DNA from: Spirochaetia bacterium
GTDB taxonomy: Bacteria; Spirochaetota; Spirochaetia; SZUA-6; Bin103
NCBI GenBank assembly: GCA_965203055.1
Contig: OZ241863.1
Span: 4,128,001 to 4,192,000 of the forward strand
Reading direction: 5' to 3'
DNA length: 64,000 bases
A model generated the notes under the pieces. That model had not been told where the DNA came from. It ran no database searches and saw only the letters and a program-made list of their open reading frames with translations. The translations under genes and the position numbers were made by a program. Shown in pieces: positions 1 to 64,000 of the stretch (positions are counted from its first letter, which is position 1; each line of letters opens with the position of its first letter).

Positions 1-1331
1 TCGCGCTGCATGTCGTAGAGCTGGACCAGCGGCAGCCCGGCGCGGGCCGCGCCGGCGTCGGCCAGCGTCCAGCCGCCTGACCCCGGGCACAGCACCAGCT
101 TCCAGCGCCGGTCGCGAATGGCGAACTTGCCGGCAATGGAGTGATGCACCACGTGGTCGCGAATCGGCGCGCCGCCGCGCAGCAGGGGGAGCATGCTGAA
201 GCTGTCCTCGCCGGCCGCGGCGGGCAGCGGTTCGTCCAGCAGGTCGGCGCAGGTGGCCAGCAGATCGGTGAGGCACACCAGGTGCTCCGAGTGGCTGCCC
301 GGCTCGATCACCCCCGGCCAGCGGGCAATGAAGGGCACCCGGTGACCGCCGTCCCAGGCATCGGACTTGTAGCCGCGGAACCCGGCGCTCGGATAATGCC
401 CCTGCGCCTCCATCTGCGGCACGCCCACGTAGGGCGCGCAGCCGTTGTCGCTGGTAAGGATCACCAGCGTGTCGCCGGCCAGGCCGTGACGCTCCAGCGA
501 GTCGAGGAGCTGGCCGAAGAGGGCGTCGGTTTCGATCACCAGATCGGCGTAGAGGTTGTTCAGGCCGCTGCTGCCGATCCAGCGCTTGTTTACCGCCAGC
601 GGGGTATGCGGCGAGGTCAGCGGCAGGTAGAGGAAGAACGGCGCGCCCTCCGCGGCGCGGCGGGCGAGGTAGCGGTCGGCGGCGCGGGCGAAGGCCGGCA
701 GGAGCTGCTCGAAGTTCCAGTAGGGCATGGCCGGGCCCGGCAGGCTGGCCAGGTTGTCGCCGAGCAACTGCGGCTGCAGGAACTCGGAGGGGGCGCCGAC
801 GGTGGCGTCGTTCTCGATGAAGCAGTAGGGCGGCCAGTTGGGAACGTCGACGCCGAAGTAGTAGTCGAAGCCGCGCGTAACGGGTCCGTCGGCGATGGGC
901 CGGGAGAACGCGGCGCGCCACGCCGCCCGCCGGCGGTCGTCGGCCTCCGGCGCGCCGGTGGGCGGCAGGAAGTCGTCGTCCGGGCTGAATTGCCAGCCCA
1001 TGCCGAGATGCCACTTGCCAATGGCGCCGCAATGGTAGCCGTGCCGCTGCAGCAGCTTGCCGACCGTGAGCCGCCCGGCGTCGATCAATGGCGGCCCGTA
1101 CGGGCGCACGATACCGCGCTGCAGGGTGGAGCGCCAGTTGTAACGGCCGGTGAGCACGCCGTAGCGTGACGGGGAGCACACCGCGGAGCTGGAATGGGCA
1201 TCGCGGCAAGTAATTCCCTCACGCGCCAGCCGGTCGAACTGCGGGGTGGCGATCTTGCCGTGCGGATTGAGGCAGGACACGTCGCCGTAGCCCAGGTCAT
1301 CGGCCAGGACGTAGACGACGTTGGGCCGCAT
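1..1331 (-). CDS. Arylsulfatase / sulfatase family protein, 3' end runs off the window
   Basis: Not in the ORF track. Manual translation from ATG at 1331 gives MRPNVVYVLADDLGYGDVSC...SAVCSPSRYGVLTGRY, with the sulfatase DD motif and the CxPxR formylglycine motif. Confidence 0.9.
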   Translation of the reverse strand, partial: MRPNVVYVLADDLGYGDVSCLNPHGKIATPQFDRLAREGITCRDAHSSSAVCSPSRYGVLTGRYNWRSTLQRGIVRPYGPPLIDAGRLTVGKLLQRHGYHCGAIGKWHLGMGWQFSPDDDFLPPTGAPEADDRRRAAWRAAFSRPIADGPVTRGFDYYFGVDVPNWPPYCFIENDATVGAPSEFLQPQLLGDNLASLPGPAMPYWNFEQLLPAFARAADRYLARRAAEGAPFFLYLPLTSPHTPLAVNKRWIGSSGLNNLYADLVIETDALFGQLLDSLERHGLAGDTLVILTSDNGCAPYVGVPQMEAQGHYPSAGFRGYKSDAWDGGHRVPFIARWPGVIEPGSHSEHLVCLTDLLATCADLLDEPLPAAAGEDSFSMLPLLRGGAPIRDHVVHHSIAGKFAIRDRRWKLVLCPGSGGWTLADAGAARAGLPLVQLYDMQR

Positions 1332-1354
1332 TGCCGTGGCCTTCAAGCGCCAGG

Positions 1355-2263
1355 CTAGGCGCCGCCGAGCAGGCGGTCCCCGAGGCGCTCCAGATCGTCG
1401 GGGTTGAAGAAGGAAATCTCGATCTTGCCGCGTTGCGCGGTGCCGGTCACCGCCACCTTGGTGCCAAAGCTGTCGATGAGCCGCTGCTGCAGGTCGCGCA
1501 GGTGGGGATCCGCCGGGGTCTGCGCTTGGCGGTTGGCGCGGCCGGCGCCGCCCCGCTCCTCCCGGTCGCGGACCCGGGCGGCATACGCCTCCGCCTCCCG
1601 CACCGAGTACTGGGCAATGCGCTTGAACAGCCGCTGGCGTTCGTCGGGGTCGGGAATCATCAGCAGCGCGCGGGCGTGGCCGGCGGTAATGGTGCCGTCG
1701 GCCAGGGCGTTCTGCACTTCGACCGGAAGCCCGAGCAGGCGCACGCTGTTGGCGATGGTGGAGCGGTGCTTGCCCACGCGCACCGCCAGCTCCTCCTGGC
1801 TCACGCCGCTGACGTCGAGGAGTCGGCGGTAGGCTTGCGCTTCCTCCATCGGGGTCAGATCTTCGCGCTGGATATTTTCGATCAGCGCCAGGGTCAAGCG
1901 TTCGTCATCGCTGGAGGCGCGCACCACCGCGGGGATGCGCTGCAGGCCGGCGCGCTGGGCGGCGCGAAAGCGGCGCTCGCCGGCGATGATGCGATAGCGG
2001 CCGCCCACCGGTTCCACCAGAATGGGCTGCAGGATGCCGTGGCTGGTGATCGATTGCGCCAGCTCGTCGAGGGTCTCGTCGACGAACCGCCGGCGCGGCT
2101 GCTCGCCGCTGACGTCGATATCAGCGAGCGGCAGTTCGGCGGGGGCCAACGAGTAGTCGGGGCGTTCTCCCATGAGGGCGTCCAGACCGCGGCCGAGGCC
2201 GCGCTTGCGCGGGGCGCGCGGCGCGGGGGGCGGGGGGCTGCCCGCGGCGGTGCGTTCAGACAT
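1355..2263 (-). CDS. parB: ParB/Spo0J chromosome partitioning protein
   Basis: KRGLGRGLDAL N-terminal motif, QPRRRF, GILQPILV, IIAGERRFRAA, LIENIQREDL and HTH. ATG at 2263 overlaps the parA stop. Confidence 0.97.
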   Translation of the reverse strand: MSERTAAGSPPPPAPRAPRKRGLGRGLDALMGERPDYSLAPAELPLADIDVSGEQPRRRFVDETLDELAQSITSHGILQPILVEPVGGRYRIIAGERRFRAAQRAGLQRIPAVVRASSDDERLTLALIENIQREDLTPMEEAQAYRRLLDVSGVSQEELAVRVGKHRSTIANSVRLLGLPVEVQNALADGTITAGHARALLMIPDPDERQRLFKRIAQYSVREAEAYAARVRDREERGGAGRANRQAQTPADPHLRDLQQRLIDSFGTKVAVTGTAQRGKIEISFFNPDDLERLGDRLLGGA

Positions 2264-3017
2264 GTTGGGACACCTCGCGGGCGAGCGCGTCGTAGCTCCG
2301 CGCCCCGATGCACTTGGGGTCGTAGAGCTGGATCGGTTGCGAATAGGAGGGGGCCTCACCCAGGCGCACGTTGCGCGGGATGATGGTGCGGAACACCTGG
2401 TGGCGAAAGAACGAGGTCACCTCCCGTACCACCTCCTGCGACAGGCGGGTGCGCGCGTCGAACATCGTGAACAGGATGCCGCCTACCTTGAGATCGGGAT
2501 TCAGCGTCGCCTGCACCCGCCTGATGGTCTTCAGGAGTTCGCTCAGGCCCTCCAGGGCAAAGTACTCGCACTGCAAAGGAATGATCACGTGAGAGGCGGC
2601 CGCGAGGCCGTTCATCGTGAGGATTCCCAGCGACGGCGGGCAATCGACGAAGACGAAGTCATACTCCGCCTCCAGAGGGCGCAGGGCGTCGCTGAGGTAG
2701 AAGTCGCGCCGCTCCTGGGTCACCAGCTCGACCGCGGCGCCGGCCAGGTTGATACTGGAGGGAACGACGTCCAGGCTGGCGACTGCGGTGTGCTGAATCA
2801 CCTCGTCCGCGCGGAGCACGCCGGTCATCAGCTCGTAGATGCCGCCCTCATCGCCGTCGCAGCCCAGGCTGGTCGACGAGTTCGCCTGCGGGTCGAAGTC
2901 CACCAGCAGCACCCGCTTGCCGGTCGCGGCCATGGCGGCGCCGAGATTCACGGCGGTGGTGGTCTTGCCCACGCCGCCCTTCTGATTGGCAAATACGATC
3001 CGTCGCGTCGCCCTCAT
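2256..3017 (-). CDS. parA: ParA/Soj ATPase
   Basis: NQKGGVGKTT deviant Walker A, DFDPQAN, DCPPSLG, PLQCEYFALEG, IPRNVRLGEAPS. Confidence 0.97.
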   Translation of the reverse strand: MRATRRIVFANQKGGVGKTTTAVNLGAAMAATGKRVLLVDFDPQANSSTSLGCDGDEGGIYELMTGVLRADEVIQHTAVASLDVVPSSINLAGAAVELVTQERRDFYLSDALRPLEAEYDFVFVDCPPSLGILTMNGLAAASHVIIPLQCEYFALEGLSELLKTIRRVQATLNPDLKVGGILFTMFDARTRLSQEVVREVTSFFRHQVFRTIIPRNVRLGEAPSYSQPIQLYDPKCIGARSYDALAREVSQHV

Positions 3018-3062
3018 CCAAGGCCGCCCCTACCATAGCGATGATGCTCTACCAAGAGCAAA

Positions 3063-3410
3063 TCATTTGTTTCGCGAAGACGCGATTCCGTAGCGGGCCT
3101 TCATGGCGGCGTAGCGCCGGTAGCTCCTCCGGTCCAACTCGGGAACGAGATGGCGGTCCAACAACGGGACCAGCGTCTCGCGCAGATAGGCGCCGCGCGC
3201 CATCCACTGGAAGTAATGGCGGCCACCGTGGTGATAGGGGCCGTAGAGGCGGCCACCGAACCGGGCGACGATCCAGCGAAACAACGATTCGTGATCGACG
3301 TGCATCCGCAGGGTCACGTGTGGTTGCTTGCCGTCGCCCCCGAAGTGGCCTTCGCCGATCAGCACCCCGATGAAGATCCCCTCATCGGTGGCCGAGGGTT
3401 CTTGTTTCAC
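3063..3410 (-). CDS. Small single-motif LAGLIDADG-fold protein (115 aa)
   Basis: FIGVLIGEGHF resembles a LAGLIDADG helix. It is followed by a beta/alpha pattern (PHVTLRM, ESLFRWIVARFGG, RLYGPY, HYFQWMAR, YLRETLVPLL) matching the LAGLIDADG alpha-beta-beta-alpha-beta-beta-alpha fold. It fills the gyrA-parA gap co-directionally. Confidence 0.7.
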   Translation of the reverse strand: MKQEPSATDEGIFIGVLIGEGHFGGDGKQPHVTLRMHVDHESLFRWIVARFGGRLYGPYHHGGRHYFQWMARGAYLRETLVPLLDRHLVPELDRRSYRRYAAMKARYGIASSRNK

Positions 3411-3415
3411 CGTCG

Positions 3416-3431
3416 TGTTTCGCGTGAAACG
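3416..3431. promoter_or_regulatory. parS-like centromere site
   Basis: TGTTTCGCGTGAAACG, 14/16 match to consensus TGTTTCACGTGAAACA. It is intergenic, ~400 bp from parA and ~10 kb from the origin. An extra half-site TGTTTCAC lies at 3403-3410. Confidence 0.8.
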
Positions 3432-3441
3432 ACCCGGGGGG

Positions 3442-5895
3442 TCAGCCTTCCTCCTTCGCTACGCGCGCCACGCCCACCACGCTGTCGCCCTCGGCGAGGC
3501 GCACGATCCGCACCCCCAGCGTCGCCCCGCGCCCGGTCACGCGCACGTCCTGCTGCGCCAGCTTGACCACCTGCCCCTGCGTCGTGATGCACACCAGATC
3601 GTCGTCCTCGTAGGTGCCGGTCATGTCCACCACCGGACCGTTCTTCTCGGTATTGCGGTAGCAGTACTGCCCGGCGGTGCCGCGCCCGTGCGGCGTAAGT
3701 TCGTTGAACTCCATGCACTTGCCGTAGCCGAGCTGGCTGACGATGAAGACCCGCCGCCCCGGCTCGTTGCTGGCGGCGCCCACCACGTGGTCGTCCGGCT
3801 GCAGGCGCATGCCGCGCACGCCGCGCGAGACCCGGCCCATCGGCCGCACCATCGATTCCGCAAACCGCAGCGCCCGCCCGGAAGCTGCGATCAACACCAC
3901 GTCGCGCTTGCCGTCGGTCAGCATGGCGGTTACCAGATGATCCGCGGCGGCGCCGCTGCCCTGGTCGGCGTCGAGATTGACGGCCACCACGCCGCGCCGC
4001 TTGGCATTGCTGAAGTCGCTGGTGCGAACCTTCTTCACCACCCCGCGCGCGGTCGCCATGAACAGGTACTCCTCGCGCGAGAACTTGCTCAGCGACACCA
4101 CCGCGGTAACCTCTTCGGCATCTTCCATCTGCAGCAGCGACCGGATGTCCTGGCCCGCGGTCTGGCGGGTACGCTCCGGCAGCTCGTGCACCTTCAGCCA
4201 ATAGGCGCGGCCGGCGCTGGTGATGAACAGCACGTAGTCGTGGGTGGAGCCGACGAAGATCTGAGAGATGAAGTCGGTGCCGCGCAGGCGGCTGCCGGCG
4301 CCCTTGCCGCCGCGCACCTGGCGCCGGTAGCTGGAGACGGGAATGCGCTTGATGATGCCGCGGTTGGAGATCACCACCACCATGTCCTCTTCCTCGATCA
4401 GATCCTCGTAGTTGAAGTCTCCAACCTCGGTGTCGACGATCTCGGTGCGGCGGTCGTCGCCGTAGCGCTTGGCTATCTCCTGGGTCTCCTTCTTCACCAC
4501 CTCCAGGATCTTCTGCTCGCTGGCCAGCAGCTCGCGCAGCTCGGCAATCAGCCTGCGTACCTGGGCCAACTCCTCCTCCACCTTGCGCGTCTCCAGGCTG
4601 GTGAGGCGCTGCAGGCGCATGTCGAGAATCGCCTGCGCCTGCGCCAGCGACAGCTCGAAGCGCCGCCGCAGGCCGGTTCTCGCGAGCTCCACCGTGCGGC
4701 TGCCGCGGATGATGCGCACTACCTCGTCGATGTTGTCCAGGGCAATCTTCAGCCCCTCCAGGATGTGGGCGCGCTGCTCCGCCTTCTTCAGGTCGAAGCG
4801 GGCGCGGCGGGTCACCACCGTTCTGCGGTGCTCGATGAACTGCCACAACATGTCGCGCAGCGTCAGCACCTGCGGCTTGCCGCCCACCAGCGCCAGCGCG
4901 TTGACGTGGAACGCGTCCTGAAGCTGCGTCAGACTGAACAATCGGTTGAGGACGATCTTGGGGTCGAAGCGGCGCTTGATCTCGATCACGATGCGCATGC
5001 CGCGCCGGTCCGACTCGTCGCGCAGATCCGCGATTCCCTCCAGCCGCCGATCCTTGACCAGGTCGGCGATGCGCACGATCAGATTGGCCTTGTTCACCTG
5101 ATAGGGAAGTTCGTTGACGATTACCGCGTCGCGCCCGCCGCTCAGGGTCTCGATCACTACCCGCGCGCGCACCACGATCTTGCCCTTGCCGGTGGTGCAG
5201 GCGTCCACGATCCCCTTGCGCCCGAAGATGATGCCGCCGGTGGGAAAATCGGGCCCCATCACGTGCTTCATCAGGTCGTGGTCGGTGAGCCGGCGGTCGG
5301 CGATCAGCGCCAGCGTCGCGCGCGCCACCTCCACCAGGTTGTGGGGCGGTATGTTGGTCGCCATCCCCACCGCGATGCCGCTGGCGCCGTTGGCCAGCAG
5401 GTAGGGAAACGCCGCCGGCAGCACCGCCGGCTCGGTAAGCGAGTCGTCGTAGTTGGGGACGAAGTCGACCGTCTCCTTGCCGATGTCGCGCAGCATCGCC
5501 TCGGACACCGGCGCCAGGCGCGCCTCGGTGTAGCGCATTGCCGCCGGCGGGTCGCCGTCCACCGAGCCGAAGTTGCCCTGCCCGTCCACCACCGGGTAGC
5601 GCATCGAAAAATCCTGCGCCAGCCGCACCAGGGCGTCGTACAACGCCTGATCGCCATGGGGATGGTACTTGCCGAGGACGTCTCCCACCAGGCGCGCGGT
5701 CTTGCGGTAGGGGCGGTTCGGCTGCATGCCCATGTCGTCCATGGCGTACAGCAGGCGCCGGTGCACCGGCTTGAGGCCGTCGCGGGCGTCGGGCAGCGCG
5801 CGGCTCACGATCACCGACATCGCGTAGGTCAGGTAGGACTCGCGCACCTCCTGTTCGATCTTCACCGGGATCACCTTGCCGGTGAGCTCAGCCAT
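3442..5895 (-). CDS. gyrA: DNA gyrase subunit A
   Basis: [29 protein letters not shown] (catalytic Tyr) and GyrA-box QVRGGKG. Confidence 0.98.
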
Positions 5896-5924
5896 GCATC
5901 GCTCCTGTCAACTGTGGCGCCGCC

Positions 5925-8030
<2,106 letters not shown>

Positions 8031-8074
8031 TCAGCCGGCGGCGGCGGAAGGCAGGTTGCGGCGCTGCCGAAGCG

Positions 8075-8740
8075 TCAACGCTCGTCGCGGCAGGAAACGC
8101 GGATCTGCTTGTAGAGTCCATCTCCTTCACTCTCGGTAGTGACGCCGCGCATCTCTCCCAACGCGGTGTGGATCAGGCGCCGTTCGAACGGATTGAGCGG
8201 CGCCAGCAGGCGCGGCCGCCCGGTGCGCCGCACCTGGGTCGCTACCCGGTTGGCCATCCGCAACAGACTCTGCTCGCGGCGGTAGCGGTAGTCCTCGGTA
8301 TCGAGGATCACCCGCAGCGGGTCCCCTTCCGGTTTGATGCGGCCGGCGTGTATGTTGGTGATCAACTGCAGCGACTCGAGCGTACTGCCGTGCTTGCCGA
8401 TCACGATAGCCGGGTCGTCGGTAAGGATCTCCAGTGTCAGCCGGCCCGCTTCGCGCTGCTCGATGCGCACCTCGGCGGGCAGGTTCGCCTTTTTCAGGAG
8501 CACGGTAACGAACTCGATCACCTGCTCCTCCAACTCGCTCTCCGGCTCCAGCTCCGGCAGCGCGGCGTCTTCGTCCTCGGCCAGGTGGACCCGAATACGT
8601 ACCTTGCCGCCCTTGAGAAAACCGGGGCGCTGCTCCTCCACGACCTCGACGTCGATCTCGTCTTCGGTGAGACCCAACGCCGCGATCGCCTTGTCGATAG
8701 CCTCCTCCTCCGTGCGACCCTCATACTCTCGTTCGGCCAT
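8075..8740 (-). CDS. jag: Jag/EloR (KhpB) RNA-binding protein
   Basis: Jag_N (GRTEEEAIDKA), KH (VIGKHGSTLESLQ) and R3H (ERRLIH). Located after yidC, with AGGAG RBS upstream of ATG 8740. Confidence 0.93.
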   Translation of the reverse strand: MAEREYEGRTEEEAIDKAIAALGLTEDEIDVEVVEEQRPGFLKGGKVRIRVHLAEDEDAALPELEPESELEEQVIEFVTVLLKKANLPAEVRIEQREAGRLTLEILTDDPAIVIGKHGSTLESLQLITNIHAGRIKPEGDPLRVILDTEDYRYRREQSLLRMANRVATQVRRTGRPRLLAPLNPFERRLIHTALGEMRGVTTESEGDGLYKQIRVSCRDER

Positions 8741-8755
8741 AAGATTCATCTCCTG

Positions 8756-10516
8756 CTAACGCGGCTTCCGGCGCGGTCCGCGGCCCGCCGCCGCGCCGCC
8801 GCGGTCCGGCCCGGCCCGGCGCCGGCGGTCGTTGATGTAGAGTTGCTGGGCGATGGACAGCACGTTCTGCATGGTCCAATAGATCACCAGCCCCGACGGC
8901 ATGCTGTACAGGATGAAGAAGAAGAAGATCGGCATCGCGTACATCATCATCTTCATCTGCGTCTGCGTGGCGCCCGGGTTCTGCGATATGCGCGACTGCA
9001 GCAGCGTCGTTCCGAGCATCACGAACGGCAGAATCCGCAACTCGTCCCAGTTCAGCAGCGGAATGGTGAACCCGAACGGCAGAAAGCTCTCCGGCGCCGA
9101 CAGATCGCCGATCCACGGCGCGATGAACGGCGCCCCGCGCAGATCGAAGGCGTTGTTGAGCAACTCGAACAGCGCAAAGAAGATCGGCATCTGCAACAGG
9201 AGCGGCAGGCAGCCGCCCACCGGGTTGACCCCCTCCTTGCGGTACAGCGCCATCATCTCCTGATTCAGCTTCTCCGGCTTGCCCTGGTACTTCTTCTTGA
9301 TCTCCTCAATCTTGGGACTCAGCATCGACATCTTGCTGGTCGACTCGAAGCTCTTCTGGGTCAACGGGAAGAACAGAATCTTGATGAGCACGGTAAGCAG
9401 GATGATGGCCACCCCGTAATTGGGAATGAGCCGATAGAAGAAGTCGAGGAAGAAGCGCAGGATGTTGGCCAACCAGCCAATGATCGGATTGGTGCGGGCC
9501 GCTTCCTGGAACTGGTAGTTGCCAATGCCGAACGGATCGTTGGCCGGGTCGTTGTAGCGGTTCAGGATCTCGCGCTTCAGAGGACCGGCGTAGAAGCGGA
9601 ACGTATCGACGTTCTTGGAGCTGGAGATGATCGGCCGGCTGAAGTAGAGCGCCGACCGCTGGCTCAGCTCCGGGTCCTTGCGTTCGTCGTAGGTGATGGT
9701 GTACAGCGTGGCGTCGGGCACCGCAATCACGGCAAAGTACTTTCCGGCTATGGCGCTCCACGTGACCCGCTTGGTTTCCGCCAGCACCGGCTCCCGGCGC
9801 ATGCGCTGGTTGCGCGCCCGGCCGTCCGCATAGTTGCGAAAGTTGCGGAACTCGTTGCGGCCATCGAGAGATTCGTACGGCGGACCGATCTGCGGCCCGA
9901 TGCCCAGCGTGTAGGCGCTGCCGTAGAAGTCGAGGCCGGGAAGCTCGTTGGCGCTGTTCTCGATCTGAATCTCCAGTTCGAACAGGTACGAGTTGGGCGG
10001 AAAGGTGTAGGTCTTGGTGAGCGTGAACGGCACTCCGTCAGGCGCCAGCAGGCGGCGCGAGAAGCGCCACGTATAGCCGTCCACTTCCTGGTAGTCGAAC
10101 ACCGCGTCCACCGGCGCGGTGCGGAAGCTCCCGAACGCGACGGTAAAGAAGTGATCCAGTTCAGGGCGCAGCACCAGCTCCACGTCGGTGCCGTCAACGT
10201 CGTGATGCTGCTTGAGTCGAATGGAGGTCAGATCGCCGCCGGCCGTGGAGAACAGCAGCGAAAACAGATCGGTTTCCTTGGCGATGAGGCGGGCGCCGAC
10301 CGGCGAGTCGGCGCCGTCCGCGGTCACGTCGCTGGCTACGGGCGCGAACACGTCGCCGGCGGCCGGCGCCGCAGTCGGCTCCGCGGCAGCGCCGGCCGGC
10401 GTCCGACCGGCAGCCGGGGCGACCTCCGGCGTGGGAAACAGAACGGTTTGAACGAGGAGACTACCGACGATCACGACCACCGAGAGGCCGACCGCGATCA
10501 GCGTCCTGCGATCCAT
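8756..10516 (-). CDS. yidC: Membrane protein insertase YidC
   Basis: NYGVAIILLT, GVNPVGGCLPLLLQMPIF, WIGDLSAP, PSGLVIYW. Confidence 0.97.
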   Translation of the reverse strand: MDRRTLIAVGLSVVVIVGSLLVQTVLFPTPEVAPAAGRTPAGAAAEPTAAPAAGDVFAPVASDVTADGADSPVGARLIAKETDLFSLLFSTAGGDLTSIRLKQHHDVDGTDVELVLRPELDHFFTVAFGSFRTAPVDAVFDYQEVDGYTWRFSRRLLAPDGVPFTLTKTYTFPPNSYLFELEIQIENSANELPGLDFYGSAYTLGIGPQIGPPYESLDGRNEFRNFRNYADGRARNQRMRREPVLAETKRVTWSAIAGKYFAVIAVPDATLYTITYDERKDPELSQRSALYFSRPIISSSKNVDTFRFYAGPLKREILNRYNDPANDPFGIGNYQFQEAARTNPIIGWLANILRFFLDFFYRLIPNYGVAIILLTVLIKILFFPLTQKSFESTSKMSMLSPKIEEIKKKYQGKPEKLNQEMMALYRKEGVNPVGGCLPLLLQMPIFFALFELLNNAFDLRGAPFIAPWIGDLSAPESFLPFGFTIPLLNWDELRILPFVMLGTTLLQSRISQNPGATQTQMKMMMYAMPIFFFFILYSMPSGLVIYWTMQNVLSIAQQLYINDRRRRAGPDRGGAAAGRGPRRKPR

Positions 10517-10519
10517 GGC

Positions 10520-10813
10520 CTAGTTCCTGCGCTGCGGCGTGGGCACCGGGTCGCAGCCGCCGCGGCCCCATGGATGGCAGCGCAGGATGCGCCGCAGCAC
10601 GAGCCACGATCCCCGCTTCACGCCGTGGCTGCGAATCGCTTGCCGGGCGTATTGCGAACAGGTCGGATGGTAGCGGCAGCTCGCCGGCAGCAGGGGTGAA
10701 ATGAATTGCTGGTAGAGCACCACCGCCGCGGCCAGCAGCCGGCCGGCCAGACCGGCGCGCGCGGCGCGCGCCGGAGTCGGCGCGGCATCAGCCACGGCGC
10801 AACAGCCGGGCAT
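10520..10813 (-). CDS. yidD: Membrane protein insertion efficiency factor YidD
   Basis: [26 protein letters not shown]. Canonical position; exact start uncertain. Confidence 0.93.
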
Positions 10814-11141
10814 CGCCCAACAGCTTGACGAGCACTCCTCCCGCGGCGTGGAATCCCAGCTCCCGGCGGCGCGGCCGCACGTGCAGCAACAGGTCGTAGC
10901 CCGGCGCCACCCGATGCTTGAGCAGGCGGTACGCTTCGCGGATCAGGCGTCGTTGGCGGTTGCGGGCCGGCGCGCTGGCGAACCCGCGCGCGGCGCATAC
11001 CACCACTCGGCTGCTGCCGGCGCCGCCGGACCGGTAGTAGACTCGCAGACCCGCCCGCCGCGGCGTCGCCGGCGCGCGGTACAGCGCCCTTACTTGGCGG
11101 CGATCGGTAACCCGCTCCCGTCTAGTAAGGCTTCTTCTCAT
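10788..11141 (-). CDS. rnpA: Ribonuclease P protein component
   Basis: [17 protein letters not shown] (RNR motif) and GYDLLL. Lies between rpmH and yidD. Confidence 0.88.
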
Positions 11142-11277
11142 CCGATACCGAGAGCTTGGTGCGTCCCTTGCGCCGGCGGCGCTTGAGAATGAGGCGCCCG
11201 TTGCGGGTACGCATGCGCTCACGGAACCCAAAGCGCCGCCGCCGCCGCGTGCGGCTTGGTTGGTAGGTACGTTTCAT
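11122..11277 (-). CDS. rpmH: 50S ribosomal protein L34
   Basis: Not in the ORF track (51 aa). Manual translation gives [51 protein letters not shown]. Confidence 0.97.
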
Positions 11278-11324
11278 GAAGTCCTTAGATGAATCCGGCT
11301 GGCGCCGGGCGGTTCAGTCCGGCG

Positions 11325-11354
11325 AGTATACGGCACTCGGCCCGTTCCTGTCAA
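11325..11354 (-). promoter_or_regulatory. Sigma70-type promoter for rpmH operon
   Basis: Minus strand TTGACA (11354-11349), 18 bp spacer, TATACT (11330-11325), ~50 bp upstream of rpmH. Confidence 0.7.
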
Positions 11355-11665
11355 CGCAGAGGCGGGTTTGGCGGATCATTTCGCGCTCCCACGACCACGT
11401 GCAGCCGGGTCACGGCCAGCTCCGGGAACCGCCGCCGCACCCGCCGCACGATCTCCCGCTGCCGCATGCGCACGAGCTGCAGCCGCGCCGGGTGGTCAAC
11501 CTCCAGTTCCAGCCGTCCGTGACGGATGTCGCGCAACCGCGCGCTGCCGGCCAGCTCCGGTCCGAGCAGTTCATCCCACAGGCGGTAGATCATTGCCTGC
11601 GGCGCCTGCGGATCGAACCCCGCCCGCGCCAGCACCTCCGTCAGCAGGTCCGAGGCTCGATACAT
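11351..11665 (-). CDS. DUF721 / DciA family protein
   Basis: LWDELLGPELAGSARLRDIRHGRLELEVDHPA pattern, in the usual position directly after recF. Confidence 0.8.
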   Translation of the reverse strand: MYRASDLLTEVLARAGFDPQAPQAMIYRLWDELLGPELAGSARLRDIRHGRLELEVDHPARLQLVRMRQREIVRRVRRRFPELAVTRLHVVVGARNDPPNPPLR

Positions 11666-12735
11666 GGTTCGAAAGTGCCCTCCGCCACTGCCAGCCGCAG
11701 GGTCTGGCCGTTCCCGTAGCGGTGGTGCGGTTCATCCGGCAGAAACGTAAAGAACGCCTGATCGTACGCCGGAAGCTGCCCCAGGAAGCGCTCGCGCTTG
11801 CCGGCGTCGAGCTCCAGCAACACGTCGTCGAGCAACAGGATCGGCCGCCGTCCGGTGGTGCGCTGAAAGAACTCCGCCTGCGCCACGCGCAGCACCAGCG
11901 ACGCCAGCCGCTTCTGGCCGGTCGACCCCTGGGCGGCGAAGCGGGCGCGGCCGATGGTGAACAGCACGTCGTCGCGATGCGGCCCGCTGGTGGTGGTGCG
12001 CAGTTGCAGATCCCGCTCCCGCTGGCGCCGCAACAGCTCCTGCGCCTCCTCCGCCGCGGCGCCGCGCCAGGAGGGGCGATATTCCATCCGCGCCGCCTCG
12101 ATACCGCCAATTGCGCCGCAAAGATCGGAGAACACGCCGCTGAACCGGCCGCACAGCTCCGCGCGGCGCCGCCGTATCTCCACCCCCGCCGCGGCCAGCG
12201 CCGGGTCGTACACCTCGACGTGGGAGCCGTCCCCGGAGCGCAGCAGCGCGTTGCGGCCGCGCAGCGCCCGCCGATAGCGGCGCAACACGTCGATGAACGC
12301 CGGGTCGAACAGCGCCAGGGTGTGATCGACCAGATTGCGGCGCCGCTCGGGATCACCGTCGATGAAGCGCAGATCTTCGTGGGTGAACGCGATGGCCGGA
12401 GCAAACTCGATCAGCCGGGCGCGGTCGCGGATGCGCTTGCCGTCGATGGCGATGCGCTTGCCGTCGCTGCCTCCCAGCGCAATCCCGACTCCGCGTTCCT
12501 CGCCGCCGGCGCTCAGCCGCCCCCAGAGGGTCGCGGCGGCGGCGCCGTTGGCGATCAGGTCACGGTCGTTGCGCGCGCGGAACGAGGCGCCGTAGCACAG
12601 CAGGTACACTGCCTCCAGGAAGTTGGTCTTTCCCTGGCCGTTGTCGCCCACCAGGAATACGTCCCTGCCTTCGAGGTCCAGCCGCAGCGCCGGGATGTTG
12701 CGGAAATCGGCCAGCCGCAGCGCCAGCAGACCCAA
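11641..12735 (-). CDS. recF: DNA replication/repair protein RecF
   Basis: FRN, GDNGQGKTNFLEA, GPHRDD, GSTGQKR, LLLDDVLLELD. Confidence 0.96.
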   Translation of the reverse strand: MGLLALRLADFRNIPALRLDLEGRDVFLVGDNGQGKTNFLEAVYLLCYGASFRARNDRDLIANGAAAATLWGRLSAGGEERGVGIALGGSDGKRIAIDGKRIRDRARLIEFAPAIAFTHEDLRFIDGDPERRRNLVDHTLALFDPAFIDVLRRYRRALRGRNALLRSGDGSHVEVYDPALAAAGVEIRRRRAELCGRFSGVFSDLCGAIGGIEAARMEYRPSWRGAAAEEAQELLRRQRERDLQLRTTTSGPHRDDVLFTIGRARFAAQGSTGQKRLASLVLRVAQAEFFQRTTGRRPILLLDDVLLELDAGKRERFLGQLPAYDQAFFTFLPDEPHHRYGNGQTLRLAVAEGTFEPCIEPRTC

Positions 12736-12745
12736 CGGTACGCGG

Positions 12746-13852
12746 TCAGCTCGCCTGCATCGGCATCACGATGTGAAAATAATCTCCCTCCGGCTCCGGC
12801 TTCAGGGACAGCGCCTTGCCGGTATCGGTGAACTCCAGCAGTACCTGGTCGGTGCTCATCTCGCGCAACGGGTCCAGCAAATACTCGTAGTTGAACGCCA
12901 GCACCAGCTCGGGGCCCTGGTACTGGCAGCCGATCTCCTCGCGGGCGGCGCCGATCTCCCCTTCGCTGGAGCGGATCACCAGGTTGTCGGGATGACTCTC
13001 CAGATAGATGCGCCGCGACTTCTGCTCGACCAGCAGCGACACCCGCCGCAAGCCCTCTTCGAAGGCAGCGCGATCGATCACCAGCCGATACTCCTGCCGC
13101 TCCGGGATCACCCGCTGGTAGTTGGGAAACTGGGCATCGATCAGATTGGACGCCAACTGCTGCGAGTCATACCGCACGTGGAACTCGCGCTCGCTTACCG
13201 AGACCATGAACTCGCCCTCGCGCGGCGCCTGACGGCGCACGATGTTCAACACCTTGGGCGGGATGATCACCCCCTTGAAATCCGCAACGCTGCTGTCCAT
13301 TGCCTTCGCCGCGTACGCCAGGCGGCGCCCGTCGGTCGCCACCATGGTGATCCGCTCACTCTGCTTCTCCAGATAGACGCCATTCATGAAATAGCGCGTT
13401 TCGTCATCCGATACCGCAAACAGGGTATGAGAGATCATTTCGATCAGATCTTTCTTGGGCACCGGAAAGGCGCCTTCCTCGTCAGCTCCCTGGAACGGCG
13501 GGTACTTGTCCGCGGAGATGCCTTTGAGCTGGAAGCGGATGTTCTTGAACACCGGACTGATCCGCAACACCATGTCATCACTCTGCTCGAACTCGATCTC
13601 GCTGTCGGGCAATGAGCGCAGGATGCCGTGCAGCTTGTCGCAGAACACCGTGATGCTGCCGGGCTTGGAAACCTCGACCGGCACGTGCGATTCATAGTTC
13701 ACCTTGAGATCGGTCGCCCGTATCGTCAAGGTCTGATCCGCCGCCATAAGCAGCACGTTGGACAGTATCGACAATGAGTTGCGCGCCGAGATTATCTCGT
13801 AGGCGTTCGCGATTTCACGCAGGATCGATTCACGCTCACAAACGAACTTCAT
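12746..13852 (-). CDS. dnaN: DNA polymerase III beta clamp
   Basis: ILSNVLL, ATDL, DETRYFMNGV, VATDGRRLA, FPNYQRVIP, VMPMQ. GAGGAGG RBS precedes ATG 13852. Confidence 0.97.
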   Translation of the reverse strand: MKFVCERESILREIANAYEIISARNSLSILSNVLLMAADQTLTIRATDLKVNYESHVPVEVSKPGSITVFCDKLHGILRSLPDSEIEFEQSDDMVLRISPVFKNIRFQLKGISADKYPPFQGADEEGAFPVPKKDLIEMISHTLFAVSDDETRYFMNGVYLEKQSERITMVATDGRRLAYAAKAMDSSVADFKGVIIPPKVLNIVRRQAPREGEFMVSVSEREFHVRYDSQQLASNLIDAQFPNYQRVIPERQEYRLVIDRAAFEEGLRRVSLLVEQKSRRIYLESHPDNLVIRSSEGEIGAAREEIGCQYQGPELVLAFNYEYLLDPLREMSTDQVLLEFTDTGKALSLKPEPEGDYFHIVMPMQAS

Positions 13853-14077
13853 GTTGCCAACCTCCTCATTGATATTTCCGGTAGCAATGGCAGTTACTCC
13901 GGTGGATTTGTGCAAAACCAATGTAATTATACGTCATGATGATAGTTATATTTCCCCAGACAAAGCCGGCGCGGCGCTCCGTTATGCACATTGCGGCGCG
14001 CCGCGGCGCCGGATGCCCGGCCGGTCGCCGGTTACCCACGGGCTGCCCACACGTTATACCGGCGCGCCTCCCGGCGG
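13853..14077. other. Probable oriC core (dnaA-dnaN intergenic)
   Basis: DnaA-box-like 9-mers TTATGCACA (13982-13990), TTACCCACG (14032-14040) and CTGCCCACA (14043-14051). Minus-strand TTTTGCACA/AAATCCACC pair at 13901-13917. AT-rich tract ~13915-13953 in a GC-rich genome. Confidence 0.75.
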
Positions 14078-15457
14078 TCAGGCCACACTTCTGTCTCTGA
14101 TGGAATTGGTGATCTTCTGCAGCGTGTTTTCCAGAGTGGCGTCGCTCTTCAGCCGCGCAGTGACGCGCTGGCAGGCATGCATTACGGTAGTGTGATCGCG
14201 CCCGCCAAACTCGATCCCTACTTCGGTAGTGGAGAAATTGGTAAGGCTGCGGGCCAGATACATCGCTACCTGACGCGGGAAGGCGATTGCCTGGGTGCGC
14301 TTCTTGCCTTTCAGATCAGCCGTGGTGAGCGAATAATAGTCGGACACTTCCCGCTGGATGGAGTCGATGGTAATGCTGAGGTGTTCGGGCTTGGAAAAGA
14401 AGTCCTGCAGCTCGCGCTGGGCGATTTCGAGGGTGATGGTGCGGCCCATCAACTCGCGGTAGGCGGCAAGTTTGGTCAGCGCCTTCTCCAGGTCGCGCAC
14501 GTTGGTAACGATGTTGCGGCAGATCAGATCGATGATGACGTCGTCGAGCAGGAACCCGCGTTCCTCGATCTTGCGTTTGACGATGGCGCTGCGCGTCTCG
14601 TAGTTGGGCGGGTGCAGGTCGGTGTTCAGACCCCGCTCGAACCGGTTGATCAGCCGGTCGGGAACGCCCATCAGTTCCGATACCGGACGGTCGCTGCTGA
14701 ATACCATCTGCTTGTTGGCATCGTAGAGGGCATTGAACGTGTGGAACAGTTCCTGCTGCGTCTCCACCTTTCCCTGCAGGAACTGGATGTCGTCGATCAA
14801 CAGCACGTCGGCCGAACGATACCGGTTCTTGAAGCGGTGGCCGGTCTTCTCCTTGATCGACTGGATGAACTCGTTGGTGAAGGTCTCCACGGTTACGTAC
14901 ACGACCTTGAGGTCGGGAAGTTCGAAGTACACGGCGTTGCCGATCGCCTGCAGCAGATGGGTCTTGCCGAGGCCCACCCCGCCGTAGACCAGACACGGGT
15001 TGTAGGCGCGGCCGGGGTTCTTGGCGATTGCCAGCGCGGCGTTGAGCGCGAGCGAATTGCTGTCGCCCTCCACCATCCGGCTGAAGGTGTACAGCGGGTT
15101 GAGTTGGCTATGGGGGGCGGAGGCCGCCGGGTTCAGCGGCCGCGGCGCGGCCCCGGGCGGCTGCGAGGCGGGCTGCGCCGCCGCCGGCGCCGCGGGAGGC
15201 GCGCCGTTGGCCACTACGTAGGACAGCTTCAGGGTTTGCGCCGCCAGCTCGGACAGCTCCCGTTCGATGGTCGATTGGAACCGCTGCGCAACCTGGTCGC
15301 GATGGAAGGCGGAGGGCACCATAAGAGTGACCACCCCGCCGCCGGAGGCGCTGTACTCCATGCTGCGCAGCCAGGTTTGATACTCCTGGTCGGAAACGGT
15401 ACCGCGAATGCGATCCAGCGCCTGGTTCCAGACACCCTCGTAATCGGTGGGAGGCAT
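14078..15457 (-). CDS. dnaA: Chromosomal replication initiator DnaA
   Basis: LNPLYTF, YGGVGLGKTHL, LLIDDIQF, PRQVAMYL, GGRDHTTVMHA. Confidence 0.99.
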   Translation of the reverse strand: MPPTDYEGVWNQALDRIRGTVSDQEYQTWLRSMEYSASGGGVVTLMVPSAFHRDQVAQRFQSTIERELSELAAQTLKLSYVVANGAPPAAPAAAQPASQPPGAAPRPLNPAASAPHSQLNPLYTFSRMVEGDSNSLALNAALAIAKNPGRAYNPCLVYGGVGLGKTHLLQAIGNAVYFELPDLKVVYVTVETFTNEFIQSIKEKTGHRFKNRYRSADVLLIDDIQFLQGKVETQQELFHTFNALYDANKQMVFSSDRPVSELMGVPDRLINRFERGLNTDLHPPNYETRSAIVKRKIEERGFLLDDVIIDLICRNIVTNVRDLEKALTKLAAYRELMGRTITLEIAQRELQDFFSKPEHLSITIDSIQREVSDYYSLTTADLKGKKRTQAIAFPRQVAMYLARSLTNFSTTEVGIEFGGRDHTTVMHACQRVTARLKSDATLENTLQKITNSIRDRSVA

Positions 15458-15539
15458 TTAGACGTTCCTCTTGCGGGAAGAACCGATTACCGCTGCCAGA
15501 GGCTGCAAACAACCTGCTCGACAGCAATCTATAAACAAG

Positions 15540-15775
15540 TTATCCACAACTCGGCGGGCGCGCGGTTGCCCGGTCTTTGGCCTGGTGGTGCAGTTCCTTG
15601 GCCAATCAGCATTTACGAGGAAATCCGGCGGTCTGTCCGTAGGTCTATATGTCATAACCATTTATTTCTTTAGTCGAAGGCTCGCGATGAATCGAGGCAG
15701 GTAGTTGCCGGTACGCTGTCGATCAGGTGCTTGACGGTGTCGTCGAAGCGGAAAACTATCCACAAGTTGTTCACA
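15540..15775. promoter_or_regulatory. DnaA boxes upstream of dnaA
   Basis: Perfect TTATCCACA at 15540-15548, plus tandem CTATCCACA (15756-15764) and TTGTTCACA (15767-15775). Confidence 0.8.
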
Positions 15776-15855
15776 ACAGGATTGCTGATTCAGCATAGCA
15801 CCGCCGCGGGATAGCGGCAAGTCGCTCGAAAGAGTACCTTACGGGCCACTGAACG

Positions 15856-17034
15856 ATGCTGACGACGGTCAACCTGGAAGAGCGGACGGTAGTGCTGGTG
15901 GGTACCGCGCACGTCTCGGAACAGAGTGTTCGGGAGGTGCGCGAGGCGATTGCCGCGCAGCGGCCGGATTGCGTCTGCGTCGAGCTGGACGCCGGGCGCC
16001 ACGCCGCCATCAGTCAGCCGCGCTCCTGGATGGAGCTCGACATCCGCCGCGTGCTGCAGCAACGGAAGGGGTTCCTGCTGCTTACCAACATCGTGCTGCA
16101 TTCGCTGCAGCGCCGGCTCGGCCTCGACCTCGGGGTGCAGCCCGGAGCGGAGATGGCCGCCGCGGTCGCTGCCGCCGAGGCCGCGGGGATACCGTTCGCG
16201 CTCTGCGACCGCGAGATCCAGGTGACCCTGCGCCGGGCCTGGCGGCAGTCGGGATGGTGGGGCCGACTGAAGCTGCTCGCGGCGCTGCTCAGCGGAGCGT
16301 TCTCGAACGAGGAGCTGGAGCCGGCCCAGGTCGAGGCGCTGAAGGAGCGCGGGGCACTGCAGAACATGCTGGAGGAACTGGCCGGGTACCTCCCGCAGGT
16401 CAAGGAAGTGCTGATCGACGAGCGGGACCGCTACCTGGCAGCTCGTATCTTCGCGGCCGGCGGCGCGCGCACCGTGGCGGTGGTGGGCGCCGGCCACGTC
16501 GCCGGGATCGAGCGCTGGCTCACTGCCTATGCCCGGCAGCCGCCGGACGAGAAGGAACTGGCGCTTCTGGACCAGGTGCCGCCGCGCGGACGGCTGGGGC
16601 GCCTGTTGCCGTGGAGCATTCCGGCGCTGTTCGCGGCGCTGGTGGGCTATGGGTTCCTGCGCGCCGGCGCCGAGGTGACCATCGAGAAGCTCACCCAATG
16701 GGTGCTGGTGAACGGCACCTTCGCCGCGGCCGGCGCGCTGGCCGCGCTGGCCCATCCGGTGACCGTGCTCTCCTCGTTCGTGGCCGCCCCGGTCACCTCG
16801 GTGAACCCCACGATCGGCGTTGGAATCGTGGCCGGGGTGGTGCAGGCCTGGCTGCGCAAGCCGCGGGTAGCGGACTTCGAGAACCTGTCTCAGGACGTGA
16901 CCAGCCTGCGCGGCATCCTGCGCAACCGCGTTACCCACGTGCTGGTGGTGTTCCTTCTGTCCAGCGTCGGCAGCGCCATCGGCACGTTCGTCGGGCTCTC
17001 CTTTCTCACCAGCCTGCTGCGCGGCGGCGGCTGA
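15856..17034 (+). CDS. TraB/GumN family protein (pheromone shutdown-like)
   Basis: LVGTAHVS, CVELD, PGAEM, LIDERDRYLA, VVGAGHVAGI and C-terminal hydrophobic helices. Confidence 0.9.
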   Translation: MLTTVNLEERTVVLVGTAHVSEQSVREVREAIAAQRPDCVCVELDAGRHAAISQPRSWMELDIRRVLQQRKGFLLLTNIVLHSLQRRLGLDLGVQPGAEMAAAVAAAEAAGIPFALCDREIQVTLRRAWRQSGWWGRLKLLAALLSGAFSNEELEPAQVEALKERGALQNMLEELAGYLPQVKEVLIDERDRYLAARIFAAGGARTVAVVGAGHVAGIERWLTAYARQPPDEKELALLDQVPPRGRLGRLLPWSIPALFAALVGYGFLRAGAEVTIEKLTQWVLVNGTFAAAGALAALAHPVTVLSSFVAAPVTSVNPTIGVGIVAGVVQAWLRKPRVADFENLSQDVTSLRGILRNRVTHVLVVFLLSSVGSAIGTFVGLSFLTSLLRGGG

Positions 17035-17050
17035 CGCCGGCATCGCCTGC

Positions 17051-17635
17051 TCAGGAGGAGGTTTCGAGCGCCGCGCGGGCGCGGCGCAACGCCCGGCCGC
17101 GATGTGAGATGAGGTCCTTTTCGCCCCCGCTCAGCTCCGCCATGGTGCGTCCCAGGCGCGGCAGCAGGAACACCGGATCGTAGCCGAATCCGTGCGCGCC
17201 GCGCGCCGCGGCGGCGATTTCGCCGCGTACCGCTTCCTGCACCAGCAGCAGGCGGTGCGGGTCGAGGATCAGCGCCAGGCAGCAGATGAACGCCGCCGAG
17301 CGGTCGGCGGCGGACGTCAGGAGCGACAGCAGGTAGGCGCAGCGTCCGGCATCGTCCAACTGCGCGCCCGGCGGAGCGAAGCGCGCCGAGCGTACGCCCG
17401 GCGCGCCGGCGAGCGCGTCCACCGCCAATCCGGAGTCGTCGGCGAGGGTGGGCACGCCGAGCAACCGGTACAGGTGCCGCGCCTTGCCGAGCGCGTTCTG
17501 GTCGTAGCTCGAGCCGGTCTCCTCGTAGGCGAAGCGCACCCCGAACTCCGCCGGGGTGCGCACCGTGATGCCCTGCAGGATGCGCCGCACCTCGGCCACC
17601 TTATGCGGATTGCCGCTCGCCAGCACCAGCTCCAT
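17051..17635 (-). CDS. rdgB: Non-canonical purine NTP pyrophosphatase (RdgB/Ham1)
   Basis: LASGNPHK, ADDSGL, PGVRSAR, GFGYDPVF, SHRGRA. Confidence 0.95.
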   Translation of the reverse strand: MELVLASGNPHKVAEVRRILQGITVRTPAEFGVRFAYEETGSSYDQNALGKARHLYRLLGVPTLADDSGLAVDALAGAPGVRSARFAPPGAQLDDAGRCAYLLSLLTSAADRSAAFICCLALILDPHRLLLVQEAVRGEIAAAARGAHGFGYDPVFLLPRLGRTMAELSGGEKDLISHRGRALRRARAALETSS

Positions 17636-18545
17636 CGGCCCAAGCGTAGTCCGCCGTCCGCTGCCGCCGCAACCAGTACAGCCCGGTATCGACGGTGCCC
17701 TTGGGGATCCCGAGCACCGCGGCGATCGCCCGATTGGTGGGCGCCACCCGTACCCGGGTCAGCTCCGACTGCGCAGCTTCGACCGAGCGCCGATAGCGCG
17801 CCGCGCGCGCGGCCGCCTGCGCGCGGAACTTGCCATCGGTCTCGCGGTGGGCGGCGCCCGACCAGAGCTGAAGCCGGGCAAAGGCGTGGTTGCGGCGCGA
17901 CCGCTGCAGTTCCAGGCGCTGATAGGCGCCGGCCCGGCCGCGCCGCAGGTGTTCGATCAGGGACCGGAGGCGCGGCAACTCGCAACCGGTCGCTTGCGCC
18001 GCCGCCGCCAACTGCCGCTGGTCCAGGCGGTGGCCGGTCTTCAATACGCCGTACAGGATGCGCCGGCGGGCGACCGCAGCCCTCTTGGCCCCCTTGGGGG
18101 CGGCCGCGGGCCGCGCGGGAGGCGCCGGCGGGCTGGGGAACGGGGTCACGTTGGCCGGCGCCGCGCCGCGCACGTCCGTCGCGGGCGTCTCCGCGGCTGC
18201 GTCCGGATCGTCCCACAACGGGCTGCGCAACGTGGTTTGCCAGGCGTGCTCGGCTTGCCGGCGCTTGGCGAGAAAGCTGCGCAGTTGCCAACTCAGGACC
18301 GAGTTCAGGTAGCGCTCGAACGGCTTCCCGCAATCGCGGAAGCGGACCACGATCTGTTCCAGCTTGGCGTGGCAGAACAGATAGAACTCGCCGCCGGCGT
18401 CCTCGTCCAGACCCGGCATCTTGCGCCGCGGATAACGATAGGCGTAGGTGCCCAATTCCTCCATCAGTGCCCGCCGCCCCTCGCCGGTGCGCTGAAAGGC
18501 AAGCACTCGCTCGCTCCAACCAGGATGATATTCTTGCTGTTGCAT
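17601..18545 (-). CDS. Sigma-factor-like protein (region 2-like N-terminus, region 4 HTH C-terminus)
   Basis: DEDAGGEFYL...RFRDCGKPFERYLNSVL resembles sigma region 2. TNRAIAAVLGIPKGTVDTGLYWLRR resembles the sigma region 4.2 HTH. Confidence 0.55.
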   Translation of the reverse strand: MQQQEYHPGWSERVLAFQRTGEGRRALMEELGTYAYRYPRRKMPGLDEDAGGEFYLFCHAKLEQIVVRFRDCGKPFERYLNSVLSWQLRSFLAKRRQAEHAWQTTLRSPLWDDPDAAAETPATDVRGAAPANVTPFPSPPAPPARPAAAPKGAKRAAVARRRILYGVLKTGHRLDQRQLAAAAQATGCELPRLRSLIEHLRRGRAGAYQRLELQRSRRNHAFARLQLWSGAAHRETDGKFRAQAAARAARYRRSVEAAQSELTRVRVAPTNRAIAAVLGIPKGTVDTGLYWLRRQRTADYAWADGAGAGERQSA

Positions 18546-18634
18546 CTACCAGGTACCTCCGCACACTGGTAAGCAAGCGGCGTGCCAAGTAGCGGCGGCT
18601 GCGGGCCGCAGACGGAAGGCCCGTTTACAATGAT

Positions 18635-19663
18635 TTACGTTGCGGCTTCGGGCGGCGCCGGCGGCGGGGGGACGGCCGCCGCGGCGGCCTCCAGGCGCGG
18701 CAGCAGCGCGGCGCGCAGCGCGGAAACGCTGCCGCGCCAGGTGAAGCCGGCCGCTTGGCGGTGGCCGCCGCCGCCGAACTCCTGCGCCACGCGGGCGACG
18801 TCCAGCGCCGGGCCGGAGCGCAGGCTCACCGCGTAGCGCCCGTCGGGCTGCTCGCGCGCGAATGCCAGCGCCTCGCTGCCGGCGACGGTACGCAGCAGAT
18901 CGTACAGCTCGTCGTGGCCGGCCGGCGGACCGCCAAGCTGCCGCCGGTCGCGCAGCGACTGCCAGGAAAACAGCACCCGCCCGCCGGCATGCTGCTCGGC
19001 GCGCTGCAACAGGACGCCGAGCAACCGGCGCTGGGCGAAGCTGCGCCCCCCGTGGATGCGCTGGTAGGTGGCGCGCGGGTCGCCGCCGCGCGCCACCAAG
19101 CGGGCCGCGGCCTCGAACGGCGCCGTATTGCCGGGCCCCACGTGGCGGAAGAAGCCGGTATCGGTGCACAGCCCGAACAGCAGCAGCTCGACCTGGGCCG
19201 GGCTCAGCTCGGCGCCGGCGGCCTCCACGATGAGCTGCACCAGGTAGGCGGTGGCCGGCGCCGCGGGATCGACCAGCCGCACCTCGCCGTAACGCTCGCC
19301 GGGCGGCCCGGCGACGTGGTGATCGATCACCACCGCAGGCAGGCCGGCAAGTTGCCCGGCGAGGCTGCCGGTACGTTCCGGCGTGGCGCAGTCCAGCACC
19401 ACCGCGGTGGGGTTCCGGCGCAGCATCTCCGCTTCGATCACGGGGCGAAAGCGCGCCCCGAAGCGGCGAATCTCGTGCCGCTCGAACGGTCCGGCGGAGT
19501 ACACCCCTACCCGCTTGCCAAGGCCGCCGAGGAACTCGGCCAGCACGAGCTGGGAGGCGATGCAGTCGCCGTCCGGTTCTTCATGACCCACCAGCACCAG
19601 CGCGTCGGCGGCGCGCAACGCGGCCAGCACGCCGAGCAGGTCAGCCGGCGGCGGAGTCTTCAC
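18635..19663 (-). CDS. DHH/DHHA1 phosphoesterase (NrnA-like)
   Basis: GHEEPDGDC, VVLDC, VIDHH, TDTGFF, SLRS, GGGGHRQAAG. The GTG start overlaps the upstream stop (GTGA). The longer ORF in the track is an upstream extension. Confidence 0.92.
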   Translation of the reverse strand: MKTPPPADLLGVLAALRAADALVLVGHEEPDGDCIASQLVLAEFLGGLGKRVGVYSAGPFERHEIRRFGARFRPVIEAEMLRRNPTAVVLDCATPERTGSLAGQLAGLPAVVIDHHVAGPPGERYGEVRLVDPAAPATAYLVQLIVEAAGAELSPAQVELLLFGLCTDTGFFRHVGPGNTAPFEAAARLVARGGDPRATYQRIHGGRSFAQRRLLGVLLQRAEQHAGGRVLFSWQSLRDRRQLGGPPAGHDELYDLLRTVAGSEALAFAREQPDGRYAVSLRSGPALDVARVAQEFGGGGHRQAAGFTWRGSVSALRAALLPRLEAAAAAVPPPPAPPEAAT

Positions 19664-20829
19664 GGGAGCAGCACGGCCCGTTGCGGGGCGCCGCCGGAGA
19701 CCACCAGCTCGCTGCCGCGCACGTAGGCGTTGATCTCGCTGCGCATGCCGTAGCCGTCCCGGTACACACCCGGCTCGATGGAGAAGCAGGAGCCGTCCAG
19801 GAGCGGGCGCGGGTCGGGAAACTCGACCGCGTCCAGGTTTACGCCGATTCCGTGCAGCCGCGCGTCGATGGCGTGGCCGGTGCGGTGCCGGACCTGCGCC
19901 AGCAGCCCGTGTCGATCCAGGATGGCGCGCGCCCGCCGGTCCACCTCGGCGCCGGTCACCGGCTGCGCCTGGCCGAGGCGCTCGCGAATCAGCGCCACCG
20001 CGCCGTCGCGGGCGGCGCGCACCGCGCCGAAGGTGGCCGCCGGCTCCGCCGGCAGCGCGGCGCCGGTCCAGGCGACCCAGGAGATGTCGGCGTACACCGC
20101 CCCGGGCGCCGGCTCCTTGGCCCACAGATCGAACTGCACGAGCTGATCCGGCTCGATTGCCGCTCCGGCGCCGGCCGGCTGGTAGTGCGGATCGCTGCTG
20201 TTGGCGCCGGCCGCCACCAGCGGAGGCTCTTCGGTGACCAGCCCGCGCGCCCGGAAGCCGCCGCTGATCCAGTCGCGGACCTCCCCTTCGGTGACCTCGG
20301 AGCCGCGGCGCAGGGCCTGCGCGAGCCGCTTCCAGGTCGCGTCGACGATCGCCCGCAGCGCCGTTGCGGCGCGCTCGTGGCTGGCGCGCGCCGCGGCGTC
20401 CAGCACGCCGAGCACGCGCTGCACCAGCGTCTCGGCCGAAACCGCGGGAATCGCGAGCTGCTGCAACAGCAGCACGATGCCGTGGTCCACCAGCGACAGG
20501 GCGGGGATGGCGGCGGAGTAGTTGAGGGCCACCGGCTGCCGGTCGCGGCACGCCGCGCGCAGGCAGCGCAGGAACTGGTCGCGCGACGCGTAGCGCGTTA
20601 CCTGGCCGGGCAGGTGGTCAAGGAGCTGCGCCTCGATCGCGTGCACGATGCGCTCCACGCTGCCGTCGGCGCGCACCAGGCAGGCCCAGGGACGGGTGTT
20701 CAAGGCGTCCGCCGGGACCCCGAGGATGGCATCGGCGACGTGGTCCCGATGGTAGATGTTGTAGAACAGCCAGCCGGCCAGCCCGGCGTCCCGGAGCGCC
20801 GGCGCCACTCGTTCGAGGCAGCCGCTCAT
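19660..20829 (-). CDS. M24 family metallopeptidase (Xaa-Pro aminopeptidase-like)
   Basis: FDLW...YADIS, HRTGHAI, FSIEPGVY, RSEIN metal-ligand pattern. ATGA overlap with argF. Confidence 0.88.
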   Translation of the reverse strand: MSGCLERVAPALRDAGLAGWLFYNIYHRDHVADAILGVPADALNTRPWACLVRADGSVERIVHAIEAQLLDHLPGQVTRYASRDQFLRCLRAACRDRQPVALNYSAAIPALSLVDHGIVLLLQQLAIPAVSAETLVQRVLGVLDAAARASHERAATALRAIVDATWKRLAQALRRGSEVTEGEVRDWISGGFRARGLVTEEPPLVAAGANSSDPHYQPAGAGAAIEPDQLVQFDLWAKEPAPGAVYADISWVAWTGAALPAEPAATFGAVRAARDGAVALIRERLGQAQPVTGAEVDRRARAILDRHGLLAQVRHRTGHAIDARLHGIGVNLDAVEFPDPRPLLDGSCFSIEPGVYRDGYGMRSEINAYVRGSELVVSGGAPQRAVLLP

Positions 20830-21779
20830 GCGCGCTGCGCCAGGGTGGCGAGCAGCACCGCCTTGGCGGTGTGCTTGCGGTTCTCGGCCTGGTCCCACAC
20901 CACCGCGGCGGGGCCCTCGAACACCTCCTCGGTGACCTCGTTGCCCTTTACCGCCGGCAGGTCGTGCATGAACAGGCAGGAGGCGTTGCCGGTGCGCTGC
21001 AGCAGGGCGCCGTCCACCTGGTAGGGCGCCAGCAGGCGCAGCCGTTCGGCCGCCTGCGCCTCCTCGCCCATCGACACCCAGACGTCGGTATAGAGCGCGT
21101 CGGCGCCGGCCACCATCTCCGGGTCGGCGCCGCTGGCGATGCTGCCGCCGCTGGCCGCGGCGTCTTCCCGGCATTGCTCCAGCAATGCCGCCTCCGGCGC
21201 CAACTCGGGCGGTCCCACCGCGGCGAAGGTCATCCCCATGCGCGCGCAGCCGATCATCAGCGAGCTCGCCACGTTGTTGCGGCAGTCGCCCACGTAGGCC
21301 AGCTTCAGGCCGGCGATCCTCCCATGGCGCTCCTCCAGGGTCAGCAGATCGGCCAGCACCTGGGTTGGATGGCGGGTGTCGGTCAGGCCGTTGTACACCG
21401 GCACCCCGGAGTAGTCGGCGAGCACCTCCGCGGTGCGCTGGTGGTAGCCGCGGAACTGGATGGCGTCGAACATCCGTCCCAGTACCCGCGCGGTGTCCTC
21501 CAGCGATTCCTTTTCTCCGAGGTGAGTCTCCGCGGCGCCGAGGAACACCGGGTGCCCGCCCTCTTCGCCGAACGCGGTGTCGAACGCGCATCGGGTGCGG
21601 GTGGAAGGCTTCTCGTACAGCATGGCCAGCGACAGCCCGCGGAACCGCTGGCCGACGCGGCCGGCGCGGCGGTCGGCCTTGGCCTGGTGCGCGAGGTCCA
21701 GCAGCAGGCGGATGTCGGCCGCGGAGAAGTCGCTCAGCGTGAGCAGCGAGCGGCCGCGCAGATGGGAGGCGTGGTCCAT
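20826..21779 (-). CDS. argF: Ornithine carbamoyltransferase family
   Basis: KPSTRTR, HPTQ, YTDVWVSMG, QAENR. HDLP occurs in place of the usual HCLP. Confidence 0.85.
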   Translation of the reverse strand: MDHASHLRGRSLLTLSDFSAADIRLLLDLAHQAKADRRAGRVGQRFRGLSLAMLYEKPSTRTRCAFDTAFGEEGGHPVFLGAAETHLGEKESLEDTARVLGRMFDAIQFRGYHQRTAEVLADYSGVPVYNGLTDTRHPTQVLADLLTLEERHGRIAGLKLAYVGDCRNNVASSLMIGCARMGMTFAAVGPPELAPEAALLEQCREDAAASGGSIASGADPEMVAGADALYTDVWVSMGEEAQAAERLRLLAPYQVDGALLQRTGNASCLFMHDLPAVKGNEVTEEVFEGPAAVVWDQAENRKHTAKAVLLATLAQRA

Positions 21780-21921
21780 CGCAATAAAGCCGGAACGTAC
21801 CGGATTGCGGCGCCCCGCGGCAAGCGCCGGCTCACGGCACGCGCACGCCCGGCACGCCGGGGAGTGCTGTCGTGCCGGCGCGCGGCGTGCTAAGCTGGCC
21901 GGCGTCTGGAGGCGTGGTCGA

Positions 21922-22635
21922 ATGGCAAGTTCAATCAGCGCTCCGCCGGCGCCGGCGGCAGCGATAGACTACCCCAGTTCGGACGGCAAGCCGATGGCGG
22001 AAAGCGATACCCAGCGGAGACCCCTGACGTACGCCGTCGAATGCCTCGGGTACTACTTCCGCAACCACCCCGAGGTGTACGTGTCCGGCAACCTGCTGAT
22101 CTACTACGAGGAAGGGACGCTGGCGAGGGTGGCGCCGGACGTGTTCGTGGTGTTCGGGGCGGGCAATGAAGACCGCTCGTCGTACTTGCTGTGGAAGGAG
22201 GCGAAGGCGCCCGATTTCGTGCTGGAGATCGCCTCGCCGGGGACGTGGCGGGACGATCAGGACAAGAAGCGGGAGTTGTACCGCCGGCTGGGGGTGGGGG
22301 AGTACTGGCAGTACGATCCGACGCGGAACTACCTGGAACCGCCGCTGCTGGGGTTGGAGTTGGTGAGGGGAGCGTACGAGCCGCTGCCGCGGTGGGAGTT
22401 GGCGGACGGGAGGTTGGCGGCACGGAGCGAAGTGCTGGGACTGGAGTTGCGGGTGGCAGGCCGGCGGTTGAGGTTCTACGATCCGCGGACCGGAGAGGAG
22501 CTGCGGGACTTGGCGGAGGCCGAAGACGGACGCCGAGAGGCGGAGGCTCGCGTGGAGCAGGAAGCGGCCGCTCGCCAAGCGGCCGAAGCGCGGCTGGCCG
22601 AACTCGAAGCATTACTACGCAGCAGGTCCGACTGA
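21922..22635 (+). CDS. Uma2 family (PD-(D/E)xK) endonuclease
   Basis: YPSSDGKPMAES, VAPDVFVV, PDFVLEIASP, LGVGEYWQYDP and an acidic/Ala coiled-coil tail. Confidence 0.9.
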   Translation: MASSISAPPAPAAAIDYPSSDGKPMAESDTQRRPLTYAVECLGYYFRNHPEVYVSGNLLIYYEEGTLARVAPDVFVVFGAGNEDRSSYLLWKEAKAPDFVLEIASPGTWRDDQDKKRELYRRLGVGEYWQYDPTRNYLEPPLLGLELVRGAYEPLPRWELADGRLAARSEVLGLELRVAGRRLRFYDPRTGEELRDLAEAEDGRREAEARVEQEAAARQAAEARLAELEALLRSRSD

Positions 22636-22872
22636 CGCACCTGCGCGCCCTCTGACTGACTGGGCGCACTACGAGTACCGCGCTACGCTCATTTCCACCG
22701 CCGGCGCCCCCCTCCTCGACTACGAGATCGACGAGGCCGCCAGGGCGTAAGAAGAAACCCTGCCGCCCGACGCCGGCGACATTCTCGGCAGTAGCATCTG
22801 ACGGAACGCCCAGCCGCTTGGAAATGCGCAGCCGAGTCACGCCCGCAGGTGCCATCTTCCGGGCCGAAGAAC

Positions 22873-22901
22873 TTGACTCAAATAGTTTCCATGATTATAC
22901 T
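22873..22901 (+). promoter_or_regulatory. Near-consensus sigma70 promoter, probably leaderless HNH transcript
   Basis: TTGACT (22873-22878), 17 bp spacer, TATACT (22896-22901). In-frame ATG at 22908. Confidence 0.75.
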
Positions 22902-22907
22902 TATGTC

Positions 22908-24185
22908 ATGTACAATCATGCTTCCGACGGAGCCGTCACCTCTACCGTATCCGCCCTCTCAGACGACCGCTTGCTGGCGCGAACCAAGGAACTTTCCGGC
23001 ATCGAACACCACCTCGAAGTGGTCGTCATCGACCACCTGCGCGAGATTCAGAAGCGCCGTCTGTATCTGCGCCGCGGGTTCTCGAGCCTGTTCGATTACG
23101 CGGTGCGCGAACTGGGTTACAGCGACGCCGCGGCGTGGCGGCGCATCAAGGCGATGCGGCTCTGCGCGGACGTCGACGGCGTGCGGGAGCGCCTGCAGAA
23201 TGGCTCGATGACGCTGAACGCGGCCGCGCAGTTGCAGCATGCGTTCGACCGGCAGGAGCGCAAGAAGGAGCGGGCGGCGCGTAGCGCGCCGGGCAGGACC
23301 GGATGCGGGGCTGCCGCTCAGTCGCAGGAGGGCTCGGCGGCGCCGCGGCCGGCGGAGCGGAAGCCGGCGACGGAGCCGGTGCTGGACTCGGAGGCGCGGC
23401 GGGAGCTGGTGGAGCAGGCGTCCGGCAAGAGCAGCCGGGAGGTGATGCAGTTGCTGGCCGAGGTGGACCCGGAGCTGGCGGCGCCGGCGGATCGGGCGCG
23501 GCCCCTGGGCGGCGGGCGCTGGGAACTCAAGGCGGTGATCGACGATGAGTGCCGGGAGGGCTTGGAGCGGCTCAAGGGCCTCCTGTCCCACGTCGATCCG
23601 CACCTGACGATGGGGCAGCTCATGGGGCGGCTGGTGCGGGAAGGGCTCGACCGCCACGATCCGGCCCGGCCGCCGCGCGGGCGGCGCGCCGCGCCGGCCA
23701 TAGGCGCCGAGCAAACTTCGGCGGCGAAGGTATCGGCTCAGGCGCCGGCGCAGCCGGGAGACCAAGCCGCTGACCGCCCGGACACTTCGGCAGCGAAGCC
23801 GGCTGGCGACGCAACTTCGGCGCCGAAGACGCGGCGCCCCGGCCGGCAGGCTGCGGCGGCGGGCGCGGCGCGGGCTGCGCCGCCGGCGCGGACCGAAACT
23901 TCGGCAGCGAAGACGGGCGTGACCGGCCGCGCCATCCCGGCGGCGGTCAAGCGCGAGATCTGGCGGCGCGACCGGGGCCGCTGCCGCTACGTGGACCGCG
24001 CCAGCGGGCGCCGCTGCGGCTCCCAACACCTGCTGCAGATCGATCACGTGGTGCCGTATGCCCGCGGCGGCGCCGCCGAGCCGAACAATCTCCGCCTGCT
24101 GTGCGCCGCCCATCACCGCTACCGCCACGTCGGCGCCGGATTCGACCGCCCCGGCGAGGATGGTCAGGCGCCGGTAGACCGGTGA
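22908..24185 (+). CDS. HNH endonuclease with long helical N-terminal domain
   Basis: C-terminal CRYVD...RCGSQHLLQIDHVVPYARGG...NLRLLCAAHH. N-terminal HLREIQKRRLYLRRGFSSLFDYA is typical of dispersed multi-copy HNH genes. Confidence 0.88.
   Translation: MYNHASDGAVTSTVSALSDDRLLARTKELSGIEHHLEVVVIDHLREIQKRRLYLRRGFSSLFDYAVRELGYSDAAAWRRIKAMRLCADVDGVRERLQNGSMTLNAAAQLQHAFDRQERKKERAARSAPGRTGCGAAAQSQEGSAAPRPAERKPATEPVLDSEARRELVEQASGKSSREVMQLLAEVDPELAAPADRARPLGGGRWELKAVIDDECREGLERLKGLLSHVDPHLTMGQLMGRLVREGLDRHDPARPPRGRRAAPAIGAEQTSAAKVSAQAPAQPGDQAADRPDTSAAKPAGDATSAPKTRRPGRQAAAAGAARAAPPARTETSAAKTGVTGRAIPAAVKREIWRRDRGRCRYVDRASGRRCGSQHLLQIDHVVPYARGGAAEPNNLRLLCAAHHRYRHVGAGFDRPGEDGQAPVDR
23716..23912. repeat. 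Four copies of a 14-bp (near-)palindrome CTTCGGC(A/G)(G/C)CGAAG inside the HNH gene
   Basis: Copies at 23716-23729, 23785-23798, 23815-23828 (perfect palindrome CTTCGGCGCCGAAG) and 23899-23912. Each is preceded by A and encodes TSA(A/P)K. Confidence 0.85.
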
Positions 24186-24354
24186 TCAAAGATCGCCGAG
24201 AACGTCATCTTACACTGGGACTGGGACTTGGGCTTGGCCGCCAAGCGGCCTGACGCTTACCTACCTACTACTACATTTTGGAAATGCGCCCGACTGACTG
24301 ACTGACTGAAGCGATTGACAGGGGCGGCGGCGATGGTACACGTTGAGGACACCC

Positions 24355-24439
24355 GCTGCGGTGGTGGAATTGGTAGACACGCTAGCTTGAGGGGCTAGTG
24401 GGCGTTTAGCCCGTGAAGGTTCAAGTCCTTTCCGCAGCA
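24355..24439 (+). tRNA. tRNA-Leu(GAG)
   Basis: Acceptor GCTGCGG/CCGCAGC, D-loop GGAATTGGTAGAC, anticodon stem CTAGC/GCTAG with loop TTGAGGG, long variable arm and GGTTCAAGTCC T-arm. CCA is not encoded. TTGACA lies at 24315-24320 upstream. Confidence 0.97.
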
Positions 24440-24465
24440 ACCCGCAGACAGTCCTGGGAGGACCG

Positions 24466-25374
24466 TTGCTCTTAGCCGAATTGAAAGACGTGGCGCCGCG
24501 TGCGGTGTGGGAACATGAGGCGCGAGACTTCACTCCGTGGCTGGCGGAGAACCTGGAGCGGCTCTCGCAAGCGATCGGGATTCCGCTGGAGCTTGAGGGC
24601 ACCGAAGTTCAAGTCGAGCAATTTGCGGCGGACATCGTCGCCGTAGATCCCGAGGACGGCAGCCGCGTGCTGATCGAGAACCAGTTGGCAGCCTCTGATC
24701 ATGACCATCTGGGCAAGATCCTCACCTACCTTGCCGGCGTACAGGCGCAGACCGTGGTCTGGGTCGCGCCGCGCTTCGAGGAGGCGCACCGGTCGGCCGT
24801 GCGCTGGCTGAACGACCACACGGTTGAGCCGTTCGCGTTCTTTGCGGTGCGCGTGCGGGTAGTGCAGATCGCCGACTCCCAGCGGGCGCTGCTGTTCGAG
24901 GTTCTGGAGCATCCCAGCGCGTGGGACCGGCGCGTGCGCGCGACGGTCGACCGGCCGCGTAGCGAGCGGACGAAGTTCCGGCGGGAGTTCTGGACCTTCT
25001 ATGCGGAGCGGCATCCGGATGACGGGGTACCGGCCGACAACCTGACGAGCTCGGTCTGGATCCCGGTCGAAGCCGCCGAGCTGAACCTTGCTCCGTACTT
25101 GACGAAGCGCAGCGTCGGAGTGTGCGTGCGAGGTGGCCGTAGGGAGTCGCCGGAAGCGGTCTACCAACGGTTCCGACCCTGGGAGGCCGAGCTACGCGAC
25201 CAGCTTCAGGCCAGAAACCATATCGCAGACCAGGGCAGGTACGCTTACAGTTCGTACGCCTGCGATACCAGCGAGCGCGCCAACTGGCCTGCCATGGCCG
25301 ATTGGCTGCACACCAAGATCACCGAATACCGCCAAGTCCTGGAAACCGACCCGGCGCCGCCGGCCGCTGACTGA
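24466..25374 (+). CDS. DUF4268-type protein with restriction-endonuclease-like N-terminus
   Basis: VWEHEARDFTPWL, ADIVA...VLIENQL, DHDHLGKILTY, FW motif in the C-terminal domain. Confidence 0.75.
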   Translation: MLLAELKDVAPRAVWEHEARDFTPWLAENLERLSQAIGIPLELEGTEVQVEQFAADIVAVDPEDGSRVLIENQLAASDHDHLGKILTYLAGVQAQTVVWVAPRFEEAHRSAVRWLNDHTVEPFAFFAVRVRVVQIADSQRALLFEVLEHPSAWDRRVRATVDRPRSERTKFRREFWTFYAERHPDDGVPADNLTSSVWIPVEAAELNLAPYLTKRSVGVCVRGGRRESPEAVYQRFRPWEAELRDQLQARNHIADQGRYAYSSYACDTSERANWPAMADWLHTKITEYRQVLETDPAPPAAD

Positions 25375-25389
25375 CCGGTCCGCGCTAGG

Positions 25390-26352
25390 CTAGGGGATCA
25401 GCAGAAGTTTGCCGGTGGTGGCGCGGCTGGCGAGGGCTTCGTGCGCGGCGCCGGCCTCGGCGAGGGGATACTCGCGGTGGATCAGTACGTCCAGTTCACC
25501 GGCCGCCATCCAGGCGAACAGGTCGCGGCAGCGGGCGAGCAGTTCATCCCGGTCCGCGATGTAATCCCCCAGCGTCGGCCGGGTCAGGTAGAGTGAGCCA
25601 CCCTGCCCCAGCCGGGCCGGCTGGAAGTCGGTGACCGGGCCGCTGGACTGCCCGTAGCTCACCAGGCAGCCGCGGCGGCCGAGCGCGGCCAGCGAACCGT
25701 CGAAGGTGGCTTGGCCCACTGAGTCGTAGACCACGTCGACGCCGGCGCCGCCGGTGAGGCGCGCGGTCGCAGCGGGAAAATCGGCGTACTCGAGCACGTG
25801 GTCGGCGCCCAGCGCGCGCACCATCGCTTCTTTGGCGGCGGTGGATACGGTCGCCAGCACGGTGGCGCCGCGGCGCTTGGCGACCTGCACCAGCAGGCGC
25901 CCCACGCCCCCGGCGGCGGCGTGGATCAGGGCCGTGCTGCCGGCCTCGAGCGGCAGCGTACTGGTCGCCAGGTAATGGGCGGTGAGGCCCTGCAGGAACA
26001 CGGCCGCCCCCAGCCTGGTGGACACCGCCGCCGGCAGCTCCACCGCCGCCGCCGCCGGGACGACGGCGTACTCGGCGTAGGAACCGACGTTCATGGCGTA
26101 GGCCACCCGCGCGCCGGCAGAGACTTCGGTCACGCCCTCGCCGACGGCATCGACTACGCCGGCGCCCTCCATCCCGGGAGTGAACGGCAGCTCCAAGGGA
26201 TACAGGCCGGTGCGCTGGTAGATGTCGATGTAGTTGACGCCGGCCGCCTCGATTCTGATACGGACTTCGCCCGCGCCGGGATCGGGGGCGGGCAGCTCGG
26301 CCATGCCGAGCGCTTCGGGACCGCCGGGGCGGGTAACCTGGATCGCGCGCAT
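25390..26352 (-). CDS. qor: NADPH:quinone oxidoreductase (zeta-crystallin/MDR family)
   Basis: [48 protein letters not shown]. Confidence 0.92.
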
Positions 26353-26400
26353 CAATCTCCCTCCTGCTGGCGAATCGCTACTACGCCGGCGCAAGACACG

Positions 26401-27057
26401 TCAAGCTGGTGGGGCCTCCTCCGCTTCCTCCCCTTCCCCAGTGTAGAACGCGGTCGTGCGCCGGGCCGCGGCGCGCGCCGCGGCGGGATCGGTGCCGGCG
26501 GCGACCGCCGCTTGCCCCCACCGGTCGCTGCTGCCGGTGATGAACGCCTTGCCGTCCCGTGAAGCGGCGAACGCGGCATCGTCCGGCTTCGGCGCGTCCG
26601 GCTGCGCGAGGTGGAGCGCGAGTCCCAACAAGCCCATCTCCCAGCCAACGCCGGCCGCACCCGGCCCGTACTGGTTCCAGTGCTCCGAAAGGTGCGTGGT
26701 GTGCGTGAGCGCAAGCCGCGCGCGGCTTGCGCCGGCGGCCGAGAAACTCACCTCCAACCAACTGACGTCCCCGCCGAACTCCCACGTGAGCGCGAGACGT
26801 GACCGCGGTTCGCACGCCGAAATCACGCCGCCCGCGTTGCCTTCCAACTGATAGCGGCCGCCAGGTTCGAGATTGCCGCTGAGCGGCAGAAACCAGCGTG
26901 GAATGCGCTCGCGGTTGGTGACGGCGTCCCACAAGTCGTCGACCGTCGTCGCGTAGCCGCGGGCAAGAGTGATCGCGCGGGCGGGCCGCCCGTCACGCTC
27001 CGGCGACGCCGCGGAGCGCAGCACTGCGCCGAGGTGGCCTTCGACGTCAAAGTCCAT
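26401..27057 (-). CDS. SRPBCC (AHSA1-like) family protein
   Basis: VDDLWDAVTNRERIPRWF, GGRYQLEGNAGG, GPGAAGVGWE. Confidence 0.85.
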   Translation of the reverse strand: MDFDVEGHLGAVLRSAASPERDGRPARAITLARGYATTVDDLWDAVTNRERIPRWFLPLSGNLEPGGRYQLEGNAGGVISACEPRSRLALTWEFGGDVSWLEVSFSAAGASRARLALTHTTHLSEHWNQYGPGAAGVGWEMGLLGLALHLAQPDAPKPDDAAFAASRDGKAFITGSSDRWGQAAVAAGTDPAAARAAARRTTAFYTGEGEEAEEAPPA

Positions 27058-27072
27058 GGGTCCTCCCGTGTT

Positions 27073-29859
27073 TCAAGAGTCCTCGATCCTTACCCTGCCG
27101 GACAGGCCGAGGTCTTGCAAGGCTTGCCGCATCTCGGTTTCCAGGTTCGGGGCGGACTGCGCGTCGACGGTTACCGACAGTTCGATGCCGACGCTCAGCT
27201 CCTTGCCGGACCGGAGCTTCGGCAGCAGCCGGGTTCCCAGCCGGTTCCAGACTTCGGGCGGCACGGTGCCGGCCAGCCGCAGGGTCGTGTCGGCCGCGCC
27301 GGCGGGGCGCCGGGGGGGCGGTCCGGGCGGCGCGGGCTGCGGATCGGGCCGGGGTTCGGGGTCCGGTTTCGGGGCCGGCCCGGGTTGCGGCGGCGGGCAC
27401 GGACGGTCGGGGCCGGGGCGGAGCGTTTCGGCCGCGGCCTTGGTGAGCAGGAAGACGTCGGCTTCGAAGGCCACTTCCTCACGGGCGACCGGCTCCGCGT
27501 ACCAGAGCCGTTGGAAGCTGCCGTCCTCGCGGCGGCCGGAGGCGAGGCCGAAGGCGCCGTTCGCGACGAACGCGACGATCTGCCGGCGCAGGACCGCGTC
27601 CGTATCGAGCAGCCGCGTCAGGGTGCCGTTGAGGAAACTCTGGCGCAGGCCGGTGAGCGGCCACGCCCCGGCCTCCCGCAGCGCCGGCGGCCAGTTGCGG
27701 TCGAGGTAACCGGCGCCCACCGACTCGTTCAGCAGCGCCTCCGCCTGCAACACGTTGATCACCCGGGCGCACAGCGTATCGCCGGCGCTGGCGTGGCCGG
27801 CGCCGAGATCGATCACCTTGAGGCCGCGCCGCTGCCGGCCGTCGGCCAGCGCCACGAAGCGGTAGCCGGCCCACACCTCCTCCCGAGCCGCGGCGCGCGC
27901 TTCGGCGACCTGGGCGCGGACGCCGGCGCGTTCCGCGCGGTCATACTCGGCGCCCAGGACGCCCTCGTCCAACTCGTGCGCCACGCGCTGCCAGGCGAGC
28001 CACAGCTCGACCGCGCGGCGCAGCTCGCGGCCCGGCTTGCGCGCGCACCAGACCAGCGAGCCGGGGTACAGCCGCGGCGAGCCGCCCCGTTCGCGGGTCC
28101 AGCGGCCGGTGCGCTCGACGATGCCGTCGCCCTCCGTCCACTCCTCGTCGGGGTCCAGCACGACCAGCGCCAGGCGCGGCGAATCCGCAAGCGCGGCGCT
28201 CTCCTCCGGAAAGAACGCCACCGGCAGCGCCGCGCCGATCTTGAACTCGTCGGCGACCAGCTTGCGCAGCGCCGGTCTGATCTCGGTCTCCTCGTCGAGC
28301 GACGCGCGCCGGTCGCTGACCACTTTCTTCAGGGTCGCCTGATGGTGGATGCGGTAGCCGTCGGTGCCCACCTTGCGCAGGAAGAAGCCGGCCCCTTCCA
28401 GGGCGCCGGCGGCGTTGTCGATGGTGGTCGTTTCCAGGTCGGGCTCGCCGAGCGCGAAGCGCAGCTCCGGCAGGTGGGCCACCTTGTCGACCTGCCCGCC
28501 GGACGACTCGAACAGGATGGCGGCGCCGGCGCGGCGGTGGATGTCGCGCAGCGCCCCGGCGGAGTCAGCGTCGAGCGCCCGCGCATGCGCCAGCGGCCCG
28601 GCCAGGTCGGCGTCGATCGCCGCGTCGAGCCGGTTCTCGCCCAGTTGGCCCAGGAGCACGGCGCGGAACTCCGGGACCTCCAGCGGCGCCGATCCCAGCG
28701 TGATCAGCGGCTCGGTGCGCGCCTTGCGGAACTGCTCGCGCGCGGCCCACGAGACCCACTGCGCCAGCATGGCCAGCGCGCCGCGCGTCTGCTGGAACTG
28801 GGCGAGCGCCCGCCACTTGCGTTGAAAGACCGACAGCGTCGCCGGATGGAACGGATAGCAGGCTGCGAACCGGCTCCGCAGAAACTCCCGCGCCCGGGAT
28901 TCGGTCGCCGCGGTGTCGACCGCCAGCCATTCGGGCGGCAGCCGCGCGGACCGCTCGAAGCACCATTCGGCATAGGTCTTGGCGACCTTCTTGCGGACCC
29001 GCTCGCCGCCCAGGTCCTCGAACAGCCGCCGGCGCACCACCTCGCTGATCTCCGATTCGTCGTTGGCGATCAGGTCGCGGGCGACGCGCCGCACCACCTT
29101 GGTGATCCGGTCCTGCCACTGCTGGTCCCAATCGGTCATCTCCACCTGGCTGCGCGGCAGGCTCACGACCGCGGCCGCGCCGGCGGTGCCGGTGACCGCC
29201 ACCGTCAGGTTCTGCAGGAAGGCGTGGAAGGGCTCGGCCAGGCCGCGGTGGCGGTTGACGAAGTTGAGCACCTCGTCGAACAGCAGCAGCACCGGCGCCC
29301 GCGCGGCGGCGAACAGGCGCGCCAGCGCCTCGGTTCCCGGCGGCGCAGTGTGGGCCGCGGCGCCGAGCGCGGCCACCCCCCGGTCGCCGGCAAGCTGGCG
29401 CGCCAGATCGATCCAGGGCGTCTCCCGCCCGGGCGTGGGGTCCCAGGCGTTGCCCACGAATACGCCGGCGCGGGCCGCGGGAATCTCCGCCAACCCGGCC
29501 GCGCGCAGCAGCCCGGCCACCCCGGAGAACCCCGCGGCCGCCTGCCCGGTGTTGGCGAGGTGGTACAGCGCGGTGAGGGTATGCGTCTTGCCGCCGCCGA
29601 ACTGGGTGATGAGAGTAAGGACCGGCGCGGTATTCCCGCTCCTGCCGGCCAGCCGCCGCAGCACCATCCCGGCGTGCTCCCGCAACGCGCGCGTGAAGCA
29701 GGTGCGGGCGAAGAACTGCGCCGGATCGCGGTAGTCCTCCGGCGCCGTGCCGGCGACCACCTGCTCCAGCGCGATGGCAAACTCGTCCGGGCTGAACGAC
29801 CGCCCCTCCCGCACTTCCTTGCGCAGCGTAACGACCCGATACCAGGGTTCCAGAGCCAT
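27073..29859 (-). CDS. DUF499 family AAA+ ATPase (BREX/restriction-like system)
   Basis: PWYRVVTLRKEV, FFARTCFT, Walker A TQFGGGKTHTL, Walker B LLLFDEV, YPFHP, FQQTRGAL. Confidence 0.88.
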   Translation of the reverse strand: MALEPWYRVVTLRKEVREGRSFSPDEFAIALEQVVAGTAPEDYRDPAQFFARTCFTRALREHAGMVLRRLAGRSGNTAPVLTLITQFGGGKTHTLTALYHLANTGQAAAGFSGVAGLLRAAGLAEIPAARAGVFVGNAWDPTPGRETPWIDLARQLAGDRGVAALGAAAHTAPPGTEALARLFAAARAPVLLLFDEVLNFVNRHRGLAEPFHAFLQNLTVAVTGTAGAAAVVSLPRSQVEMTDWDQQWQDRITKVVRRVARDLIANDESEISEVVRRRLFEDLGGERVRKKVAKTYAEWCFERSARLPPEWLAVDTAATESRAREFLRSRFAACYPFHPATLSVFQRKWRALAQFQQTRGALAMLAQWVSWAAREQFRKARTEPLITLGSAPLEVPEFRAVLLGQLGENRLDAAIDADLAGPLAHARALDADSAGALRDIHRRAGAAILFESSGGQVDKVAHLPELRFALGEPDLETTTIDNAAGALEGAGFFLRKVGTDGYRIHHQATLKKVVSDRRASLDEETEIRPALRKLVADEFKIGAALPVAFFPEESAALADSPRLALVVLDPDEEWTEGDGIVERTGRWTRERGGSPRLYPGSLVWCARKPGRELRRAVELWLAWQRVAHELDEGVLGAEYDRAERAGVRAQVAEARAAAREEVWAGYRFVALADGRQRRGLKVIDLGAGHASAGDTLCARVINVLQAEALLNESVGAGYLDRNWPPALREAGAWPLTGLRQSFLNGTLTRLLDTDAVLRRQIVAFVANGAFGLASGRREDGSFQRLWYAEPVAREEVAFEADVFLLTKAAAETLRPGPDRPCPPPQPGPAPKPDPEPRPDPQPAPPGPPPRRPAGAADTTLRLAGTVPPEVWNRLGTRLLPKLRSGKELSVGIELSVTVDAQSAPNLETEMRQALQDLGLSGRVRIEDS

Positions 29860-29870
29860 GTTCCCAGTCC

Positions 29871-30479
29871 TTATCGTGTTGCGCGACGCCGCAGTGTGGC
29901 GCGCAAGTCGTCGAGGAACGCCTTGAGGGAGGAATCGTTCCTGCCGGCCCGGTAGAGGTCCATGGATTCTACCAGCTCCGGCGCGAACTCCACCCCTCCG
30001 AGGGCGACCGGGTGGCCGCCCTGTGAAATCGCGGATATCAGGATCTTCTTGTAATGGTCACGGGCGCACTTCCGGGTGCCAACGTCCGGGCGATGGCCCA
30101 CGATACTCTCGAACGACTGAGGGTCCGCAACGTACCATCGTTCCACGTGTGGATCGGGACACGCGACGACGAGCCGGTCACGCAACGATGGCTCCGCGGC
30201 GTCGCGCAAGCGCTTCCGTGCATCTACGAACGTTGAGCAGTTGCCGTCGATGGCGACCACCACCAGATCGGCGGGAGTGCTGCTCGATCCGCTCTGCGCC
30301 GCGAAACGCTGGTAGAGCTTGAATTCAGTGACCGCTCGTCCGTGCCCGCCGGTCGCGGAACGTACGCGCGGCCATACGTCGATGTTCTCTTCTCGAGCGA
30401 GCCGCGTCAGCAGCGGCTTGACGAACTCCTCGTGAGCACGGTCTTCGACGAAGATGTCCACCACGAACGGGTCACTCAT
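29871..30479 (-). CDS. DUF4276-like (TOPRIM-like) protein, partner of ABC ATPase
   Basis: IFVEDRAHE, VVVAIDGN, VERWYVADP, SLKAFLDDL. Start overlaps the ATPase stop. Confidence 0.65.
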   Translation of the reverse strand: MSDPFVVDIFVEDRAHEEFVKPLLTRLAREENIDVWPRVRSATGGHGRAVTEFKLYQRFAAQSGSSSTPADLVVVAIDGNCSTFVDARKRLRDAAEPSLRDRLVVACPDPHVERWYVADPQSFESIVGHRPDVGTRKCARDHYKKILISAISQGGHPVALGGVEFAPELVESMDLYRAGRNDSSLKAFLDDLRATLRRRATR

Positions 30480-31713
30480 CTATGAACCCGCGCAGGGCCA
30501 GGCTTTCGAACATGCCGTCTTCCGCCCGGCTGGCGAGGGCGCGGACGATCTCCGCATCCTTGAACAGTGCACCGGATACGTCGAAGGGCTCGATTACGGT
30601 CCCGTGCGAAGCGAGGCGAACATTGAACAGCCCGACGTCACTTGGATCGGACAGCTCGTGCTTCAACTTCAGAATCGCATCGGCAAACAACGGGGAGTGG
30701 GTGGTGACGACGATCTGGCGTCGTTCGGCCAGCGAGATTAGAAGCCGAGCGATCAGTTCGATCCGCCGCGGATGAACGCCGTTCTCCGGCTCCTCCAGGG
30801 TCAGCAGAGAACCGCTCCAGGGATTCAACGCGACCGTGCACAGCGCGAGCACTCGGAGCGTACCTTCCGACAAGACGCGCGAGGAGTATTCGACTCCTGC
30901 CTGGCGGATCATCAGATTCAACGTACCGCGCCGCTGGTCCAGATCGACGCTCAGCGATTCGATGCTCGGTACGATCGAGCGCACGGCGCGCGAGACGGCA
31001 TCGAAATGCTTGCGGCGCTCGGCGCGGAGCTTGTAGAGGAACGCGGCGACGTACTCTCCGTGAATGCCGATGTCGAACACGTCCGCCGGCGACTGTTCCG
31101 CGCGCATCCCCATCCGCGGCTCGAAGTAGTAGGTGCGCCAGTTCAGCAGTTCCGTCCGAGTGTGCTCCAGCCAGGGATACCCGGCGCCGCTCAGGCTTTG
31201 ATCGGACAGGATGGAGTGATTCTGGCCGACCGGCTCCTGCCGCGGGTGCGCCGGTTTCCCCTTGCGGCGGATGTGGAGGTTGGCGCCTACCCGTTCGATG
31301 GCAGCCGTTCCCCTGGGTTGGCCGGTAGCGCCCAGTTGGGCCAGATATTCGTCGGCAACGCTCAGGTGACCCGATCTGAAGTCCATCTCCGGCTCGATGC
31401 GATAGCGGTAGCAGCCCTTCTCCGCGGTGAGATCGGCCTCCAACGTGAATCTGGCAGACCCTCTTTCCAGCAGCGCCGGCAGCCCGTCGGGACCGATGGA
31501 GAAGGCTTCGAAGGAGTATCCGCGAACCGGCAGCGGACCGCCAAGCGCGTCATACAAAGTGCGCGCGTTACCCATCCAAGAGAGGGCCTGGACGGCGTCC
31601 AGCAGATTGCTCTTGCCCACGGCATTGGGCCCGAACAGCACGGCCAGCCGCGGCAGATCGACGGTGACGTCGCGCAGCGACTTGAAGCCGCGGACGGTCA
31701 ATCGGTTGAGCAT
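30472..31713 (-). CDS. ABC-type (AAA_21-like) ATPase
   Basis: GFKS, Walker A GPNAVGKSN, signature LSEGT, Walker B LEEPENGVHP, H-loop TTHSP. Confidence 0.9.
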   Translation of the reverse strand: MLNRLTVRGFKSLRDVTVDLPRLAVLFGPNAVGKSNLLDAVQALSWMGNARTLYDALGGPLPVRGYSFEAFSIGPDGLPALLERGSARFTLEADLTAEKGCYRYRIEPEMDFRSGHLSVADEYLAQLGATGQPRGTAAIERVGANLHIRRKGKPAHPRQEPVGQNHSILSDQSLSGAGYPWLEHTRTELLNWRTYYFEPRMGMRAEQSPADVFDIGIHGEYVAAFLYKLRAERRKHFDAVSRAVRSIVPSIESLSVDLDQRRGTLNLMIRQAGVEYSSRVLSEGTLRVLALCTVALNPWSGSLLTLEEPENGVHPRRIELIARLLISLAERRQIVVTTHSPLFADAILKLKHELSDPSDVGLFNVRLASHGTVIEPFDVSGALFKDAEIVRALASRAEDGMFESLALRGFIDE

Positions 31714-33836
31714 TATGTCGTGGTCTTGCCCCAGCGGTGCTGTATGTGCTTGACCGCCTCATCGACGGGAAGCGCGCGGGTCGCGTTGCCGGTTCGCAAG
31801 TAGAAGACCGCCGTCTTCTGGTCGTCCACGTAGATTGGATAGTCGCTTGGCTCGACGGTGATCTGACAGACATCCTCACCGTCGATCTCATGGAAGGTTA
31901 CGGTAAGGAATACCGACGCCGCTTCGCCCAGGTCGCGCGCGACAAGCTGCCGCAAGTGAAGCTCGAAACCGTCGCGGTCCTTCTTGTGGAGCGTGCCATA
32001 GTCCGCCGCGAGACCGATCACGGCGCCGCCGTCGTCAACGCCGATCAGCAGGGTACCGCCTTTGGTGTTGAGGAAGCCGGCCAGCGTCTTCATGACCACC
32101 TTTTCGAGCAGCTTGTTGGTCTTGCTCTCACGCAGATCCCAGCGGAGACTCGACTTGAACTCAACCCTGTCGCTCTCGCCCCCGTCGATCAGGCGGCGGA
32201 CCGTCTGTTCGTCGATGCCGTCCGGCTCCTCGGTGACCCAACCGGCAATGAACTCGTTCATCGCTTGCGCCAGGAGACGCCTGCGATTGGCGAGGAAGTC
32301 CCGGTAATGCTCCGGCTTCCAGAGACGTTGGTCCATCGGCACCGACTGCGCCCGCAGCGCTCCCGGCTGGTATTTCTCGATAGTCGGCAGGTATTCGGCC
32401 GGCGAGGAACGGCGGACATCGAGACTGGCTCGCTGCGTCAGAACTACGCGGTTCGCCACCTCATTGATGATCTTGCGATCGCGCACGCTGTCGAATCCGG
32501 CGCTCTTCAGCACCGCCCGACCGAATATGTAGTGGCGTTCGGGTTTGGGTCCGACCTCGCGCCCTTCGGCCTTGTCGTAGATGCGGATGCCGGTAAACCA
32601 GTCCCTGGCGTCGCGGGCGCGGGCGGCGATGCGGCTCAGGCGTCCGACCGCCGAAGCGGTACCGTGCTCGGCCAGATCGGGCGCTTCCAGGATGAGGCGC
32701 CCGCGCTCCCGCAGAATCGCTTCTTCAAGCTCATGGGTGGGATCGAGATCGCGTCCGGTCACCAGCGCGACGTCCTGTTGGAGCTTGGTCAAGGCGGCGC
32801 CCGAATAGCGCGCCCAGAGCCCCGCAAGATTGAGCCAGCGAATGAAGCGGCGCTTGATGGCGTCGGTCGGAAAGTGCCCGCCGCGGCGCGCGAGATAGAT
32901 GGTGGCCGGAATCAGCACGTAGTGCGTCTGCAGGTCGTTGAGCTCGCCGATGAATGCTTCGTGGCGCAGGACGCTCACCAGGTGCTCGAACGCGGGCTTC
33001 ATCTGGCCCCATGCCGCCTGCAGCGCTTCAGCCGGCGTCCGGGTGAACGAACCTTCGAGCAGCACCGAGCCGGTGGCCAATCCCGCCAGGCAGCGCACCA
33101 GGAAGCCGAAGTCCATGCCGAATCCGGCGGCGGCCATCCGCTTGTGGAAGGCGCGCATCTCCTCCCGCGCCTCCGGCCAGATGCTGCACACGTGGGCCAG
33201 AGCAAGATCGGCCGAGGTGAGCGAGGTCCCGGCGCTGTTGACCCGATTGAAGATCTCCACCACCTGTTCGGGGCTGACGTCGTCGCCGGAGACCTGATCG
33301 ACCGTGTAGGTATAGCCGCCGATCTGACTGAGCCTGCTCAGGCGGCCCAGATTGCCAAGAATGACCCGGCGGCGGCCGTCATCGAGCTGGTCGCCGCGTT
33401 CGAGCAGAGACTCCAGCCCCTCGCTCAGAAACTCGTGGACGCCGATCCACGCCGGATTGTGCTCCATGCGCGACTTCTGCCAGAAGCGGAACTCCTCGGT
33501 CTGGGCATTGAAGTAGAGATCGAAGAACAGCGATTCTCCTTCGTAGAATCGGGGCGCTTCGCCCTTGAACAGCACGTAGAGCGTGGTCAGGCGTTGCTGT
33601 CCGTCGAGCAGCAGCAGGGAGTGGCCGTCGCGCGCCGTCTCGCCGTCGCGTACCGCCGCCGGCTTGTAGGTGCGCCAGATCAGCAGATGGCCGGTCGGAT
33701 GCTTTCGATAGAGCGACTGGACCAGCCCGCGCACCTGATCGCGGTTCCAGACGTAGCCGCGCTGGAACTCCGGCAGCAGAATCTCACCGCGACCGATCTG
33801 ATCCAGCAGTTCGCGGATCGACTTCACTTCATGCAT
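31713..33836 (-). CDS. GmrSD-like (DUF262) protein fused to C-terminal Schlafen/AlbA_2 domain
   Basis: DUF262 motifs LPEFQRGYVW, LLDGQQRLTTL and IFNRVNSAG. Degenerate DUF1524 region (ERHYIFG...VANRVVL). Schlafen motifs ESDRVEFKSS, AGFLNTKGGTLLIGVDD and YLRTG. Confidence 0.85.
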   Translation of the reverse strand: MHEVKSIRELLDQIGRGEILLPEFQRGYVWNRDQVRGLVQSLYRKHPTGHLLIWRTYKPAAVRDGETARDGHSLLLLDGQQRLTTLYVLFKGEAPRFYEGESLFFDLYFNAQTEEFRFWQKSRMEHNPAWIGVHEFLSEGLESLLERGDQLDDGRRRVILGNLGRLSRLSQIGGYTYTVDQVSGDDVSPEQVVEIFNRVNSAGTSLTSADLALAHVCSIWPEAREEMRAFHKRMAAAGFGMDFGFLVRCLAGLATGSVLLEGSFTRTPAEALQAAWGQMKPAFEHLVSVLRHEAFIGELNDLQTHYVLIPATIYLARRGGHFPTDAIKRRFIRWLNLAGLWARYSGAALTKLQQDVALVTGRDLDPTHELEEAILRERGRLILEAPDLAEHGTASAVGRLSRIAARARDARDWFTGIRIYDKAEGREVGPKPERHYIFGRAVLKSAGFDSVRDRKIINEVANRVVLTQRASLDVRRSSPAEYLPTIEKYQPGALRAQSVPMDQRLWKPEHYRDFLANRRRLLAQAMNEFIAGWVTEEPDGIDEQTVRRLIDGGESDRVEFKSSLRWDLRESKTNKLLEKVVMKTLAGFLNTKGGTLLIGVDDGGAVIGLAADYGTLHKKDRDGFELHLRQLVARDLGEAASVFLTVTFHEIDGEDVCQITVEPSDYPIYVDDQKTAVFYLRTGNATRALPVDEAVKHIQHRWGKTTT

Positions 33837-33845
33837 GCGCGCATC

Positions 33846-36791
33846 CTACCTTGACCTTGGGGCGGCCAACAGCATGGCGTCGAGCAGGCGCTTCTCGCGG
33901 GCGCCGCGCGGGTAGAGCGCCGACAGGGCGTTGGCCAGGCGCAGGAAGTCGGGGCCGCGCTCGTGCTCGGCCTTGAGCAGCGCGCGCAACGCGTTGGCGT
34001 GGCCGTTCGCCTGCAGCAGCATGGCGGCGTGCACGCGGTCGAGCGTGGTGGCCGCCACCGCCCGCAGCTCGACGTCGCCGTCCAGGATGCCCGCCCGGCG
34101 GCGCTTGCGGCCGCCGGCCCGGGGCGCGCGGTCCCACTCCGGGAACAGCGAGCGCTGCAGGCCGGCGGCCGGGTCGGCCTCGATCCAGTCGGCGGCGGCC
34201 CCGGCGCCGGCGTCGCCCAACAGGTCCTTGGCGCGCTCGGCCACCGGCAGCAGCCGCACCGTGCCCTTGGCCTGGGCGATGACGCGGCCGGTCCAGCGCC
34301 CCAGGTCGATGCCCATCGGCTGCGCGAAGCGGCGCACCACGTCGAACGGCAGGTTGAGGCTTTGGGCGCCCGCGTCTTCCTCGTCTCCCTCGTCGTCGCC
34401 CGCGCCGCGGCCATCGCCGCTGGCGTCGGTGGTCTGCAGCGTCCAGAGGAACAGCGCCGTGAGGCGCGCGTCTTCTTCCAGCGCGCCGGTCATGCCGTTG
34501 CGGGCGCGGGCTTCGGCGGCGCCGAGGACGGTTTCGAGGGCGGCGCGGCCGACCACCTCCCACACCTTTTCCAGGTACTCCGGCAGGCTGACCGTGCGCC
34601 CGGCGGCGGTCTCGACCGCGCGGTAGCGGCTGTAGAGTTCGAGCGCCGGGCCGATGCAGGCGAACACAAGGTCGGCGCCGCGCACGCCCTCGCCCTGCAG
34701 GCGCGCCATCCACTCGGCGACGCGCACCGGCAGCGCGCTCAGCACGTCGGCCCAATCGCCGACCGGCGCGTTGGCCGGCCGCGGCCGGCAGATCAGGTGA
34801 ATGCTGGTGGCCAGCGCGGCGGAATCGCGCGCCCTGAGGCGGTGGGCCTGCTCGGTCGCCACGGGCCAAGAACCAGTAATAGTCCATCCGCCGCGTGTAA
34901 TCCCGGCCAAAAGCGCTTCCCAACCTTCAGTGGTCTTGTGAGCAAAGACAACAGATGCAACGCCGTCTTCTCGTGTCACCCGCTTCCCCTCAGAGAATGC
35001 TTGCGCCATCGCGCTTTCAAAGAACTTTCTATCCTTGATACGTCCGTCGGCGGTCTTTGTTTCGTCATGAACCGCTTCTAAATGCTTTGGCGTCAGTCTG
35101 TTACTGGCATCGAACGGATCGCGGTGAATGTGTTCTGGAATAATGCGGCGATACCAAGTGAAGAAAAAATCGGAGAGATCAGAATACGGGATAGCGTCAT
35201 AGTAGGGAGGATCCGTGAACCACACAGCGGCTGCTTCGGTGGGCAGCGGTGATTGCTGTGCGGCGGCGAGTTCGGACTGCCCAACCAAGGGAATCCTTGT
35301 CACAGACGTAATTCCACTCGCGAGATTTTCTACACAAGTCCCGAAGCCACCGCTTGCCTGTGACGTGGCGACACCTTCAGCATAGTCCCATGCAGGCTTC
35401 AGGCGACCATTTGACATTACATTTCGAGGGCACTCTGCTATAGGTTCCCAGGGACAGACTGCGTTTGCCAAATCCGCGAGTTTGCCTATCGATAGTGATA
35501 GCGGTCGATTTAGTCGCTCTGCGATACGCATACTATTCCCAAGCGTGACTAGCGCCATCTTCTGCCTAGCGGAGAAGAGGTCGGCCCAGCGGAGCATGCC
35601 GTAGCGCTGCACGCGGAATCCCAGCGTGCCGATCGGCGGCAGCGGTTCGTCCGGCACTGGGCACAGTCCCTGCTTGCCGCCGCGCTCCCACTCGCCCAGC
35701 AGCGCCGCCAGCCGCTCCTGCGCCCGCCGCACTGCCGTGTAGTCCGCTTCCTCCGCCAACCGGTAGTGCCTCCCCGGCGCATCCGCCCGCAGCGTCACCA
35801 CCGCCGTCAGACGCGCGCCGCCCGTCCGCCGGCCCTCCGCGTCGAACACTGCATCGGCGCCTCCGCGCTGCGCCGCAAGCTGCGCCCGCACCCGCTCCGG
35901 CGCCAGCACCGCGCCGCAGCACAGGCACGCCGCCCGCGCCCGGGCCACCGTACCGCCCGGCACCTCCCCGTCCGCCGCCGGCGTGAACACCTCGAACCGC
36001 ACCACCGGCGGCCCCTCCGGCCGGCGCTCCACCCGATAGCGCAGCGCCCGCTTGCGCTTCGGCTTGCGGCACAGCCAGAACGAGCGCAGCAGCGGCAGCT
36101 CCGCCCCGCACTGCGGCGCCTCGCAACGCACCGTGCGCGCCCACAGGTAGGCGATCGGCGTGGCTCCGTCGGGGTCGGCCGGGTACATGTCGGCCAACTC
36201 CCGCGCCGCCGCGGCCCGTATCTCGCCGCTGGCCCGGCGCAGTTCGGCCGCCAGCCCGGGACCGTGCCGAGGGATATCCTCCAGCATCACCTTGAGGATC
36301 AGGCAGGCCACCGGGTTCAGGTCGCTGGCGAACGCCTCGCAGCCGAGCCGCAGCGCCTCCAGCGGGATCGAACCGCCGCCGGCGAACGGATCGACCACCA
36401 ACGGCGCCTCCTCGCCATGCGCGGCCCGCACCAGCTCGCGGCCGACGCGCAGATAGGTCGGGTGGGCCGCCAGGTCCCAGTTGGCGAACGCGCCGATGAA
36501 CCACAGCAGCGCGGCGCGCAGCTCGGCGTCATCCGCCGGCGGCTGCCGCACCGCGCCCAGGATGGCGCGCGCCTGCCGCTTGAAGGCGTCAGGGCAGTGC
36601 GGGTCGAGCGGATCGGGCAGCAGCAGGGCCAGCAGCACGGCGCGCGACGAGGCGAGCGGGCGCCGCGCCCACCAGAGATGGAGCGTGGACGGATGCCCGT
36701 GGCGGATCGACTTCTCCCGCGCCGCGTGCCGGGACACCTCGGCGATCGGAAAGTCGACCTCGGCCAGCCGCCGGCACGCTCGGGGAATCAC
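33846..36791 (-). CDS. DUF1156 family adenine DNA methyltransferase
   Basis: HPSTLHLWWARRPLA, motif I DPFAGGGSIP, zinc-finger-like CxxxxC/CxxC, motif IV FTDPPYY, FAHKTTEGWE. Confidence 0.92.
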   Translation of the reverse strand: MIPRACRRLAEVDFPIAEVSRHAAREKSIRHGHPSTLHLWWARRPLASSRAVLLALLLPDPLDPHCPDAFKRQARAILGAVRQPPADDAELRAALLWFIGAFANWDLAAHPTYLRVGRELVRAAHGEEAPLVVDPFAGGGSIPLEALRLGCEAFASDLNPVACLILKVMLEDIPRHGPGLAAELRRASGEIRAAAARELADMYPADPDGATPIAYLWARTVRCEAPQCGAELPLLRSFWLCRKPKRKRALRYRVERRPEGPPVVRFEVFTPAADGEVPGGTVARARAACLCCGAVLAPERVRAQLAAQRGGADAVFDAEGRRTGGARLTAVVTLRADAPGRHYRLAEEADYTAVRRAQERLAALLGEWERGGKQGLCPVPDEPLPPIGTLGFRVQRYGMLRWADLFSARQKMALVTLGNSMRIAERLNRPLSLSIGKLADLANAVCPWEPIAECPRNVMSNGRLKPAWDYAEGVATSQASGGFGTCVENLASGITSVTRIPLVGQSELAAAQQSPLPTEAAAVWFTDPPYYDAIPYSDLSDFFFTWYRRIIPEHIHRDPFDASNRLTPKHLEAVHDETKTADGRIKDRKFFESAMAQAFSEGKRVTREDGVASVVFAHKTTEGWEALLAGITRGGWTITGSWPVATEQAHRLRARDSAALATSIHLICRPRPANAPVGDWADVLSALPVRVAEWMARLQGEGVRGADLVFACIGPALELYSRYRAVETAAGRTVSLPEYLEKVWEVVGRAALETVLGAAEARARNGMTGALEEDARLTALFLWTLQTTDASGDGRGAGDDEGDEEDAGAQSLNLPFDVVRRFAQPMGIDLGRWTGRVIAQAKGTVRLLPVAERAKDLLGDAGAGAAADWIEADPAAGLQRSLFPEWDRAPRAGGRKRRRAGILDGDVELRAVAATTLDRVHAAMLLQANGHANALRALLKAEHERGPDFLRLANALSALYPRGAREKRLLDAMLLAAPRSR

Positions 36792-36806
36792 GATAGAATA
36801 CGCCGC

Positions 36807-37892
36807 TCAACCAACGGATTGATCGCTAACCAGACGGCCGATCTCACCAACAGGAAGATCGACGGAATATAACCGGCGAACACCCGAAGTATACCTGTCC
36901 GGCTGAGTGAACTTGCGGGGTGTAGGGTATACGATCTGAACGTCATAGAGCACCGCTCGAAGTATCCCGACCGCCACGGCTTGCATCTTGCTGCCTGTAG
37001 GAGCAACCAAAATCCTATCAAACATGCTCCTATCCCTGTATATGTCAAGCAACACCTTCAACGTGTCCGTGTAATCGAGTGTGCTTGACTCAAAATACCC
37101 ATGACTACCTACAAAAGCGGATATTATCGACCTGTTCAGCCTCTGAATAGCCTCCTTACGCCATCTGTTCACTAAGGCAGGCCGTATGCCGTAAACGAGA
37201 TCAGTATAGGTAGGCTGCAACTCTTCAACCAAATTCTTGAGTTGAATAGGATCGAACGATGGAAATGCAACCAATCTGATTTCCGCACCTAGCATTGCAA
37301 CTGACGAAAGCGCGGCGTCAGTCGCGACTTCGAAAATACCAGACGACATATAGCTTAGCGAGGTAACACTACCCGTCCTAAAGCTACTGTGCAGGTCATT
37401 CTCAACCTGATCCTCAGTAGGAGAATAGGCTCTCGCTTCGGAGTAAAGTAACACCATCGGTATTGGTTGTCTATGAGTGGTACCAAGTAACGCTACAATA
37501 ATTTGAACGATGAGAAGCCGCGACATGCCGGATATATCAACAAATACCCGATCAAATCCACCTATCAAGTTCGCAACTTCACTTCCGATCCCTGATGGAT
37601 TTTCACGGTCATAGACAACATCCATAGTCCCTATATCGCACCTCTGACAAATCTCGCGAATATCATCATCAAGATTCTCAGGATAGTACGGCCGATAGGT
37701 AATAAGAATGAGTTTAAAGTCATGGAATCCATGGTGGCAAACCCGCCGCAATGCCTCAACGGACCGATCCTCAAAGCCGGCACACACAATAAGGCAGTCC
37801 CCACCATGAACTGGCGGAAAATCAATAGCCCGTGGCTCGGGCCATTGGATATTTCCTAGCTGCTCGTCTAACCTTAATAGCTCAATCACCAT
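36807..37892 (-). CDS. Uncharacterised 361-aa protein, possibly tandem CARF-like Rossmann folds
   Basis: Intact low-GC ORF with repeated beta-alpha units (LIVCAGFEDRS, VFVDISGMSR, LVAFPSFD, ILVAPTGSKMQAV). The fold assignment is inference. Confidence 0.55.
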   Translation of the reverse strand: MVIELLRLDEQLGNIQWPEPRAIDFPPVHGGDCLIVCAGFEDRSVEALRRVCHHGFHDFKLILITYRPYYPENLDDDIREICQRCDIGTMDVVYDRENPSGIGSEVANLIGGFDRVFVDISGMSRLLIVQIIVALLGTTHRQPIPMVLLYSEARAYSPTEDQVENDLHSSFRTGSVTSLSYMSSGIFEVATDAALSSVAMLGAEIRLVAFPSFDPIQLKNLVEELQPTYTDLVYGIRPALVNRWRKEAIQRLNRSIISAFVGSHGYFESSTLDYTDTLKVLLDIYRDRSMFDRILVAPTGSKMQAVAVGILRAVLYDVQIVYPTPRKFTQPDRYTSGVRRLYSVDLPVGEIGRLVSDQSVG

Positions 37893-37901
37893 ACGACCCG
37901 A

Positions 37902-40391
37902 TCATAAAGGTAAAACCTTCTGCTTTCCGTCGCTAGAACTAGAGTCGTCTTCAGACTGTGACCTAATCCTCATACTACTCTCAAACTCCGTTGGAAAACG
38001 CAACATCTTTTCAAGCTGATAACCCTCCAACTGTATCGAATCTCGTCGGCTAAAAGTAAGAAGAAAGTGGGGAATGAGATACCTTCTAAGGTAATAGCGG
38101 GGCACGGCTTTACCACGCCTACTCTTTCCACGTGGATCTTCAATAAACACTGAGTAGCGCAGTAATTCATGAAGAACTTCGCTAGCCTCGTCGGACAGTC
38201 GCAACTCGTCATATGGCTCGATTCGTGACGCTTGGTGGGGTGGAGTCGAATTTCTATTCTTCGACTTTTTGTGTAAAAGATAGGAATGAGCGACGTTCCC
38301 AAAAGCTGTGATAATATCTGCCAAATGCGGGCCTCTCCCAGGCAACGTACGTATGGACTCCACAAACTCCCCAGCAGCAGCACGTATCGACGCGTTCTGA
38401 GTGCGGACTGGTATTCGAGGGGCGCTAATCGATTTCGCAAGCGCGGTCTCGCCACCGTAGTCTTCGACCATCTTACTAACAAGGCGAATGATATAGTGAA
38501 TATCGCCGCTACACATTGCCGAGATAGTCTCACAGCCAGCAAAGTAGGGTCGTTCCCTGCCAGACTTGTTGTCCACGATAATGCGGCGAGCAATGGCGCT
38601 CTTACTCCCCGTATCATTGCCTAGAAGGTCACGCAAATTGAGAACGGGGTAATGCTCCACTTCACGGAATCTACGGCTGAATAGGTCCTCTATGAACTCC
38701 TGCCTCTTTTTGGATGCGTCTGTAAGATACCGTAGGCCGAGATTCAAAAGCTCGAATTCTCTGGACTCGACATATTTCTTACCGTCAATGTCTTGCCGAG
38801 AAAACGACACTGGACTCTCGGTGGATATTTTGAAGAATACGTCGGCACTACGATACATCAAAAGTCGATTGAGGTTTGCCTGTAATTCGCCGGTAATTTT
38901 TGGCTCCGAGTAATCGTCGATAAAGAAGTAGATCGGTCTGTCTTCCAAAAAAGAAAGGCAATGTCTGACTATCTCGCAGGCCCGTATCAAGTGGCTCGGC
39001 TCAAATAACGGACGGTCTATACGCATGGTACGGCGCATACGCACAGCGCTCTGCCTTTCTCGGCTCTTTAGTCGTCCAATCAACGCCGATAGCGTATCTC
39101 CGCCGGGATGCCTGGACGGCGTCAATTCAAAAAGACTCCATAACTCAGCAGCAAGCCGACGCTGGCAATTTGTAAACTCGTCTTGAAAATACCGCTGAGC
39201 CCAGGCCAAGATGTCCTCAAGCATTGTTGCGACCAAGGTGGCGACCAAATAGTGCATTGGAATGTCAAATCCGTCGGTTCTATCAGGGAGCCTATAGCGT
39301 GGAAACGCGAAATAGAGATCGTCACATCGATAATATATGCCGACAAATCGTATGTCGTGCGGGCGATCGTCTTGAATCGAAGTCAGATATTCGAGACTCA
39401 AAGCACGAAACACCGTCGTCTTGCCGCATCCCCTTGGTCCAGTCAAGACGAGATTTAAGCGAGCTCGGATTTCTGACAGTCCGAGTAGGCGGTCCGAATA
39501 CAGGCTCTTTAGCAACAAGTGGGAGTTTCCCATTTGCTCACAATTGGGATAATCAAAGGGCGTTACAAGCTTATGGTCTTTATTGACTCTAGTGTTCTCA
39601 CGATAGAGACTACCAATCGAACGGAGCTTACTAACGAGGGCCCGTGGATCGCCAGCTAGTCTATCCGCGGTTGGATCGGTCTCAATCAGATGCCTGCGTA
39701 GAAAATCGTCTCTTAGAACGTTGTATACGTAACGATCGCGGCCGTCACAGCTTCGATAGTCGACGCAATCAAGCAAGGCGCGAAGTGTCTCGGCAAGGAA
39801 TAGGTAGTCGCTTTGGTGTCTTGCTTTGCCGCTAAAGTAGTGGACACCGAAGTCCGTTACACGGAACATACTGCGGGCGTCTATATCGAATTCAGACTGG
39901 GCGACGAGTATGTTTCTGGCGTGAAGGTCGCCATGTGAGTATCGGCGCTGCTGGAGCTCATACAACAGACCGAGCATAGTTCCAAGGAATTGCTCGACAA
40001 AGCCAACGTCGACGGCCGACGAGTGCCTTTTCATATAGGTGCTCAAATCCATACCGTTAACGTAGTCGCATACGAATACCACACCTCGAAAATCAAAATC
40101 TATTGTCTGCTCGGTATACGAAAACACGTCGTGGTATCTGACCACGGCCTGATTCTCTAGCCCGTTGGCCTTTTTTGCTTCGGCCAAATATGCCTCTTGA
40201 TCGTTGCCGTCCTGCGGCAGGTTCTCAGCGGGAACGATTTTGAAGGCTAAGCTGCTTTCTGTTCGACGGTTGTAGGCACGAAACAGGTGGCCGTTGTTTC
40301 CGGAAGCAATGAGTTCCTGGATTACGTAATCAGGAAACCGAGGCATTGTCTTACCGAGGAAGTGGTCTGCATCTGGTAAGTGTTTCCTCAC
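37902..40391 (-). CDS. Ser/Thr protein kinase fused to P-loop (ORC/CDC6- or STAND-like) ATPase
   Basis: Kinase motifs IASGNNG, LAFK, EAK, HGDLHARN and TDFG. ATPase Walker A LTGPRGCGKTT and Walker B YFFIDDY. wHTH-like basic C-terminus. Confidence 0.85.
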   Translation of the reverse strand: MRKHLPDADHFLGKTMPRFPDYVIQELIASGNNGHLFRAYNRRTESSLAFKIVPAENLPQDGNDQEAYLAEAKKANGLENQAVVRYHDVFSYTEQTIDFDFRGVVFVCDYVNGMDLSTYMKRHSSAVDVGFVEQFLGTMLGLLYELQQRRYSHGDLHARNILVAQSEFDIDARSMFRVTDFGVHYFSGKARHQSDYLFLAETLRALLDCVDYRSCDGRDRYVYNVLRDDFLRRHLIETDPTADRLAGDPRALVSKLRSIGSLYRENTRVNKDHKLVTPFDYPNCEQMGNSHLLLKSLYSDRLLGLSEIRARLNLVLTGPRGCGKTTVFRALSLEYLTSIQDDRPHDIRFVGIYYRCDDLYFAFPRYRLPDRTDGFDIPMHYLVATLVATMLEDILAWAQRYFQDEFTNCQRRLAAELWSLFELTPSRHPGGDTLSALIGRLKSRERQSAVRMRRTMRIDRPLFEPSHLIRACEIVRHCLSFLEDRPIYFFIDDYSEPKITGELQANLNRLLMYRSADVFFKISTESPVSFSRQDIDGKKYVESREFELLNLGLRYLTDASKKRQEFIEDLFSRRFREVEHYPVLNLRDLLGNDTGSKSAIARRIIVDNKSGRERPYFAGCETISAMCSGDIHYIIRLVSKMVEDYGGETALAKSISAPRIPVRTQNASIRAAAGEFVESIRTLPGRGPHLADIITAFGNVAHSYLLHKKSKNRNSTPPHQASRIEPYDELRLSDEASEVLHELLRYSVFIEDPRGKSRRGKAVPRYYLRRYLIPHFLLTFSRRDSIQLEGYQLEKMLRFPTEFESSMRIRSQSEDDSSSSDGKQKVLPL

Positions 40392-41605
40392 GCTGAACCA
40401 TTCCGGAAGACTAGTATATTCTCGTGTTTGACTCCGGAAATATGCCTGCGCGAACGTCGGATATCAGGTATCAAATCTTGCGTTATCGATCGAAGTTGAA
40501 ACCCCGGCGCTCGTACGGAAAATATTCGAATAAGTTCGTGAGATGGTGTACGCTCCTTGGATCGGGTAGTCCGGTCACCGACGACGAAGATGCAGTGGCC
40601 TCCCTTCTTTACTTTTTGGACCAACTGTGTTGCAAGAGCTTCGATTGCGCGCTTGAAGCCGTTGAGATTCTTAAGCATGCGGTCCGTTGATATACGTCGG
40701 TTGTCGCCAAGAAACCAAAGTCTTAGGCGATTGTCGCGCTCGTAGTCGAGCGCGTTCATATAGGGCGGGCTTGTGATGACGCAATCAATGTTGTCGGGGA
40801 GAGTTACGTTCTCTACGGTCGAACGGCGGATAGTACTAACGTAATCGCCTAGTGTGGTGCTGGGGGGACGCTTGAAGGCGCGGAGTACTTTTGCACGTAA
40901 TCTTGGTAATACGTCCCGATAGGCATAGAGATCGGAACATGTGTCGCGGGGAAATCGATTTGATCTGAGATACGGTACAAGATGACTGCTCGGGTACGAT
41001 AGAAAGCCAGGTCGTTGGTGATGTAGAATACCAAGTATGGAAGACAGTAGAAAGTAGCTTCGTTGTTCACGTAGTAGTGTAGATATACGAATAGTTTCTT
41101 GCAACGTAAGAGGATGAAAGAAATTCTGAACCCATCGTGGCACATCCGCAAGATCCGGCAACGGTAGAGATTTGGCTTGTGCTAAAAGATGATTCATCTC
41201 GGAGAGTGCCGTTTTTGCATTTTGTGGGGCATGGAGCTTCCCTTTGGTGAGGGTGACGGCATATGCGCTTGCGTCGGAAGCGAACACATTCCGTCCCAGA
41301 AGGGCGGCCTCAAGGGGTACCGTGCCGGAACCACAGAACATGTCTACCACTAGCTGGCCAGGCTCAGTATATGTTTCGATAAGGTCTCTAGCTATTGTAC
41401 TTTTAAGCTTACCGATATATGGGGACAACTGGTGTAGGGTACACTCTTGGTGAGTGCAAGGGGCAGACCAATGGGCCGGAGCAGGTTGGGGGGTGCCAAG
41501 TTCATTTAGTGGTAACTTATGAATGCTATGATGGTTGGTCGTTACGTCTGGCAGGGCGGATTTGCCAGACGCTGTCTGGCAAATCTCCGGTCGCGGGCCG
41601 ATCAT
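40388..41605 (-). CDS. Amino-DNA methyltransferase (alpha order, SPPY; probably m4C)
   Basis: PYIGKL, motif I DMFCGSGT preceding motif IV ITSPPY. True start may lie downstream of 41605. Confidence 0.88.
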   Translation of the reverse strand: MIGPRPEICQTASGKSALPDVTTNHHSIHKLPLNELGTPQPAPAHWSAPCTHQECTLHQLSPYIGKLKSTIARDLIETYTEPGQLVVDMFCGSGTVPLEAALLGRNVFASDASAYAVTLTKGKLHAPQNAKTALSEMNHLLAQAKSLPLPDLADVPRWVQNFFHPLTLQETIRISTLLREQRSYFLLSSILGILHHQRPGFLSYPSSHLVPYLRSNRFPRDTCSDLYAYRDVLPRLRAKVLRAFKRPPSTTLGDYVSTIRRSTVENVTLPDNIDCVITSPPYMNALDYERDNRLRLWFLGDNRRISTDRMLKNLNGFKRAIEALATQLVQKVKKGGHCIFVVGDRTTRSKERTPSHELIRIFSVRAPGFQLRSITQDLIPDIRRSRRHISGVKHENILVFRNGSA

Positions 41606-41880
41606 TGGGATTCACCGGCCGGCTGGAGGCCATGCCGGCACATGGCGTCGCGCGCGCGGGCGATTTCCGCTGCCAGGAGTTCGTCCTCGGGTGGGGTGGT
41701 TTGGTACTCGGCGGTCAGCACGTGGTTCGGCAGGCCGTTGAGCGCATAGGAGGCGACCGCGGCACTCTTCTGAGCATAGAAGATCGAGCCTTCGGGGTGG
41801 ATCAGATTCTCCAGACACCGTCTGGAGAATTCATTCATGGGGGAGCAGGCAGATTTGCCAGACAGTGTCTGGCAAATCTG
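41559..41880. repeat. Three related long palindromes with core CCAGAC-N3-GTCTGG
   Basis: 41559-41585 GATTTGCCAGAC-GCT-GTCTGGCAAATC; 41806-41830 ATTCTCCAGAC-ACC-GTCTGGAGAAT; 41850-41880 CAGATTTGCCAGACA-G-TGTCTGGCAAATCTG. Confidence 0.9.
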
Positions 41881-42096
41881 ATCTATCCGAAAAGAGAGAT
41901 AGAATTGGCGCATCTGCTGAATGTTCTGACGTGAAAAGCCGCGCCCGAACCGTTGCGTCAGATCCACCGCGAGTCTGGCGAGGAGCGCGGCGCCGTATGC
42001 CTCCACGATGCGCTGGCCGATCATCCAATAGGCGGCGGTCATGGCCGCGTTTACCGACCGGACAGCCGCGCTGTCGTTGATCGTCTCAGCGTCCAC
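41602..42096 (-). pseudogene. Internally deleted DUF1016/YhcG gene
   Basis: N-terminal VNAAMTAAYWMIGQRIVE...FGRGFSRQNIQQMRQFY joined almost directly to the C-terminal YALNGLPNHVLTAEYQT. The central nuclease region is absent (164 aa). Confidence 0.75.
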
Positions 42097-42926
42097 GCGT
42101 TGCGTCCTTCCAGAGTCGGACCGTGAAGCGGTACTCCTCGGCGATCAGGTCGGGCTCGGTACCGTTGTGGGCCTTCATCCCGGGGATGATCTTGTTGCGC
42201 ACTCCCATGCCGCGGCCATCGACGTATCCGTAATCGCGCATGACGTTGACCAGAAGCGGATTGTGGGCAAACCGGGTGCCCAGCTTCATGTCCTCGGGGG
42301 GTACGATGTTGGGACGCCGGACGGGGGCTCAAGATTTCCAGGCGGTTGGAGTATATGACCAGCATGACGTCGGTGCCGGCGATGCTGTAGTCGCGGTGGA
42401 TGAGCGCATTCGCCACCGCTTCGCGGATCACCTCTTCCGGGTATTCCGAACCGTCGCCCCGCCGGGGGCCGTCGAGCCGCGCGGCAGGCGTCGTGTTGCG
42501 GCGTACGAAGTCCCACGCCTGATCCACCAACCCCGGCTCCAGCGGCAGTCCATCCTGGGTGCGAAGCGGGGTCATCGGTCCGCGCAGATCTTCGTCGGCG
42601 CGGACCGCCTTGCCCGGCTGCTCGCCGGGGTAGCAGATCGCCCGAATGCCAGATTGCGCCAGCCAACGCTTGGGGTTCGTTCCGAACAGGAGCATCCCGG
42701 CGATGGTCGCGATCGGCTTCTCCATTACGGTCGTGGCCATGTTCCAGTTCGACAGCACGGCCCACCATGCGCCGGGATCGTCGCCACTCGGAGCATCGTC
42801 CGCCAGTACGGATGCGGCGTACTCGTGCAGGCGGCGGAGATCGAACGTACCGATCTCCGCAAGTGGGGCCGTCGGCACCGGCTTCAACGTATAGCGAGCC
42901 AGATCCGGGTATGTTGTTCTGTTCAT
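42086..42926 (-). pseudogene. Truncated, frameshifted ATP-binding (RecG C-terminal/HATPase-like) regulator
   Basis: YPEEVIREAVANALIHRDY...RLEILSP in one frame and PNIV...HNPLLVNVMRDYGYVDGRGMGV in another. Frameshift at about 42315-42327; N-terminal domain missing. Confidence 0.75.
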
Positions 42927-45900
42927 GGTGGCGGGGACGCTCCGTAGGGGATGATACCACGTTCGCGGATTTCCATGGGCGGCTGCAGGGCGTCGATGCT
43001 CAGCCAGTAGTGCTGGACCTTCATCACCTCGCGCCACGGGAAGCGGGCGGGGTCGCGGACCGGCTCCTGCAGCGTGGGGGCGGTGGCGCAGTCGGTGACC
43101 ACGTACAGCCAGTAGCAGTCGGGCCGGTCCTCGGCGACGCGGCGCTCGTTCGGAGTGAGCAGGATGCTGCCGGCCGCGCCGGCCAGTCCCTTCACCTCGA
43201 TCAGGCGCAGCTCGCCCGATTGCAGGTCCAGGCTGGTCACGTCGTAGCCCAGGTTCTTCTCGTGCACGTCGTAGACCTGCCGGCCCTCCGCGGCCTCATG
43301 CCGCATGACGGTCCGCATCGCCGTCAGCTCGGTCTCGGGATCGGGGCGCAGCCGGCGCACCGCCGCGGCGTCCCGTTCCGGGTGGGGCAGGATCAGCGCG
43401 CTGGCCAGCCGTTCGACCGCCTGCAGGGTGACCGCCCGCTGCCGCCCCGACTCCTCGCGGCGGCGCTCGCGGCGCGCCAGCAGCTCGGCGTGGCGCGCCT
43501 CGGCCTGGGCCAGGCGCCCCTCGGCGCCGGCGGCCTCGTGTTCCGGGTCATCGGCGGCGCGGCCGATCTCGTGATCGACGCGCTGCAACACCTCGGTCAG
43601 CGCCAGCTCGACGTGGCCGGCGACGCGGTCGACCTCGGCCACGCGCTCGGCGCGCACCTCGTCCAGGAACGGCGCCAGCGCGCGCTCGTGGAGCCAGCCG
43701 GTCGCCTCCGGGAGGGACGCCGCGGCCGGCAGCTCGGCGGGAGCGGGCGCCGGGCTCAGGTTGCCGAGCAGGTCCGGGCCGCGCAGGCGCGGCTCGCCGC
43801 CGGCGGTCAGCTCCACCGCGAACAGCCGTTCGTGGATCACGCGGCCCAGGCCGTCCACGATGCGCGCGCGGTAGCAGTCGAGGCGCGCCGGCGCGGCGTG
43901 CGCCAGCGAGTGGAAGCAGGCGCCGCGGCTGCAGGCATCCTGCCCGCGCGCCAGGCTATGCCGGCGCAGCGCCTCGAACAGCGGATGGCCGGGGGTGACC
44001 CATTCCAGCGCCTGCCGCTCCGCGGTGTCGCGGTCGGTGGTGAGCCGCGGGTAGCGCGCGGCCAGCGCCGGCAGCTTCCAGTCCGGGTCGCGCTCGTGGC
44101 GGCGCAACGCCGCCGGCGTGCGCCCGGGATCGAAGGTATGCGCCATGCCGCGCACCGGCCGCAGCGGCAGGGCCGCGCCGCCGGCGCACTCGGCGATGAA
44201 GCGGGCGATCGTCTCCGGCACCACCCGCCGCTCCTGCGCGCGGGCGCGGCGCTCGATCAGCAGGTCCAGGTTGAGCTTGCGGGCGGCCAGTCCTTCCAGG
44301 GCGGTCCGGCAGATCGACCGGAAGCGCCCCTCGTCCACGTCGCGCAGCAGCCGCTCCTCCAGGTCGGCGTCGCCCAGCTTGCCGGCGTAGTAGTCGCGCA
44401 GCACGCGCTCCACCTGCGCGGACGGCAGCACCTCGCCCACCACGTTGAACACCGCGTCGTCGTCGAGGGCGTCGCGGATCTCCCGGAGCCTGTCCAGCAG
44501 CCGCCGCAGCACGCGGCCCTCGATGGTGTTGGCCGCCACGAAGTTGAAGATCAGGCAGTCGCGCCGCTGCCCGTAGCGGTGGATGCGGCCCATGCGCTGC
44601 TCCAGCCGGTTCGGGTTCCACGGGATGTCGTAGTTGAACAGGATGTGGCAGCACTGCAGGTTGATGCCTTCGCCGGCCGCCTCGGTGGCGACCAGCACCT
44701 GGATCTCGCCGTCGCGGAACCGCTGCTCGGCGTGCAGCCGCGTCCCCGGTTCGTCGCGCGCGCCCGGCTTCATGCCGCCGTGGATGCAGCCCGCGGCGAA
44801 GCCCCACGCCGTGAGCCGCTCCAGCAGGTAATCGAGCGTGTCCCGGAACTCGGTGAAGATCAGCAGCCGCTGGCCGGGCCGGTCGAAGAACCCCTCATCC
44901 CGCATGATCGACCGCAACCGGCGCAGCTTCGCCTCGCTGCCCGCGGCTTCGACCGCCTGCGCCTGCCGCGCCAGGCCGCGCAGCTCGGCCGCTTCCTCCC
45001 GCACCTGCGCGGCGTTGCCGGCCAGCGTGACCGCCTCCAGGATGCGCTCCAGCCGTTCGCGCTCGGCGTCTTCGAGCTCGTCGAGCTCATCCTGGTCGGG
45101 AAGCTGCGGCGGCGCCGCGCGCAGCAGCTCGCGGGCGCGGCTCAGTCCCTCCTCCAGGCGCCGCGCCCGGTTTTCGAGCGACCGCCGCAGGGCATGGGTG
45201 CTCGACGCCAGGCGCCGCTGGTACAGCGCCATAAGGAATCCCACGGCGCGCGCCCGCGGGTCGTCGTCCTGCGCCGCGGCGCGGGCGCTCTGCCGTTTCA
45301 CGAAGCGCGTGACCGTGCGGTAGAGCTCGTGCTCGGCGCCGTCGATGGCGAAGCCGGCGGTACGCGCGATGCGCTTGGTGAATACCGGCCGGGCAGTCCA
45401 GGCGCCGTTCTCCTGCCGCTCCGGGAAGTAGACCATCGCCTCCTTGGTGCGGCGCAGGTAGAACGGGGCGCGCCGCTGCTCCATCGCCCGGCGGATCGAG
45501 GTCACGTCGGCGTAGGCGTCCCGGTCGAGGAGCTGCAGGAACAGCGTGAAGTTGCCGGCGTCGCCCTTGTGCGGGGTGGCGGTCAGCAGCAGCACGTGAT
45601 CGGCGCGGTCGCGCAGCAGCTCGCCCAGCCGGTAGCGCTGGCTCTTGTGGGTCTCGTCCCGCGCCGACATGCGGTGCGCCTCGTCGACGATCACCAGGTC
45701 CCAGCGCACCTGCGCCAGTCCGGGCAGGATGTCGGCGCGCTTGGCCAGGTCGAGCGAGGTGATGACCTGCCGCTGCTCCAGCCACTGGTTGACGCCGAAC
45801 TGGCCGCGCAGGTCGGCGCCCTTCAGCACGACGAACCGCTCCTCGAACTTCTCGTTGAGCTCGCGCTGCCACTGGAACGCCAGGTTCGCGGGGCCGACCA

Positions 45901-46405
45901 CCAGGATGCGTTCGATCAGGCCGCGCAGCTTGAGCTCGCGGATCAGCAGGCCGGCCATGATCGTCTTGCCGGCGCCGGCGTCGTCGGCCAGCAGGAAGCG
46001 CACGCGCGGCAGCTTGAGGAGGTGTTCGTAGACCGCTTCGAGCTGATGCGGCAGGGGGTCCACCCGTGAGATCGACAGCCCGAAGTAGGGCTCGAACTCG
46101 TAGGCGATGCCGAGCGCGTAGGCCTGCAGGGCGAGGCGCAGCAGCCGGCCGTCGCCGTCATAGGAGCGGGCGGCGTCGGCGATGGTCAGCGCGGCGAGGT
46201 CGGCCGCGGTCAGCGTGACCCGCCGGAACCGCTCCGACTGCCGGCCGACCAAGCCCGCGATCCAGGTGTCCGGCCCGTTCGAACGCACCGTCTCCACCAG
46301 CATCGGCTCGCTGAACAGCGGGCCGCTCAGAATCTGTCCTTCCCGGATGGCGGAGATGGCGGCCGCGGAGCTTGCGGTCGATGGCACGGAGGGAGTATGC
46401 CCCAT
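42923..46405 (-). CDS. SNF2-family helicase with C-terminal DUF3883 nuclease-like domain
   Basis: PLPHQ, LLADDAGAGKT, IVDEAH, LTATPH, ATEAAGEGINLQ, QRMGRIHRYGQ. C-terminal GYDVTS...IEVKG. Start uncertain. Confidence 0.92.
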   Translation of the reverse strand: MGHTPSVPSTASSAAAISAIREGQILSGPLFSEPMLVETVRSNGPDTWIAGLVGRQSERFRRVTLTAADLAALTIADAARSYDGDGRLLRLALQAYALGIAYEFEPYFGLSISRVDPLPHQLEAVYEHLLKLPRVRFLLADDAGAGKTIMAGLLIRELKLRGLIERILVVGPANLAFQWQRELNEKFEERFVVLKGADLRGQFGVNQWLEQRQVITSLDLAKRADILPGLAQVRWDLVIVDEAHRMSARDETHKSQRYRLGELLRDRADHVLLLTATPHKGDAGNFTLFLQLLDRDAYADVTSIRRAMEQRRAPFYLRRTKEAMVYFPERQENGAWTARPVFTKRIARTAGFAIDGAEHELYRTVTRFVKRQSARAAAQDDDPRARAVGFLMALYQRRLASSTHALRRSLENRARRLEEGLSRARELLRAAPPQLPDQDELDELEDAERERLERILEAVTLAGNAAQVREEAAELRGLARQAQAVEAAGSEAKLRRLRSIMRDEGFFDRPGQRLLIFTEFRDTLDYLLERLTAWGFAAGCIHGGMKPGARDEPGTRLHAEQRFRDGEIQVLVATEAAGEGINLQCCHILFNYDIPWNPNRLEQRMGRIHRYGQRRDCLIFNFVAANTIEGRVLRRLLDRLREIRDALDDDAVFNVVGEVLPSAQVERVLRDYYAGKLGDADLEERLLRDVDEGRFRSICRTALEGLAARKLNLDLLIERRARAQERRVVPETIARFIAECAGGAALPLRPVRGMAHTFDPGRTPAALRRHERDPDWKLPALAARYPRLTTDRDTAERQALEWVTPGHPLFEALRRHSLARGQDACSRGACFHSLAHAAPARLDCYRARIVDGLGRVIHERLFAVELTAGGEPRLRGPDLLGNLSPAPAPAELPAAASLPEATGWLHERALAPFLDEVRAERVAEVDRVAGHVELALTEVLQRVDHEIGRAADDPEHEAAGAEGRLAQAEARHAELLARRERRREESGRQRAVTLQAVERLASALILPHPERDAAAVRRLRPDPETELTAMRTVMRHEAAEGRQVYDVHEKNLGYDVTSLDLQSGELRLIEVKGLAGAAGSILLTPNERRVAEDRPDCYWLYVVTDCATAPTLQEPVRDPARFPWREVMKVQHYWLSIDALQPPMEIRERGIIPYGASPPP

Positions 46406-46557
46406 CCATCGCAAAGATGCCGTCCGGCGGCACCACCGCAACCGCCACGGCAACACTGGCAGAGGGCGGCTACGATCGGTACCAGAACCTGTATTGGGCG
46501 CGCCAAACGCTGTACGGCAAGCAGCTTCGGGTTCAGGTAGTGGAAGGGTGAGTCAGG

Positions 46558-47721
46558 TCACTCACGGTCGAACAGGCTTCCGGTCACCACCTGCAGCAGC
46601 CGTTCCCGTATCGTTCGGCTGGAGGCCGCCAGATCGACGGTGGCGAAGCGCACTTCGTGGCCCTGGATGACCGCGGCTTCGTAGACGCTCCCCCGGACTG
46701 ACGGGTGCAGCAACATTCCGGTCGCGCCGAGCGACCGCGGATCGTCCGGTCGCTCCTGCGACCGGACGTAAGCGTATATCTGGTAGAGATGTCCACTGTG
46801 GAACGTCTCTTTCCCGTAATGGCCCGACGCCACGATCGACGTGAACTTGGTGTCGATGATGATTCGGCGGTCGCGGGATTCGAGCACTATGTCGGCCGTC
46901 ATCGACGGGAGGAGCGCACTCAGTCCGGATGTGCCGCCTTCCACCTGCCAATGCATCTGCCTCCCTGTCCGGGTGGTCCACTCCGATGGCGGCAACACCA
47001 CGTCGTAGAAGCCGCCCACCGCCGCTTCGAACAGCCTCCGCGCCCAGTGCTCATCGCGGTCGGGCGAACGCAGATACGCTCCGCCGGCGGTCTCGGTTGG
47101 CAGCGCGAGGCTGAAGGCGAGTTCGGCCGCGGCCATCATGGTCCGGTCCTCCGGGTCCATGCGTCCCCGCAACTCGGCGGCGGCGCCGCTCCGTCCGCGC
47201 GGGCTGGCCAGAGCGGGGTCGGAGCTCACGCCGGCGGCCTCCAGGCGGGCGCCCGCGGCGCGGCACCGGGAAGCCAGCTCCGCCGTGCCGACCACCGGGA
47301 CCAACTGCTGCGCGGCGGCCCGTACGTACCGATTGCGCGGCGTGTCGACCGTCAGTTCCTCGTACCGGCAGGCGACTCGGCCCCGCCGCAGCAGGTGACG
47401 CCGTTCGGTGCGCAGCAGGTCGATGCGGCCGCGCACGCGCCTCAGGTCCGCGCTGGTTTCCTGGAATGCGAAGCTCAGGTTGCGCCGCAGCCGCCGCTCG
47501 ATGGCGCGGGTAAGGAGCTGCGCCACCAGGTCGGGGAGCTCATCCGGGTTGTCCTCGACGGCGACCCGCCGAGCCGGCGGCAGCTCCCGGTAGAGACGGG
47601 AGGCGTACAGCATCAGCAGCCAGAGGTTGCGGATCGGAATCCGGCCGACGTTGCCGCGGCCAGCGGCGACTGCCGGCTCACTCGCGGCGGGCAGCGCCGC
47701 CTCCGTACCGTCGGCCGCCAT
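46558..47721 (-). CDS. mcrC: McrC 5-methylcytosine restriction component
   Basis: IPIRNLWLLMLYA, LFEAAVGGFY, ADIVL...IIDTKF (PD-D/ExK), HLYQIYAY. TGATG coupling to mcrB. Confidence 0.9.
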   Translation of the reverse strand: MAADGTEAALPAASEPAVAAGRGNVGRIPIRNLWLLMLYASRLYRELPPARRVAVEDNPDELPDLVAQLLTRAIERRLRRNLSFAFQETSADLRRVRGRIDLLRTERRHLLRRGRVACRYEELTVDTPRNRYVRAAAQQLVPVVGTAELASRCRAAGARLEAAGVSSDPALASPRGRSGAAAELRGRMDPEDRTMMAAAELAFSLALPTETAGGAYLRSPDRDEHWARRLFEAAVGGFYDVVLPPSEWTTRTGRQMHWQVEGGTSGLSALLPSMTADIVLESRDRRIIIDTKFTSIVASGHYGKETFHSGHLYQIYAYVRSQERPDDPRSLGATGMLLHPSVRGSVYEAAVIQGHEVRFATVDLAASSRTIRERLLQVVTGSLFDRE

Positions 47722-49865
47722 CAGAGGTCCGCGAGCAGGTGCTTCTCCCGGGCATCGGCCTTGTCGGGCTGGTCGAACCAGTATTCGCGGAGCAGCGGCC
47801 CGATCTCCGTTTCGACCACCTCGCGGTACCACGCTTCCGGGCTGGCGATACGGGTCTCCGGCGCGACCGTAAGATAGCTGTGGCCCACCCGAAACTGCCT
47901 GCCCAGACTGGCGTCCGCCGAGATTGCTTCGTTCAGCGCATCCATTCGGTCGGCAACGTTCCCCAGGAAGCTATCTTCGAAGCCTCCTTGATCCCGCATC
48001 CACCGGCGCCATGACTCGCCGAAGACCGGCTCCAGATCGACGAACGCGAACCGGCGGCGCAGCGCCAGATCGACCAGGGCCAGCGACCGGTCGGCGACGT
48101 TCATGGTGCCGATCAGATAGACGTTGGGCGGAACGTGGACCCGCTCGCGTTCATCACGAGGAAAGGCGAGCGCCAGCGCCTCGTCCGGCGTCCGCTTGTC
48201 GGCCTCCAACAAGGTGAGCATCTCGCCGAAGATCTGCGCCGGGTTCCCGCGATTGATCTCCTCGATCACCATGACGTAGGCGTGTTCGGGATCGTTCCGC
48301 GCCTCCTCCGTCAACTTCAGGAGCGGCCCGTTGGTCAGTTCCAGCAGTCCCTCGACCGGACGATGGCCGCGCACGAAGTCCTCGTATGACAGGTTGGGAT
48401 GAAATTGCAGATGGCGGATTCGGCCCTCATCCTTGCGGCCGAGCAAGGCGAACGCCAATTTCTTGGCCAACCAAGTCTTGCCCGTCCCCGATGGTCCCTG
48501 CAGAATCAGGTTCTTACGAGTCCGCAACCGGCGGAGCACCTTGTCGAGCGCTTCCCGTGGAAGGAAGCAGCCATCGGCGAGAATAGCGTCGATGGTGTAC
48601 TCGGCGGGCGGTGGTGGCGGCTCTGGATCGCGGCCATCACCGTCGTGCGTCGATTGCCCGTTGTCAATTGGTTTGGAGTCGTTTTGGTTATACGCTGACC
48701 ACGTCAATTCCGGGAACGAGCGGACCGGAGTGTCCGGTTCACGGAATCGCCCCAGCAGCCGGTCCCTCAATTCCAGGTATTCCCGGGCATTTCCGGGGAG
48801 GACACCTTCTCCCAGTCTATCCTCGATATACTTGAACGAGCTCTTGTCCAGCGAAGGGAAGCTCCCCGGACGAATCCAGTAGAGGCCCATGGTAAGCTTG
48901 GGGACACCGACCTGCTTTACGGTCAGTGCGTCGTCGTAGGACCGTACGAATGCCTCGCGAAAACGTTCATCGTCCATGTCGGCGACTTCTATTGCGTCAG
49001 AAAACAATCTCCACAAAGCGTCGATATCGCCAGGTTTGCGATCTCTGGTGTGGCCGAAGAACCGAACGTTCCAGTTATTCGCCAACGGTATTCCATCTAT
49101 TTTCCAATCCAACGCAGGAGTCGGTTCCTGTACTCCGAGAAAGGTCGCCAACTCGCTGGCGATGCTCCGGCGATTGGCGTCCTTTATATTTCTATTGACA
49201 AGTCCAATGGTCGTAAAGGGACAGATATCCTGAAGGGGACTGGGGCCATCGTCGAATTGGTCGAGCGGGAAAGGGCGACTGAGCCGAGCGGAAATCGCAT
49301 GCAGCTCGGCGATCAGAGGACCGCGGTCGTCCCGGTATTGCAGCAGCTTGTCAGCTATCTCGGAGAAGAACTCAGTCCATCTAAACCGACCCTTATCTAT
49401 CCAGTTTGGCGATTTCAGGAAGCTCTCGACGTCCTGTTGCTCGCCGTCGAGCGCGAACCGGACCAGCGCGGCCGATGCTCCCGACGAGGGCTGAACTTTC
49501 CAGATCGTCCTGTGATGGGTGTAGAAGTACCACTCTCGCGGCGGACGCACCGGCTTCCAGGCAACTTTCAATCGGCGGCCGTCGCCCAGGTTCTCCGTGA
49601 CTTCGCCGACGGCCTTGATCTTCAGTGCCGAGACCGGTACTCCACGATTGTCGAACGGCAACCCCTGCTTCCGTGTGTACGTCGACTTGATGACGATCCG
49701 GTCGCCGGGCCGGACCGACTTGACCTCATCGAGGTAACGATCGGTATCTCCGTTTTCCCACACCCCTTCCGCCAGGAAACGCTCGGTCTGATCCGGCGGC
49801 TCGTGGTCGTGCCACGTAGCCCCGACGAACCAGACCGGACGCTCTAGCGTCGTGGAGTGATCCAT
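47721..49865 (-). CDS. mcrB: McrB family AAA+ GTPase
   Basis: LQGPSGTGKT, QFHPNLSYEDF, IEEINRG, McrB signature MNVADRS, ALRRRF, GHSY. Confidence 0.92.
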   Translation of the reverse strand: MDHSTTLERPVWFVGATWHDHEPPDQTERFLAEGVWENGDTDRYLDEVKSVRPGDRIVIKSTYTRKQGLPFDNRGVPVSALKIKAVGEVTENLGDGRRLKVAWKPVRPPREWYFYTHHRTIWKVQPSSGASAALVRFALDGEQQDVESFLKSPNWIDKGRFRWTEFFSEIADKLLQYRDDRGPLIAELHAISARLSRPFPLDQFDDGPSPLQDICPFTTIGLVNRNIKDANRRSIASELATFLGVQEPTPALDWKIDGIPLANNWNVRFFGHTRDRKPGDIDALWRLFSDAIEVADMDDERFREAFVRSYDDALTVKQVGVPKLTMGLYWIRPGSFPSLDKSSFKYIEDRLGEGVLPGNAREYLELRDRLLGRFREPDTPVRSFPELTWSAYNQNDSKPIDNGQSTHDGDGRDPEPPPPPAEYTIDAILADGCFLPREALDKVLRRLRTRKNLILQGPSGTGKTWLAKKLAFALLGRKDEGRIRHLQFHPNLSYEDFVRGHRPVEGLLELTNGPLLKLTEEARNDPEHAYVMVIEEINRGNPAQIFGEMLTLLEADKRTPDEALALAFPRDERERVHVPPNVYLIGTMNVADRSLALVDLALRRRFAFVDLEPVFGESWRRWMRDQGGFEDSFLGNVADRMDALNEAISADASLGRQFRVGHSYLTVAPETRIASPEAWYREVVETEIGPLLREYWFDQPDKADAREKHLLADL

Positions 49866-49876
49866 GTCAATTCCTG

Positions 49877-50872
49877 CTAGTCCCACTCCAGGGAGCCGGC
49901 AGTCTGGTATTCGGTTACCCTGGTCTCGAAGAAGTTCTTTTCCTTGTTCAGGTCCATGGTCTGACCCATCCACGGGAACGGGTTGGGTGTTTCATACTGG
50001 CGCGGCAGGCCGATCCGCTCCAGCCGGCGGTCGGCGATGTACTCCACGTAGTTCGCGAACTGCGCGGCGTTGATGCCGAGCAGCCCCTCGGGGCAGGCAT
50101 CGTGCGCGTAGGCCTGTTCGAATTCGACCCCGCGCCGCACCAGGCGGATGGTCTCGGCCTGCAGCTCCTCGCTCCAGGCCGCCGGATATTCCTGCTTGAT
50201 GGTATTGATCAGGTCGCAGCCGAACGCCAGGTGCACGCTCTCGTCGCGCATGATGAACTCGAACTGCTCGCCGATGCCGACCATCTTGCCCTGCCGCTTG
50301 AGGGCCAGCATCATCGCGAACCCGGCGTAGAAGAAGATGCCCTCCATGATCAGGTAGTAGCCGATCAGGTCGCGCAGAAAGCGCTGCACGTCGTCGGTGC
50401 CGGCGGTGGTGAACGCCGGATCGAAGATCGAGTGGGTGAGATCTATCACGAAGCCATCCTTCTCGCGGATGCTGGGGATGGTGTGATACATGGTGTAGAT
50501 CTCCTCCGGGTCGAGGCCCAGGGAGTCGCAGCAGTAGATGAAGGTGTCGGTGTGGATCGCTTCCTCGAACGCCTGGCGCAGCAGATACTGGCGGCACTCC
50601 GGGTTGGTCACGTGGCGGTACACCGCCAGCACGATGTTGTTCGCGGTCAGCGATTCGGCGGTGGAGAAGAACCCCAGGTTGCGCAGGATCAGGCGGCGTT
50701 CGGTCGCGCTGAGCACGTCGTCGGCCTTCCACTGCTCGACGTCCTTCTGCATGGAGACCTCTTCCGGCACCCAGTTGTTGGCGACGCCGTTCTTGTAGTA
50801 CTCGCGCGCCCACGGGTAGCTCAGCGGCAGGATCTTGTTGGGGTCGGTAGCGGTCGCGCTGAGGATGGCCAT
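49877..50872 (-). CDS. nrdB: Ribonucleotide reductase beta subunit, class Ic (R2c)-type
   Basis: NNWVPEEV, GFFSTAESL, EEAIHTDTF, MEGIFFY, RDESVH, NFFETRVTEY. Confidence 0.95.
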   Translation of the reverse strand: MAILSATATDPNKILPLSYPWAREYYKNGVANNWVPEEVSMQKDVEQWKADDVLSATERRLILRNLGFFSTAESLTANNIVLAVYRHVTNPECRQYLLRQAFEEAIHTDTFIYCCDSLGLDPEEIYTMYHTIPSIREKDGFVIDLTHSIFDPAFTTAGTDDVQRFLRDLIGYYLIMEGIFFYAGFAMMLALKRQGKMVGIGEQFEFIMRDESVHLAFGCDLINTIKQEYPAAWSEELQAETIRLVRRGVEFEQAYAHDACPEGLLGINAAQFANYVEYIADRRLERIGLPRQYETPNPFPWMGQTMDLNKEKNFFETRVTEYQTAGSLEWD

Positions 50873-50878
50873 TCGGGT

Positions 50879-53779
50879 TTACTGGCAGACCTCGCACGCC
50901 TCGGCGTCCGCGCACTCCGCCGGGGCCGCGCTGACGGCAACGGCCGCGGCGGTGACCGCTGCCGGCGCCGCCGCGGCAGCGGGCGCGGCGGGCGCGCCGG
51001 CCGCCGGCGCGGGCGTGGCGGCGGGTGCGGGCGCGTGCGCGCCGTTGCTGGCCGTGCCGTTGCCGGCCGCGGCGCGCCGTTGGGTCAGGCCGTAGGCCGC
51101 CCCCAGGGTGGCCTTCTCCACCTGCGACGCGGCCATGGTGCGCAGGTAGTAGGTGGTCTTCAGACCGAGCTTCCAGGCAGCCTGGTAGATGTCGCTCAGC
51201 AGGCGGCCCGAGGTGCCCTGCATGAACACGTTGAGGGACTGGCTCTGGTCCAGCCACTTGCCGCGCGCGGCCGCCAGCCGGAGGTACTGGAACGGGTCGA
51301 TCTCGAACGCCACCTTGTACTTGCGCCGCAGGTGCCCGGGCAGCAGCGCCATCCGCTGCAGGCTGCCGTCGTGATACTTCAACTCGTCGGCCAGCTCCCG
51401 GCTCCATAGCCCGGCGGCCCGCAGGTCGGCCACCAGATAGGGGTTGATCACCGTAAACTCGCCGCTGATGTTGCTCTTCACGTAGATGTTCTTGTAGGGC
51501 GGCTCGAAGCTCGGAAAGCACCCGGCGATATTGGAGATGGTCGCCGTCGGGGCGATGGCCATGGTGTTGGAGTTGCGCATGCCGTGGCGGGCGACGTGGG
51601 CGCGCACCGGCTCCCAGTCGAGCGCCCCGCCCTGCTCCACTTCCAGCGCCATGCCGCGCTCCTCCTCCAGCAGCTTCAAGGTGTCGTGCGGCAGCAGGCC
51701 GCGCTCCCACTTGGAGCCGGCGTAGCTGGCGTAGGCCCCGCGCTCGGCGGCAAGCTGCGACGACGCCAGAATCGCGTGATAGGAGATCAGTTCCATGACG
51801 CGGTCGACGGTGGTGAGGGCCGCCGGGTCCTCGAACGCCAGGTCGAGCTTGAACAGGGCGTCCTGCAGTCCCATGATCCCCAACCCCACCGGGCGATGGC
51901 GCAGGTTGGAGCGCTTCGCTTCCTCCGTCGGGTAGAAGTTGATGTCCACCACGTTGTCCAGCATGCGCATCGCCGCGCCGACCGTGTCGGCCAGCAGCTC
52001 GCGGTCGATGCCCGCGGCGCCGACGTGCTTCTCCAGGTTGATCGAGCCCAGGTTGCACACCGCGGTCTCCTCGGCCGAGGTGTTGAGCGTGATCTCGGTG
52101 CACAGATTGGAGCTGTGCACCACGCCGGCGTGATCCTGCGGACTGCGAATGTTGCACGGGTCCTTGAAGGTGATCCAGGGATGCCCGGTCTCGAACAGCA
52201 TGCTGAGCATCTTGCGCCACAGCTTGGCCGCCGGCAGGGTGCGGTGCCGCTTCAGCTTGCCGGCCCCGGCCAGCGCCTCGTAGTGGCAGTAGCGCTCCTC
52301 GAAGCGGCGCCCGTAGAGGCGGTGCAGATCGGGCGTCTCATCCGGCGAGAACAGCGTCCAGTCCTGCCCCGCCAGCACCCGCTTCATGAACAGATCCGGA
52401 ATCCAGTTGGCGGTGTTCATGTCGTGGGTGCGGCGCCGCTCGTCGCCGGTGTTGCGGCGCAGGTCGAGGAAGTCTTCGATGTCCAGGTGCCACGACTCCA
52501 GGTAGGCGCAGGTGGCGCCGCGGCGCTTGCCGCTGCGGTTGATGGCCAGGGTGACGTCGCTGGCGATCTTCAGGAACGGCACCACGCCCTGGCTCTCCAC
52601 GCCGGTGCTGTGGATGGTCGCCCCGGTGGCGCGGATGTTGCTCCAGTCGTTGCCGAGGCCGCCCGACCACTTGGAGAGCTGGGCGTTGTCGCTCAACGCC
52701 TTGAAGATGCTGGTGAGGTCGTCGTCGATGGTGGTCAGGTAGCAGGAGCTGAGTTGCGGGCGGCGGGTGCCGGCGTGAAACAGGGTCGGGGTGGAGGGCA
52801 CGAAGCGCAGGCTGGAGATCAGCTCGTAGAAGCGGATCGCCTGCGCGTCGCGCTGCTCCTCGGCCAGCGCCACCCCCATGGCCACGCGCATCCAGAACGC
52901 CTGCGGCGCTTCCACCACCGCGCCGTCGACGCGGGTGAAGTAGCGTTCGTGGAGCGTCTGCACGCCCATGTAGAGCAGCAGGTCGTCCCGCTCCGGGCGC
53001 AGCGCGGCGGCCAGCCGGTCCAGGTCGAACTCCAGCAGGCGGGGATCGAAGGCGCCGCCCTCCACGCCGCGCCGCAGGCCGTCGCGGAACGCCTGGCGGT
53101 AGTCGGCGTCGAGGCGGTCCCGGTGCAGGGGGGCGCCCATCACCTCCTTGTAGATGCGCTGCAGGAACAGGCGCGCGGCAAGCTGGCTGTACGCCGGGTC
53201 GCGCTCGATGAACGAGGCGCAGGCCAACAGCAGCGCCTTCTCGATTTCGGTCGTCGAGATGCCGTCGTAGATGTTGCGGATCGTCTCGCGCGCCACCTCG
53301 TCCACCGCCACCGCCGCGCTCAGACTGCGGCCGCCGGCGCCGCGCTCGCCCGCCGCGGCGCGCTGGATGCTGCGGGTGAGCTTGGCGATGTCGAACAGCA
53401 CCTTGCGCCCGGCGCGCGTCTCGACGGTGAGCCGCCCGAGCAGGGACTGGCGCGCAACCCGCTCCTTGCGCTGCTCGCGCGCCTGCTGGCGCTCGGCGCG
53501 GTACAGGATGTACGCCTTCGCTATCTCGTACAGGCCGTTCTTGACCAGGTGCTTCTCGACGATGTCCTGGATGTTCTCGACGTTGGGGTAGAGCTCGATG
53601 AAGCGGCTGTCGATCTCGCCGATCACGTCCGCCACCACCGTGCTCAGGGTGCCGTTCTCGAGCGCGGCCCACTGGTCGCGCGGCGCGGTGGCGCGGATCG
53701 CCTTCGAAATCGCTACGCGAATGCGCTCGCGGTCGAAGTCGACCACTTCGCCGGTCCGCTTGATGACCATCAGGCTCAT
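50879..53779 (-). CDS. nrdA: Ribonucleotide reductase alpha subunit with two ATP-cones
   Basis: VIKRTGEVVDFD and VETRAGRKVLFD cones, TPTLF, QLSSCY, SNLCTEI, VCNLGS, APTAT, KTTYYLR and C-terminal CEVC. Confidence 0.97.
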   Translation of the reverse strand: MSLMVIKRTGEVVDFDRERIRVAISKAIRATAPRDQWAALENGTLSTVVADVIGEIDSRFIELYPNVENIQDIVEKHLVKNGLYEIAKAYILYRAERQQAREQRKERVARQSLLGRLTVETRAGRKVLFDIAKLTRSIQRAAAGERGAGGRSLSAAVAVDEVARETIRNIYDGISTTEIEKALLLACASFIERDPAYSQLAARLFLQRIYKEVMGAPLHRDRLDADYRQAFRDGLRRGVEGGAFDPRLLEFDLDRLAAALRPERDDLLLYMGVQTLHERYFTRVDGAVVEAPQAFWMRVAMGVALAEEQRDAQAIRFYELISSLRFVPSTPTLFHAGTRRPQLSSCYLTTIDDDLTSIFKALSDNAQLSKWSGGLGNDWSNIRATGATIHSTGVESQGVVPFLKIASDVTLAINRSGKRRGATCAYLESWHLDIEDFLDLRRNTGDERRRTHDMNTANWIPDLFMKRVLAGQDWTLFSPDETPDLHRLYGRRFEERYCHYEALAGAGKLKRHRTLPAAKLWRKMLSMLFETGHPWITFKDPCNIRSPQDHAGVVHSSNLCTEITLNTSAEETAVCNLGSINLEKHVGAAGIDRELLADTVGAAMRMLDNVVDINFYPTEEAKRSNLRHRPVGLGIMGLQDALFKLDLAFEDPAALTTVDRVMELISYHAILASSQLAAERGAYASYAGSKWERGLLPHDTLKLLEEERGMALEVEQGGALDWEPVRAHVARHGMRNSNTMAIAPTATISNIAGCFPSFEPPYKNIYVKSNISGEFTVINPYLVADLRAAGLWSRELADELKYHDGSLQRMALLPGHLRRKYKVAFEIDPFQYLRLAAARGKWLDQSQSLNVFMQGTSGRLLSDIYQAAWKLGLKTTYYLRTMAASQVEKATLGAAYGLTQRRAAAGNGTASNGAHAPAPAATPAPAAGAPAAPAAAAAPAAVTAAAVAVSAAPAECADAEACEVCQ

Positions 53780-53794
53780 ATGCCCCCCAAATCG

Positions 53795-54031
53795 TCAGTC
53801 AGGCCAGAGTTCGCCCTGGCCGGAAGTCCGCACTTCCTCGTCCAATGTCCGCGTGATCGCCGGCAGGTACTCGCCATTGGCGCGGGCGCGCTCCACGTCC
53901 GCCTCGATCAGCTCGATGAGGCGGCGCGTCATGGTAGTGCCGCGCAGCGCGCACAAGGCGCGGAACTGCTCGCGCAGACTCAACGGCACCTGTCTGAGGT
54001 TGATAGCGCCGAACGAGCGCCTGCCCGCCAT
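53795..54031 (-). CDS. Small ribbon-helix-helix (Arc/CopG-like) DNA-binding protein
   Basis: AINLRQVPLSLREQFRALCALRGTTMTRRLIELIE fits a beta strand with alternating hydrophobics, helix A, G-x-T turn and helix B. Ends 15 bp before nrdA. Confidence 0.65.
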   Translation of the reverse strand: MAGRRSFGAINLRQVPLSLREQFRALCALRGTTMTRRLIELIEADVERARANGEYLPAITRTLDEEVRTSGQGELWPD

Positions 54032-54106
54032 TGGGCAACCCTCCCCGGATTCCTTCCGCCCGCGGCGCCGGGCCGGAACCGGCCGGCGCCATGCGCGCAG
54101 AATACA

Positions 54107-54135
54107 ACAGTATCATTTGTATCACCGGCAGGCAA
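54107..54135 (-). promoter_or_regulatory. Sigma70-type promoter of RHH-nrdAB with overlapping repeats
   Basis: Minus strand TTGCCT, 17 bp spacer, (TGA)TACTGT. TGATAC occurs twice, 9 bp apart, and ATACAA-N9-TTGTAT spans 54102-54122. Confidence 0.6.
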
Positions 54136-54196
54136 CCCGGCGGCCGCCGCAGTTTCGGCGCGGTCGGCGCCGGGGCGCGGACGCCGGAGGCGTGGC

Positions 54197-55141
54197 TCAG
54201 GCGGGCGCCTCGGGGGCGCCGGCGATGCGCAGCAGCGGGCCGCGGCGTTCCAGGAACTGCTCCGCCACCAGGGCGCCGACGACGCCCGCCAGACGGTCGC
54301 CGGCGGCCGGCGTTGCGCCGTCCGCCGCGCCGGCCTCCGCGCAGCGGTCGCGCAGTTCGCGGTAGCTGAGGCAGCGCCGTTCGGTGAGCAGCCGAATGAC
54401 CAGCCCGCGAAGCTGGCGGGTAGAACCGGTGAAGGGACTCTGGCGCGTGTAGTGGGCGCTGCGCCGGTTGGGATTGGCGCCGCGCCGGCCCAGCGCGGCG
54501 CCGTAATCCATCAGCGCGTAGTACCAGCGGCGCGGCCGGCGCCGGTCGAGGGTGCGCGCCACCAGGGGCAGCAGGGCGCGGTCCGGGACCTCGGCCGCAG
54601 TCGGGAAGAACTGGTCCAGATAGACGCGCCGGATGTTGGTCTCGATGAACACCGCCGGGCGGTCGAAGGCGAACGCCAGCAGGGCGCCGGCGGTGGCCGG
54701 GCCGATTCCGGGCAGCCGCTGCAGCGCGCCGCGGTCCGCGGGCAGGGCGCCGGCATGATCGCGCATGACGCTCTGCGCGGCGCGCTGCAGCGCCAGGGCG
54801 CGGCGGTTGTAGCCGAGTCCGCTCCACTGCTCCAGCACCGCGCCGAGCGGCGCCCGCGCCAGCGTGGCCGCGTCCGGGAAGCGCGCCAGAAAGCGCGGGT
54901 AGTAGCGCGCCACGCGCGCCACCTGGGTTTGCTGCAACATCACCTCGGAAACCAGAATGGCGAACGGATCGCGGGTCGCGCGCCACGCCAGCGCCCGGGA
55001 GTGGCGCCGGTAGTGCGCGTAGACCCGGGCGCGAAACCGCTCCACCGCGGCCGCGCTCAGCGGCGGCGGCGGGCTCGTGTTGCCGGCGCCGGCGGGGCGC
55101 TGGTATGCTGCGCCCGCCGCCGCTCCCCTGTCAGGTAGCAA
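54197..55141 (-). CDS. mutY: Short MutY-like HhH-GPD glycosylase lacking Fe-S cluster motif
   Basis: LVSEVMLQQTQV, WSGLGYNRRA, LPGIGPATA, ETNIRRV, ALMDYG. True start is probably downstream (e.g. GTG 55045). Confidence 0.8.
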   Translation of the reverse strand: MLPDRGAAAGAAYQRPAGAGNTSPPPPLSAAAVERFRARVYAHYRRHSRALAWRATRDPFAILVSEVMLQQTQVARVARYYPRFLARFPDAATLARAPLGAVLEQWSGLGYNRRALALQRAAQSVMRDHAGALPADRGALQRLPGIGPATAGALLAFAFDRPAVFIETNIRRVYLDQFFPTAAEVPDRALLPLVARTLDRRRPRRWYYALMDYGAALGRRGANPNRRSAHYTRQSPFTGSTRQLRGLVIRLLTERRCLSYRELRDRCAEAGAADGATPAAGDRLAGVVGALVAEQFLERRGPLLRIAGAPEAPA

Positions 55142-56145
55142 TGGAATCTCGCGAGTTGATCATCGTTGGCGCCGGCCCCGCCGGACTGGCCTGCTCCATC
55201 GCCGCCGCCCGCGCCGGGCTGGATCATGTTGTCTTCGAGAAGGGCACCGTGGTCAACACCATCTACCGCTTCCCAACCGACATGACCTTCTTCTCCACCC
55301 CGCAGAAGCTGGCCATCGGCGGCCTGCCGTTCGCCTGTCCCGACCGCAAGCCGAGCCGCCGCCAGGCGGTCGCCTACTACCGCGCCGTGGCCGACCACTT
55401 CGCGCTGCCGATACGCACCGGCTGCGCGGTGCCGGGCGCGCGCCGCGACGGCGCCGGCTTCGCCGTGACCGTGGAGCGTCGCGGCGCCCGGCATGAGGAG
55501 CGCTGCGCCGCCCTGGTGGTGGCCACCGGCTTCTTCGATACCCCGCGCCGCCTCGGCATCCCCGGCGAGGAGTTGCCCAAGTGCTCCCATTACTTTGCCG
55601 ACGGCCACCCCTACTACGGGCGCGAGGTGGCCGTGGTGGGCGGCGGCAACTCCGCCGTCGAGACCGCGCTGGAGCTGCTCGCCGCCGGCGCCCGGGTGAC
55701 GCTGATTCATCGCGCCCCGGCGTTGCGCCCGGCGGTCAAGTACTGGGTGCGCCCGGAGATCGAGAACCGCATCGCGGACGGCAGCGTCGCCGCCCGCTTC
55801 AGTACCACCGTCGAGCGCGTGGAGCCCGCCGCCATCGTGCTGCGCGGCCCCGGCGGGCGCGAACGGCTGGCCAACGACGCGGTGTTGTTCCAGGTCGGCT
55901 ACCGCCCCACCGACTCCCTGCTGCGCCGGCTCGGGGTCGCCGCCGACCCGCGCAGCGCGGTACCGGAGCACGATCCGGCCACCTTCGAGACTCCGGTTCC
56001 CGGCCTGTTCGTGTGCGGGGCGCTGCTGGCCGGCACCGTGGCCGGCAGCGTGTTCATCGAGCACGGGCGCTATCACGGCGAGCGCATCGTGGAGACCATC
56101 CGCAGCCGGCTGCCGGCGGAGCGCGCCGCGAGTCAGGTCAGTTGA
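55141..56145 (+). CDS. YpdA family (putative bacillithiol disulfide reductase) flavoprotein
   Basis: IVGAGPAG, EKGTVVNTIYRFPTDMTFFST, VVGGGNSA, VKYWVRPEIENRI, FIEHGRYHG. Confidence 0.85.
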   Translation: MESRELIIVGAGPAGLACSIAAARAGLDHVVFEKGTVVNTIYRFPTDMTFFSTPQKLAIGGLPFACPDRKPSRRQAVAYYRAVADHFALPIRTGCAVPGARRDGAGFAVTVERRGARHEERCAALVVATGFFDTPRRLGIPGEELPKCSHYFADGHPYYGREVAVVGGGNSAVETALELLAAGARVTLIHRAPALRPAVKYWVRPEIENRIADGSVAARFSTTVERVEPAAIVLRGPGGRERLANDAVLFQVGYRPTDSLLRRLGVAADPRSAVPEHDPATFETPVPGLFVCGALLAGTVAGSVFIEHGRYHGERIVETIRSRLPAERAASQVS

Positions 56146-56180
56146 GGTAGGTCAGTCCGGCCGGGTCAGATCGGACGCGG

Positions 56181-57158
56181 TCAGCGGTCCGCGGCGGCCG
56201 GCGCCGCGCCGGTGAGCAGTGCGCCGAGCCGCCGGCGCGCCGCGGGGGTGAGCGGCAGCACGCCGCCGGCCGCGGCGCGGCTGATCTGCTGCGGGGTGCG
56301 CGCCCCGACGATCACGCCGCGTACCGCCGGGTGGCCGGCCGCCCAGGCGATGGCGTACCGTTCGGCGGCGCCGCCGCGGGCGGCGGCATAGTCGCGCAGC
56401 GCGGCCGCCGCCCGCAGGTGCGCGTCGAGCTGCGGCGGGTTGAAGGCCGCGGCGCGGGTGCGCCAGTCGTCGCCCGGCATGCGCCGCCGGCGGCGGGCGT
56501 CGAAGCTCTCGCTGAGGATGCCGGAGGCCAGCGGGCTGTAGGCCAGGGCGGCCACGCCGTGCGCGGCGCAGAACGGCAGCAGCTCCTGTTCCGCGCTGCG
56601 CTGCAGCAGATGGTAGGGCAGTTGCAGCGCGCCCACCGGGCGCGCCCGGTGCAGGCGCGCCAACTTCTCGCGCTGCAGGTTGCAGACCCCGCCGGCGCGT
56701 ACCTTGCCCTGCTCCTGCAGGCGCCCGATCGACTCCCAGGCCGCGTCGAGGTCGCAGTCCGGGCCGGGCCAGTGGATCTGGTAGAGGTCGAGGTAGTCGG
56801 TACCCAACCGCCGCAGGCTGGCTTCGGCCTCGCGCACCACGCTGGCGCCGGTCAGGCGGGGATAGGGGCGCCGGCTGCCGGCGCGCCACAGAAAGCCGCA
56901 CTTGCTGGCCAGCCGCACCTGCCGGCGCAGGCCGTGGGCGCCCAGCGTGCGCCCCACCAGCGCCTCGGCGTGCCCCACGCCGTACACCGGAGCGGTGTCG
57001 ATCCAGTTGATGCCCAGCTCCACCGCGCGCACGATGGTGGCCGCGGAGAGCGCGTCGTCCTGCCGCCCCCAGGCGTAGCGCCAACCGGCGCCGCCCATGG
57101 CCCAGGTGCCCAGACCGAGCCGCGACCAGCCGCGCAGGGAGGTGCCGGCCGCGGCCAA
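56181..57158 (-). CDS. Aldo/keto reductase
   Basis: LGLGTWAMGG, WIDTAPVYG, SLRRLGTDYLDLYQIHWP, AYSPLASG. Start uncertain (TTG 57158 or CTG 57170). Confidence 0.9.
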   Translation of the reverse strand: MAAAGTSLRGWSRLGLGTWAMGGAGWRYAWGRQDDALSAATIVRAVELGINWIDTAPVYGVGHAEALVGRTLGAHGLRRQVRLASKCGFLWRAGSRRPYPRLTGASVVREAEASLRRLGTDYLDLYQIHWPGPDCDLDAAWESIGRLQEQGKVRAGGVCNLQREKLARLHRARPVGALQLPYHLLQRSAEQELLPFCAAHGVAALAYSPLASGILSESFDARRRRRMPGDDWRTRAAAFNPPQLDAHLRAAAALRDYAAARGGAAERYAIAWAAGHPAVRGVIVGARTPQQISRAAAGGVLPLTPAARRRLGALLTGAAPAAADR

Positions 57159-57166
57159 CGCTTCTT

Positions 57167-59380
57167 TCAGGCGCGGGGCGCGGCCGCTTCGCCGGCGGCG
57201 CGCGCGGCGCGCAGCGCCAGCGCCGAGAAGCGCGGCCGCTCGGCGCCGCGCCGCGCCGCCAGGGCAACGGCCGCCTCGCTGCCCACCAGCACCACCAGGC
57301 GCTTGCCGCGCGTGACCGCGGTGTAGAGCAGGTTGCGCCGCAGCATCACGTAGTGCTGGGTGTGCACCGGTATCACCACCGCCGGAAACTCGCTGCCCTG
57401 CGCGCGGTGAATGGAGATCGCGTAGGCCGGCACCAGGTCGTCGCGGTCGGCGCCGGCGTAGAGCGCGCTGCGGCTGCCGAAGTCGACCTGCACGGTGCCG
57501 GCGTCGCCGTCCACCGCGGTGACGTGGCCAATGTCGCCGTTGAACACCTCCAACTGATAGTTGTTGCGGGTCTGCAGGACCCGGTCGCCGGGCCGCAGCG
57601 CGGCGCCGCCGGCGGCGCCGGGCGGGGCCGGGTTGAGGCGCTCCCGCAGGCGGGCGTTGAGCTGCACGGTGCCCAGGGGGCCGCGGTTCATCGGCGACAG
57701 CACCTGGACGTCGCGCCGCGGATCGAGGCCGAAGCGGCGCGGGATGTGCCTGGTCACCAGCGCTTCGACGGTCTGCGCGATCGGTTCCGGCTCGCCGCGC
57801 GGGATGAAGTAGAAGTCGCCGGCGTCGGGCAGCCGCCGGGGATCGAACGCGCCGCGGTTGATGGCGTGGGCGGCCAGCACGATGTGGCTCGCCGCGGACT
57901 GCCGGAATACCTCGGTCAGCCGGACGGTGGGCAGGCCGGGGACGGCCGCCAGCTCCGCCAGCACGGCGCCCGGCCCCACCGACGGGAGCTGGTCGGCGTC
58001 GCCCACGAACAATACCCGGCAGCCGGCCGGCGTGGCCTCCAGCAGCGCCGCCAGCAGGCGAATGTCCACCATCGAGGCCTCGTCCACCACCAGCAGATCG
58101 GCCGCCACCGGAAACGACCGGTTGCGGGTAAAGGCGCCCTGGCGGGGACTGAACTCCAGCAGCCGGTGGATGGTGCCGGCGGGCATGCCGGTGGATTCTT
58201 CCAGCCGCTTGGCGGCGCGTCCGGTGGGAGCCGCCAGCGCCACGCGGGCGCCGGCGCGGGTGAAGCTGGCCGCGACCCAGCGTACCAGGGTGGTCTTGCC
58301 GGTGCCGGGGCCGCCGGTGAGCACCGCAACCTTGCTGCGCAGCACCGCCTCGGCCGCGGCGCGCTGCGCCGCGGCCAGCACGATGCCGCCGCCGGCCGCG
58401 GTCAGGGCGGCCGCGGGCGCGGCGCCGCCGGCGCCGCGCAGCAGGGCGGCAAGCTGTTCGCCGGCCCGCTGTTCGGCGGCGAACAGCGGCGGCAGATAGC
58501 GCGCGGCGACGCTGCCGCCCTCCGCCCCCGGGAGCTGCTCGCCGATCACCCGGCCATCCTCGCACAGCGCGGTGACGGCCGCCTGCGCCGGCCGCAGATC
58601 GCTGATCCGGAGCAGGTCGGCGGTGCGCCGCTGCAGGGCGGGCTCCGGCAGATACACGTCGCCCTCGCCGGCCGCCGCGCTGAGCTCATGCAGCGCCGCG
58701 GCCTGGGCCCGCTGCGGGGAATCGTCCGCAATGCCGAGCTTGGCGGCGATGCGGTCGGCGGTGCGAAATCCCATGCCGGGAACGTGCGCCGCCACGCGGT
58801 ACGGGTCCTCCTGCAGCACCGCCCGCGCCCGGTCCCCGAACTCACGGTGGATGCGGCGCGCGTGAGCGGCCGAAATACCGTGGGATTGCAGGAACAGCAT
58901 GATGCTGCGCAGCTCCCGCTGCCCGTGCCAGGCGCGCGCCACCCGCGCGGCGCGCGTGGCGCCGATGCCCGGAACCTCGCGCAGGCGGCGGCTGGCGTGG
59001 TCGAGGACCTCGAGGGTGTCGAGGCCGAAGTGGGAGACGATGCGGCGGGCGAACCCCGGGCCGATCCCCGGCACCCACCCCGAACCGAGGTACTGCTCCA
59101 GACCGGCTACCGTGCGCGGCGTGATGGTGGCGTACGACTCCACCTGGAAGCGGCGCCCATACTTGGGGTGCTCGCTCCAGCCGCCCGTAAGGCGCACCGT
59201 CTCCCCGGGCTGCATCCCCAGCAGACTGCCGACGGCGATCACCTCGGCGCTCTCCGGCTGTTCCTGCAGCGCCACCACCGCGTAGCCGCTCTGCTCCTGG
59301 GAGTATACGACCCGCGCCACCACCCCTTCGACGCTGGCCGCCGCCGGCGCGCTCCCGGCGGGCGGGCCGCCGGCGTCCAA
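57167..59380 (-). CDS. recD2: ATP-dependent RecD-like helicase RecD2
   Basis: HPKYGRRF, HhH repeats, TGGPGTGKTT, APTGRAAKRL, VVDEASM, GDADQL, YAISIHRAQGSEF, LYTAVTR. Confidence 0.95.
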   Translation of the reverse strand: MDAGGPPAGSAPAAASVEGVVARVVYSQEQSGYAVVALQEQPESAEVIAVGSLLGMQPGETVRLTGGWSEHPKYGRRFQVESYATITPRTVAGLEQYLGSGWVPGIGPGFARRIVSHFGLDTLEVLDHASRRLREVPGIGATRAARVARAWHGQRELRSIMLFLQSHGISAAHARRIHREFGDRARAVLQEDPYRVAAHVPGMGFRTADRIAAKLGIADDSPQRAQAAALHELSAAAGEGDVYLPEPALQRRTADLLRISDLRPAQAAVTALCEDGRVIGEQLPGAEGGSVAARYLPPLFAAEQRAGEQLAALLRGAGGAAPAAALTAAGGGIVLAAAQRAAAEAVLRSKVAVLTGGPGTGKTTLVRWVAASFTRAGARVALAAPTGRAAKRLEESTGMPAGTIHRLLEFSPRQGAFTRNRSFPVAADLLVVDEASMVDIRLLAALLEATPAGCRVLFVGDADQLPSVGPGAVLAELAAVPGLPTVRLTEVFRQSAASHIVLAAHAINRGAFDPRRLPDAGDFYFIPRGEPEPIAQTVEALVTRHIPRRFGLDPRRDVQVLSPMNRGPLGTVQLNARLRERLNPAPPGAAGGAALRPGDRVLQTRNNYQLEVFNGDIGHVTAVDGDAGTVQVDFGSRSALYAGADRDDLVPAYAISIHRAQGSEFPAVVIPVHTQHYVMLRRNLLYTAVTRGKRLVVLVGSEAAVALAARRGAERPRFSALALRAARAAGEAAAPRA

Positions 59381-59384
59381 GCGG

Positions 59385-60221
59385 CTAGCCGGCCTCGCGC
59401 CGGGCGGTGCTGCCGAGCAGCTCGATCATGAAGGCGCTGAGGTCATGCTCGCCGGCGCGGCGATAGGCGTGATTCAGGTTGCGCAGCATGCGCTGCACGG
59501 TGCGCACCGCGCTGGCGCCGCCGCGCAGCATCTGCAGTTGGCGCTGGCTGAACGAAGTGCGCCCGATCAGCTTCTCCGCTTCCACCACCCGCCCGCGGTC
59601 GAAACAATCGATCAGGACGATGCGGCCGTCATGGATGGCGCGCGCCAGGAAGTTGCGCGGCAGGTTGCACCCTTCGATGTCCAGACCGAGGCGGTGACCC
59701 ACCAGCATGTAGATGGCGGTCAGGCTGATGGGGATGCCGCGCTTGGAGAGGAGTACCGAGATCAGGTTGCTGTTGAGGGGGTTGAAGAAGTCGTCGCGGT
59801 TGCCGCGCAGCCCGTAGTCCTCGAACAGGAACTTGGCCAACCCGAACGCGCTGCGGCGGCGCCGCGCAGCCCCGGCCTCGGCTGCCAGACCATCGAGCAG
59901 TTCACTCAGCGAGAAGGGAAAATCGACCCCCAACTGGAACCGGGCGATGAGGCTCATGGCGGTCTCGATCTGCGCCGTGCGCCCGCCCGCGGTGCCCCAC
60001 CGCGGCCACTGCCGGCGCAGCCAGTTCTTGCGCTGGCGCGCCAGCACGCGCCGCAATGCCCCGTGCTGTTCCGCATTGAGTTCCGCCAAGTGAGGTTGCG
60101 CCAGCCGCTCCAGCTCCGGCCCCAGCTCCTCGAGCGCGTGCATCACCCGCCGCCGGACCCCGGCAGTGTCATCATCAAGAAGCTGGAGCAGGTGGGGAAT
60201 CTGCTCGCGCGTGTCGGCCAC
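59385..60221 (-). CDS. Transglutaminase-like (SirB1-type) domain protein
   Basis: GLRGNRDDFFNPLNS...VLLSKRGIPISL...EGCNLPRNFL...IDCFDRG...RMLRNL. Confidence 0.8.
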   Translation of the reverse strand: MADTREQIPHLLQLLDDDTAGVRRRVMHALEELGPELERLAQPHLAELNAEQHGALRRVLARQRKNWLRRQWPRWGTAGGRTAQIETAMSLIARFQLGVDFPFSLSELLDGLAAEAGAARRRRSAFGLAKFLFEDYGLRGNRDDFFNPLNSNLISVLLSKRGIPISLTAIYMLVGHRLGLDIEGCNLPRNFLARAIHDGRIVLIDCFDRGRVVEAEKLIGRTSFSQRQLQMLRGGASAVRTVQRMLRNLNHAYRRAGEHDLSAFMIELLGSTARREAG

Positions 60222-60303
60222 GACCCGTCAACCTCCGCTCCGCCACCCTACCCCAGGCGGCGCGGCGAATCAATGGCGCGGCTGGCGCGGCCCGCGGCGG
60301 TGG

Positions 60304-60717
60304 TCAGGAGATGAATTCTTCGAGATCCTTTTCGATCTCGGCCTCGGTGAAGCCGATCTTGCGGTCGTAGCGAATGGTCTTGGCTACGCGCCGGTCGCGC
60401 GCGGGGGAGCGCCGGTACGCGCTCGACAGCAGCCCCTTCGCCAGCGCCTCGTCGACCAGCGCCGCGGCCTTGGCGGGGGGCATCAGGTAGCGGTCGCTGA
60501 AGCGGCGCACGGCGCCGGCGCACCAGCGCAGGAACAGGAAGGTGACGGCGCCGGAGACTACGGCGATGACGACGTCCTGAATGCGCACCGCGGCGCTCTT
60601 GCCCTGCCAGCCGATGCCGGCGCCGATCCCGAGCGAGGCCAGTACGGTGGCCGAGAGCAGCCAGGTCGCCCAGTGCCAGCGTTTCCAGTAGCGCTCCAGA
60701 TAAGAGTCCTTCGCCAT
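60304..60717 (-). CDS. Hypothetical membrane protein (two predicted TM segments)
   Basis: Two hydrophobic stretches; fills the gap co-directionally. Confidence 0.55.
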   Translation of the reverse strand: MAKDSYLERYWKRWHWATWLLSATVLASLGIGAGIGWQGKSAAVRIQDVVIAVVSGAVTFLFLRWCAGAVRRFSDRYLMPPAKAAALVDEALAKGLLSSAYRRSPARDRRVAKTIRYDRKIGFTEAEIEKDLEEFIS

Positions 60718-60761
60718 CGCGGGTCCGTTGCCAGAATAGCGCGAACGGCGGCCGGCCGTCA

Positions 60762-60803
60762 CGGTCAGGACCGGTCGGTCAGAACCGGTCGGTCAGAACC
60801 GGA
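60762..60803. repeat. 3 x 14-bp tandem repeat CGGTCAG(A/G)ACCGG(T/A)
   Basis: Units at 60762-60775, 60776-60789 and 60790-60803. They duplicate the last codons and stop of the TRAP permease. Confidence 0.85.
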
Positions 60804-62751
60804 CTACCGAGAGCAGCCCGGTAGTCAGCGCGGGCACGTAGGTGATCACCAGCACCACTGCGAGGAGCACGATCAGGAACGGCACTACGGTGCGGTAGAT
60901 GCGTATCAGATCGCGCTCGAAGCGGTAGGAGGCCAGGAACAGGTTGATGCCCACCGGCGGGGTGAGGTAGCCGAGCTCGAGATTGGCCAGAAAGATGATG
61001 CCGAGGTGCACCGGGTGCACGCCGTAGGCGATGCCGAGCGGGATCAACAGCGGGCCGAGCACCACGATGGCGGAGAAGATGTCCATCAGCGCCCCCGCGG
61101 CCAGCAGGGTGAGGTTGAGGAGGATCAGAAACAGCAGCCGCGAACTGATGCCGGCGCTTACCCATTGCACCAGCCGGGCGGGCACCTCCGCATCCACCAG
61201 GTAGTAGGACAGGCCCCGGGCCACCGCCAGGATCACCAGCACGCCGCCGATGATCGGCGTGCACCGGGCCAGCACCCGCGGCAGCGCGCGCCACGGGAGG
61301 TCGCGGTGCACCACCACCTCCACCAGCAGCACGTAGAGGGCCGCGGCCGCCGCGGTTTCCACCAGGGTGGTGACGCCGCCGAAGTAGAGCAGCACCACGA
61401 CCACCGGCAGCGCCAGCTCCCAGGCCGCGCCGCGCGCCGCCAGCAGCGCTTGGCGCAGGCTGAACGGCTCCCGCGCCGGGCGCGGCGCCGCGCCTCCACC
61501 CCCGTCGCGGCGGCGCCGCGCGCCGTGCAGCAGCGCGTAGCCGGCCAGCGCCACCACCATCACCAGCCCCGGCAGGAACCCGCCCACGAACAGTTGGCGA
61601 ATGTCGATCTGGGCGATCACGCCGTACATGATGATTGGCAGCGCCGGAGGAAACAGCAGCCCGATGCTGCCGGAGGCGGTCAGCAGCCCGACCGCGAAGT
61701 CGTCGCGGTAGCCGTTCTTGACGAGCATGTAGAGCAGCAGGCCGCCGAGCGCGAGGATGGTCACCCCCGAGGCCCCGGTGAAGGTGGTGAAGAAGGCGCA
61801 CAGCACCACCGCCATCACGCCGAGACCGCCCCGGAACCAGCCGAACCAGGTGTGGAACACCCGGATCAACCGCGCGCCGGCCTGGCTCTCGGAGAGTACG
61901 AAGCCGGCCAGGGTGAACAGCGGCAACGCCGGCACCAGCGGTTGTGACAGCATGGCGTAGGCTTCGTTCGCCACCACTTCGAGCGCGCCGCCGGTGGCCA
62001 GGAACTGCAGCAGGGTAACGCCGCTCAGCAGGACGAAGATGGGGACGCCGATGAAGGCCGCCGCCACCAGCGCCAGCAGCAGCGGCAGGCGCAGCGCGGT
62101 GGCCGCGGCCGCGACCGCCTGCACCAGGTCGTAGCTGGGAAAGTAGGCCGGGGCCACCGCCTGCAGGCTGTTGACCAGCGGTTCGCTGCCGAGCAGCAGG
62201 CCGGCGGGGATGGCTGCCAGTACCGCCAGGCGGCCGCAGCGCTGCCGGAACGCGGCCGCCGCGAAGCGCGCGGCAATGGCGGCGAACCCCGCCGGCAGGA
62301 TGGCGACCGCGGCCTGGATCGGGACCGCTCCCACCCGCTGCCGGGGATCGAACGCCAGCAGCAGCAGCGACAGCGCGCTGGCGGCCAGCGCCGTGGTCAC
62401 CGCCACCGAAATGGCGCTGGCCGCGGCGCGCATGCGCCCGCCCCACGGCCCCGGCAGCTTGTGGAGGCCGCTGCTGAGCGCCAGATGGGCGCCCTGGCGG
62501 GTGGTGATGATGCCGGCCAGCAGCGCCACCCAGAGCGTGAGGTGGCGCACGTATTCGGTGGTGACCGCCAGGCCGCCGCCGAACAGCAGCCGCATCACCA
62601 CGTTGGCCGCCGGCACCAGGGCGAGCAGCACCAGCGCCGCCAGCACGGCCGCGTCCTCCACCCGCGCCAGCGGCCCGCCGGCGGGTGGGCCGCCCGCGGC
62701 GCCCGGCTCAGCCGCCGCGGGCGGTGGTCCGGCGGATGGTGGCGGCGTCAA
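60793..62751 (-). CDS. Fused TRAP transporter DctQM (TatQ-M) permease
   Basis: Many TM helices; ALPLFTLAG, FTGASGVTILALGG, GSIGLLFPP, NLELGYLTPPVGINLF. Confidence 0.92.
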   Translation of the reverse strand: MTPPPSAGPPPAAAEPGAAGGPPAGGPLARVEDAAVLAALVLLALVPAANVVMRLLFGGGLAVTTEYVRHLTLWVALLAGIITTRQGAHLALSSGLHKLPGPWGGRMRAAASAISVAVTTALAASALSLLLLAFDPRQRVGAVPIQAAVAILPAGFAAIAARFAAAAFRQRCGRLAVLAAIPAGLLLGSEPLVNSLQAVAPAYFPSYDLVQAVAAAATALRLPLLLALVAAAFIGVPIFVLLSGVTLLQFLATGGALEVVANEAYAMLSQPLVPALPLFTLAGFVLSESQAGARLIRVFHTWFGWFRGGLGVMAVVLCAFFTTFTGASGVTILALGGLLLYMLVKNGYRDDFAVGLLTASGSIGLLFPPALPIIMYGVIAQIDIRQLFVGGFLPGLVMVVALAGYALLHGARRRRDGGGGAAPRPAREPFSLRQALLAARGAAWELALPVVVVLLYFGGVTTLVETAAAAALYVLLVEVVVHRDLPWRALPRVLARCTPIIGGVLVILAVARGLSYYLVDAEVPARLVQWVSAGISSRLLFLILLNLTLLAAGALMDIFSAIVVLGPLLIPLGIAYGVHPVHLGIIFLANLELGYLTPPVGINLFLASYRFERDLIRIYRTVVPFLIVLLAVVLVITYVPALTTGLLSVVRF

Positions 62752-63773
62752 TCAGCGGTGGCGGCGCGGGCGCGGTAGGCGGCGACCGTCTCGGTCACCA
62801 GTTGGTAGGCGGCCGGATCGATCACCGCCCCGATCAGGCCCTGGAACTCGCGGCGGACGGTGTCCTGCCATTCCTGCTCCAGCGCCGCGGTCGCCTCGTA
62901 GACCTGCAGGCCGTGGGCGCGCATCACGTGCACCGCCAGGTCGTCCTGCTCGTGCGCGCTGGCGCTCAACCGCTCGCCCGCGGCCTGCGCCACGGCGCGC
63001 AACCGGGGCCGGATGCGCTCGGGAATCCGCTCCCAGACGCGCTTGCTGATCACCAGCGCGCCGTACAGCGGCGCCAGCCGCAGGTCGTTCATGTGCGGGG
63101 CAAGGCCGAACCACTGAAACGCCGCCGCCGCCAGCGGGCTCGACAGGTAGGCGTCGATCATGCCGCTCTGCAGCGCCGTGGTGACCTCGGTCAACGGCAA
63201 CGCCACCACGTCGAAGCCGGCTTGCTGCCAAGCGCGGATTTCGGCAGCCCCGGCGTCGCCGATCCACAGCGTCTGCCGGCGGAGGTCGTCGAGCGTGCGC
63301 AACGGCTGGCGGGCGAAGAACTTGACCCAGCCGATCGGCGACCACATCAAGGCCACGAAGCCGCGTTCTTCCAGTTGTTGTTCGAAGAACGGCGCCAGCT
63401 CGCCGAGCACCGCAAGCATCTCCGCGTCGTTGCGGATCAGCATCGGCGACGCCAGCGCCAGCATGCCGGGATAGATGTCGTTCAAGCTGCCGGCGGTCAG
63501 GGTGGCGGCGTGAAGCTGGCCGATGCGCATCTTGCGAATCATGTCGGGTTCGTCGCCGGCGATGCCGCCGGGGAAGATCTTCAACTCCACCGCGCCGTCG
63601 GAAATCCGCGACCAGTCCGCGGCCAGGCGGCGCAGCACCAGGTCCCAGGGGGAGTTGGCGGGCGCCACCGTGCCCAGCTTGATGGTCAGCGCGGGCAGCG
63701 CGGCGGCGGACAGCAGTGCCAGCAGCGCGGCCAGCGCGGCCAGCCGCAGGGGAACGATCAGATTACGGGTCAA
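62748..63773 (-). CDS. dctP: TRAP transporter substrate-binding protein DctP (TatP)
   Basis: Signal peptide, IKLGTVAPANSPW, FPGGIAGDE, TALQSGMID. Confidence 0.9.
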   Translation of the reverse strand: MTRNLIVPLRLAALAALLALLSAAALPALTIKLGTVAPANSPWDLVLRRLAADWSRISDGAVELKIFPGGIAGDEPDMIRKMRIGQLHAATLTAGSLNDIYPGMLALASPMLIRNDAEMLAVLGELAPFFEQQLEERGFVALMWSPIGWVKFFARQPLRTLDDLRRQTLWIGDAGAAEIRAWQQAGFDVVALPLTEVTTALQSGMIDAYLSSPLAAAAFQWFGLAPHMNDLRLAPLYGALVISKRVWERIPERIRPRLRAVAQAAGERLSASAHEQDDLAVHVMRAHGLQVYEATAALEQEWQDTVRREFQGLIGAVIDPAAYQLVTETVAAYRARAATAD

Positions 63774-64000
63774 GAAAGAAATCCTCCATGTGGGCCAACA
63801 GCCAGACGGCGTGTTCCCGGTCCAGCGAGTTCTGGAGCCGGTATTCGACGACGTCCATGGGCACGGCGAGGGCTTGCCCCAGGAGCTCGCGGAACTCCGC
63901 GGCGTCCTGGGTGCTGATCGCGACGCCCGCCATGGCTACGTAGGGCCGCGCCTTGGCGCCGTCCGAGGCGGCCACCGCCAGCTCGAAGTGGCGCCGCGCG
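63763..64000 (-). CDS. TRAP transporter T-component (TatT), C-terminal part
   Basis: ARRHFELAVAASDGAKARPYV...EFRELLGQALA...AVWLLAHMEDFF, immediately upstream of dctP. Truncated by the window edge. Confidence 0.75.
   Translation of the reverse strand, partial: ARRHFELAVAASDGAKARPYVAMAGVAISTQDAAEFRELLGQALAVPMDVVEYRLQNSLDREHAVWLLAHMEDFFLDP

Follow-up and report, generated by a model that had tools for sequence, protein, structure and literature searches.

To our knowledge, CARF sensors have been described almost exclusively as receptors for the cyclic oligoadenylates of type III CRISPR. These sensors drive nucleases, proteases, deaminases or membrane proteins; in Can1, the cA4 binding site lies between the two CARF domains. 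PD-T4-6 and the staphylococcal kinase Stk2 are single-gene kinase defences.

According to the accessible part of a 2014 computational description (Makarova et al., PMC4012209), a Zn ribbon, a Ser/Thr/Tyr kinase, an AAA+ ATPase with an arginine in its P-loop, CARF domains and a wHTH are fused in one protein family, which corresponds to PADLOC model PDLC01925 ('CARF6--CARF_STK_AAA', 1187 positions). Pgl/BREX type 2, in the available portion of PMC12839542, comprises the methylase PglX, the kinase PglW with an inactive STAND/ORC-Cdc6 module, the ORC/Cdc6-type ATPase PglY/BrxC, and PglZ. The eight-gene methylation-associated defence system (MADS) includes a type-I-like methylase with an S subunit, and the MacSyFinder rule in the accessible text makes MAD6, MAD7 and MAD8 mandatory (10.1101/2023.03.30.534895). 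Hma operons are documented sites of embedded defence cargo, with 7 of 9 tested candidates protective in the accessible part of that report (10.1101/2024.01.29.577857).

Here, a three-gene block from a Spirochaetia bacterium (contig OZ241863.1) was compared with these systems. The window, the whole stretch of DNA that was analysed, is 64,000 nucleotides long and contains the following features:

27073-29859, minus strand: HmaC, DUF499 AAA+ ATPase, last core gene (PADLOC HmaC 5.2e-90; Pfam DUF499)
31713-33836: GmrSD, methyl-dependent nuclease near the trio
33846-36791, minus strand: HmaB, DUF1156 adenine methylase (PADLOC HmaB 3.9e-102; Pfam DUF1156 3.6e-22)
36807-37892, minus strand: tandem CARF-like protein, 361 aa, ATG start
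37902-40391, minus strand: kinase-ATPase fusion, 829 aa, GTG start
40388-41605, minus strand: amino-methyltransferase, 405 aa, ATG start
41555-41586, 41801-41832 and 41848-41879, no strand: three ~31-nt palindromes with core CCAGACnnnGTCTGG (repeat families D1 and I1/I6)
41602-42096, minus strand: DUF1016 (YhcG-type) remnant, internally deleted (Pfam DUF1016_N 5.8e-21; PADLOC PDC-S02 3.3e-26)
42923-46456, minus strand: HmaA, SNF2-type helicase with NOV_C, first core gene (PADLOC HmaA 1.7e-167; Pfam SNF2-rel_dom, Helicase_C, NOV_C)
46558-49973: McrBC, methyl-dependent nuclease near the trio

The block is tentatively read, with a probability of roughly 0.45, as a self-contained, horizontally mobile trio that forms a candidate anti-phage or anti-plasmid system and sits as recent cargo between the Hma helicase and methylase genes. 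Because it lies inside a known anti-phage operon and recurs in many distant bacteria, the trio probably represents an immune module that is as yet uncharacterised and would act through protein phosphorylation rather than nucleic-acid cutting.

In the ORF reading of the window, the three genes are intact and all lie on the minus strand in the order methyltransferase, kinase-ATPase, CARF. The methyltransferase stop and the kinase-ATPase start share a GTGA overlap, and the CARF start follows the kinase-ATPase stop after a gap of 9 bp; the original prediction had described the same three ORFs and junctions. Its low-G+C block inside a defence operon was recovered as well. The local counts of 26/60 at 37081-37140 and 47/60 at 28021-28080 were reproduced exactly, and the whole block has a G+C content of 49.3% (2366/4799), against 68.6% (27073-36791) and 72.9% (42923-46456) in the surrounding operon. 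GC3 is 0.48-0.53 in the trio versus 0.83-0.94 in the Hma genes. Since this composition is sharply unlike that of the host operon, the trio appears to have arrived separately; judged by composition, the block is foreign DNA recently transferred into the defence operon. The palindromes (3 matches versus 0 expected in 100 shuffles) include one at the junction from high to low G+C, inside the first codons of the methyltransferase ORF. Their core has no further copy in the window and none in 20 related loci.

HmaA and HmaB lie on either side of the block, with HmaC further downstream, and 15 bp separate the CARF stop from the HmaB GTG start. By its gene content, the surrounding operon is Hma, a DUF499-centred BREX-related system, and the trio is cargo outside its core. 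At the other end, the stop of the DUF1016 remnant overlaps the methyltransferase start as ATGA. This remnant stands outside the conserved trio and lacks the YhcG_C nuclease domain (Pfam); in our reading by eye, its final ~55 aa are the family's C-terminal tail. The trio occupies the cargo position, the HmaA-HmaB interval, like the HEC candidates in the accessible account of Hma cargo, and operon neighbours match the candidate-system models HEC-01A, HEC-05 and PDC-S02 (PADLOC). It differs from that cargo in that its proteins match no HEC or PDC model among the PADLOC matches listed (complete for the kinase-ATPase and CARF proteins, the best 25 of 63 for the methyltransferase). The trio is found without Hma in 18 of 20 fetched loci; tblastn detected HmaB together with HmaC in L001 alone, and the remaining HmaB matches in the fetched loci fall on the methyltransferase gene itself.

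Of 8000 candidates scored, 697 clusters belong to the kinase-ATPase family at E<=1e-3. Each of the best 120 is a full-length Pkinase+PF24389 protein, and the 119 that remain once the window's own protein is set aside share 54-77% identity with it. The CARF family comprises 913 clusters, with 1095 representatives at 50% identity. Across 20 loci from at least 8 phyla, all picked via the kinase-ATPase, the CARF gene lies downstream in 20/20 and the methyltransferase gene upstream in 19/20, with constant order and strand. A gene order repeated in 19 of 20 independently fetched loci is therefore far beyond chance. Pairwise identities (45 pairs) also correlate between methyltransferase and kinase-ATPase (r = 0.87), kinase-ATPase and CARF (0.98), and methyltransferase and CARF (0.88), in agreement with the predicted co-occurring unit. 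Complete intact trios are present in 14/20 loci. The kinase-ATPase is damaged (pseudogenised) in 3/20, as would be typical of the decay of costly cargo. L018 carries the kinase-ATPase and CARF genes without the canonical methyltransferase, a different type II methylase being divergent there. In L021, a distant Bradyrhizobium plasmid, the methyltransferase (44% identity) and CARF protein (31% identity) keep the same gene order, the kinase (246 aa) and the ORC/Cdc6-like ATPase (652 aa) are separate genes, and an Mrr-type nuclease (Mrr_cat) is also found. The trio is sporadic across bacteria; 50,697 phage records hold no copy, and 72,556 plasmids hold one, distant copy.

Clear defence genes lie within 5 kb of the trio in 7 of 18 long loci and comprise DUF1156+DUF499, a type I S subunit, PDC-S34, a complete type I R-M system, DUF1016, PglW, and a type III methylase with a UvrD-type helicase. 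Together with the GmrSD-, HEC-01A- and McrBC-type genes beside the trio in the window and the Mrr-type nuclease of L021, these neighbours were counted in favour of the immune module. Alternatively, the trio could be a non-autonomous sensory or regulatory accessory that tunes neighbouring Hma, BREX or type I/III R-M systems by phosphorylation. It sits inside or beside modification systems: Hma in the window, DUF1156+DUF499 in L001, type I R-M immediately upstream on the same strand in L010, a type III methylase with overlapping ends in L011, and a true PglW, as a separate gene, immediately downstream in L015. Effector-less CARF proteins can act as regulators, and the CARF protein has a weak Csa3-like match (Pfam Csa3_N, 0.0091). 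However, the partner system varies by locus, 11 of the 18 long loci have no recognised defence gene (E<=1e-20) within 5 kb, the trio keeps its own methyltransferase, and the cassette's G+C, far from that of the host operon, points to a separate arrival. An accessory role is considered distinctly unlikely.

Five of those 11 loci (L007, L013, L016, L017 and L020) have surroundings that look mostly housekeeping. They favor a non-immune signalling role, in which a stress- or metabolite-sensing kinase and an RNA, protein or DNA methyltransferase would serve housekeeping regulation while merely residing on mobile DNA. The strong conservation across phyla (mean column identity of 55% for CARF, 58% for the kinase-ATPase and 61% for the methyltransferase in the three alignments) is in line with such a role, and it also counts against the immune-module reading, being unusually high for arms-race genes. 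Further points against that reading are the 11 long loci without a recognised defence neighbour, the scarcity of copies in phage and plasmid records, the missing canonical methyltransferase in L018, and the absence of a ligand-making enzyme from the ORFs scanned in the window and flanking 18 loci. A trio that has no nuclease or membrane effector, and CARF relatives fused to a histidine kinase, would fit housekeeping signalling too. Its sporadic distribution and foreign G+C do not, nor does the repeated presence of adjoining defence and mobile-element genes (integrases or transposases in L002, L003, L004 and L008) or the pseudogenised kinase-ATPase in 3/20 loci. Moreover, the set of CARF, ORC/Cdc6-like AAA+, kinase and amino-methylase is typical of conflict systems. 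Housekeeping signalling has a small chance of being the correct explanation, and the immune-module reading is preferred.

Profile matches to the 829-aa protein (Pfam Pkinase, E 1.2e-12, residues 22-184; PF24389 ORC-CDC6-like, E 2.2e-53) bear out the prediction of a Hanks-type kinase with full motifs fused to a P-loop ATPase. The protein is laid out as a Ser/Thr-type kinase (~19-268), an ORC/Cdc6-like AAA+ module (~305-600), a helical region and, at the C-terminus, an alpha/beta module that contains an invariant basic loop, RGKSRRG (754-760). The AlphaFold2 model (pLDDT 84, pTM 0.62) shows a full kinase fold, with PknI, PknB and WNK kinases as top Foldseek matches (TMt <=0.67). In an alignment of 28 sequences, H153, D155, N160, D180-F-G, GPRGCGK (318-324) and D492-D493 are invariant, while K51 and E71 are kept in at least 90%. 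The Walker A motif GPRGCGKT (318-325), with its arginine inside the P-loop, is likewise invariant in the 28 sequences. Across the three proteins, every catalytic motif (those of the kinase, Walker A/B, SAM binding and SPPY) is strictly conserved, and so are the CARF-type loops.

The original prediction had not recognised the triad as a named system. This holds for the databases: PADLOC-DB 2.0.0 and NCBIfam 20.0 contain no named system matching the trio (for the methyltransferase, among the best 25 of 63 PADLOC matches), and the trio is unnamed in the accessible literature entries. The claim of novelty was nevertheless overstated, as the kinase-AAA+-CARF fusion was described in 2014 (PMC4012209, accessible part) and its PADLOC model is matched. 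The kinase-ATPase covers positions 495-724 of PDLC01925 (E 1.8e-29) and the CARF protein its C-terminal positions 891-1178 (E 2.8e-10). The three domains, their order and the P-loop arginine of GPRGCGKT agree with the fusion as far as its accessible description goes. In contrast to the fusion, CARF is here on a separate ORF 9 bp downstream, the trio has no Zn ribbon (no N-terminal Cys pairs) and no wHTH after the CARF domains, and a methyltransferase gene, which the accessible text of PMC4012209 does not mention, is attached. The match to the window proteins is distant and partial yet significant, and both forms are known from sequence.

Like BREX type 2/Pgl in the available portion of PMC12839542, the trio combines an amino-methyltransferase, a Hanks-type kinase and an ORC/Cdc6-clade ATPase without an obvious nuclease. 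It differs in having a CARF protein and a small methylase (405 aa) of a different family. Assignment to BREX type 2/Pgl was rejected, as no trio protein has a PADLOC match to PglW, PglX, BrxC or PglZ at E<=0.1 (methyltransferase: best 25 of 63), and the operon has no PglZ-like ORF. With MADS, the trio shares the logic of methylase, kinase and ATPase, and the kinase domain matches mad6 (PADLOC 1.5e-17), but MAD7, a specificity subunit and the MAD3/4 nuclease module are absent from the trio. MADS was also rejected: the mad6 match covers the kinase domain only (NCBIfam MAD6 18.3 bits versus a cut-off of 460), mad8 matches the P-loop only (E 8.6e-4), and mad7 is unmatched. The kinase domain also matches PD-T4-6 models (PADLOC, down to 3.6e-13). 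PD-T4-6 and Stk2 share with the trio a Hanks-type kinase that may serve as an abortive-infection effector; unlike the trio, these kinases have neither an AAA+ nor a CARF or methylase partner.

As had been proposed, the third protein is CARF-like. It is a stand-alone 361-aa protein in which two CARF-like Rossmann domains lie in tandem (33-152 and 204-346) with no effector domain, and it matches PADLOC CARF6--CARF_CARF_CARF (E 6.5e-14). Its AlphaFold2 model (pLDDT 87.9, pTM 0.91) has its top Foldseek TM-score with Can1 (6sce_A, TMq 0.52); Csm6, Cad1 and Cam1 match too, although generic tandem Rossmann proteins (tandem USP, transporter C-terminal domains) give similar E-values to this fold call. 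The invariant loops in 42 sequences, GFE (39-41), DxSxMSR (119-125), FP (210-211) and PxGSK (298-302), follow strands in both CARF halves and form the predicted ligand pocket. Can1 also has two CARF-like Rossmann domains per chain; the window protein differs from it in having no nuclease domains, no CRISPR linkage and ~9% sequence identity. In relatives of the tandem-CARF protein, the fusion partner is HisKA+HATPase_c (P0375) or a calcineurin-like phosphoesterase (P0323), which was counted in favour of CARF serving as a possible input to phospho-signalling.

This fold resemblance to the cOA-binding proteins Can1, Csm6, Cad1 and Cam1, together with the CRISPR-ancillary 'CARF6' names of the matching PADLOC models, would suit an ancillary role in type III CRISPR-Cas (or CBASS), as an effector that responds in trans to cyclic oligoadenylate made elsewhere in the genome. 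However, the scanned window ORFs and 133 ORFs flanking 18 loci contained neither cas nor cyclase genes, nor any other ligand-making enzyme (Cas10 and CD-NTase included), and the accessible part of PMC4012209 lists the fused family among CARF proteins with no CRISPR link described. Such an ancillary role is highly improbable.

Profiles also confirmed the SPPY amino-methyltransferase, with matches to N6_N4_Mtase (E 1.1e-12) and UPF0020 (E 2e-10) in Pfam and MTase_II (E 3.3e-21) in PADLOC. Motif I, DxFxGxGT, lies at residues 88-95 and motif IV, TSPPY, at 278-282 (SPPY 279-282), so the motifs run in a permuted order compared with beta-class enzymes. An alignment of 15 sequences shows no variation at D88-F90-G92-G94 or T278-S-P-P-Y282. 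The SAM-binding motif I and a (S/D/N)PP(Y/F) motif IV are both present, which identifies an amino-methyltransferase, with DNA as the candidate substrate. The N-terminal ~40 aa are unconserved among relatives, and beyond residue 41 the alignment contains no internal indel of 3 aa or more and no TRD-like variable target-recognition segment. The methyltransferase is also the best conserved member of the trio (mean pairwise identity 56% versus 52% and 46%). Since it has no variable recognition segment and is the best conserved of the three, the proposed marking of self DNA is weakened; a conserved, TRD-less methyltransferase would be atypical for self-marking enzymes that diversify in specificity. 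None of the three proteins contains a nuclease domain in Pfam, PADLOC or NCBIfam profiles, consistent with the prediction. A type II restriction-modification system was rejected on this ground and because the conserved partners are the kinase-ATPase and CARF proteins.

These features raise the alternative that the methyltransferase is not a self-marker and acts either as an effector or as a signal-maker. As an effector, it would be activated by the kinase during infection, and the methylated DNA would be marked for nearby methyl-dependent nucleases, as has been proposed for Pgl, which reportedly offers a precedent for toxicity of a kinase and methylase. As a signal-maker, it would methylate a nucleotide or SAM-derived small molecule that serves as the ligand, or the off-signal, of the CARF protein. 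High conservation and the lack of a variable segment are expected for one fixed substrate; the RNA/protein amino-methyltransferase families UPF0020, Trm14 and HemK also score on the protein; McrBC and GmrSD are close by in the window, as Mrr_cat is in L021; and the ORFs scanned in the window and flanking the other copies include no ligand synthase. Conversely, type IV nucleases adjoin only 2 of 20 contexts (18 long loci, window and L021), and L018 does without this enzyme. SPPY and the closest solved relatives are those of DNA N4-cytosine/N6-adenine methylases (chains 8s9m/8s9n are DNA N4-cytosine methyltransferases, with an alignment restricted to the two motifs), the atlas clusters are automatically named DNA methyltransferases, and no small-molecule methyltransferase family scored. 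An effector or signal-making methyltransferase is considered unlikely.

For the preferred immune module, a mechanism can be proposed from these features. The double-CARF protein would form one pseudo-dimeric pocket and bind a small nucleotide-derived ligand that arises on infection. It may dock on the kinase-ATPase, since both are one polypeptide in distant relatives; a hint of contact is that the two proteins match successive parts of a single PADLOC model. The ORC/Cdc6-like AAA+ module would act as an ATP-dependent switch or scaffold, possibly on nucleic acid via the basic C-terminal module. The original suggestion that the ATPase senses infection is doubtful, the ligand-binding CARF protein being the more natural sensor. 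Because the trio has no nuclease, the kinase is the putative effector, which would phosphorylate host or phage proteins and thereby arrest infection. The methyltransferase would modify a fixed target, most likely host DNA at one conserved motif, and this methylation may prevent the module from acting on self, in the manner of BREX/Pgl and MADS. A bolder version, a long shot in our estimate, is a cyclase-independent CARF pathway with phosphorylation as its output: CARF would sense a nucleotide made or altered by infection and gate the AAA+ kinase, and infection would be halted. The nucleotide could then be a methylated or SAM-derived product of the module's fixed-specificity methyltransferase.

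With some 700 to 1100 sequence clusters across many phyla, this family is widespread; it links a double CARF sensor with both a kinase-ATPase and a dedicated methyltransferase, without a cyclase or nuclease. If it is defensive, CARF sensing and kinase signalling would operate outside CRISPR, and the trio would be a compact three-gene relative of BREX type 2/Pgl and MADS, whose methylase-kinase-ATPase logic is poorly understood, as well as a tractable system for kinase roles in bacterial immunity. It would also be a further worked example of Hma-embedded cargo predicting new defence genes. Should the cyclase-independent CARF pathway prove true, the trio would be the first case of immune signalling from CARF to a kinase and would bring in a new messenger class.

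The low-G+C block encodes three minus-strand genes, referred to here as the trio:

40388-41605, minus strand: methyltransferase P0001, 405 aa, intact ORF
37902-40391, minus strand: kinase-ATPase P0002, 829 aa, GTG start, intact ORF
36807-37892, minus strand: tandem-CARF protein P0003, 361 aa, intact ORF

A GTGA overlap joins the methyltransferase and kinase-ATPase genes, and 9 bp lie between the kinase-ATPase and CARF genes. The G+C content of the block is 49.3%, compared with 68.6% and 72.9% in flanking operon genes. Third-codon G+C (0.48-0.53) is far below that of the Hma genes (0.83-0.94), which identifies the cassette as foreign DNA and argues for a recent, unameliorated acquisition. The original prediction had described three intact, coupled ORFs, and the coordinates, overlap and gap were read as claimed; its local G+C counts (26/60 at 37081-37140, 47/60 at 28021-28080) were exact. 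A scan of 36000-43500 revealed no clear excess of promoter-like (5 vs. 3.9 +/- 2.0 expected) or terminator-like sites (10 vs. 5.7 +/- 3.3).

P0001 matches N6_N4_Mtase (1.1e-12), UPF0020 (2e-10) and the PADLOC model MTase_II (3.3e-21), identifying it as an amino-methyltransferase. Because SAM motif I (residues 88-95) precedes TSPPY (residues 278-282), the motif order is permuted relative to beta-class DNA N4C/N6A enzymes. The nearest solved relatives are DNA N4C/N6A enzymes, with the match confined to these two motifs.

The P0002 model contains the full fold of a Hanks-type kinase (TMt up to 0.67 in Foldseek, with PknI, PknB and WNK), and its catalytic motifs are intact: H153-G-D155, N160 and D180-F-G are invariant in 28 sequences, and K51 and E71 are kept in at least 90% of them. 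A disordered linker leads to a PF24389 ORC-CDC6-like AAA+ module (E 2.2e-53), in which Walker A (GPRGCGKT) and Walker B (DD, 492-493) are invariant in the same 28 sequences. A helical region follows, then a C-terminal alpha/beta module with an invariant basic loop, RGKSRRG. We infer that this last module is winged-helix-like, since kinases swamped the fold search and were the only matches to the whole kinase-ATPase model.

P0003 matches the PADLOC model CARF6--CARF_CARF_CARF (6.5e-14), with unconvincing Pfam support (Csa3_N, 0.0091). Its AlphaFold2 model (pLDDT 87.9, pTM 0.91) has two Rossmann-like halves; the top PDB TM-score belongs to Can1 (6sce_A, TMq 0.52), and Csm6, Cad1 and Cam1 match too. 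Tandem universal-stress-protein folds give similar E-values to these CARF matches, so the CARF identity rests jointly on HMM and fold. The loops GFE, DxSxMSR, FP and PxGSK, located after strands 1 and 4 of each half, are invariant across 42 family sequences, which fits a predicted conserved ligand pocket. Together, these analyses bear out the proposed protein content: an SPPY amino-methyltransferase, a kinase with full catalytic motifs fused to a P-loop ATPase, an unknown CARF-like third protein, and no recognisable nuclease among the three.

Searches returned 913 relatives of the CARF protein and 1095 50%-identity representatives; any names given were 'hypothetical protein', and the ESM Atlas gave only unnamed clusters so labelled. 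A word-based search of proteins of 633-2000 aa found no fused forms; an exhaustive profile search found two among the best 150 tandem-CARF relatives:

P0323, 724 aa: tandem-CARF relative fused to a calcineurin-like phosphoesterase
P0375, 670 aa: tandem-CARF relative fused to a HisKA+HATPase_c histidine kinase

These partners suggest that this CARF type may feed phospho-signalling.

The trio was said to lie inside a defence operon, and matches to HmaA, HmaB and HmaC place it as cargo within an Hma system:

46558-49973, minus strand: McrBC pair adjoining HmaA on its upstream side, one gene McrC-like (McrBC domain) and one AAA_5 McrB-like
42923-46456, minus strand: HmaA helicase (PADLOC E 1.7e-167)
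42926 to 42089, minus strand: HATPase_c_4-family gene, its ATG (42926) sharing an ATGA overlap with the HmaA stop, frameshift near 42320-42330
41602-42096, minus strand: DUF1016/YhcG remnant, N-terminal domain kept, PD-(D/E)xK nuclease core absent
41555-41586, 41801-41832 and 41848-41879: three near-perfect palindromes of ~31 nt, AGATTTGCCAGACnnnGTCTGGCAAATCT type
33846-36791, minus strand: HmaB methylase (PADLOC E 3.9e-102)
29871-33836, minus strand: HmaB/HmaC cargo, comprising a GmrSD_N + Schlafen/AlbA_2 protein (HEC-05-like), an AAA_21 ATPase (HEC-01A-like) and a DUF4276 protein
27073-29859, minus strand: HmaC DUF499 ATPase (PADLOC E 5.2e-90)

A 2026 paper (PMC12839542) renames Hma a DUF499-centred BREX-related system. 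Hma-embedded genes have served as a discovery principle, with 7 of 9 tested candidates protective according to a preprint (10.1101/2024.01.29.577857). The present operon has two cargo sites, the HmaB/HmaC and HmaA/HmaB intervals. The former has a G+C of ~0.64, between host and trio values. The latter holds the frameshifted HATPase_c_4-family gene, the internally deleted DUF1016 gene and the trio. The out-of-frame tail of the first (42089-42328) matches HATPase_c_4 (E 1.5e-9), and the gene is either decayed cargo or the product of a sequencing error. The DUF1016/YhcG gene is an internally deleted remnant, its extreme C-terminus still present as judged by eye; its stop overlaps the methyltransferase ATG, and at the other end 15 bp separate the CARF stop from the HmaB start.

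The palindromes (3 found, 0 expected) are unique in the 64-kb window and absent from 20 related loci. The G+C break at ~41555, between host-like and low-G+C DNA, coincides with the first of them. They may be operators, the scar of a recombination event or a small mobile element; they also overlap the methyltransferase start.

The McrBC pair extends the defence island, with ribonucleotide reductase genes next (49877-53779). Housekeeping genes flank the island, which lies 12-35 kb from dnaA; the chromosomal origin region (parB, parA, gyrA, gyrB, yidC, recF, dnaN, dnaA) spans 1355-15457. Uma2-family and HNH-domain ORFs (21577-24439) adjoin tRNA-Leu(gag) (24355-24439) ~2.6 kb past the Hma operon end, and no integrase was seen in that stretch.

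Of 8000 scored candidates, 697 are kinase-ATPase relatives at E<=1e-3. Every one of the top 120 is full-length and has both domains; apart from the window's own protein, the other 119 are 54-77% identical to it. A genome scan anchored on the kinase-ATPase alone, the single anchor behind all co-occurrence counts, yielded 20 loci from Acidobacteriota, Gamma- and Alphaproteobacteria, Desulfobacteraceae, Verrucomicrobia, Bacteroidetes, Gaiellales, Planctomycetes, Nitrospinota and Chloroflexota-type genomes. The CARF gene lies 3' of the kinase-ATPase in 20/20 and the methyltransferase 5' in 19/20, so that the same three genes recur together in 19 of these anchored loci, a point which the original prediction had left to a co-occurrence search. 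The exception, L018, lacks the canonical methyltransferase, and the divergent gene there is a different type II methylase. Complete, open trios number 14; two are cut by contig ends and three have a damaged kinase-ATPase:

L002: in-frame stop
L008: ~1.1-kb insertion, 11260-12535, with two small ORFs
L019: fragments

Transposase genes (rve, Mutator) lie upstream of the interrupted L008 gene. The three genes are co-inherited, the identities of their products co-varying pairwise with r = 0.87-0.98 (45 non-independent pairs from 10 loci). No fourth conserved gene was found in the flanks of the related loci.

Phage records gave no trio match, and neither did E. coli complete genomes queried with the DNA of the enterobacterial copy. 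The plasmid search gave a single distant match, on a Bradyrhizobium quebecense plasmid (L021), where gene order is kept and kinase and ATPase are separate genes:

L021: methyltransferase, 44% identity; kinase, 246 aa; ORC-CDC6-like ATPase, 652 aa; tandem CARF, 31% identity

In two alphaproteobacterial contexts, thyX (flavin-dependent thymidylate synthase) lies 3' of the module, ~1 kb from the CARF gene in L003 (14596-15528) and 83 bp in L021 (8905-9828). The related loci L004 and L005 carry a His_Phos_1 (histidine-phosphatase-family) ORF directly 3' of CARF (13622-14116 and 13589-14095) and a 576-578-aa class-I SAM methyltransferase upstream of the trio (6782-8518 and 6789-8519); both may be extra phospho-signalling partners.

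Clear defence genes (E<=1e-20) occur within 5 kb in 7/18 long loci:

L001: DUF1156 methylase and DUF499
L002: type I S subunit
L003: PDC-S34
L010: complete type I R-M system directly preceding the trio
L011: type III methylase upstream and UvrD-type helicase downstream, ends overlapping in both
L014: full-length DUF1016, 5066-6289, upstream of the trio
L015: PglW immediately downstream

An Mrr-type nuclease is found in L021, and four loci carry integrases or transposases. At the same threshold and distance no defence gene was recognised in the remaining 11/18 long loci, five of which have what look like housekeeping surroundings.

BREX type 2/Pgl and MADS are closest in logic (methylase, kinase and ATPase), but their defining components are absent from the trio: no BREX/Pgl component model was matched, and for MADS the kinase domain alone matches, with a score far under the NCBIfam cut-off. 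The PADLOC candidate-defence lists (HEC/PDC) gave no match among all hits of P0002 and P0003 and the best 25 of 63 for P0001, and none of HEC-01 to HEC-09 resembles the trio. Linkage as a type III CRISPR ancillary gene was rejected, with no cas or cyclase gene in any context examined. No paper describing the trio was found among the open-access papers searched, but the novelty originally claimed was overstated, as a kinase/AAA+/CARF fusion is already published (PMC4012209). That STK/AAA+/CARF protein is one chain with a Zn ribbon and wHTH, whereas the trio is split, has neither, and adds a methyltransferase. L021, the trio and the published fusion thus represent three architectures: four genes, three genes and a single fused protein.

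We tentatively favour a reading, with a probability of roughly 0.45, in which the methyltransferase would mark self and the CARF protein would gate the kinase. The CARF protein would be the ligand sensor, as the fold and the invariance of the pocket loops both suggest that it binds a ligand, and it would contact the kinase-ATPase, since distant relatives carry both in one chain. The kinase is the putative effector, because no nuclease is present and its catalytic residues are strictly kept. The main rival makes the methyltransferase itself the effector or signal-maker, and the role of this enzyme is the least certain part of the mechanism. It is the most conserved of the three proteins, with a mean pairwise identity of 56%, compared with 52% and 46% for the other two, and its alignment across phyla shows no internal indel of at least 3 aa and no TRD-sized variable stretch, so it probably has one fixed substrate. 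This could be a fixed DNA motif, giving self-marking as in BREX/Pgl/MADS, or else RNA, protein or a nucleotide. The trio is an uncharacterised but widespread candidate system.
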